A DNA stretch of 49,826 bases, filler included, from Dirinaria sp. TL-2023a (taxonomy: Eukaryota): NCBI GenBank assembly GCA_051941275.1. It is 2 parts of 2 records of this genome, joined end to end, with 100 filler letters (N's around TTAATTAATTAA, not from the genome) between each part and the next. Parts side by side here need not be neighbours in the genome. Positions count along the whole stretch, not along the records: positions 24,993 to 49,826 come from JAVEBF010000182.1; 1 more part is not named here. The stretch is one strand, 5' to 3'. The position numbers and the translations under genes are program-made. A model generated the notes under the pieces. That model worked only from the letters and a program-made list of their open reading frames with translations. It ran no database searches and was not told the origin of the DNA. This document shows, piece after piece, positions 1 to 49,826 of this stretch (positions are counted from its first letter, which is position 1; the number at the start of each line of letters is the position of its first letter).

Positions 1-2065
1 GTTGGAGAGAGTGTTATGATAGGTTATCAGTAAATATTTACTATAGTTAATGCTGGTAATGCTGGAATAGCGGATGGGAAAAACAGAAGATAGTAGGAGT
101 GCACGATCAGCAATTTAAGAACATGGGAATATCAATACAGAGAGACTTCAAAATGAAATGATGAATCAAGCCCTCGAGAAATTGATCGAGCGACGACTGA
201 GCGAAGTCGAAATGTTGAACCCTGTTTTCGAGATGTTATTCTCAAATTCCTAGATTTCCCATTTGAGTTTAAGATCTTTTTGTTTCCACTATTAACTGAC
301 TTACTTTAAAGCCTTGACTTGGAGAGAATATTTGCATTGAAACTTATCCTCTCAGGATTGAACCTTACAATGATAGTTCATCTAAATCGTAATGACATTT
401 GTCTCTCATGGTTGAGAAAATCTGGTAGACGATGTTGAATATAAGAAAAGTAGTATAAAGTAGTCATCTTGTTGAATTCAAGTATCAGAGAAAGTCGTCA
501 GGATCCACCACTATCGGCCTTTGAAGGATGACACGCAGCATTGTTCTTCTTCATACTCCGTGTCTCTTATCAGCTCGCCCATCCGAAACATTTCGTAAGG
601 CCTCGCATCACAGTCACAGAATAATCCTGGAATAGAGACTATCTCTAGTGTAGCTATCAAGTAAGGTGAGCGATGCATCTAGCCATTGTCGCGCGTCTGA
701 AACATTCGCTGCAAGGTAGTATTGAAATCAATGCTTGGGAAATATTATCTTGTGCGTTCATTTAGTCGTTGTCTTTTCGCCCATCCGTGGAATTGCGGAG
801 GAGTTGGCACGGGTTGCGCAACCAGCGCCAAACCTAAGAGACCCTGAGTCCAGGATTTCTAAATCAAGATTGACTGATTTCAGAAGTTGAGGCGAATACT
901 GTAATCCTCCTCTGAATCTACCTTTTTCCATTGTCCTGCTTCCTTTGATCAAGACTGTAAGCGCATCCAGGGATCTTCGCTGGTAGCCAATTGATAGAAG
1001 GTTAGTATCTTAAAAACATTTTCTTGAGCTTGAAAAGCGTGACGCAATCATTAAAATGTCATTTATATTTGTTGCGATTCTCGCATAGGGCTATAACCAA
1101 AAAATGAGAGTATTTATAATCTGAAAAAAAAAAAAAAGAAAAAAAAAAAACTCTTTTATGTCAATTGGTTCTGGCGATTCAAAAAAGAGCCCAAAGTTGC
1201 TCAACTCTCGTTCCATATTCTAGATAGTGAGCTAAGTCAAGAAGACAATTGTGTAAGTGTGTGTCGATATGCATCACTCGTCATGCACGGATCTTCGAAT
1301 AAGAACTTATCATCTAAAGTCATAGACCGAAACCTGTGGTTTTGCTTAGATCAAATTAGTAAAATTAGACGCGATTTAATTATGATTGACTCGTTTTGGA
1401 GTCTCGAGATAGCGAATTTTTGCACGATAAGCAAAGATAAAAGCCTGAAAGACTTTAGTAAGAAGTAAATACTCACAGCGTTCAAGTCACGTTCGCGTCG
1501 AGTGCGCTGAGACACGAAAAGGAATAACGAAAGATTTGAAGAGTGAGAAACACGAACGACAAATCTCTCCAAAGCTGAATCGTGAGGAATGGAGGGCCGA
1601 TCGAGGCGCGAATATGTAGAACAAAATTTCAAGATTCCATCTGGTGGATTGGCTAAAGTTGCGTGGAGAAACCAGAATGTTTTCTTTTTGAACGATTCGA
1701 TTAATTTCGACATGAGCTGAGTCAACTTAATGGACAGAAGGAATGATAAATTTTGTCAACTAGCAAAATCGAGATCGATCGATCTTGTCAGAATCTGTGC
1801 AAATTTACGCAAACTATCGATAAGCAGAAGATAGTTTTGTCGAATCATTGCTTGGAAATTAGTCTACAAAAATCGTAATCTTCCTGGCTGAAAGTTAATA
1901 ACCTTAGACCTTGTTGCTTCCAGCGAACTCGAGTATCTTTGGATCGTAGGGAAGCACCGTCGAACTTTCTTGGATGCGAAACTTTGACAATCCTAAGTGC
2001 ATACAGAACACAAGAATAAGTTGCTTGAAGTCTTTTCTAAGCCCGCTTAATGCGCAAGAGACTAT

Positions 2066-2247
2066 CAAAGACCAGAGATTACCAGGTGGTGACTAGGTAG
2101 AGTCCGTTGGGGGTAGAAGTATTGATTAATTTTCTTGAAGGTCTGGGCCCCAAAGATACTATTTTAACTAGAGAAATGCTCAGTAAGTAATTAAGCATTT
2201 TTGAGCAAGAAGCAGGGGCAGTTGGCATTGCCTCTGCCTACCTAATT
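2066..2247. repeat. Direct repeat copy 1 (LTR-like or duplicated cassette, RIP-mutated)
   Basis: Aligns to 3370-3509 (caaagacYagagattacYaggtggtgactaggtagag...gcagttggcattgcc). The substitutions I see are all C/T or G/A. This copy has an extra 38 nt at 2169-2206. Confidence 0.9.
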
Positions 2248-3180
2248 ACTACCCCTCTCACACGACAGCGCTCTCGCGACTAGTTATTTTCTCAGACCAT
2301 GCCCTTTAGGTCTTTCTTCTTCAAGATCTCACTGTCTACTCTCATAGTCGAATATTCTTCTTCGTAAAGGTCTCCTAGAAATCTATAAGTCTTCTCTTTC
2401 AATACTTCGCGATCACTCATCTCTTTCATGAATGAATGTATCTTATCGAGGGTTTTTATCAAACTTATGTCATAAACCTCAGAAGCTTTGACTAATGTTT
2501 TTGTGTTGAGATCGAGATCAGAATCTTTTTTCATTCGTTTTGATAATGACGACGATAAATAATCTGATTGACGCTTGAATTTGCTTTTTATCTCTGACAT
2601 AGAGATAGATCAATGAGCGACGATGATCATGAGTGACTCTTCGATATCTGTGCTAGTGATGATAAAGAATTTGATTGAAACAATGACTGCTTCTGATTCT
2701 GAAATTGAAATCTCGAATCCATGAGATGTAGTGACTTCGATGATATCATTCTTTCTATCTTGCTCTTCATGTCCCTCAATGAATCTGATCATCGAGGAGT
2801 CCGAACGAAATCAGCTTTTTGGCAGAAATATTCGATCATCTGTCGAGGTAATGTTGATAGAATGAGAGTCAATAAATGCACTCGGTTCGCTTGGTTCGCT
2901 ATTCACCTCGACTGACATGCGTCCACAGGCTTTTTGGACTACACAGCGTATTTGATGTTTGAACTTAGTAGCAAGCTCTGCCAGTACGCCCTCATCTCCT
3001 ATATTCCTGTAATAATAACTATGTTCGACTAGCTTCTTGGCTGCCAGCCCTTTGTTCGACCTCGGTGCCCGAATTTTGCCTTCGGAGGTAAAATCTGCGG
3101 GGTGACTGATTGTGTTTTGGCGACCTGTGGTGATGGCGTCGATGTAGGAGATGTAATTGGTGGCGATTGCATTCAAAAAA

Positions 3181-3342
3181 GGACTTGGACTTGACTGGAC
3201 AGGACTAGAAAGACTTGGACTCGACTTGGAAAGCTGACTGGTAGACTTGTGGAAGACAGACTGGAAGACTTGTACTCGACTTGGAAGAACGAAAGACTTG
3301 GTTGACTTGACGGGACAAAAGACTTGATTGTGACTTACTTCA
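3181..3342. repeat. Degenerate GACTTG/GACTGG short-motif array
   Basis: Roughly a dozen GACTT(G) units plus GACTG/GACTC variants with irregular spacing in ~160 bp. Confidence 0.85.
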
Positions 3343-3369
3343 AGGCCCCTAGGATCTCGTCGGTATTGC

Positions 3370-3509
3370 CAAAGACTAGAGATTACTAGGTGGTGACTAG
3401 GTAGAGTTCGTTGGGGGTAGAAGTATCGATCAATTTTCTTGGAGGTCTGGGCCCCAAAGATACTGTTTTAACAAGAAGCAGGGGCAGTTGGCATTGCCCC
3501 TACCTAATT
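3370..3509. repeat. Direct repeat copy 2
   Basis: Same orientation as 2066-2247 and near-identical apart from transitions and two indels. Confidence 0.9.
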
Positions 3510-5772
3510 CTATCCATCGCATTCCGCTAGTCTTCAGAAAAGCTTTGTATGAGTCATGCCGTGCCAAACCCTCATCTTGTCGATTGTATCGCTATGGCTT
3601 TTGCAAACATATCTAACGGATATTGAGCTGCCGAAATATATGGTCTAGCAAGGAGACCGACCAGACTTGAATTTAAGACAATCACAGAACCTCAACAGAT
3701 TGAATGGAGGTCGCAGCGAAGCCCCAGATGTAGGGCAAATACCAGCATCAATAACATTTTGTTGACAACGGAGTTTGGTCATACGAAACTTTTGTATGTG
3801 GCAATTCAAGATGGGATAATGATGTGATGTTGAATGAGAGTATATTTTGCTGAAACCCCTTCTACCATGTTAGTTGCGCTGAACAGCGAGGACCGAAGTC
3901 GTCTAGAATTTCAACTGCATGTGTCCTGATTCTGTCTCCTATTTTCGTCTTTTCGCCGGGATTCTCCGCCCCTTGAAATTATTCCGAGAAAGGCTAGTAT
4001 ACATTATAGTCATGCTCATGACTGAGAAATGAGCATTTTCACAGGAAAATGGTGAAAAGAGCAAGAAGAAATTGCTAACTGGCCATTTATGGCTTTCTCA
4101 AGGTCGTGCTCATTAGCCGACATTATTGTTCGCTACTTGGAAGCTGTGTAGTCGTCCCATAGCCTAGCATGAATACTATGTTGTTGATGTCTAGAACTAC
4201 TAGGAGATGGCAGGTTCTATTCTCAGGATCAGTAAGGGCTCAAAGGTTTGGTTTCAAACACAATATTGAGAGAGCGCAAAGTTGCCATGCAGGGATTTCT
4301 GAGGACGCATTCCCTCACAAGCGTATTGAAGACAACGGCGTTTTTCCATACACCTACCCCGAGGACCAACTCTACCTTTCTGCTGAATATTTCTGGTTCA
4401 GTCCATGCCTCCCTTCACATCTGTCTCTGTTATCTTGCTCATGAGATAAATGCTGGCATTTTGGAAGATTCAATTTTGGGAGGCTCGAGACCTGTTTTCT
4501 CTGCTTCGCTTTATTGGAGGTCTAATGTCATGAATATAAAGTATAGTGAGCAGCGGTAAGAATTAGTATATCATATGTGACTGAGACCTCAGCAACGGTT
4601 GATCTGTAGATTGACAAGGCGAGTATGATCTCGAGCCGAAGATCTTAGTAGAAATAAAAAGGTAGCGAAAGCTTTCGATATTCTTGAGAAGAAAAGTTTT
4701 TGCCTCAGCTCTGACTGCGATTCGATTCAGTTCGACGTGAAACTGACTGGCCTAGGCCGCTGATCCACTTCATCAATCTCGATATCCGCTGCATGATGCC
4801 CTCGTACACTAACTGTTTGGTGCTACACATTGATTATGGGGTCTCAATAGCCTCCCTTAGGAATGCATTAGAAACAACATAATGCTAGTATTGAGTGCGT
4901 GGGTATGTTGCCTGATAGTTTTTGACACGCTAAATTGGTTCACAGACTGTGAGGCCCTTTTGAAAGGGCTTGCAAATGATAAATTTCTCCTAAGAGCGGT
5001 ATTGAGGACGATATATGCGTATAATGCTCGAGCTGAAAAAACTGATTATTCGTTTGATGGGAGAAAAGATTGCAGGTTTAGAGATGAAATTACCATGCGA
5101 AGTGTGAGATACATGCTCTAGTAATCAGACGGCCCCATGGCGCAGGTTCAGATATCACAGGATCACTTATCCTTCCTTCGATTCAGTGGCTTTTCTACTT
5201 TCAATTGAAGTAGTGCTCGAGAGAGACATTTTGTGGACGGCTTGCATCCCCAACCTATTTGTAATCAATAACATCTCCTTGATGAGGTTGTGCTTACTTG
5301 CGTCCGCCAACTGAAGCTTGATGATTTCCCTAGCTATTTGTACTTCTGTGGACGACTTGGCATTAGCGTAACTAGAAGATCATACTTTCTTCTTCTGTTC
5401 TACATTTTATTTCGTGCATGTCCACCCTTCACTTGTAAGTTTGGTTCCATGACTTTTTGGCCACCGAGCATAGATATTAGGTCGCCAATGGTCAGCTTTG
5501 GTCAAGACCTTGGCTGGGCAGGCTAATTTGGTTGGACGATGACTTATCTAGTGACATTCTTCATGCACCGTATTTCTAGGTCGAACGGCAGTCAATTTGC
5601 TCTCATAAGGCTCAGTTTGAGAGTGCAAAGCGTCTGTACTGACCTATCGCAAATTAATCCCTGTACCAATTTCTTTCATCCGTTGTGTCAAGTATTCGTA
5701 CTTGATCAGCGACAGTGAGTCTTTTCCTTCAGATAGGTAGCGCAGGGTTGCGGTTGTGATCCTGTCTGCCTA

Positions 5773-6070
5773 CCCATCTTTTCAACTGAAACAGCGCTAA
5801 CAGCACTGAGACTGTGTTTTCAGCTTCAAATCCTACCCGCGACCTGTTTACAATCCAACAGAAATCAAAGTGAACCCCGAGAAGGGATTAGCTTCCTCGA
5901 AACCCTAAGGTACCTTACCTCCTTCCCATCTTTTCAACCAAACCACGCTAGCAGCACCGAAGGACTGTCCTCAGGTCCAAATCCTACCCGCAGGCTCTTT
6001 ACAATCCAACAAAAACTTAAGTGACAACCCGGAAACGGTTAGCTTCCCCGCAAGGCTACCTTACTTTCCC
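5773..6070. repeat. Diverged tandem duplication, ~152 bp unit, 2 copies
   Basis: cccatcttttcaac...caaatcctacccgc...tttacaatccaaca...ttagcttcc...taccttac occurs from 5773 and again from 5925. Confidence 0.85.
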
Positions 6071-6841
6071 GAGCTCGCCTTTCTTCGATAAGATGTGCAT
6101 AGTCGGTCGTTGGAGAGCCTACAACGTCCGGAAAAGACGTTAGAATCCGTGCAAGAGTAGAACATCAGTGAGCGGTGCACAGATCTGATAGCTATCAAGG
6201 CATAAGAGTTCGTTAAGAAATTGCAGGAGGTGGAAGGAAGGTGTTGTAGAAGAAATAAGAGATAGGAACCGGTAACCGGTTATGCTGGTAGAGGGTGGTG
6301 GTAGGAAGGTCGATGTAGGAATGCAGGAGCGCCAGAGGACGAAGCGCGTAATTGAACATTCATAGTTGAACATATAGTATCAATTTCTGTGCTACCGGTA
6401 ATCACCCCACCTCGTTCATACTTCCTAGATGATTCTTCGGAATTTGAGTTTTACAAAACAGGGTATAGACCAATAGCAACAGACTCCGTGAATTTTAGCA
6501 ACGTATTGACCCTTTCAATTCTCGATGGCTTTCTTGGTCATCGAAAGCCCGCTCCAAGGCTGCTGCTTAGCCTGCTTCCCCTTGGTTACTGCTTTTGGGA
6601 TTTAGAGAAAGACATAGTCTTGAATCTGGAATGGCAAGTTGAGGTTATGCTCGTTTGAGATGGCTTGATACTACCTGTAGACCAAGAATTTTAAGCTTAG
6701 GGGTCCGTTACTGTGTGACGTAGCGTTATGTCTCTCAATATCGATGAGAGAAGAGTGTGTCGCTCGAACGTATCTTACTTTCCTTTCGAAGATGCCACCT
6801 ATTGAAGAGTCTCACGTTATAGATGAGCTGCATGCTTACCC

Positions 6842-7620
6842 TTAGTCATGATGGCCAGCAAGCCTTGTTTCGGTGGTGACAGAAAAATTCCGAGTAGCCC
6901 TGAGCACATCTGCTAAACAAAATTCGAACACAGTTGTTTCCAAAGTGCCCTTCTCAATGACTTGAAGGATGTCAAACCCTTCATATACCTCATTAATGAA
7001 ATTATTCATTTTCTTGCCTTGCAAGTATTCATTGGCCGGCATTTTTCTATAAGCAGCTCGAGGCCACTGTGAGCCAACTCCTAGGCTTGCCTTTCAAGCA
7101 ACCATATACTTCACTTGAATACCTAGAACGGCCATCGGTCGACCAAATTTGAGATACATCCATCGCGATATCTGCTTTGGACCCAATGCGGTCAACGATT
7201 TATCTGCAAGTGTTGGCGTAGACCCGAAGATCACAGCAACACCGCACTTGGTCAAGATAGTCGAGCGATCCTTGAGGCAGCACAACGGCAAAGTTGACCG
7301 CTGCTCGAATTTCCTGTCCGAATGCTTTTAAGTTGTGCATTAGTTTCCCAGAAGCTGCTTGCAAGCACAATGCAATCATTGAACGCATCCAATTCTTTGG
7401 CATTATTATCGATGACTGAGCAGGTAAGGTGCGCCTCGGTCTCATGCTACGGCGCCTCGGGCTCTCTTAGAAAAGACTTTGTGCTTAAGGTTGCTTGGCA
7501 AACCGTACGGGTACAGAGCTGGTGTGGGCGCAGATTACTAAGCCAAGTTTCGGCGGCACAGGCGCCTAGAAGGGCCTATTCAGAGTACTGTACGTGCAGA
7601 ACTCCGTACTCAGTAGCTTA
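6842..7620 (-). pseudogene. Possible decayed gene fragment(s), product unknown
   Basis: Several short, protein-like minus-strand frames (6842-7042, 7094-7291, and one near 7250-7590 interrupted by TAG codons that could be mutated CAG). No family motif recognised. Confidence 0.2.
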
Positions 7621-8358
7621 AGCGGTGCACCCTCCTTAGTCGCATTCGCTCCGTCCATCTGACTTTCATCCCACGAGTAAAGTAGGCAACCCCCGTTAAT
7701 TCTTTCCGTTGTCGTAATGTCCCTTGGGTATTTAATCTTGGGTATGGCCAGGAAAGTGAGTAGCTACATGGTGATTCGTTCTCACGGAATCGCCAATTAT
7801 GAGACCGCTACTCAACTTCGCAGAAATCGGGTGCTTCGCTGGACCCAAGGATCTAATGGTTACAGCGTTCCCGTATCCATGCCCATCAGCGATGTCAGCG
7901 TATACTACGACGTAAAATGTGTATACGAGAGAAGCGATAACGTAAGGTGAGGAAGATAGGAAGGTAAAGCACAGGTATCATTGCAGTAGTAACTGTCTTA
8001 GTCCTACAAGTCCACAACTTTCCTGGCTTGAAAAAGCGCCACCAAAGCATTCTAAACCGGAAAGGGGCAATGCAATCCTTGGCAGTCAGTCCTCACTCTA
8101 ATGTAAGATAGTTACCTTATCCATACCGCCAGCTCGTCGTAACCAGATGCCGATTTTAGCAAGAAAGACACGAGCATACAAGTGACGGCATATATGGGAC
8201 GCAATGGCCAGCGTTGGAACCATGACAGCCCGCAGAAACGGAGATCGCTGCTGAACAACTGAGTGCCTTATCAAAGTATTGTTGATCTTCCTCCGTTGTG
8301 GGCGATTTCGAAGTGGCATACACAACCTGTACATGAAGTCTTTCGGGTGTCCATTGCC

Positions 8359-10395
8359 ATGGGGACAAGCGACGCTGTAGGCTGGCATTTTGTGCACATT
8401 AGCAATCCCAAATCCGCACGGAACCCTGCCACCCGCAGATTCGTGAGAGCCACAGTAGCCGCTAATTATCACCGCAAAGAGAGGCAGCACCACTCTTTCG
8501 TCCAAGAGCATGCCACTGATGAACAAATTAAGGCAAACGCCGACCAGAAGAGGCAAAAGCACTTTTTGAGCCTAGTGCGATCGAAGGAAAAGGGGGCAGA
8601 CGAACATTGCCATTCGTCTGAAGTAGCATCTATTCATGAGCAAGTGGAGCCCAGCACAAGCGCACATGACGACGACGAGACCTCAGGGCACGGTTCTCCA
8701 GGCAATTCATGGTCTACCAGCCTCGCCAAAACCCCAACATCTGGCCATAATGATCCTTTTGGCATCCGCTTTGCCGGAATCGAGTACCAATCAGACTATG
8801 GCAGTCTCCTGCAACATTGTAGGTGCCAAGATTCTCTTCTTTTCTCATCCTCAGCGCACTTCATGTGTGTGACACGATCGTAAGCGTATTTGAGATTTCC
8901 ATGTCAAACCATTCCTAAATGGATCAGTTGGACTGCATCAGAGATTGCTATCGCTCCTCTGGTCCAGACAGACGCGGCATCTTGCAGCATTGCAACCTCC
9001 AATGTCACCGACTGTAACCTATTGCCTTCTCAGCTTGTCGTGGACTCGCACATGGAACAGTGGAGGACTTCAAACTCGTGTGCTGACTTATCCGGCCGCA
9101 GTCATATCTGTTGTGGACCCTTTCTATTGTCCTTTTGGGTCTGACAGCGGTCGAAACAATCTGAGATACGCTGTCTCTGTTCAGCAAAGCTTGGCAGATG
9201 CCGCTCTTTACAGGTCTATCCTATTCGCAGCTTCTGCGCATCGAGATTTCTCCTCAGGCGAAGATCTCAGTTCTACAGCGTTGATGCACAAAGGTGAAAC
9301 CATCCGTTTGATCAACGCCAGCCTTGATCGTGCCCCTGATCTCGTTAGCGATTTCACCATTGCTGCTATTGCCATGCTAGCAGTCACACAGGTAAGGTGT
9401 ACCTATGCTCAGCACTGTCGTTCCTACAGCCACTGACTGCTTCTGCATCTTATAGAACCTTACGAGAGACAGCAATGAACAGTATGTGCATCTGAGTGCA
9501 GTTGAAACGCTTGTGAGGCTACGGGGAGCCGTCGACTCCCTGGCAATGCAGAAGATCCTGCATTTGTACATCTCCTGGTGCGATCACTTTCTCTGGCATC
9601 AGCACGCAGGAGCTGACTGGTGATAGGCAAGACCTTGTCTGCGCACTCGTCACAGTGCAACCTGCGAGATTTGTTCAGATACATTGCAATGCATTCGTGA
9701 AGGCCCCTTCCTGGTTCTACAGTCACGGAGTCGACAGCGATGTTGAGGATAATGTCAACAAGACGTCTTTGCCTCAGGATATCCAAGAAGTGGCGCAACC
9801 AATATTCCGCGATCTCCACTTTCTGACGGGCATGATGCGGCATTGTTGGAGTCAGATGATCGTTTGTGATCGGATGTACATGACGTTCTGTCAAGTTCGC
9901 GCGTCACTCGAACATCGCGCCATCAATCTGATGTCGTCGTCAGAGCATCGATGGAAACCATACTACTCCACACTTGTTGGCTGCTGCATGGCGGCCTTAT
10001 CCTACACTCACCTAGATCTCCGCGGCTATCAAGCAACCTGTGCGGCAGTACGTCTTGCAAAGGCGACTCTTTCCGCACACTTCGATGATAGTTGGTACAA
10101 TCCGTCCATGGCAGAAGAAGACATTCAAAAGACGTGGTCATTGAGATTGTGGACTCTTTGCATGAGTGCGCCAACTGCCCTGGGCGAAGATCAATTGAGT
10201 TGGTACGCCAACAGAATTTTATGCTGTGCCTCTGAATTGCGGCTCGCGAATCCTCGACAGGTAGAGCAGCAGCTCGCAAGCTATATCTGGAATCCTGCAA
10301 ACCACTCCTTCTTCGTTGCCAAGACCTGGCCAAAGGTTATGGACATACTTGGGTCGGTTGATCTGGGTTCTTCGCCAAGCTCAGTGGAAAGTTAA
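8359..10395 (+). CDS. Fungal-specific transcription-factor-domain protein (Fungal_trans_2/DUF3468-like) without a Zn2Cys6 finger, ~546 aa
   Basis: Exons 8359-8818, 9102-9391, 9456-9577, 9627-10395 join in frame across GT-AG introns. N-terminal HFVHISNP...RRFVRATV segment; later LYRSILFAASAH...HKGETIRLIN...SDFTIAAI and HLSAVETLVRLRGAVDSL...WQD motifs typical of this family. Confidence 0.75.
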
Positions 10396-11159
10396 AACGC
10401 TAGATGTCTAGCTGCCACACAAAGTGGTGCGCCTTTGGGAGACCAAGAAGAGGCACAGCATTTTCTATGGGAGCAACGATTGGATGCTTAGTTACACTGA
10501 TGGAAGGGGACCATGGATGGGTAGTATAGGAGCGAGGTACACCTTGTCCCACCAGCATTTCTGGACGATTTCCAGCTTGCTCCACCCCCATTTCTGTGAA
10601 AATAAGTTCGAGCAATTAAACTCTGGTTTTTGCACACCTTGTACATCTTAACAACCATCGTCAGCCGTGAACTCTAGAGCTTTGTTTTTTGAAAAAAGCC
10701 CAACCCAATGGAAATGGAAATTTAAGTTCTATCTAATGCACTCTGGCCCACCCCCCCCAAAAAAATGATGCTTTCTCTCCAACCACACATATTCTCTGAA
10801 TTAATTTCTTGGCCTATGGAGAGAGTCCTTTCTTTTAACTAACTCACTACTCAAAGCTACACGTAGCGAACCATTTCTATTTTTGGGTTTTTATTCCCAG
10901 GGATTAGGAAATAAGAGGTTAACACTAAACATAAACACAATCAAAAAAAAAAGAGAAAAATGGGAAATATGTTTCTCTTCTCCTCCTCTTTTCTGATATT
11001 TCCCCACTGCTTTTTAGGTAGATTAAAATTCGCACGCAAACGCAAACGATAAACGATGAAAAGAGAGAAAGAAAGTGTGTCTGGGTCGGATAGAAACCCC
11101 AATCCTTGGGTTTGTTTTATTTGTGGGATGAAATGATGTCTATATGTACTCGTAACTGA

Positions 11160-12470
11160 CTACGCAACCTGCCAACCCTCCCTCTGCGCCCCAATGAACC
11201 AATTCGACTCCCCCTGCATCGCCCTCCCCGACCTCACCGGCTGCGCCCTAAAACTCTTCAACCCGGCCTCCACTTCCCTCCCTTCAAACCTCTTACCAAT
11301 CCACTCCATATATATCTGCGACCCAGCATACATAAGCGGGGCATGCGTCACACCAGGAAGCATATGAAACTCGATGCTCTGGTCGGGGAACATCCCCGCC
11401 GTCTCCTCGACGGTCCAGCGGATTGTCTCAGCATCGATGATCGGATCCTCCTGACCCTGGATCACGAGCAGCGGACCCCGGAACGGTCGCCGGCTCGTGG
11501 CGGCGCAGGCTTGGTACTCTTGGATAACGGGATGGTCGCGCCAGTTCGGTTTCAGGGTTTGGTTGATGTCGGGCAGTTGGAAGAGGGTGGTGGTGCACCC
11601 CTTTTGTCGCGCCAGGATCTCGACGTTCCGTATCCCTGCCGCGGTGAAGATTTCAGCGGGATCGAAATCTGGGTATCGCGCTTTGAGACTCGGTGCGAGT
11701 AGGATGAGGAGGTATGGGATCAAAGCGCTATCGCGAGGTAGATCGAGCAGTCGGTTCGCCGGGTGTAAGGCTACAGTGCCCAAATACCCCTCCAGGGGCT
11801 CGGCGGCGACTTTTTCGGCGAAACTCCACGCCGCCCCGCCACCTTGAGATCCGCCTATAACCACGAATTGCTTCGAAAGCTGCGGGAACGCCGCTCGCGC
11901 CGCGGGAATGGAGTAATAGACATCGTTCGCTTGCGCGGGGCCGGTGAGGTATTCGTGGATAATCGCTTGCCCCTTCGCATCGGCGCCGACCCCGAGACCG
12001 GCATAGTCCGTCGCGACCACCACGTAGCCGTGCAAGGCCAGTAGATACGGCACCTGGAAGTGATGCCACAGGTCGCGCCGGTTCGACGGCGGACATTCGT
12101 CCGAGACCCCGCTCGTGCCGTGCGCCCATACTGTCACTGGAAGCCCACTTTCGTGCGGTCGTGCTACATATGGCCAGAGCACGTAACCTGATACAGGCAC
12201 GTGACGCCCTTTGGGCGTTGCGGATTGGTAGATGAAGCGTGATAGAGAGAGGTTCGGCGGCAGGCTGTAGAGTGAGGTGTCGGTTTCTGCTTCGAGCTTG
12301 AGAAGTGTGCCGAGTTCGGCGGTGACGGTTTCTGAGGAGACGCTGTAGAATGGGTCGGCTGAGACTGAGGCGTGAACGCGGGAGGAGAGTTCGAATTCAT
12401 GCGCGTTTTGGATGTTGCTGCGGTCTGTGTCTGTGAGGTCTTTGAGGAGATCTGAGGTTGAGAGGGCCAT
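11160..12470 (-). CDS. Secretory-lipase (LIP)-family alpha/beta hydrolase, intronless, 436 aa
   Basis: WAHGTSG oxyanion region, VVATDYAGLG, nucleophile elbow GGSQGGG, catalytic Asp in QGQEDPII and His in GVTHAP. Confidence 0.85.
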   Translation of the reverse strand: MALSTSDLLKDLTDTDRSNIQNAHEFELSSRVHASVSADPFYSVSSETVTAELGTLLKLEAETDTSLYSLPPNLSLSRFIYQSATPKGRHVPVSGYVLWPYVARPHESGLPVTVWAHGTSGVSDECPPSNRRDLWHHFQVPYLLALHGYVVVATDYAGLGVGADAKGQAIIHEYLTGPAQANDVYYSIPAARAAFPQLSKQFVVIGGSQGGGAAWSFAEKVAAEPLEGYLGTVALHPANRLLDLPRDSALIPYLLILLAPSLKARYPDFDPAEIFTAAGIRNVEILARQKGCTTTLFQLPDINQTLKPNWRDHPVIQEYQACAATSRRPFRGPLLVIQGQEDPIIDAETIRWTVEETAGMFPDQSIEFHMLPGVTHAPLMYAGSQIYMEWIGKRFEGREVEAGLKSFRAQPVRSGRAMQGESNWFIGAQREGWQVA

Positions 12471-13065
12471 GGTCTTTGTACGGTTTTTGGAAGAAGAATA
12501 TTAATTTATTTTTTCTTCTACAGCAGTCATCTAGGATGCGCGAGGTTGAGTACAAAATCTTGAGCATTTAAAGGAAAACCCGGAATGTTCTCAAGAGACA
12601 CCACCTTACCTATTTTATGCCCGACATGCAGCGATCCTATCTGGGTTGGGAGAATGACGTCTTCGAAGGATTCGCAGGGAAGTTGGGCGGATGCCCTTTC
12701 AAATGGGCGAACATGTTCAGATATGTAGATAGGTCCTGCAAGGTTCCCGATCCAGATTCCCTCAAAAAAAGATCAGTACTGTATTGTGATGCTGTGATCT
12801 CAATCCCCAGCGCCGTTCATCCAACCGTAATCTGTCGCGGGTGTTTTCCAAGTGCGAAATCCAAGTATTTACGACTACTCCATCTATCATCACGCTGCTC
12901 TGCGATTCGCTGTGATTTTTCAAAATGCAATAGTGTTCCTAGTATATTTGACGATATGGTCGGCCCCGAAAAAAAGCCAAAACAATATGGGGTATCTTGC
13001 CAGCCGAAAAACCAGCCTAGAGCGCCGAAACAACCAAACACAATCCTGCCACATCGACGACATAT

Positions 13066-16000
13066 TCAAAGTCCAGATACGTCCTCATACCTTAAATTCG
13101 AGCCGACGCTCTTCTTCCTATTTTGACCGGCTTCGCCATCGCCGCCTCTCCAAATCTGACTCGTCTTAGGTGTCAAATGCCGACCGCCTAGATTCCGAGC
13201 GAGACTCTCATAAGCAACATCTTGCCATCCTCCCCGAGCTTCTTTTTCAACTTCACCGGGTCCACTCTGAGCGAGTGTGCTCAAAACTTCGCTATCATTT
13301 TCAACGCTTTCCGGCGACCCTGGCACCTCTACCGACACGTGGTCGCTGCACTGGCAACCACAACCAGATACACAGGTGTAACGCTCGTCATCTGGTTCGT
13401 CCCAAGCGAATGACTGTCCCTCTAGCATTGCTCTACAGGATACATGAAGCACATGACCGCACGATAGACAGGCCGAAGCCAGTCCATTGACCAGCGACTC
13501 ACAGAAGAGACAAACCATTGGCGGCTTCCGGGCTGAGCACTGAAAGCAAAACTGAGAGGTATTTCTGCCGCGAGGGATGCTGCCGCACTTGAGACAGGCG
13601 TCAATAAATTCAAGCCCCATCAAGTCGTTGTCCCTGCTCGACGATGGCTTTCTGAATTTGAGATCAAGTAGCGCTGAAGCCTTGTTGTCGTGGCAACCTT
13701 GCGCGTCGCCAGTGTGTTTCAGTACCTCACACATCTCCAGCGGTAAATTCCAAGCGAGCAGCATCTCGCCATACGCGTGTCTGTAAGCGTCTGCCTTTCG
13801 GTCTTGTGAATGATGATATGCTGGATTGGTCGTATGCCTTTCAATGTCGAAACATCCTTCATTTTTGAGAGCTATTCGAAATACTGGCTTGTGTACAGAG
13901 GCTTCTTCCTCAGTGTCCGAGGTGGGTAGCGAATATGGGGTCCTCGGAGCCTCCGGTGGGGTTGAATACTGGCCAGAAGGTTTTGTGTTGCCGACTGCAA
14001 TAGCTGCATGCGCAGTGCCCAGGTAACCCTCTGAAGGACTGAGACCTTTGCGAGTTGGCGGAGAGGAGGAAGTGGATGTACTGAAAGAGAATTGCCGAGA
14101 TAGCGAAGCCGCAAAGTTAGTAGCTAAGTTCGAATTGGATCTCGGAGCCTGCCGTAGCTGCTCGGGGGATGTGGATAGAGACAAGTTCTGAGACTCTTGG
14201 TAGTCAGAATTAGATCGGCTATGCCGAAAGCTGATTGATGGAGTTGTGGTGTTGGATAATTGGCGCCTCCGATCGCTGGCTGAACGCACAAACTCGGAAA
14301 TCACGGGGCCCACCGCTGTTTTTCCGTCGAGGGTTGTAGGGAATGATCCAATTTGGGTGTAGTCTATAGTACTCCTTTCCGAAGCTGGGTAGGTGGCCAA
14401 AGACTCTTTGTGTACGCTTCCGGGCATATTAGACTGGGCTTCAGATTCATCGCTGTTTACCGTTCTATCTTCACCTTGTTGCCTGCTTAGGACACAGGAG
14501 AGCATAGCTAGCATTTGTACATCGGCTGACTTCTCGAAGTGCAACATCCTGCTTGAAGGTTAGGAAAGACCCACATAACAGACATTCTAGAGGGACTCAC
14601 AGCTCATTAGCGACCCAAAGATGCCAAAATGAGTGCTGATTCCTCCCAACATTGTTGCTTATGGATTTCTCAGAGGTTAATTCTGCAGAGTCGAAAGATA
14701 AATCGATAGCACTATCCCTTGACCGCAGAGGATGTGTATCACGGCGAGCAGCGATTGCTCTACTAGGTTCTTTCCCCTGGGACTGAGAAATTGCACTCGG
14801 TGGAACATTTCTTTGACAAATAAGAGCGACGAGGGACCAAACATCTGCAAGCTCCTGATATCCAGCCGCTTCGGCAACATTCGCATTGTGGTCGCAGCAA
14901 GACTGCCGATCCTCGGACAGAATGTAATGTTGCGCCAATACCTTCTTTGACGGCAAAAGATCCTGTAAGTCGTGCACGCAAACGTAATTAGGGCTTGGGT
15001 CAGGATTCTGTTCAAGAGGTGCGCCTGCTGAATATTGAGACTCGACCAATGCTACGTCATGACGCTTGACGAAATTGCTGTCTCCGAGAGCTATAGATGG
15101 TAGGAAAAGCCGATTACGTACATCAGTGACCTCGGAGGACGACGAGGATTCTGAAGATGAAGCGGCATCGTAGTCGGAAGAGGATTCGCCGCCGCTTGAA
15201 GACCTTCTTCGTTGATTATATAACTTACTCAGATGTCCGAAATTTTCAAATATACTTGTCTGGCTCCTCAACGAATGCTCGCTAGCCTGAATACTGAACG
15301 TATCGAGAATTGAATGAACGTTCTCTTCTTTTCGAGGGAAGAAGCATACTAGTCGGCCATCATTGGACCAAAGCGCGCCACAAGCTTTGGGTAGAGGTAT
15401 ATTATAAGCGGCATTCGAGGTTTCAAGCGTCCACGGACTGGTATCCATATCGTGGGCTTTCAATTCATCTTCGTCTTCATCGCTGGAACTCTGCGCTGAT
15501 CGCTGAGCAACGTCAAGGTCGCTGTTGACAGGCACTTCCAGAAGCATTAAGAGGTCTTCAACCCTCCTCTCGCCAAGCAGGTAGCGAATGACAGCTTCTA
15601 GGGAGCTAAGTTGACGATGGCAATAGGCGGCAGTTATTTCTTCAAGATCTTCCAAGAGAGATGCAGCTCGTTCCTCCCTCATATTTGGTACACGTTCCAG
15701 TTCAAGATTTAGAGCTGCTGAGTCGGGATAATTTTCTGGAAAGTCTAAGCGACATTTGATCCAACATGATTTGTTTTCCAAACCCCATGGTCCAGACAGA
15801 GACACTAGTATTCGTCGATTCCACATGTCGATCTGACTGTCATGTCAGCTCTGGTGAACCTTAGAAGAAGCGTTCAAATTGATATACCTCATCGAATTTG
15901 ACATTGGAGAACTTGTCCGCCACATGTGTTATCTCTTCTCCAATGTTATCATATTTATCCCATGCATTGTTAGCTACAAGCCGTGGCAATGCGATTGGAG

Positions 16001-17495
16001 AAAGGCTGCGGTCTAGCGCAGATGGGGATGATACATGCTTTCCAATTCTAACGCCCTTCATCCAGGTAATTGGGTCCATGTCCTGGGATCCCTTCGTCCC
16101 ACTGGTGTCTGTTAAACCAGCTACGCACATTGGAAAGGCACGGCGACCTATTAGAGAGCCTTTGCTTGACCCTTTTGTGAACCCAGCACGCATGCCGTTT
16201 GGCTTCCTATCCCGCATCAAAGGTATTTTCTCTTGGCTGTCTGCAGCGACTTTCGCCGGGTTATCGCGAAAGCTTTTATAAACTGCATTTTTTCGGGTCA
16301 TAGTCAAATGCGCTTTGACTTCTTGACCTTGCACATATCCTACCTGGCTTAGTAATTGATTGTCGAGTCTATGTAAACGTAACATCTTATCAGTGCCCCA
16401 AGAGACCAGTTGAAACTCTCTGTTGTCGATGCCTTCCGATATCGTACCCCTAGGGCGCCAAAGAAACTCTTTGACCTGATTATCATGGCCATCGAAGCTA
16501 TGTACAGGCATATCGATCGCTTCCCCCTCCTCTTTGGCAAAAGAGCGTCGATCGTATAGATGGAGTTCATTGTTGCCACGCTGCGGCATGGCCAGCAACC
16601 CTGACCCGAAAGGAGTGTACCTTGCTCGCCACACTGGAAACGGAGTTTGAATAACGTGCTCTGGCTGACCTTTGGCGATCTTATAATCCCAGAACTTTAC
16701 TGTTCTGTCCAGAGAACACGTGACCAGACAACTAGTTTCGGTTCTATTCCAGTCTACTCCATATATCTTAGTACTATGAGCTTCGATCGAGTGCAATGGG
16801 TAGGCTCCTTTGCGGTCATCCCAGATTCTAAGTACTTTATCATGGGAAGAGGCGAGAATGTGTGAATCCTGCCGATTCCACTTGACTTGTGTAGCTCCTG
16901 CAACCCAGTCACAGAAGCTAATAGCCGGCCTGCGAGGGTGACGAATGTCCCAACAGTGGACAAAGCTATCAACAGCGCATCTGCTCTAGAGTTAGCAGAA
17001 GAACAAAGAAATGAGATTGGGGCATCCTCAACGTTGCGAGTATGTCCGGATGATGTGCTGAGAAATTGATATCTGTAATGGCGCGAGAGTGAGCATGCAG
17101 CACATGCTCGACGGATGAGGCCGGGTCCCGCATCTCAAGATTCCAGAGCAAGGCCTTCTGATTCGAAGTGCTGATCACCCACGAGTCTCTTGAGGAGAAG
17201 GGAGACCACTGCACGTCTGCAACCTCCCATGGTGTATGATGGGGTAGATGACGTGGCGGCGAATAAGGAGAGTCCAGGTCAATGATGTGCAGACCTTGAC
17301 GTCTATACACATCGTATAAGCATAGGGATACAGGCTTTACTTAGGCTGAACTCACGATGCCAGCACAACGTCCCTTCCACATGGTGAGATGGATGCTGAG
17401 CCCACTGGCTTGTCCAAATGAAAACTAACATCTTTGCCAAAAGTAGTACTTTCGAAGGCCGAAAAGTGGGGTTTGATTTCCTGATTTGGGGCCAT
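13066..17495 (-). CDS. MTC5: SEACAT/GATOR2 subunit Mtc5/Sea3 (WDR59): WD40 repeats, RWD domain, C-terminal RING/zinc finger
   Basis: Exons 17495-17356, 17302-17033, 16980-15888, 15832-14601, 14548-13066. Motifs SISPCGRDVVLAS, TPWEVADVQWSP, HAHSRAITDINF, RARYTPFG, RWD FPENYP, PLPKACGALW, ADVQMLAMLSCV and CLSCGHVLHVSC...CVSGCGCQC. Confidence 0.93.
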
Positions 17496-17915
17496 GACTA
17501 GACTCGTACTGGGAAGATGAATTGAGACTAGCAATATACCTCGAAAATTCAATGGCAATCAACAAAACCGCTGTAGTTTTGTGCAGGCGACATTGCCTCC
17601 AGAGACTTCGTTGTACTTATGAACTGTTTGAGCCTTTCCGATTTGAGAATCACACTGACAGATTGGACTCTGGGATGCGATTGCCGGAAGTTCACGATTC
17701 TCACGCGTAGCGATGGTGTGATTGTTGTATGAGTGACTCTCAGCACATTGTACCAATCGATCAGAACTTCCGCGCCCAGAGGATCTCCGTGAGCAGCGCA
17801 TTGTTTCATCGACGCGTGCGCTTCTTGCTCATCTGATCAAACAATGAAGATGAAGACTGAGGTAGGAATAGATAGAACTTATTACCGTGGCTCGAGGGAG
17901 ACAATCTACCTTACG

Positions 17916-17933
17916 GTACCTTACGTAAGGTAC
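17916..17933. promoter_or_regulatory. Perfect 18-bp palindrome GTACCTTACGTAAGGTAC (TTACGTAA core) in the MTC5/UBC13 divergent promoter
   Basis: Self-complementary sequence close to the midpoint between the ATGs at 17495 and 18388. Regulatory function is inferred. Confidence 0.5.
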
Positions 17934-18387
17934 GGGTGCCTCCCTCGCTCCTTGGCAGACTGCGAGACTACCTACAGAATACCGTACTTGCTTCGACTCA
18001 GACTGCGACGACTGCAGAAGATAAGCTAGCCACATCCGATCTAGCGTTCTCTACCCTTCTCGACTGTCTCATACCTGGTAATCTATGGCACGACCAAACC
18101 AACTGTACGACACACCGAAGGTACTTGACTTCATTAAAGGTTTCCCCTCCATTCACAAATATCTGCGTTCAGCCTCCAACCTTCCACTCGATTCCGCTCC
18201 GAGTCTCGGAGAGAACTGTCCTATCGCTGTTCTAAGACCTCCCGTACTTGAACTGCGCCAAGCCTTGCGTCACCACCTTCCACTGTCGTGGAGTAGTCTT
18301 TTGCGAGGCTCGAGCAATAAATTGAGTCGACCACCTCTCTGAAGATCGCACCCCTCAAAGGGGCCAGTCGAGAAGTGCGTAAGCAGC

Positions 18388-19035
18388 ATGGCTGCCTTAC
18401 CCAAACGGATCGTGAAGGAAACAGAGCGCCTGATGGCAGAACCGTACGTGATGCGTCATTCCTCCCGTGTCTCCTGTCTTTATACATACTCTGCCAAAGG
18501 ATGGTCTGTGAATGCTGATTTTGGTCATCCTCCTAGGGTTCCTGGCATCAGCGCTGTCCCCCACGAAGACAATTTGAGGTACTTTGACGTTAAGATTCAT
18601 GGACCTTCTCAGTCACCATACGAGTGTTAGCCTAATACCAATCTTTCAAAAGAATCCTACCTTACTCATAACTCGTCAGCCGGAATATTTAAGCTCGAGC
18701 TATTCCTACCAGATGACTATCCCATGACACCCCCAAAGATCCGCTTCCTGACAAAGATTTACCATCCGAATATCGACAAATTGGGCCGGATCTGTCTTGA
18801 TGTGCTCAAGGGTCAGTGGATTCACCACGATTGGTTCAGCCGTGCTCACAAGCCTCCAGGTAACTGGTCGCCAGCTCTCCAGATCCGCACAATACTGCTC
18901 TCGATACAAGCCCTACTGGGAGCCCCCAATCCAGACGACCCCTTAGCGAACGACGTGGCGCAGAGCTGGAAAGAGGATGAACAAGCAGCGATTCAGACCG
19001 CTAGAGAATGGACCCGCAACTTTGCGCAGCCTTGA
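18388..19035 (+). CDS. UBC13: Ubiquitin-conjugating enzyme E2 Ubc13 (K63 chains), 150 aa
   Basis: Exons 18388-18443, 18537-18625, 18680-18811, 18860-19035. [15 protein letters not shown]...[18 protein letters not shown]...[30 protein letters not shown]. Confidence 0.96.
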
Positions 19036-20072
19036 ATCATGCAAATCTTTACATTGGGAGGGCTGATTAGGTAAACACAATACTGCCACGAGCAGAGGAC
19101 GAATCGAGACCGAGAATTGCAAAGATGCACAACGAATCAGCGACGAGCAACGACAGTATGATAAAGAGAGAAAAGCACGTCTCGTGTGTTTGTATAAGCA
19201 TCTTCTTCACACTTCTTAAAGGTCTCTGGCCAAGACAGGCTAGCAACCTTTGTGTCAACATCCACGATTGCTCTAAGCCTTGTGCGTCAGGGTCTCGCAT
19301 TCTTAGACTCTTATGTTATCTGTGTACCCCACTGAACATTTAGTGATAGTTCATGGCTATTGCTCGCTTTATCCGCCCAGAGTTGGACTAATAAAGTCGA
19401 GAGAATAGATTGATGTTTATTACACTGGAAATGGAAAGACTTATTTTGAACTTTGGTGCTTGTCTGGTCCATATGCTGAGCCGCATTCTTGCCTATCAAT
19501 GTACAGGCTCCCAGTGATTTTTGGCTAGGCATCAAGGATCTAAACCTGCAGTATATCCCTGGAGATGTGACGGGAAGCCTCTTCAAGGAAACACTTGGAA
19601 CAGCCCTTTGTCCGGCCTGTAGCAAGGCTAAATGATTGCAGTCTGAGCGTTGAGAGTCTCGAGATTAAGATTGCCTTCACTCTCTTAACAACATGGCCTG
19701 GATGATAAGACAGTATTGTAATGGACCTCTTGATCCTCATGACCATTGGGATTTGGACCATTGGGTGATTGAAAGAGCGTGCCAGTACTACAGCAGTGTG
19801 TTGGGGTGCCTGGAAGAGGGGTGGATATGGATTTCTCGGCGCAGATTGCACAATCCCACGCCGAGAACCACAGGGCTGAATCTTCTTTATTATGTTGTGA
19901 TCTTCCTCTTCTTCCTTTCTCTCCCACCACCCTCAGCACTCTCATTCCAATCATCATAGTTGGGCTGGTCACTGTTGATCGACAGTTGTCCTAACTCAGT
20001 CTCTGCATTTAACCTCCACTTGACCACTTTGAAGCCCTACTCGCTTAACGCGGGTTGTCACGTGTTGTGACA

Positions 20073-23000
20073 ATGATTGGGCTACGGCGGACCATAAAGG
20101 CTGCCTTTTACAATGCCCTTCAGCTGGCCATTATCAACCCCTTCCACACCTTCAAGAATGCGGCTCATATTGTTATTGCTTTGACTAAGAAGCGCCCCTT
20201 CGCTACCATCGCTTCTATTGCTATCGTCATGTATAGCCTCAAGAAAGCTAGAGAGCGCTACCGCCTCCGCTCCGGCCAGGTAAGAAAGGCACCTACAATG
20301 TCGCAGCAAACGAGTCACTTACAGGGTCTTTAGCATGGTGATCGCGGCGAAGGCAAAGGTGGGCCTGGAGGGGGCGATAACCCCGACGGACTTGACGATC
20401 CAGATTCTGGACCTCCTGGCCCGCGGCCCCCTGATCCGGAGCCCCCTCCTCGTCCAGGGCACCCTGAGGGTGCCTATACAATACCGGCTGCGCGCGATGA
20501 TGATTTCGACGCGCTGGAAACAGACGAAGAGAGAATGGACTGGTTTAGACGCGTAAGCAACCTATTCCTCCCCTTGATAATAATCGATATCATCTCAACC
20601 TTGCCTAGCACTGGCACCAAGTTTGTGATCTTATCCGAAGCGACGCGAGTGATCTCTCTGACTACGATACCAACGTTCTTGCCTTTATCGTAAGTCTACT
20701 GAGAAGTTGAAAGTATTGTGTAAAACTACTGACCCTCAGCGTAGAAGCGAATGGCAGCCAACGGAGATGCTAGCGTCCTTCAACGTGTTAGTCTACCGCA
20801 TCTATGCTTTCGTCTCTTACCGTATCTAACGCGCCATCCAGATCAGCGGTTCCTCCGCCGCAGATACCGTGATGGATCCGGATACCAACATTGCCGAGCA
20901 TGTGACTTCAGAGGACGAGACGCAGGACGAGACGCAGGACAAGGGCTTGAATTCCAATGCCACTGAGTGTGCGACCTCGGAAAACAACGCGTCTGACACG
21001 ATCGTTTCCACTACTCTTCCCGACTCTGACGAGAGCGGCGCTCTGGAGGAGACTGAGCTCGAGGAGTTACTTGGTTCCGGTAAGTGGAAGACTGGGACGA
21101 GGCTTCGAAGGATGCCAGCTAAGTTTTTGTAGTTGCCAAGGACATCAACAGTGCCGGAAAGTCTCGTATCAAACAGGATGGGTTTCGAACCCGTTATAGC
21201 GTGCACACCCCTACCCCGAAGAAGGAGCAAGGCAATCTGCTTCCTGAGCCCCTTAGGGTCCGTAGCCGCACGGAGACTTCACCTGAACATCGTGAACAAG
21301 AGATCTCCCTAATCGACTTCCTTAAGGCAGACGAGGAGTACGAGAAGTATGAGCAGGTGGAGCAAGCTACCGAAGGGGACAAAGACGCTCTCAAGTCCCG
21401 TCGGAAGAAGTCTCCCTTCTTCAATCTAAATCTCAAGCGCATGGCTTCTTCGGCGGTCGTTAAGGATTCCGCAGGATCCTCCAAGCAAGGTCCTGAAGAA
21501 ACCGCGCTGTCGCCGGTTGATCCACCCCTAACATCAATTGGCCCTTCTTCTGCTAAGCCTGTGATCCCGACTGTCAGTTGTGGCACTGGTTCGGATGGCC
21601 AGTCTCAAATCTTATCCCCGAGTACATCACTTCCTGCGCTGCAAGCCCCAGGCTCAGATGATAACGAACTTAAGTCTGTTCCGTACGGGGTGGGCTACAC
21701 TTTGGCCAACGCCGAAGATTCGAGCTCAGTTCCGCCGATACCACCGAAGAGTGTAAGGCGTAGGCCGCTACTTTCGCTCAACACTGAAAAGGCCACGAGT
21801 CCAGCTGACGGCACCGTTTCTAACTCTCCGGCTGTTCCTGGTGGTGGGGGTAGCGCGCCTTCTGCCGGCATCGGTGGGGGCTTCGACAATGCAGCTGTCA
21901 AAGCTCTAGCTACCACTGACGATAAAGGTTCCGGTCGTAAAAATAGGTCAAGGAGCGAAGGCAGCCCCCCTCCGAGCTTCTCGTCAACACCAAAGCCGAA
22001 GCAGGAACGCTTCACAGACGACCATCCCGAGGTCAAAGCTTTCGAGCGCAATTTCCTCCAAGAGACTTTTGGTGTGAGCAGCACCAAAGATATTCGCGAT
22101 CCCAATCAAGAGCTTACCTCTAAGGAACGTCGCGCCGAAAAGAAAGCCGAGAAGACGGCCGCGAAGCGCCTCGCTAAAGCTGCTGCCGCCGCCAACAAAG
22201 GACAAATTCACGACGACTCTGAGCATAAGATCGCCCACAAGCCTAAGAACGAGATTGAAAAAGCTTCTACCAAGTCCGAGAAGGATTCGCACAAAGACGA
22301 TATAGCTGACGCGTATTTCAAAGTTTTTCCTCTGGGCGACGACTACCCATTGAAGCATCTTTTCCCACCGAGCGTAATTGATTCCGCAAGCGGACGTAGC
22401 AATGCTCAGCCACCCACCGTTCCCAGCACACCCCAGCGACTTTCTAGTCACACGAGCAATACTGGTACGAGTACGACAATAAGCGCTCGTGGAAGTTCTT
22501 CTGTCGGCGGTGGAACTCAGGCCACCACTGTCGCAAGCACTCCTCAACGCGTCTCTCGCGACACAAGCAATTCGAAAACGGTCGGAACTCCATCTCTTGG
22601 AAGCATTTCGATCCGCCGTAAGGAGGTCAGCTCTGTCAACAATAAAGCTGATTCCTACCCTCATGGTACTCAAGTTTCGACCCGAAGCGGTTTCGGTGAG
22701 TCGAGCAAGGCCGCTGCAGGACCCGGCTATGCCATTGCGGGGCCTAGCACCTCCCAAATCGGCTCTGGGACTGATGTATGCCCAACTCCTACCCAAAAGG
22801 CTCTCGAGCAGGACAAGGGGTCTGGCACTCCTTATGCGCAGCTTCATCTTGAGGATAAAGCTGCCGAGAACCTCGCCGAGAAGCAATTGCAGAAGGAAAA
22901 TTTTGTGGCCCACAAGGTTTGTCCAAGTTTTGGAAAATACTCGAATACCTTCACTCATCGTGACAATAGGTTAATCAGCTACGCAAGATTACCGGTACGC

Positions 23001-23491
23001 AGATCGTCGGATACTCCAAGGAAGACGACATTTGCAAGCATCCCAATCACGACCGAACATTCTACGCCAAGAACCTGTTCTGCCACAGGTGCACCGACAA
23101 CTGTGCCGTCTGTGATGCTCCTTGCTGTATGTTCAAAGGGGCCCTTAACACAGCCCGAGCCAACCCTGAAACCGAGTTCGGGGAGGAGGCCGCCCACCTA
23201 GCTCGTGAAATCCATCAGTACGCCACCCAGGACAAGGATGTGGCTACGTTCCTCGAATGCACGGTATGCGAAAAGTGGGTCTGCCCGGAGTGCATCGGCA
23301 TATGCCCTATCTATCCTTGCCGGGACCAGATGTGTACAACATGCAACCCCAACCCGTGGGCCATGTGCGCTTTCCACGACGACGAAGACATTCAAATGTC
23401 TCCAATATGTCAAGCAAAGCTAGAAAAGAGCCGTCAAGACTTTCTGGACTGGCGCGAACTTCAGAACAAGAACAAGGACAAAGCTACGTGA
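20073..23491 (+). CDS. Uncharacterised ~1030 aa protein: N-terminal hydrophobic segment, long disordered S/T/P/K-rich middle, C-terminal Cys/His-rich (putative multi-zinc) domain
   Basis: Exons 20073-20279, 20334-20552, 20609-20689, 20745-20786, 20842-21079, 21133-22916, 22970-23491 splice in frame with GT-AG. The C-terminus reads CKHPNH...CHRCTDNCAVCDAPCC...CTVCEKWVCPECIGICPIYPCRDQMCTTCNPNPWAMCAFH. The true start could lie further upstream. Confidence 0.7.
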
Positions 23492-24516
23492 CGGACAGAA
23501 ACTGACGTGGCTTTACCGCCGGACATCAACCTGGCCTTGCTTTACAGGACTGGGAGTGAAGAATGGTGGTATTAAGCGGAACGTCATGACTGCTCCCGAA
23601 GACGAAGCCCCTTTTTTTTTGTGGCCCTGTAAAAAACTGATGAACTCAAAGGACTATCAATCACCACTCCGAATGAATGACAGAAAAAGGTTCTCGATAC
23701 GTTGTTGTACGTGTAGATAGTCTATCACTAGCTATCTACTATTAAACCCAAACATCTCCACTGACCTGTGACATTCGACAAAGCAGCCTTCTGAGCAAGC
23801 GGCATTCAAAGGCCTTATTGTAGCAAGGTCGCCACATCTCCGTCCCTCTCGCAAGTCCTGTATGAACGGACGCTCAGACTGTTCAATCCATCGACCTGTT
23901 GAAGTAGCGCATGGTAAGCTCATAGAATGAAGTCCGAGCGAGAGATTCAACATCGGGAGCAAGACACGCAGAGAGATTGTATCCTAAGTGCATCTTTACG
24001 AAGTAAAAGGATTTAGTTGGCGCATCATCCCGAGTAAACAAGAACGTTATACGAAGAGAAATGGCAGCTAGCAAGGATGAGTTCTTCATCCTCAGCCTGA
24101 TCGGAGTTTAAGTGGCCGTCTCCAAAATACATGGACCAACTAAGACAGCTGCAGCCTAAAGATCAAAAGGCTACATAACCCACCACCCACAGGGGTGTTG
24201 ATCCCTGGTCACAACTTGTCAGACTTCATTGCTGTCATATCTCACCTACATACAATGAACTCCATACGATTCGTCATGTTTACCCAAGCCTAAGCGCTGT
24301 CGGCATATACTCAGTAAACACCCCTTAAAAGCCCCTTTTGTGCTGCCAAGCCCCTCTGCGTCGATCATCCTCTCGCTTACGGCGCTTCCTAAAATCACAT
24401 GACCCACTCAGCCTTACGGCTCGAAACCACCACACTTCAGGATCATCGCAAAGCCCATCAACGCGATCAATAACCACCACCCCTAGTAACCAGGTATCGC
24501 ATAATCAGCCGCTAAG

Positions 24517-24892
24517 ATGCGTACCTACGACGACACCTTCAGCGGCCAGAAGATCTACCCCGGCAAGGTACGTTTCCCCTGCTTCCACGGACCACCAAAA
24601 CCCTCTTCCTGCCAGTCGATTCCCCAGCATCGCGAACTTACAGCGCTCGCCCCTAAATTTACTCGCTCTACACAACTCTCTATACAGTGGCCTCAAATCT
24701 CAGGGGGAGGAAAATGCAAAGCTAACGTATCCCTGTGTGCGGGGTGGACTCTAGGGAAAACTCTACGTGCGAGGCGACAGCAAAATCTTCCGGTTCCAAA
24801 ACGGGAAAACCGAGTCTTTATTCCTGCAACGCAAAAACCCCCGCCGTATCGCCTGGACAACTCTATACCGGCGACAGCATAAGAAAGGCATT
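24517..24892 (+). CDS. RPL24: 60S ribosomal protein L24 (eL24), 5' part; truncated by assembly gap
   Basis: Exon 24517-24567 [17 protein letters not shown], intron 24568-24754, exon from 24755 [46 protein letters not shown], then Ns. Confidence 0.95.
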
Positions 24893-24992
24893 NNNNNNNN
24901 NNNNNNNNNNNNNNNNNNNNNNNNNNNNNNNNNNNNTTAATTAATTAANNNNNNNNNNNNNNNNNNNNNNNNNNNNNNNNNNNNNNNNNNNN
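24893..24992. other. Assembly gap / artificial contig spacer (44 N + TTAATTAATTAA + 44 N)
   Basis: Exactly 100 nt and symmetrical. The central 12-mer gives stop codons in all six frames. Confidence 0.95.
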
Positions 24993-27900
24993 TACACGGG
25001 GGTGAACGATGCCCTTTTTTTTTTTTTTATTGCCTTTGCGTAGGTGGGGGTCTTTGGGAGGTCTTTGTAGTTGAGATAGATGTACGTGTACTTAGTTGGT
25101 GGTTGGTGGTGGTAGAGGTTCGTGATATTTGCAGCTGGGGTGGCTGGCTAGACACTCATGAATGTTGATGGGCCTTTTGAAAGTGAGAAATGGGGCAATT
25201 GGGAAAGCCCATGCTCCGAATTCCAGATCGAATAAAGATTTTTAGAAGAGTAAATTTGGAGTGCAAGGTTTATATAGAAATTGATGTAGTAAATCTAAAG
25301 CCTTTGCTGGGTGCTGTTTATGACCTTGTGTTGTTGTTGTGAGTTCGGGGGACTTGAGGGGTGATTTTCTTGAAATGGAATGCATGACTTTCGTCCCGTT
25401 CCCTTGCTTAGCTTCTTGCTTCGGGTGAAAGGGGGCAGGGAAAGGGGGCGAGGTAGACAAAAGATACCAATTAGAAAACAGTCAGACGGGAAATGCAACG
25501 AGATGGATGAACGGTGAAGAAAAAGGAGGGAGAGAGAGATAAAAAAAAGCCCCGACATGCGAAATCCGAATATTGATTCGGGGGCTCTCCGTTGAGGCTT
25601 ATTTACTCTGCTGTCCGGTGAACGGTGTGGACGGAACACATGAAGTGGGCTGTAGGACTTGGAAGCGTCAGCCGAACGGAGAGAGAGGGAGAGAGAGGGA
25701 GCCTTAGCAAGCCTTAGATTAATCCTACAGTAAGACTTTCGGTGGAGAGGGCGAAGGTGACATGAGTGGCAGAGCAGTACTGTTGATGCTCTAGTGAAAA
25801 GTTTCCTCTCTGGTGTGAGATGGAGAATATTGTGCAGCCAAGGAAATGATTGCGCATAAGACTTTTAATAATGAGGCTCTTTTTTTTCCTCTCGGTTAGG
25901 CTTACCGTCCAGTAATAAAAACACCCGGGAAACACGTACATCATGATCATCATCCCTTATCCTTGTCGCGGCCGTTGGGCGATCACCGCCCGACTACTGC
26001 GCTTCCGCGTTCGGCACGCGACCGGTGTGCGCCTTTCTTGACTACATTGCATTACCTCTCAGTGATGCCACGACCTTCATTTTCACTCACCGCGCCCTGA
26101 AAAGAAGCCTTGACACCGCGAGCACGGAACTTGAGTGGCGAAGAGGGGGCCAAGGAGGGCGGAGGCTTTGAATTCTCTCGCCCCGCCGGGCTGATTCGAT
26201 TGTGGGGGGGGAACAATGGGTTGGGGGGAGTCAGTCGTACCCACCTGACTGGATATTGCAACGACGTGGAACAGGGGAAGATTAGGTGGGATGAGGGTGC
26301 GTGTATGTGTGTAAGGTAGTAGAAGAATGGATCTTTTTTTTTTTTTTTTCCCTTTTTCGCTCCCTTTGGTGTGATTTCATAGGAGCGCGTGTGGAGGTTT
26401 CTGATATCAGAACTGTTGAGGATGCGGGAAAGGATTAGGGAGGTCGTGCCAGCGAGAAACGCCGCGACGGAAGGCTTGACAGGTGAAGTGAGCGAGGTTA
26501 TTCTTGTGGCTGCCTGAAGCTGAAGTGATTTTGAGTTTCGACCCCAATGGAATGTCAAAATTCGGCGCTAATGGGTGTTGCCTCGTTGCCTTCTTCTACT
26601 ATGTGTCATTCTGCTTCCTCAGGTAAGGGAGAGAGCGCGAACCACCATGTCGCTCTAACGTGTGTGAAGCATCGCCCGAACTTGTTGAACTTTCCTCTCA
26701 AGGCACATTTGAGACAGGCTGCGGTTGGTGTCGCACCCATTATCCTGCTAGGCATTGATTGCTGTACCGCCATGTGAAGCACAAACTTCAAGTCGTACAC
26801 AATGGATTGTCGGAAAGCTTATTAAAGGTCCCGCTGCCTGCTCTATCTGTACATATAGCATGGAAAGGATCGATTGAGATTGCAACAGTTGGTTTCAGCG
26901 TTTCCTCATGAACGATAATAATCTTAAAATACAACGTCGCGGATCCCACCGGGAATGACATGCAGGAGGATGACGGATATTCAATGCCAAATGCAACGGT
27001 GACTTGTCACGGACTGAGTCACGCACTGGATCCGTGCAACCAAAGTAAGAGCAATGCATTTCAGCGAGAAATATAGCGCTAACTATCCCGTCCAAAGATG
27101 CCTGCGGTAGCGGTGCATAACCAAAACCATGCCGATGCGTGAAACGAGGGGGGAAAGGGGTTAGATAGTCAGAAAACGTCCCAACATGCAAGCCACAGCA
27201 AAAGACCGAATACCGAATCTCAAAAGCTCGAAGGAAAACAAGAAGCCGACTCTAAGTGATGCCATGGGTATCGATGAAGCAACGCCTCGAGAATGCTGGA
27301 AAATTACAATGCGTTTGGATCGCGGGGGTGGGTCGTCGAGTTGTCTGCAGCCCAGGCATATCCAGCGACGATCTAAAAGCGCCTAAGTCAGTGGCCGCCA
27401 TATAGACCGGTCATGGCCATTTACCATTGCCTTTGTCAACACAATGCTGGCGCTAGGTCTATTTCCTTGGCCGGGGAGGTCGTTCAGAATACCACTGTGT
27501 GCCCTTTTTATGGTGGCAAAAGACGCATGCAACGTCGAATTTATGGGTCATAGGGCCCTTCTGACAGTTGTAGCACCACCACTGTGTCTTAGGCGGCGGC
27601 GGACGTCCTCGGTTATCCATGATGGAACGCACGAAGTATTGACAGGGAAAGATAGATCGATGAGAGTGTGGATGTGTGAAGACGTGAGAATTGAACCAAA
27701 AGCAAAAGCTGGTTCTGATGGCGCTGAGTAGAAAAATGATCAGGAGGTTCGGTGATTGGCGAATGCTAACGAAGATCTCGAGGATGTCCTGTGTGTTGTG
27801 TTATGAGAGTGCGATGCCATTACTTATATTCATGACTGGCTGACTGGTTGGCTGGCTGGCTGTTGGAGCAACTGCTAGTTTTTCGGTGGAAGTAGAGGAC

Positions 27901-29104
27901 AGCTCAGTGTTTAGGATGCCGAGTAATATGGTTTGAAAGCATTGCCATTCGGATCCTTCGAGTGATACTCGAGATGGTATCGCAACGTGCCATTGTTCAG
28001 TTCAGCTCCGGAAGCGCGAACAGGAGTCAAAGAGGTGATGAGGACGGAGTAACCTTGCACTGCCAATCTCTCTCCGATGCGCAAGCTAGCACGTAGCAGT
28101 AGACTTCTAAGAAATTGCCTTAGGCTCCAATCATATTTCCTGACCGGTCAGGCAGATCAGATGACCGAAAGCTCATGCGGTGAGTAATGCACGAGTCTTG
28201 GTAGGGCAGCCTTCGGAGATGGGGTCCCAATCCCAGAGTGGTACTCCGGTGGCGAGTCTAACGTTCCCGCCGTCACCGGGGAGACCGCGCAGGCTTCTTA
28301 AGGTGGCAATGATCTGAAAGTGTTTGGAAACGTGGTATCTGAGGTAGGATTCTGAAGATTGAATTAGCGTCGGTTCCACGCAGCGTGTGCATTTGATGGG
28401 AAACCCAATCCTGAAAACTGGGACTTGATTGCCGACCGCCGTTGGTCAGTTTGCACAATGGTATCCACATCCGCAAGTATTGACACGTGCGTGTGATGTC
28501 GTTGCTCCCCTGATACGCAGTCTGACCGGCTCTGGAAAAGCTTTCCGATTGCCCTGCGTTGAAATATCGTGGGGACCAAGCCTCTTTCACGGGTGACTGC
28601 CTGCCCTTGGAATATTGGTAATTGTCAAGCCTCCGTAGACTCAGCCATGTCTTGAATGTCGAGGTATGATCCAGCTAGTTCAGTACCGAGAAAAGGCGTC
28701 GGATGGCGGTGCTCTCGAATGAGATTAATGAAGCATTAGCGCGTGTCTAAATTTCACGTCTCGGTCTCACCTATCTCTGACAATGCCGAATGAGGAGGAG
28801 AGTACTCGTACTGTAAGCAGGGCATGACCAATAATGAAACATTTCATGAGAGTAAGTACAGTAAGGTAGGAAAGACGCTGGGATTGCATTGAACTCAGGG
28901 TGTTGCCACCGAGGGTCCATGAGAAAGGACGCTAACGAAAAGGAACAACCGGTGCAGTGGGTCCATGCTTCCATCTCCGAGAATGCAAAAAGAAATCTAC
29001 GCAAATATTCAACGAATGTAACGCCTCCGCGCTGCCCAAAATCTGTCCGAGAATGCGCTGAGATCTTCGTATGCATGCATCTTCTCATTTTCCATGCTGT
29101 AGCC

Positions 29105-29335
29105 TTAGGCCACCCGGCACAATGAACATCTGGTGTGGTTGCAAACAACACACCTTGGCTGCATGGTGAGGCTCTTTGGTCCGTCGTGGCATTTGCAGCA
29201 GTACCAAGTACTAGACCTTGTGGCAGTACCGAGTGTATGGGAGAAGGGTGGCGGTCGAGCAGGTGCTACCTGTAGCTTGTGAGATGCAGCACCACCGGAT
29301 AGGTGTTCGTCGATGCTAGTTCCTATTAGCCCCAT
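29105..29335 (-). CDS. Small zinc-ribbon protein A (76 aa; WYCCKC-x12-CVVCNHTRCSLC)
   Basis: The C-terminal motif has the same Cys/His spacing as both fingers in the 35520-36002 ORF. ATG is in a good context (aaacATGG). Confidence 0.7.
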   Translation of the reverse strand: MGLIGTSIDEHLSGGAASHKLQVAPARPPPFSHTLGTATRSSTWYCCKCHDGPKSLTMQPRCVVCNHTRCSLCRVA

Positions 29336-30934
29336 GTTTTATAAAGCGAATAGGGTATGAAGACCTTCGACAAGGTACGGCGGAAGCACAGCAAGCTGTT
29401 GCTGCGAAGTTCGGGCTTGGGACTGGAGTTGCAATCGTGTTGCAAGGAAAACCATCGCCCTGTATAGGATGTTCCCCGTGCAGAAACATGGTCACCTTCT
29501 GTAGGGTTCTTGCTGCAGAGTTCAGGTATAGTAGCGCTCTTTGGAGAGGAGATTGGCAGAGTCTAGATGAGTTCAAGAAACAGCTCACTATTGATAAATC
29601 GAGACCTTGTGATCCTGACTTCGTGAGAAAAGGAAGAACGCGGTTGAACTTTCAAAAGTGCGTCTGTCGGTGCACTTATACGATTCATTGCAATGAATGC
29701 AGAGCGGCTGAGCTACGCAAACAAGACGAAGCGAAGAAGCTGGCGCCAGACGCAACATTGGACAAATGGAAGAGGGCGTGCCGTGATCCTGCCGTCAGTG
29801 ACAGAGGAAGAGCAGAGTGGTAGGACAGCGAGCAGCTGAAGCGCGGAATGCCTCTCCTGTGACTGGATTTCACATTTTCGCTTACTGCAGAATGCTGACC
29901 TTCTATTCCTGATAAGAGCTTCGGGCTGGAATCTATTACTTAATCAAATAGCTCACCAGGACCTTGCGAATACGCACATGGTCCACGTTTCGGAGATTGG
30001 TATGTTTTCTAAGGCGAACAAGTGCAAGCCGTGCTTCCCAAGGCTCAGCGACTTATTTCCAAGGGGCCGGCGAGGGAACTCTCGCTCACGAAGAGTGGCA
30101 AAAGCTAGTGGGCATAGTTGATGGAATTAGCCAAGGACTTTCTCAAGCGTGTCACATAGCTATCTGTTTTCCTCGCACGTCCTTTGAATGGTAGCACGGG
30201 AATCGTTCAATTGCCCTCGGGACATAGCCATCGTGATAGCCGTTGCAATGGTAATTACGGCTTGGTCAGCCTTCATTGACACTAGATCTGGATGGTGACT
30301 TACGTTGGGAGCCTTTCACTTGTAGATCTTCGTTTCCACTCTTAGCTATTGCAACGTCGCTAGACTACTGATGCCGACGGACTTTTGAGATCGTTGGTGG
30401 GCTGCTGTAGCTCTGAGCGTACCAAAGCTCGTATTGCAGAGAGCGCAGGTCTTCATCTTAGACCGTGAGCTCCACCTGGCTGAACGTGGGCCCGAATCCT
30501 GCCAAGATGGTGAAACGAGGCAACTAAGCGAAGAGCAGACCCAAGGTAAGTAGGTACAGTCATCATCACACTCACAGTCGGTGGCAAACCACATAATACT
30601 GACTTTCGGCTGTACTTCGTAAAATTCTTCGACAACAGTATGTGGAAAGTCATGTCATCCGGATTTGTCGGAGCTCACTGAGATGCGTAGCTACTTGCTA
30701 ATCACCTCAGCCGTTTACCGAGCGAAAAAAAATGTAATAAGGAAAAAGCTCCACAGCAACGCTAATTGTCGGTTGGCAGGGCTTATGAGCCTCTTGTCTC
30801 GCTATACTACGCAATTAAGGAATTGCTTAATAAAACGCATTCCAAAAGAAATTCTATATCACCACAATACAAAGCGAAAGACTAATTGTGACACATCAAG
30901 CCGACCCGCAGCTTGGAAGCCTCGACACCGGAAT

Positions 30935-31402
30935 TCAACGCCGTGAGACACCGCGATCTCTTACATAGATGACCTCTTGCTCACAATATTCACAGATCCT
31001 GTGATCGCAAGTAATACAAGAGTTGTAAATCTGGATATTGTGCGGCCCATGACCTCGGCCCGGACCATGACAGCAATACCAAAGAATCGTCCGAGTGCGT
31101 GCAGTGTGCTGGCGCTGGCTCTCTCCATTGCTGCTTTCAGAAGATGTATAATCGCTGGGCATACGGCGTTCTCTGATATTGGGTTGGGCACTCCAACCTG
31201 GTAAGATGTTGCCGGCTGCCAAAGACCCGGGTTGAGTCGAATACGTTGATGGAGCTTCAAGAGGTCGGGTGACCCTATCGTGCTCATGGACCGCTGGTCG
31301 TTCAAACGCACTGGCACGCTGGAGTTGGACTGCCTCGCTTGCTCTTCGACCTGAGCGGTCAGGGGCATACATGAGGTAGATTGGACTTTGGTTTCTCGTC
31401 AT
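30935..31402 (-). CDS. Small zinc-ribbon protein B (~155 aa; WYCCH...HGP...CITCDHRICEYC)
   Basis: Disordered N-terminus plus a variant finger. A CTGAC branch and CAG just upstream suggest a possible micro-exon (ATG TCT GAA, 31496-31488, donor GTGGGC). Confidence 0.7.
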   Translation of the reverse strand: MTRNQSPIYLMYAPDRSGRRASEAVQLQRASAFERPAVHEHDRVTRPLEAPSTYSTQPGSLAAGNILPGWSAQPNIRERRMPSDYTSSESSNGESQRQHTARTRTILWYCCHGPGRGHGPHNIQIYNSCITCDHRICEYCEQEVIYVRDRGVSRR

Positions 31403-32774
31403 GCCCTGCTGTTGCAGACGAGGGTCAGGCGAGAGACGCTAGCTAAGATCAGTATGGAACATAAAGTATTGGGAAACATATGCCCACTTCAGACATTCTC
31501 GACTGCGTAGCCCTTCGATTTTCGCGATTTTAAGACTAGTGGAACGCTGACGTACAATTCCAAGATTGTTATCGGACACAACAAAAGCAATTGTGGCCAT
31601 CTCCATTTTGGCGTGGCAACGAGCAGACATAAATAAGGAGACGTAGGGAAATATTAGGTGGACACTACAATTTACCCTAGTGGCATAGTTCAATAAGAGG
31701 GAAAACAGGGGAGACAAAGCCACACCTTCAATGCCACCAGATCTAAGTTCGAGTTGGCTCAAAGATTGAGCCATGCATGCTTGCTAAGTCGAACTGGGAG
31801 AGGAGTGCCGGAGATCAAGAGCGCCGGATTTGAAGGGCACAGGATGCTCGTAACACGCTTTGTTGAGGTTGGCAGCATATTTGGGGGGGGGGGGGACGAT
31901 TGAGGCAGTACACAGGACTTAAGCGTATCTGGTAAGTCGCTCCGTGCTTTTTCACAGCTCATAAGAATGTCCTTATCAGCAGTACTATGTCACGTCCTGT
32001 GTACTTGCCTTATCGAATTCAGAACATCCATAGAATTTGCTTACCAGTCAATATTATGTAGATTAGAAGAAATGCAAACACGGCCAAAGGCTGGAAACAA
32101 GCGACCGCTCCGCGATCACTGTCGTCAGGTCTGACTCAGGTATATCTCTGCTGACCATGCTCAGGCAGGCATGTCAGAGCGTCTAGGTGAGCAGATTGGC
32201 CATAGAGGTGCTTGGCAGTTGACTTGCTTCTACCGCCTTACGCTTGCTAGTAGTAGTATTTCAGCGCCGTTGTAGGCATCGTACCTGTCTGTACGATCGC
32301 ATCATCTTAAGAGTCATAGCTCAAGCGGACAATGAGCATAAACTGTATTCCCGATACTATCATTGGCTGTCGACGTCTCGTGGTGAAGGCGAAGCTTGCC
32401 TCCTAAGCCAGGTGAGAGTAGCTCTAGCCATGTCAGGATGGTGTGGCATATGGAACAGGGGGTGAAGTGAAAGCAATTAATAGTACACTCGATTCAACCG
32501 AGGACCGAGTTTAAGGTGCGTGCGCCGAGTAGCCTGTATAATGGTAAGCAGCATGACAGTCGCCTTAAGGTAACGAACGCCTTAGAACGCCTTCTGTGGC
32601 TATAACCATGAGTTCGCGCCACAGCTGGCGCAGACTAGTCTGCTGCAAGGAGAGAATACCAGACATACTGAAGCCATTGGTTCGGTATCCGTAGAGCTGC
32701 ATCCAGCCGTTAACAGGGTTGTCGTTGATAGATGCAGAACTGGTCAACAACCAACTCGCGATCTGATGTCGATA

Positions 32775-32784
32775 GTCACGTGAC
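32775..32784. promoter_or_regulatory. GTCACGTGAC palindrome (E-box, Cbf1-type bHLH site) upstream of PFA5
   Basis: Perfect 10-bp palindrome ~245 nt upstream of the ATG at 33028. Confidence 0.4.
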
Positions 32785-33027
32785 GCTCTCTCGGTCCCAA
32801 TGTTCCTTATCTCCGGCGAGAAGAATCTAGCGCTGCCTCATTGTCAGCGAAGGCTTCTGATGGTTGTCCCTCGTCCTCTCGAGGTTCGTTCAGCTTGAAG
32901 ACGCTACGAACGGCGTTATGGAGGCAGCATACTGCGTGCATAGGTGCTTCGAAAGCTAACCTCCATCATGCGAAGCATATTCTTCTCCGTCGACTTCCCT
33001 CTTGTGCCTTGAGCTTTTGCTACCTGA

Positions 33028-34937
33028 ATGGCCCCGACTGCCTTCGATCCGAAGGCGGTAAATATCTGGACGGCGAGGGTTATCCCAGTCATACTTATAG
33101 GGATTGTCGGTTATGTTACGTGGGTGGTGATTGTCCTCGTATGCGGTCAGCAGAGAAGATGCAGCGGCTCGTATCAGATTGGCTAACGCTACTGCAGCTG
33201 ACTACCTGCTGGAAGCCCACGGTACGAGCAACGTCCGGCGTCCCAGCACTGGTATAGCGATCATAGTCGTATATTCTTTTCTGCTACTACTACTTGCGTT
33301 CTCCTACTTGCGTCTACTCTACACTGTCACCTCCAATCCAGGGTTTGTCCCTCGGGGCCCTCAATGGCATGCCAATCAGACACCAAAGCAAAGATCGCAC
33401 AGTCGGAATACGAGAAATATGGCAGGGCTAGAGCTGGAAAAGACGAACGGTCCTCATACGCCAGCTACTGGCTCTGATGGATACGCACTTGCAGCTGGTC
33501 CGCCTACCTCTGAGGCTGATGTTGGCCAAGAAACTTCAAATCTCGACAAGATGTATACCAAAGAAGTTTTCAGCTGCGAAGGTGATGGACGCCCTATATG
33601 GTGCTCGACCTGCTTGAATTTCAAGCCAGATCGAGCTCACCATTGCCGAGAAGTTGGCCGATGCGTTCGGAAAATGGACCATTTCTGCCCTTGGTAAGTA
33701 ATAGGTCCTTGAATTTCTAGACTCTCTCGTCCTTGCCCAAGCCAGCTTCAAGCCAAACAAACTGGGAGAGAGCTGACATTACGCCAGGGTGGGAGGGGTC
33801 ATCTCGGAAACTTCGTTCAAATTTTTCCTTCAATTCACCACCTGGGCTTCTTTCTATTGCATATTCAACCTCATTGTAATGGCCATTTTTGTCGCAGAGT
33901 TGAAGAGGCAGGTAAGGCGCACCTTTTTAAGTACTTCCTTTTCGCGATTCTCGCAAGGCTACAGTGGTGCCACGCGTCGAACTGGTTCTTGCTGTTTCAG
34001 GTACATTGGTTCCAGCATGCCATCAAGCTTCAAGGATGTATTGTTGCCTGAAAGAGCTTATTTGGACGTCGATGTGCTGCCGGTGCCTCGACGGAATAGG
34101 AGGATTCGCTATTACTTGCGTTTAGCGCCCTATCACTTGAAGCTTATTCCAGCCTCAATCAATTGCAAGGCTGACCAGCCAATCTTCTAGACCAACACGA
34201 TGAACATTCACTGGGTAATCACCCTAGCCTTGTAAGCTGGATCCCTCCGATCAGCTCAGCATGAACTGACTTACTGCAGTGGAGGGCTCTTTGGTCTGTT
34301 CACGCTCGGCATGAGCTTTTCTTCGATGCAGTTCGTCCTACTCAACACCACGACTATCGAGAACCTCAGCCGGCATTCGAAAGTCTGGACTCTTGCGGTC
34401 TTGATTCCCAAAAATTCGTTACACTCAATACCTCCTCCGTTCCACACAATCACCTATCCTCTCGGATACGTAGGCCCCAACCAAGACGAGGCGCGCCCTG
34501 AGATACCTGTAGTGCAGCTAAGAAAATTTGCAATCCTGCACAGCAAGCCAGGCGAAAACCCTTGGGATCTCGGACCCTTCCGAAATTTCAAATCAGTCAT
34601 GGGCGACCGGTGGTATGATTGGTTTCTGCCGATCAGGTATTCCCCCTGCACCCACCATGACAGATACGAAGCACAGTTCGAGACCGGGCCCGTCGTGCAG
34701 CGGATGAGAGAGGATGCTGGCCTTGCGGCTGGACTCGCACCGTTCAATGGGTCCCTAGATGGCGATGGAAAGCCCGAGAGGAAGCGCAGAAGACGGAAGA
34801 GGCAACGTACCCAAGATGACGCTCGTGAGGACTCTGACAGGAGGCGCAGAAAGAGGAGACATAGTCATAACGTGCATAGCGATGGTGGAAACGGTACAGA
34901 GCTTTCAGAGTATGGAGAGCACGGCGTCGTAGTATAA
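33028..34937 (+). CDS. PFA5: DHHC palmitoyltransferase, Pfa5-type, ~478 aa
   Basis: Exons 33028-33145, 33198-33693, 33788-33911, 34191-34231, 34280-34937. [38 protein letters not shown] (DHFC variant typical of Pfa5), NTTTIE, NPWDLG..NFKSVMG..W..WFLP. Confidence 0.9.
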
Positions 34938-35519
34938 GCTACTTTGGTCTTTGATTTCTGTTCGTACATCTTAGAGCGTACATGGCAAAGCGAAGGTTCA
35001 AGTGTCGCGGGATAAAGAACTGGGGTCATTGTACATCTAGACCCAACGGATACCTTGATGGCGAAGACTTTTTGCCAGCGATCATAGTCAATAGAAGCGT
35101 CCATTGCTTACTCGCAGTGGGGACTCAAATGGTTGCGCGCCAATTCATCCTAGGATATTGACTAGAAATGAGAAGCTAAATGATGAAATCTAAGATATGC
35201 AACGAATTTAAAAGCCAAAAGTATCACAATCTTGCCTCAGCCCAAATGCATCCCTCCAACAAAGCAGCAAATACATGAGCGAATGCAAAGAAGAAGAAGA
35301 TCAAGAAGAAGAGAAAAAAAAAAATACAAAGAATGTGAAAACGACTTACATTGATCGCAGGAAAAACCGCGCTGATGAGGGGGCATGCAAAAATTGTCAA
35401 TTTCACCGAAAACCGTCCTCTCCGACCATAGATAAACCCTTGACAGACCCTAAGTCCCAGTCATCCCATGTAGCCTTCGTCTCCTCTCCCTCCTCTGCTT
35501 CATTCATTTCTCTCACAGA

Positions 35520-36002
35520 TCAAGCACGTCTACACCGATCGCACTTGACATGTCCGCACTGCGTACATCTCCCTGCAGACAAATCCGGATTATTGAGATG
35601 ATTGCATTCGCTGCAGTACCACCATCCAGCCATGGAAGGCTTATGAGACGTCGTGCCAGCAGGGAGCTGATATCGAGGAGCGCGCTGAAGAGAGAGAGCC
35701 GGCGGCACGGATGGCGCGAAGGATGGATGAGATTGATAATGGGGAGTAGGAGAGAATGAGTGGCTAGAAGGATGAGATGGCGTGGTAGGTTGTCGGGAGC
35801 GAGAGGACGATGGGTGCGCCTGGCGAAAAGAAGAGGTGGAGGGATACCGAGCATGGCTCGATCGAAAAGGGGCAGGGTTGTTTACGCGGGGTGGGCCGGT
35901 GGTGCATTTGTAGCAGCGCGAGTGCTCGCAGATAGGACATTTCTCAGGTGCAGTGGCGATCAGGTTGTTTGCCCGACAGGAGCAGCAGGTCCAGACGTCC
36001 AT
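35520..36002 (-). CDS. Small double zinc-ribbon protein C (160 aa; N- and C-terminal fingers joined by an S/P/H/R-rich linker)
   Basis: WTCCSC-x12-CPICEHSRCYKC and WYCSEC-x12-CTQCGHVKCDRC. TATAAAAA on the minus strand near 36162-36169. Confidence 0.8.
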   Translation of the reverse strand: MDVWTCCSCRANNLIATAPEKCPICEHSRCYKCTTGPPRVNNPAPFRSSHARYPSTSSFRQAHPSSSRSRQPTTPSHPSSHSFSPTPHYQSHPSFAPSVPPALSLQRAPRYQLPAGTTSHKPSMAGWWYCSECNHLNNPDLSAGRCTQCGHVKCDRCRRA

Positions 36003-38009
36003 CTTGTATGTATGGAAATGCGTTAGGATATTGAAAATGGATGAGAAGCAGCAATTGCTAAAGTGGATGAATTGAAGCTGTCAAGGTAACCTTTGAGCTA
36101 TGTCTGAGATATAGTGTTCCACGCTCTTGGATGAAGAAGACGCTGAATGGATTTTGAATGGGTTTTTATATCAGAAGAGGTGGCTTGGTGCTTCCAAAGT
36201 GAAGCTTAATCCAGTGCCATGTGGAAAGCGCAAAGATGCTTAGCTGTGCTTTGAACCGGTGTGGGCGGTCAAGAAAATGAGATGGGGCATGAGTAGGAGT
36301 TGCCAAATAAGATAGAGACAGCATAGCAATGACGGATTTCACATGTCAGTCGATTGCTCCACTTTCTGGGATGGGTCAGAGGCTTGTCTCCGTTTTTTGT
36401 TGATAATGATAAACCGGACCTTTCGTAGAGCAGGACTGCTCCGGGATCCCAGCGAAGGCGAGAAGCCCGACGAATTGTACCAGTCATTGGTATGACGCAA
36501 TCCCAGAATAGAGGAAAGAGAGGTAGCGTAGAGGCTGTGAGTCTCTGGAACGAAGCCCCCGAAGCCCCATCACAGAGTGGACTGGCGTCTGGAGATTCGA
36601 GTGTTCGGTCAGTCGTCTTTCCCTGAGACAGAAGTGCTTGACAGGAAGTAACTTAGCGTATGGGATAGCCATAGTCCATGAGCTCGTTCAGACTTGGCTA
36701 ACACAGCCGAACAAAAGAGATCTTCGTCGCCTTACGAACGGAAAACAGAATGAGAGGCCGCAAACCGGGTTTTCAAAGCTGGGATACAATTCGGTAACGG
36801 CCGTGCTTTTGAGGCCAGAATTTGGAGCAAATGGATTGCTCCGACTTGTTCTCGCCCGATATCGTATACTATCAGGTAAGGCGTAAAGGATTCCGTCTTT
36901 TTCCGTGGGTATAGGTAACATCACCGCCATTAAGAGGGAATGACGCAAAGTCAAAGGGGCTGTGCGGTCAATAAACGGTCAAACCGACTACCAACCGGAT
37001 GTGAGAGTCTGTAGAGACTCGAATATCAATTATTGCAAGAGCCCAATCCATTGCTGGGCCCGTGATTTAGTGAGGTAGCAGAGGGTGCGCCCTTGAATGC
37101 TACATTATGGTGAATACTTCGCATACGACCATTTGGCGCGTGCGGCCGTAAAATGGACACTAAGTAGTACCATGACTGTTCCTGGAGTATCAAACAGCGA
37201 TTTGCCCTTTGTATCATATCACTCTTGATCAACTTATCTGCGCTCATTGGTGCTCTGATACCCTCGTTCTGTGTGCCATGTGCTGAGTCAAGACATTGCC
37301 AGGCGACCCGCCTCCTTCCCCGCAAAGCTTCACGCCCTTTTGGCTTTGAGGCTGGTTCTATCACCGCCATTTGGGGACCTCGAGGGGTATGATTTTCGGC
37401 GCTTCTGTATTGGTACGATGTGCAGGTCGAGGTTGTGAACGGCAACGTTTCGCGCTCGCAATCTGGCACGGGATAGCCGCTGTGGTCTACCGAAGAAGGA
37501 CTCGTGTCCGATGCGTCATGGCATAGAGGCGTCGTATAGGTCGGTCGAGAAGTGCAATACTGGTGTATCGAGGTGAATGGGGAGGGCATGCTGTCACATC
37601 AGGAAGCGGGCTTTGAGGATGTTTTTGCCTCTATGACTGTCTGGTATTAGATATGTATGATACCTCAACAGATGCTACATGGGCGGACGAAGAAGGTTTA
37701 GCCTGAACTGCCAGCATCTCCTTATCGTACATGTACCTCGAAGTACACGGGGCTCCTTTCTTACCTATACCTGTTGAAACGGTGGACACTGGTATTGACT
37801 CATCCATGAGAATGCCAGAAAGGTCCATAGGATTGTGAATGCTCGTGAGGTGAAATTGGATGCATTTACTGATCAACGACTTCTAACAGCCGCCTGATCG
37901 ATCTATCTATCTAAATACAAAGTGCAACTGCTGGGGCAGCGCGATAACTACATACTGCCGAAAGGAAAGACAAAAAGCACCGCAAACACGCAGAACACGC
38001 AAAACTCCG

Positions 38010-38170
38010 AAAAGCAACCACAACGCAAACACGAAGTGGGATCCAGAAAAGAGCAAACCCAAACACCAAAAGCAACCACTCGCAAATGCGACGTGGGATC
38101 CAGATACAAACAGCCCAAACACCAAGAGCAACCACCCGCAAATGCGGTATGGGATCCACAAACAAACCTC
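38010..38170. repeat. Minisatellite, ~56-57 bp unit, 3 copies
   Basis: agcaaccacHcgcaaa...TGGGATCCA core recurring, with GGGATCC at 38038, 38095 and 38151. Confidence 0.85.
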
Positions 38171-38268
38171 CGAAAACATACATACAAAAAAAAAAAGAGG
38201 AAATCGCAAAACAAAGGCAACCGCCCCAGCGGAGCCGGACACACAACCCCCACCTCCCATCCACCTCC

Positions 38269-40698
38269 TCACGCATATGAACCCCCCGCTATCGTCACCA
38301 ACGCATCGTCCCACAGCCCCGACGGCCACGCCGTCCCCGTTCCACCCCCAGCACGGTACGAAGCCCACGCAAGGCGGGCCGACTCGTCACCGCTGCTCAG
38401 CAATCCTTCCTTCCGCCGCGATGATACCATCATCGCGAGCACGAAGAAGAGGACCAAGAGAAGCAGCATCCAGAAGACCGATTTGCCCTTGCTTGGCAGC
38501 TTGTTGTTGGGCGGCGAGGGGGATGGGTGCTCTGGTTGGAAGTCGGCTTCATCAGCCGAAGCTTCCAACTCCGCGATGACCCTTGGTTCGGAAGCGAGGA
38601 CGGGCGGTGGCTTACGAGCGTTCTCGGGGATTGTCTCCTCCTCGCTCTGGTAATTGTCTTTGGCGCCACCTTGCGCCCGCTCCAGGCTCGACCTTAGGGT
38701 CTTGATCTCCCGCTCCTTCCTCGCCAAGGTCTTCTGCCACTGCTTCTCCGCGTCTTCGGCGTCGTGGATCTGCTTCGCCACTTGTGCCGCTTCATCTTTG
38801 AGCTCGTCGGTGATGTCGCGCAGTTCCGCGACGCTCACCTCGATCTTCGCCCCGGTGGCCCGGGAATCGGCGTTTTGACGCTCGAGAGTTGCGATGTACT
38901 GGTCAGCCCCTTTTGGTTGGGCCTGTTGTGCCCGAAGCTTCTTGGACAACTCGTCACGCTCGTGGGAGAAGGTCTGGGCCTCTATGGTCTTGTCCTTTAG
39001 TTTGGCCTCTAGATCTTTGATCTTCTTGGTGGCTCCCATGTGCGCGTCTGGACCGTCTGATGCGCGACTCCTCATCTCGTTGTCTGCTGACTCGATGTAC
39101 GAATTTGCATCGTTTATTTGCTTCGTCAGAGCGTCTTTGGCGGCTTTCGAATCCTCCAGCTCCTTGCTCAGCTTCACCATCTTCTCTTCCTCGCTCTCTA
39201 ACAACTTATTCAGAACGTCAATCTCCTTGTCCTTTGTTGTCTCTTGGCTCTTGAGCTTGTTGATGGTTGAGTCGTACTCTTCCTGGAGCGACTTCTTTGA
39301 AGTTGTGGCCACGTCGAGCTCATTTTCGAGCGACTTCTTTGTGGATGTGACTGAATCGTAATCTTGCTTGAGCGAGTTGTACTCTTCCAGAAGCGACGTC
39401 TTTGAAGATATGGCCGACTCGAGCTGATCTTTGAGCGGCTTGTGCGTCGAGTCGTGCTCTTTCTTGGCCAAGTCGTACTCCTTCTCGAGCAACTTCTTCG
39501 AAGATGTGATTGAGTCGTAATCTTTCTTGAGCGAGCTGTAATTTCCCTCGAGCGACTTATTTGAAGATGCCATCGAATCGTAACCTTCCTTGAGTGAGTC
39601 GTACTCTTGTTGAAGCGATGTATTTGCAGATGTGATCCAGTCATAATCTTCCTTGAGCGAGCTGCACTTTTCCTCGAGCGACTTATTTGAAGATGTCATC
39701 GAATCGTGACCTTCCTTGTGTGAGTCGAACTCTTGTTGGAGCGATGTGTTTGCGGATCTGAGCGAGTCGTACTCTTGCTGGAGCGATGTATTTGCAGATG
39801 TGGCCACGTCGAGCGAATCCTTGATTGAGTTGTACTCTTTCTGGATCGAGTCATGCTGTTCCTTGATCGAGTCGTGCTGCTCCTTGAGCGACTTGTTTGC
39901 AGATGCGGCTTTATCGATCTCATCCTGCTTGGCTTGGAGTTGGGTGCGTACGTCTCGAATCTCGTTATTCTTCTGCTCGGCATCGTTCTGGAACTTGACC
40001 GCTTGTTCGTCCGCCTTTTTGACTTGCTCAGTCAGGCTGTTTACCTTCTCGTTGGCTATCTTGTCCATTTCGGTAATCGTCTTTTGCTGCTCCGCTACGG
40101 TCGCTAGGTGCTGGTTTAAGGTAGTCCCAAACTTTTGGCACTCCTTTTTGAACTGAAGCTCTTGCTCTTCGATCCGCTTGTTTGCGGCCTTGAGTTTCTC
40201 GTGCAGGTTGGCAGTGCCTCCAGTGACTTTGCGTACAGGTAAGAGCTCTGGCGCGTTTGGATCCTTCATGACCACATCCTTGTTCTCTATCATGTCCTTC
40301 CTCAGCGCCGATCTAAGGTCCTTGACTTCTGCTCCCAGGTTTTTATTTTTCTCCTTCAGCTCATCACATTCTTTCTTCAGCCTCCAATCCTCTGCGGGTG
40401 CGGATGCGGGTGTGGATGCGGGTGCGGATGCCTGGGCATTGTAATAATACTTCAAAGCCCCCTGCATCCAGGCGTTTTCTTGACCTACTTGCCTAATCTT
40501 CAGCAGCGTGTGTTTCAGCCACTCCTCGTTGTTCGCGTGCGTCTGGAAGTCTGGCAGCGTTGCTTGCAGCCATGCATGATCGTCAGACGGTTCGAAATTC
40601 TCCAGAACTTGCCTGAGGAAGACGGTGTCTCCGTCCTCTTGGACGCTTAGCTGCTTGAGAAGATTGGCGACAAGTCCGACTTCCTGGGAGGATTCCAT
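38269..40698 (-). CDS. Intronless long coiled-coil protein with internal 21-aa repeats and a C-terminal transmembrane helix (~809 aa)
   Basis: Uninterrupted ORF, most likely starting at MESSQEVG (40698). E/K/Q/S-rich heptads, (T)SANTSLQQEYDSLK.. repeats at ~39270-39905, TM segment VFWMLLLLVLFFVLAMMV, then a ~50 aa tail. Confidence 0.8.
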   Translation of the reverse strand: MESSQEVGLVANLLKQLSVQEDGDTVFLRQVLENFEPSDDHAWLQATLPDFQTHANNEEWLKHTLLKIRQVGQENAWMQGALKYYYNAQASAPASTPASAPAEDWRLKKECDELKEKNKNLGAEVKDLRSALRKDMIENKDVVMKDPNAPELLPVRKVTGGTANLHEKLKAANKRIEEQELQFKKECQKFGTTLNQHLATVAEQQKTITEMDKIANEKVNSLTEQVKKADEQAVKFQNDAEQKNNEIRDVRTQLQAKQDEIDKAASANKSLKEQHDSIKEQHDSIQKEYNSIKDSLDVATSANTSLQQEYDSLRSANTSLQQEFDSHKEGHDSMTSSNKSLEEKCSSLKEDYDWITSANTSLQQEYDSLKEGYDSMASSNKSLEGNYSSLKKDYDSITSSKKLLEKEYDLAKKEHDSTHKPLKDQLESAISSKTSLLEEYNSLKQDYDSVTSTKKSLENELDVATTSKKSLQEEYDSTINKLKSQETTKDKEIDVLNKLLESEEEKMVKLSKELEDSKAAKDALTKQINDANSYIESADNEMRSRASDGPDAHMGATKKIKDLEAKLKDKTIEAQTFSHERDELSKKLRAQQAQPKGADQYIATLERQNADSRATGAKIEVSVAELRDITDELKDEAAQVAKQIHDAEDAEKQWQKTLARKEREIKTLRSSLERAQGGAKDNYQSEEETIPENARKPPPVLASEPRVIAELEASADEADFQPEHPSPSPPNNKLPSKGKSVFWMLLLLVLFFVLAMMVSSRRKEGLLSSGDESARLAWASYRAGGGTGTAWPSGLWDDALVTIAGGSYA

Positions 40699-40705
40699 TG
40701 TCTTG

Positions 40706-40924
40706 CCCTCGGGATCTCGTGATCTCGTCAATGTGTGGTGAAGGAATGTGTATGGAGCAGTGGTTGATGATGTAACACGCAGCAGAAGCGGTATGTGGAT
40801 GATCGGACCCTCGGGATCTCGTGATCTCGTCAAAGTGCGGTGGAATGTGCACGGAGCAGTGGTTAATGATGTAACACGCAGTAGAAGTTTTGTTATGTGC
40901 AGCAGCAGCAGAAGCGGTATGTGG
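40706..40924. repeat. 102-bp direct tandem repeat (2 copies plus a partial third) at the 5' end of the coiled-coil gene
   Basis: ccctcgggatctcgtgatctcgtcaa...ggagcagtggttRatgatgtaacacgcagYagaag at 40706 and 40808; gcagcagaagcggtatgtgg recurs near 40905. Confidence 0.9.
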
Positions 40925-43022
40925 TGCACACGAAGTAGAGAGGGTGAGGAAAAGAGGAAGAAGGTGAGAAATCTGGGAGGGGGGGTTGAAATAGGCCGCG
41001 CCCTAGACCAAGTGGGGCCAAAGCTAAGGTGAATTTGTTATTGTGTGTGTGTGTTGCTCGACGCGCCCAAGATCACCGCCTCGTATCTGTTGTGGGTCCT
41101 TTGTCAACAAACCCTCGCCGGATCCGGCCACGATCACAATAGCAAAGTGGATCACGCGGCACGGCAATGCTATTCTGACAGGGATGAAGGGCCTTGATGA
41201 TACAGACAATGCACAATGGAAACCTCACTTGATATAGTACAGAGCACCACAAAAGTGAGGCTCACAATACCGTGGCAAAATAAGTGGGTCCAATCTCCTC
41301 ATTATATAGCATCCTAGCTAGGCAACACTGTCACAGGACGAGGCATTCACTTGGAACACTCACTTTAACCCACGATCAACACGGTTCTGAGGGTATTCCT
41401 CCACTCAATTGGAAGGCTTGAGGTTGAAATCCACGGCTCGGCGTTAGGGCTTATAGTAGTGCACGTGACTCGTTAAGCGAGATCACCCCAATTGGCCGCG
41501 TCCCTACGAGAGGGCAAAGGCAAGGAGGACTTGGGTTTGATGATGAGCTTAAGGAGCTGTTCTGTTGTGCAATGGACGCCTTGATTTCCTGGTGGCAGCA
41601 TTCTATGGCTAAGGTAGCTACGGGTTGAGATAATAGTCTTACGCCCATTCAGCAGCTAGGGAGGCAGACTTGGGCAACTATGTACAATTCCCTCAAAGCA
41701 AGAACCCAAGGGCAAGTGTTGTAATTTAAGATTGCCAATTCCAGGGTTAGAGACACACATATTGTTCAGATCGCCGTGCAGGACTCGATGAACCTTGGTT
41801 GGGCTGGACGACAACATTGGCAAAAGCAAAGACCTCGGTAGCTCATGGTAGCCAATCCATGTCCTCGATCCCATATTGTAGTGACCCGTCACATGGTTCA
41901 TTAGACAATACCAAGGTAGAACAATACGAATAGTAAGGTACATCAATTAGCCACTAATTGAGACATCTGATGTACGGGCGAGGGGGTAACCTCGAAATAA
42001 GCTTTTGAATGCCAAGACACACGCGACTTCCTGCCATTTGCGTCAATGAGCATAAAGAAGATACATAGGACTTAACTCATACTCGTTCTGAGTGCGCTGA
42101 AACACTCCTATCTCGATCGATGTGTTGATCTTCGTAGATGCTGTAGTCATAAGCACACGGAGAACAAGTTCCATGTGTAACGAGCGCAAGGAAGTACACC
42201 TAGGAAAGTATTTCGCGATCGCGACATCCATCTTTGCACAAGTGAGCGAACCATGAAACGCTATCTTGCTAGATGCAAAGGCCATCTAGCGTTCAATGAC
42301 TTGACTTCCACTGAGGCCTTGAAGATGATCGCGAACAGCGTTTTAGTCCCATAAAAGCTTATATGAACGGCCTTGTCGGTTCCATAGCATTGCAAAGGAT
42401 TAATGGCTGAATTTGCAATGATAAAAATCTGAGCTAAGCCGCGGGACGGAACTGTAGGTGGTGTGAACGGCTGAAACAACAGTGGGAGGAGCGTAGGGGC
42501 TCTAATAATAATGCCTTGTGGAAGGGGCACACGGTCTGCAGGATTTCTTTGCAAGCTTACGTAAATTAGGTAGTAGTAGCTGAAAGAGCTGAGATTGGTT
42601 GTTAGGGGCCGTCAGGATATGATGGTTGCAAAATACTGTGCGCCTTTCTGCACTCTGAGTCGAGCGACGGCTAGCGATGAGCGCAGAACGACTTTTTCTG
42701 CGTGCGCGACGGCCACCATAAATTTCTATACGTGTATATGAGCCTGCACAGTGCGCACAGCCAAGAAAGAGTGTGTGAAAGGTGCGAGGGATGGGGTGTT
42801 ATTATGGACGCTCCTACACTCCTGAAACTTGGTGCCGACTTACGTAAGGCAACATCTGCGGCTTATAATTATATTTGATTGGTGCGAGTGAAATTCCTTC
42901 GCCGTACCTATGCAAGGTGTATGCACGGTACGGTTGGAATCCTAGTTTCCACCTCGGTCTATGGGTAAGGCAATATCTTAATGTTCTCCAATCTTCGAGA
43001 TCATGCCTTCCTCTTTTCTACA

Positions 43023-44520
43023 ATGTCTTCAACGATGGCTGTCCTGACCCGATATGCAGAGAAGGCGCTTCAGACTCCCAACCTCGATGTGGATAGCCAG
43101 CGGAAAGCCCTGCAGGACTCGTCCTGGGCCGATGTATGTCGTGTTACAACCACCTAAAGTACAGATCGCCAAAGATTGCCATGCTGACAATTCTGGGACG
43201 CCTAGGGCCTCCGGGGCATCGCCGCGATCTTCGTCATGTGCAGTCACTTAACTCTCTGCTTCGCACGATACATTGTCCCTCCGAACCATGGTGAAGGTCA
43301 ATATTCGGACTGGATGCAACGGCCGATCTTGCGACTGGTCGGGCAAGGGCCAGCATGGGTGGCATGCTTTTTCATACTGTCGGGTTTCGTCAACGCTTTG
43401 AAGCCTGTCAAACTTGCGCGAGCGGGGAATACGGAAACAGCCTTGTCAAATCTGGCCGTCAGCGCTTTCCGGAGGTCGTTCCGTCTTTTCTTGCCAGCAA
43501 CGACTGCTACCATCTTCAGCTGGCTCCTTACCCAATTCGGGGCTTACGAAACGGCGAGGCAGTCGAATGCGTATTGGATGTACAACACCGCACCTGCCCA
43601 GAGCGCTTCGTGGCCAGATGCGGTAGGAGACCTCTTCAGAGCTATCCAAACCACCTGGTGCTACTGGCCGAACAATCCGTACGACCAACCACAATGGGCT
43701 TTAATGTACTTGCTTCAAGGCTCAATGTTTGTCTTTACCGCTTTGCTAGTAACGATCAACCTTACCCCTTTCTTCCGGGTTGCGACGTTATCTCTACTCT
43801 ACGTCTGGTCTATGAATTGGGGCTTGAAGCTGGCTGATCGTACGTCACACAAACGTTTTGAACGACGGCTACTGACCTGTGCACCAAGCTTTATGCGGTA
43901 TGAACGTCTTCGCGGGTGTGCTACTTGCAGAATTCAATCACTCGAACCAACCCTCTGAGCTTTCTCGCTATGCACCTATCCTTGCCCCACCACTCGTTCT
44001 TATAAGCCTTGTCCTCATGTCTTTCCCGGCCGATTTCCAGCATCAAGCAGGCTGGTCGCGTTTCCTGGAAGATATGCATAACAGAATAGCGCCAGAAAGT
44101 GCCGACAAGGCACGTTTCTGGCCGGCTGTGGGCGCACAACTCCTCATAATTACTATCATCTGCTCCCCGCACCTACGCCGAGCGATGAGCCATAGATGGT
44201 TGTTATGGCTGGGCAAGATTAGTTTCCCACTCTATCTGCTTCACGGCATTTTTATACGCACGATCCTTGCCTGGCTCTTGTTTGCGAACCAGTCCCTTAC
44301 CCAGATACAAGAAGACGGTGACATTTACCTCCGATATCCCGTGCCTGGTTATGGGACATTTCTGATTGTCATGCCCGTTTTCATGATCATTTTACTCTCC
44401 TGCACACACGTTTGGGCCGTGAAGCTGGAGCCTCAGTTTGGCGTCATCACGAAAAAAGCTGAGGATGTGATGTTTGGGAAGAAGGAACGGCAATTGCCTT
44501 TACCGGTCAGACAGGATTGA
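43023..44520 (+). CDS. Acyltransferase family 3 (AT3/OafA-like membrane O-acyltransferase), ~458 aa
   Basis: Exons 43023-43133, 43206-43839, 43889-44520. WADGLRGIAAIFVMCSH, FFILSGFV, FRRSFRLFLP, WLGKISFPLYLLHG and multiple TM segments. Confidence 0.88.
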
Positions 44521-45157
44521 AAATCAATCTCCCAAAAATTCATAGACGGGGCATGTTGCGGGTTAGCAGGCGTTGGTTTTTGCATGCGGGATTGGATAAA
44601 CCGTATTCGATTGGCTATGCGGCGGGCTGCATTGGCCATACTTGTCAATTGTTCGCGTTCTACATTGGAAAAGCCTTTTGAAAACATTTCAGGCGTCAAG
44701 ACCGGGGTGCTCTATGCATCATAATGGAAGGAGATCTACGACAATTCTAGAGACCTGGGTAGCCTATCAGAATACCCGAAAATGTGAGGACATGAGGCAT
44801 TGCACTGAGCCTGACTTGCGGCCACGCAAGTAATCACCTAGATAGGTATCTGGATAAAGGATACATGAATATTACACCAATTGGCTACTTCCTCTAAGAT
44901 GATCAGGAAAATAGAACTTAGACTGGCGTACTGCTTGATGTGGAAACACGAATGTCTCTTCAACTCATCTCATAATCAGACCGCACTGTACCTTACGTCT
45001 GTACTTTCCTTAGCCTAGGAACTCCTCGGCATGGATATCTTGCCGCATTCAGCCGCCTGTAGCCGACTTCGCTAGTGAACCTTCAGTGGTATGCGTATAA
45101 AACGTGCCATTGCCTGAGTACCTTGTCTCACTGACCGCTATAACGTCTGTAGACCTA

Positions 45158-46743
45158 ATGCTAACGCCTCTTATACCTCGAGCGTTCACTCATGCTTTGC
45201 GACGGATTGGGCGTTCGCGGCCCGACTCCAACGTCTGTTCGATTGGGCGTGCGGCTTCGAGCAAGCACCCCCAAGGGTTCGTTCCACCCAGTACAGGAGA
45301 TCTCTCGGAATTGAGAGAGCGAGTACAAGAGTTTACACGTAAGCTTCCTTTGGCCTCGTCTTCTTTTCATGGTTGACCGGAGTCTTGAAGGCAGGGAGAT
45401 ACCGGGCGATGTTGCGGCAAGGACAGACAAAGTGAATGAATTCCCCAACGCCATGTGGGAGAAACTAGGCCAAGCTGGGTGAATAAAATCTACGCACGAT
45501 ATGAGCAAGGAAAATGAATTTGACCAATGGAAGATTTCTTGGCATCACAGCAAATGAAGATTACGGCGGCTTAGCCATGGGCTACCAAGCGCACTGCGTG
45601 GTTATGGAGGAGATAAGCCGGGCATCGGGTTCGTTGTCGGCTAGATATCCTATATTGAATGCCTATTGAGATATTTAGGCAGCATTGGTTTGTCCTACGC
45701 TGCGCACTCGCAACTATGCATCAACCAACTTTCATTGAACGGCACGCCTGAGCAGAAAGAACGATTCTTGCCCGGGTTGATCTCAGGCGAGAAGATTGGA
45801 GCATTAGCGATGTCGGAGCACTCCGCTGGCTCTGACGTGGTAAGCATGAAGACCAGTGCCAAGGAGGTGGATGGGGGATGGGTCTTGAATGGGACAAAGA
45901 TGTGGATCACGAACGTATGAACCTGATCTTTTATCTTCTACAAGCAGTCCTTCGCTGACATGCTCAAAATCTCGCAGGGTCCTGATGCCCATTATATAAT
46001 TGTCTACGCCAAGAGCAGCCCTTCTGCAGGTTCCAAGGGTATCACGGCTTATGTCGTCGACAGCAGCTCCCCAGGCTTCTCCTGCGCCCGCAAGCTTGAC
46101 AAACTCGGTATGCGCGGCTCCAATACGGGCGAGCTCGTCTTCGAAGACGTATTTGTTCCCCGTGAAAATGTACTAGGCGAGGTAGATCGTGGTGTTCGGG
46201 TCTTGATGGAAGGTCTCGATATTGAACGCTTGGTTCTGAGTGCTGGACCACTTGGGTATGATTCCCCTGGCTGTAGCCTTCTTTCAAAGCCAAAAGCGAT
46301 ATCTGCTGATGAACGTGTATGATAGTCTAATGCAAGCTTCGCTTGACATATCCCTTCCCTACACACACGCGCGTACCCAGTTCTCCGCCCCTATCGCACA
46401 CAATCAGCTTATTCAGGCAAAACTCGCCAACATGCATACCAAGCTTTCCGCCTCTCGCGCCTACACCTATGCCACTGCACGAGCCCTCGACGACTCTTCT
46501 CAGTCCTCGAATACCTCACCAGATACCAAAGACTGCGCTGGGGTTATCCTTTTCGCCGCTGAGCGCGCGACAGAGTGTGCCTTGGACGCAGTACAGCTGA
46601 TGGGAGGCATGGGGTATATGAACGAGGTCGCGGCGGGGCGCATTTTGAGGGATGCGAAACTGTACGAGATCGGGGCCGGGACGAGTGAGGTGCGGAGGAT
46701 GGTCATTGGGAGGGCGTTCAATAAGGAGTGGGCGGATCGGTGA
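45158..46743 (+). CDS. IVD1: Isovaleryl-CoA dehydrogenase, mitochondrial (acyl-CoA dehydrogenase family), multi-exon
   Basis: R-rich presequence, [103 protein letters not shown]. Confidence 0.93.
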
Positions 46744-48177
46744 CGGAGAATCATGAGGAGAATCTCTGTGAGAGTATCTCGATGGCAATCGAGGCTTGTC
46801 TATCATCAACGTTTCGTAAGCTATGGAGAGTCTCTAGTCTGGTCGCATTTGGGGGTTGACATCTTTGACGAGCTTCATGTAGCCTAATAATGAGTTTAGA
46901 GAGAGATAGCAACACTAAGGTACGAATACGGGGGATAAACCCTCAATTGACAGCGTCCTTAGTCGGATACCAACGGTGGAGCTTCTTACTGCTGTCTTAA
47001 TCCTGGATTCATCCCCCACGAATCCTGTTCACAACCCTTCAACCGACCTTGTGGCACCGTCATGATCGGTTGGTCGGCGACATGCTTTACTCTGACGATG
47101 GAGAGGCATTCATAATTCTGATATCAGAAGCGTCCCACAGACAGCTTTTTACATTGCCTTGGGTGCTTGCTCTCGTGTACAGCACAGGGACATGCCGCTC
47201 CAGAATAGAAGATTCCAAGCTCTTGAAAATTATTTATCCATATTGTTATGTGTGATGTACACTGCTGTCCTCTCCTCTCCTGCTCCACTGCAAGAACTTT
47301 ACTAAGAAATTTCGCGACCCGCCGCAGACGACAGCTCGATATACCCAACTGCCCGGATAGCGGAAGAGTGAACGATGGATGGCCCATGGGGCTACGTAAG
47401 ATTAGGCTTCGATAGCCGGCGACGGGGGAAGTGACCTACCCGTTTCAGCCTGGTATGGTCCAACGTGCGCTTGACAAGCATACCTTAGAGAGCGGTGGTT
47501 GCTGCTTCTCCACCCATGCTCGCCATGGAAATTGGCAATTGAGCCGAACAATCTTAATCTCACTTGCACCGAATGAAAATCTCCCTGGTACAGGCCGGCG
47601 GGTATCAGTGCAACGACGGCCCACCCACAGATGGCTTAGGGTCAAGTAGTGGTTTCCATTCGCTTTTCCTCCACCTCCTCTTCCCTTTTTCTGTCGCTGT
47701 AACTGTCATATGTGCATTAATATTATTCTGTGGGTGGTTTTGTCATTTTTCCTATCAATTCGCGGACATCATCTTGCTCTCTATCCTTTCCCCGTCCCCC
47801 CTCTTCCTCTCTTGTGTCCAGTGAAGAAAAGGAGAGACGGCAGGGGAAGCCGACTCGGTCCTTTCGGGCGCGACACACTCTAAATTGTGAGTCTAAATTT
47901 CCCTCGAGGCCGAGACTCCGACCAAAAAACAAATTTCGAACGACACTGCGCAATCCACCCACACAAATCGTCATTCCCATCCTCAATTGCCTCCTTTCCA
48001 ATAACTCAAATCGCTTTCAGTCTGTCCGTGTCGTCATTGCCATGTCTTGCCTGATAATCTGATAGGCATCGCTGCTCACCGCAGACTTTCTAGCTCGCGA
48101 CCCATTTTCATCCTCAGTTGCTTCACCCTAATTTCGAGGCACGGACCTCGCTTCACCACTCCTTTCACATTCCAATT

Positions 48178-49673
48178 ATGGCTTCTCGATTTGAGCCGCA
48201 GGCATGGCAGATACCAGGGCAATCATCATGGGAACAGCCTCCATCTAGCTCAGGTACGAGTACACGCTCACGGTTCGATCCTGAAGTTGGATCAGTCCTT
48301 CTAACGCTCGAGTTGCAGCAGCCGGTTCGCCTATGCAAAGCAGCGATGACAACGCTTTCCAGTCGCAGGTTGAAGGTGCGTCGAGCATGATGCTCGCTCT
48401 GCAGATGCTATTGCTATTAAATCGATCCAATGAGCTGTGGCTGATCAATGCTCAGAGATCGAAAGGGCACGCGAAAACTTAATTCAAAGCGGAAAGCCAT
48501 TTGGAGGTCCAAGAAGTAATCCTATGCCGATGATGGGAGGCGCAAGACCATACCCCGACTTCGGTAAGCGGCTTTTCACACTAAGGCTGAAGCGAATCCG
48601 ATTTGACAGGACCAGATCCCACTATGCCCAGCATGTCACAGCGACACTCAATTGGTAGCTTCGAGCATGTGCGCCCTCCATCAAACTCTAGCCTTCAGAA
48701 CTTCTACGCCAACCAGCGCCACCAGCCGAGGCAGAGTGATGCAGACCAGATGATGCAGGCTAAGCGGAGAATGGCTGCCCAGCGCGAGCGGGAACTGCGC
48801 AACTATCATCAGGAGCAGCAGTACAACAGAAGTGAGTGCTAAAGCCTGCGCTCTACGAAAACACTTTGGTACTCACAAAAGGTAGATGCGTCCGTGCAGG
48901 GCAAAACCGATCGCGCAACCAGTCCCAATACCATGAATGAGGAGGACCGGCGTGAGCTGATTGCGCGCCAACACCGAGCACTATACGGGAGCGAGGGTGC
49001 TCCAATGTATGAGGGAGGTAATTTTGGCGAAAATCAAGCAGGACGCCAGCCTCAATCTGGAGGCGGAAATGGAGGCCGTGGTACATCACCTCGCACCTTT
49101 GACCCTTTCAACAGAGGCCAGAACCAGCCTCAATCTGCGGTTGGCGACCCAGCCGGACATTTTAATCCTACCGAGCAAGGGCAACAGGCCACAACCGGTC
49201 CTTCGCCGAACGCTCCGCAGCAACGGTCACGCGCCAACAGCAACTCGTCGCCCGCTTCCAACCAGCAAGGCTTCAGCTTATTTGACAACAACGCACAACA
49301 ATCCAGCCGGACATCTACCTCATCACCCGGCGAATCATCCGGACAGCAAGCAAAGACTTCGGGAGCACCCACGAGCGCTGGTGTGGCGCCTATCGGTACA
49401 CGTCCGGCACCAAACCAACCTGCAAATCCCGCGCTGAACAAGCGCTCGACGACTCCTTTGCCCTCTCCCCTCAGCTACGGCTTTGCGCCTACTGAAGGCT
49501 CTCAAACCAACTCCACCAACGAGAGATCGACCTCATCCGCCTCCAATCCGAATTCGAACCCGAATCCTTCAGCAGGTACAGGCAAGGAAGCTGGCGTAGG
49601 CATGGCATGGGGAAGCGGAAGCGGGGCATGGGGCAAAAACCCGCTCGGAGTTCAGGCATCGGTGTGGGGTTGA
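48178..49673 (+). CDS. Conserved fungal hypothetical protein (Q/S/P/N-rich, multi-exon)
   Basis: Spliced frame MASRFEPQAWQ...EEIERARENLIQSGK...LQNFYANQRH...MMQAKRRMAAQRERELRNYHQEQQYNR...EEDRRELIARQHRALYG...GVQASVWG with GT-AG introns. I recognise these blocks from filamentous ascomycete hypothetical proteins. Confidence 0.8.
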
Positions 49674-49826
49674 AAAAAATTCGGGACGGAGCTTTTGGTT
49701 GAGGCATCACTAATGGTGTTTTTTTTTTTCTTTTCTTTTTTCAATCGCATTTCCAGGTGTCGTTTGGGTCGGTCTACTTTAGTCAGCAAATTGGGGGAGG
49801 GGGATCGTGTTCACAAACTTTTTGGG

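Follow-up and report, generated by a model that had tools for sequence, protein, structure and literature searches.

The locus analysed here raises two questions: what are the small zinc-finger proteins encoded around PFA5, and why have their genes remained beside a palmitoyltransferase gene? The window, i.e. the whole stretch of DNA examined, comprises 49,826 nucleotides, filler included, from Dirinaria sp. TL-2023a (GCA_051941275.1).

Finger genes of the window

A six-frame scan found the pattern W-x-C-x2-C-x12-C-x2-C-x-H-x2-C-x2-C three times, twice in the lead finger gene and once in the third one, as well as a looser finger in the 155-aa gene, all on the minus strand (Table 1). In 100 triplet shuffles the full and the loose patterns had a mean of 0.0 matches and the tail alone 0.03. 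The four fingers lie where a preliminary description of this locus had placed them. The three finger genes listed there are real, but a fifth finger gene outside the cluster as then delimited had been overlooked.

Table 1. Coordinates of the array genes, their fingers and PFA5 in the window
Feature	Position	Strand	Remarks
Lead finger gene	35520..36002	-	160 aa, two fingers; tail-to-tail with PFA5
Lead gene, finger 1	35904-35993	-	N-L loop type; full pattern
Lead gene, finger 2	35532-35621	-	N-N-P loop type; full pattern
PFA5	33028..34937	+	DHHC palmitoyltransferase; spliced, introns 33146-33197, 33694-33787, from 33912, 34232-34279 (ends GT..AG); embedded in the array, opposite orientation
155-aa finger gene	30935..31402	-	single variant finger, 30983-31081
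Third finger gene	29105..29489	-	exons 29489-29365 and 29315-29105; G-P-K type finger 29117-29206, full pattern
Fifth finger gene	27459..27620	-	53 aa; ribbon-only (four-Cys) finger 27510-27581, no tail

The two fingers of the lead gene are joined by a Ser/Pro-rich disordered linker (AF2 pLDDT 90–98 in the finger blocks, 52–67 in the linker). Its ortholog P0001 is 67% identical, with 28/33 and 28/38 identities in the fingers and 55/89 in the linker. For the 155-aa gene the ortholog P0091 shows 69% identity over the full length and 33/37 in the finger region; the longest contig is 24,487 for both orthologs. The finger of this gene has lost the second ribbon cysteine (Cys2), which is probably replaced by a histidine. 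RNA contigs were available from three runs of one sample (share of words 0.06–0.07); they left 35493–36039 and 30570–31116 uncovered, and such contigs can show presence, not absence.

The third gene had been read as a 76-aa ORF. Its finger is real and 57–61% identical to the C-terminal fingers of P0003, P0051 and P0086. The ATG of that ORF (29335), however, probably falls inside an intron of 49 nt (29364–29316, GT...GCTAAT...AG); the gene would then start at ATG 29489 and encode about 111 aa. A single RNA contig from a close relative (run X2) joins 29317 to 29370, a weak signal with a depth of 2.7 and 23 letters on the short side. Neither tblastn nor an HMM search down to 7 bits revealed a hidden N-terminal finger exon for this gene. 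The fifth finger gene has its best matches in the ribbon-only N-terminal fingers of P0043 and P0026, and RNA-library contigs span 27321–27943 in all three runs, with no joint there and the strand not shown.

The window paralogs have only the finger in common (32–37% identity over 30–56 aa), and no DNA similarity among them was found at E < 0.1. Full-length orthologs of array members differ by in-frame indels, and their fingers are better conserved. Together with the finger tree (see below) this supports the earlier proposal of ancient paralogs whose fingers are under selection.

The product of the DHHC gene matches the DHHC domain (E 1.3e-11), has one relative at 93% identity and finds named Pfa5 proteins as best matches; we therefore assign it as PFA5. 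Spliced RNA contigs of it were present in 3/3 runs of the one sample. A literature search found no study of Pfa5 in filamentous fungi.

A predicted RanBP2-like ribbon with a tail

The RanBP2-type signature has a tryptophan two positions ahead of Cys1 and, in the ribbon, four cysteines (PMC7154859; bioRxiv 2025.06.19.660640). The tryptophan occurs in all five window fingers and in 183/213 family fingers, the four cysteines in 4/5 window fingers, the exception being 30983–31081. With the RanBP2/NZF fingers of MDM2, Nup153, Nup358, TAB2 and ZRANB2 the family shares the W-x-C-x2-C ... C-x2-C core, the frequent position at protein termini and, in two subtypes, an asparagine four residues past Cys2. 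It differs in a Cys2–Cys3 gap of 12 instead of 10 residues, in the additional Cys/His and H-x2-C-x2-C tail, and in being made of free-standing, array-encoded microproteins. The observed loop spacing is x3-(N/P)-x8, with asparagine in 2/5 window and 70/213 family fingers, and the canonical C-x3-N-x6-C signature has one match in 149 family proteins.

The predicted core is a two-hairpin, RanBP2/NZF-like ribbon, a fold which by itself shows no function. Top fold matches were RanBP2-type fingers (Z 3.8–4.1, rmsd 2.3–2.9, 30–35 aligned), many of them protein-bound: MDM2-RPL11, Nup153/Nup358-Ran and TAB2-ubiquitin. In VIA, each of the ten best rows is of RanBP2/NZF type, at weak Z scores of 3.4–4.1, and the best Foldseek match has E 0.15 and TM 0.61. 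These weak matches agree with the likeness noted earlier for the first half of the finger. The finger proteins of the window had no Pfam match, and none of the three originally described ORFs matches the RanBP2-type PF00641 at E<=1; one of 63 homologs does, at 19.7 bits against a cut-off of 27, as do 3/39 fingers at E<=0.01 (best 0.00019). The ubiquitin-binding NZF subfamily carries a Thr-Phe/Tyr motif after Cys2 (PMC11372445). This motif is present in 0/5 window and 1/213 family fingers, which speaks against the NZF-type ubiquitin binding once considered.

A cysteine or histidine directly after Cys1 occurs in 182/199 tailed fingers vs 1/19 tail-less ones. The second cysteine of the 'CC' is exchanged for histidine in some fingers and is gone when the tail is gone. 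Because of this covariation with the H-x2-C-x2-C tail, we read it as probably a ligand of a second metal site and not a palmitoylation site, contrary to one earlier suggestion. The second site itself, also anticipated before, is probable, and from covariation we infer that each finger binds two metal ions. At the eighth ligand position the window's own C-terminal finger carries serine, as do 13/199 tailed fingers.

The first three Cys pairs of FYVE domains are spaced C-x2-C-x12-C-x2-C-x4-C-x2-C, and the FYVE cross-brace has four pairs. The spacing of the family finger is the same, and 1/39 fingers matches FYVE (E 0.00088); the finger lacks the fourth pair, having three pairs and a histidine. 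No FYVE row appeared in the fold lists, and tail-less members keep Cys1–4, which indicates ribbon pairing; a cross-brace was therefore rejected. Among eukaryotic ESM Atlas clusters the nearest named one is the ascomycete PF26652 Zn_ribbon_double (0.80 for the whole protein and 0.78 for the finger, to be taken as leads only), a probable double zinc ribbon whose name implies two metal sites; 22/30 matches, including the best (0.94), have no common Pfam family. Neither the accession nor the name of PF26652 was found in the literature.

The family and its linkage to PFA5

The four finger genes of the window belong to a family of small intracellular finger proteins from ascomycetes, with 395 clusters at 50% identity (E<=0.001). 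Members are named only 'hypothetical' or 'RanBP2-type' and have no match above a Pfam cut-off. Two fingers are present in 130/149 proteins examined, from a ranking that favours two-finger members, and the last finger ends at most 8 aa from the C-terminus in 115/148. The host genome holds 22 matches to the tail pattern vs 3 to a control pattern. A probable broken family member lies on contig C177. An origin in prokaryotes or viruses was rejected: a search of 596 billion bases gave 29 matches and one of viral contigs 7, mostly repeats or stop-containing frames, of which two or three may represent Cys-rich domains unrelated to the family. No description of the family or its cluster was found among titles and the opening lines of abstracts, nor were six member accessions found in the literature; the sole match for 'pfa5' with synteny was a plasmid name.

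Of 16 distinct metagenomic loci, six have PFA5 at 0.6–1.7 kb from the lead finger gene, the two genes being tail-to-tail. All four long PFA5-positive loci have 2–3 further co-oriented finger genes, compared with 0/7 long PFA5-negative ones. The conserved layout is thus a lead N-N-P gene tail-to-tail with PFA5 and 2–3 co-oriented paralogs past the PFA5 5' end. The loci were picked by an N-P type pattern and share ancestry, hence they are not independent events. They offered no orthologous DNA at a distance suited to dN/dS, L035 and L052 being 99.5% identical. In Thermoascus crustaceus PFA5 (tag 1217) and a finger protein (tag 1219) are two locus tags apart. In the finger tree, certain downstream fingers of different genomes group according to their position (support 99/96 and 87/92). 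Downstream subtypes vary between lineages; the tree has 43 columns, and 19/40 forks are open.

The clustering with PFA5 described initially is therefore kept in distant fungi, yet it is absent in 10/16 loci; the family is genome-wide, and a second cluster of four finger genes in the host genome, on contig C1206, has no PFA5, nor have scattered members. L027, L029 and L033 have lost the linkage and keep another conserved, unrelated neighbour of the lead gene, which fits PFA5 as an embedded neighbour. Upstream motifs common to the array genes were at chance level (6-, 7- and 8-mers, p 0.14, 0.54 and 1.0), TATA-like words occur in 3/4 upstream regions, and no non-coding similarity was found between the window and other PFA5 loci; these comparisons thus gave no sign of a regulatory reason for the linkage.

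Short, long-conserved blocks are known from ascomycetes, such as the MAT flanks, the quinate cluster and Dothideomycete blocks 1 and 2 (PMC3219968 and PMC3516569). Unlike these, the present one is an array of microprotein paralogs in constant orientation around one enzyme gene, in at least two classes.

What the array may do

At even chances, we regard the locus as an ancient array whose products are binuclear zinc-ribbon micro-regulators that bind proteins, the regulatory role being inferred; PFA5 would be a neighbour embedded in the array and inherited along with it. Each protein consists of a disordered linker that ends in a 30-residue finger on one side or on both. Cys1–Cys4 of the RanBP2/NZF-type ribbon would form metal site 1, and the residue after Cys1 with the tail metal site 2, so that each finger would hold two zinc ions. 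Fingers would bind proteins, the partner being set by the variable loop (N-L, N-N-P, G-P-K, G-P-M); members with two fingers could serve as flexible, bivalent adaptors, those with one as competitors. Tandem duplication would have made the array before the fungal classes split, and shared regulatory DNA or a shared chromatin domain, and few tolerated breakpoints, may have kept PFA5 linked, without obligate biochemical partnership.

Erf4 is an accessory partner of Erf2, and subunits of the Erf4/GCP16 type complex stably with the DHHC enzyme. By analogy, the finger proteins could work together with Pfa5, be it as accessory subunits, as substrate adaptors or as its substrates, and the cluster could be a selected palmitoylation module, which we consider rather unlikely. 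PFA5 is the only window neighbour recurring in 31 loci, order and orientation are held at just 29–55% Pfa5 identity, and in 18 Dothideomycete genomes, where only two blocks of at least five genes survive in most, the authors infer selection (PMC3516569). Against this stand the unlinked loci, the second cluster and scattered members far from any PFA5, the unrelated conserved neighbour of the lead gene and the ligand-like behaviour of the CC cysteine. Window proteins had no Pfam match to Erf4/GCP16-type accessory subunits. It is slightly less probable still that array and Pfa5 make up one functional module, in which the fingers, interchangeable among themselves, serve the acyltransferase as specificity subunits or inhibit it. 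Neutral linkage, with an old tandem array lying in a region that happens to rearrange slowly and a birth-and-death family of little function, appears very unlikely. Lineage-dependent downstream subtypes, the probable broken member and the frequent loss of linkage would suit it. It is at odds with orthologs that extend over the full length, have in-frame indels and are better conserved in the fingers, and with the constant order and orientation, whereas even the quinate cluster survives only with its genes shuffled (PMC3219968).

Two readings concern the fingers themselves. We think it improbable that they bind single-stranded RNA like ZRANB2 or FUS, two-finger members reading bipartite sites and regulating mRNA fate. 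Fingers of FUS, RBM5 and ZRANB2 are among the fold matches, within 1–1.5 Z of the best, but the canonical x6 spacing is nearly missing and the loops diverge strongly between subtypes. The ZRANB2-type RNA-binding subfamily has a base-contacting aromatic-Ala-Arg loop; a crude pattern for it occurs in 0/213 fingers. Two fingers are also used by ZRANB2 and OZ1 (PMC7154859). There is little likelihood that the family serves to buffer metals, possibly iron, or to sense redox state in the manner of metallothionein or rubredoxin, and has expanded for metal stress. The proteins do have seven cysteines and a histidine in 30 residues, the best PDB sequence match is a rubrerythrin rubredoxin-like domain (E 6.5e-6), and RUBY_RBDX matches were sub-threshold. 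However, the cysteines sit only in a folded domain with conserved tryptophan and subtype-specific loops, the long linkers contain 1.5% Cys, and chelation would not need fixed pairings of N- and C-terminal fingers.

The family is large, ascomycete-restricted in the data searched and nearly invisible to annotation: its ORFs are tiny, introns lie within the finger or close to it, and no match exceeds a Pfam cut-off. A RanBP2-type ribbon whose second metal site can be detached would represent a new variant of the finger. Gene order seldom outlasts the divergence of fungal classes, and order and orientation held across lichen-forming, black-yeast and Eurotiales lineages point to a constraint worth seeking. 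If array and Pfa5 did form one module, filamentous fungi would switch the substrate range of Pfa5 by the choice of array member. The Thermoascus tags and members in Aspergillus niger open the family to direct testing and make the array a handle on Pfa5. That distant relatives among the filamentous fungi share the layout suggests that a regulatory gene cluster, conserved for long, has been overlooked.

Finger genes of the window

The four fingers of the preliminary description lie where it had placed them, on the minus strand, and their pattern was absent from all 100 shuffles. The genes are co-oriented as claimed, but their number was set too low at three, a further finger gene having been overlooked (see the table). 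The paralogs have only the finger in common, as had been noted, and no DNA similarity among them was found. The 160-aa ORF, here called the lead gene, has a full-length ortholog of 67% identity (fingers 28/33 and 28/38 kept, linker 55/89), and so has the 155-aa ORF (69% identity; finger 33/37, linker 74/103); the longest contig is 24,487 bases for both orthologs. Judged by their sequences, both ORFs are genuine genes. The supposed 76-aa ORF starts within a 49-nt intron with a branch site. Since a single RNA contig, from a close relative, has the matching joint (short side 23 letters), this gene is probably about 111 aa long. RNA-library contigs, which do not show the strand, span the gene at 27459 and some of the one at 29105; the three RNA runs represent one sample, labelled lichen metagenome. 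The identity of the central gene as PFA5, coding for a DHHC palmitoyltransferase, is borne out by relatives named Pfa5, the best named ones being Letharia and Xanthoria proteins. Together with the lichen label of the RNA sample, these affinities suggest that the window probably stems from a lichen-forming Lecanoromycete.

Coordinates of features in the window and in other loci (L numbers)
Location	Position (strand)	Feature	Remarks
Window	21123-23491 (+)	Stretch with long low-complexity ORF	ORF followed by the exon below
Window	22970-23491	Cys-rich probable last exon	Only sub-threshold B-box match
Window	24893-24992	N gap with TTAATTAATTAA filler between records C181 and C182	Adjacency rests on scaffolding
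Window	25120-25815	Contigs of all three RNA runs, with joints; no evident conserved ORF	Possibly non-coding RNA or a long 5' UTR, on the downstream side of the array
Window	27459-27620 (-)	Ribbon-only finger gene	Fifth finger; oriented like the other finger genes
Window	30346-30450 (-)	C2H2-like fragment (C-x2-C-x3-F-x8-H), then stops and intron-like stretch near 30300-30260	Probably pseudogene remnant within array
Window	36442-37628	RNA-library contigs	Over the ORF below
Window	37026-37589	ORF, 187 aa	No Pfam match; upstream of lead gene, same orientation
L058 (contig C1206, window's genome)	1319-7804	Second cluster, four single-finger genes in 8 kb	Surrounds gene that by eye resembles a glutamine amidotransferase; without PFA5 match
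L059 (contig C1283, window's genome)	5515-5809	Two-finger gene	Intron between W-Y-C and next Cys
L041	12821-14983	~720-aa neighbour	
L027	1165-3270	~720-aa neighbour	
L029	5661-7979	~720-aa neighbour	
L033	1390-3588	~720-aa neighbour	
L051	13711-15486	DNA polymerase eta	Upstream of lead gene; related to L046
L046	1757-3541	DNA polymerase eta	Upstream of lead gene; related to L051
L077	301-390	Open-frame archaeal ORF (Candidatus Nitrosotenuis), full finger spacing, then more Cys	Probably unrelated multi-Cys domain

The finger family and its putative metal sites

A five-finger profile search yielded 395 clusters at 50% identity. After removal of two long repeat-like proteins from a set of 151, two fingers were counted in 130 of 149 proteins, one in 15 and three in 4, by a scoring that favours two. 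Certain loop subtypes recur together: N-L with N-N-P (22), G-P with G-P-K (19) and ribbon-only with G-P-K (14). The protein ends at most 8 residues after the last finger in 115/148, and Ser, Pro and Thr abound in the linkers. Named genera are Aspergillus, Penicillium, Paecilomyces, Thermoascus and Blastomyces, their proteins being labelled 'hypothetical', 'uncharacterized' or 'RanBP2-type domain-containing'. None of the 63 proteins (out of 151) scanned against Pfam reached a zinc-ribbon cut-off; the sole match above cut-off was MADF, in one excluded outlier. In the Atlas, the window protein groups with Ascomycota clusters without a common family (score 0.94). PF26652 (score 0.80) is a lead only and may overlap with the finger family. 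The tail pattern, H-x2-C-x2-C, has 22 matches in the window's genome versus 3 for a control pattern, and 13-15 of the 22 resemble members by eye, among them the four C1206 genes and the two-finger gene on C1283. Members with intron-split fingers, as on C1283, escape ORF-based searches.

In AlphaFold models, confidence is high for both fingers and low for the linker. The structural neighbours, RanBP2/NZF ribbons and rubredoxin-like domains, are weak matches throughout (Z <=4.1, Foldseek E >=0.15). Compared with the RanBP2-type signature W-x-C-x(2,4)-C-x3-N-x6-C-x2-C (PMC7154859 and bioRxiv 2025.06.19.660640), the family loop is two residues longer, and the canonical signature matched once in 149 proteins. 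Of the proposed RanBP2/NZF likeness a predicted ribbon-like fold is retained, on weak matches, but not the loop spacing. Although the predicted fold resembles that kind, the spacing does not fit and the scores fall short of the PF00641 cut-off, and the family is therefore placed in neither PF00641 nor NZF. The suggested NZF-type ubiquitin binding loses ground, as the TF motif, which binds ubiquitin in NZF fingers according to PMC11372445, occurs in just 1/213 family fingers.

Cys1 is directly followed by Cys or His in 182/199 tailed fingers versus 1/19 tail-less ones, most of which have Gly there; the sequences are related, so that the p-value exaggerates the significance. An initial, less strict count yielded 207/227 and 16/45, the second figure mixing in variant tails. 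An exception is Ser in the window's C-terminal finger, His in its ortholog. This covariation lets us infer two putative sites, Cys1-4 and Cys1+1 with His, Cys5 and Cys6, in line with the second metal site proposed earlier. It likewise speaks against palmitoylation of the CC motifs, since Cys1+1 would be a ligand of site 2.

Association with PFA5

A single scan with a pattern for N-P type fingers returned 31 metagenomic loci, which form 22 groups once near-duplicates are merged. Of these groups 16 were informative, 15 extending 1.9 kb or more downstream and one being a shorter positive. These loci were chosen by finger subtype and share one ancestral event. PFA5 stands tail-to-tail with the lead finger gene in 6/16 (L035, L039, L041, L043, L044 and L051), at 0.7-1.7 kb versus 0.6 kb in the window, an adjacency expected by chance in about 1.4e-4 per locus. 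Past the PFA5 5' end, two or three additional finger genes follow in each of the four long positive loci, every one oriented like the lead gene, whereas in none of seven long PFA5-negative loci does another finger lie beyond 1 kb downstream (Fisher p 0.003). Pfa5 proteins of different loci mostly share 29-58% identity. The nearest named Pfa5 is from Chaetothyriales for L041 and from Letharia for L035; L044 and L051 are distant from all named proteins, our guess being Leotiomycetes or Sordariomycetes. Independently of the pattern, Thermoascus crustaceus holds PFA5 (VTN00DRAFT_1217) near a G-P type finger protein (VTN00DRAFT_1219), and four more finger/PFA5 record pairs lie on contigs of exactly equal size (83,855; 6,183; 12,348; 15,968), which is indirect evidence. 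The finger tree is poorly resolved; some downstream genes pair by position across genomes. No other window gene had a match in the 31 loci.

Synteny with PFA5 thus holds in part: the gene is missing from 10/16 informative loci, which speaks against an obligate link. Three of these (L027, L029, L033) share with L041 a second conserved neighbour, a divergent upstream gene of about 720 aa, charged and of low complexity, whose C-terminal domain is conserved but which has no Pfam match; its relatives in the window's genome are on other contigs.

From one class of filamentous ascomycetes to another, genes are usually found in shuffled order, and just two blocks of at least five genes have survived in the majority of 18 Dothideomycetes (PMC3219968 and PMC3516569, respectively). 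Among the literature listings and opening lines of abstracts searched, and in passages of PMC3778014 and PMC10816013, no published description of the family or cluster was found, subscription journals and bioRxiv supplements being outside coverage. The conserved cluster is apparently unreported so far, and the block tables of PMC3516569 could list the locus.

Possible roles of the fingers

The finger proteins might be Pfa5 cofactors or substrates, to which the recurrent adjacency and, on the other side, the PFA5-free loci and the Cys1+1 pattern are relevant; we regard this as unlikely. RNA binding, to be weighed with the ribbon-like fold and the deviating spacing, appears slightly less likely still. 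That the fingers are metal buffers we hold to be improbable, and a neutral PFA5-finger linkage, set beside the shuffled gene order elsewhere, has the least credit.

To a binuclear protein-binding zinc-ribbon array that has trapped PFA5 we give an even chance. Each finger would be a binuclear zinc ribbon binding proteins, its loop type serving as a specificity code for the partner; two-finger members would act as flexible adaptors and one-finger members as competitors. A shared regulatory motif was not found in the array. PFA5 may have become trapped in the old tandem array because the genes share regulation or because breakpoints are scarce.
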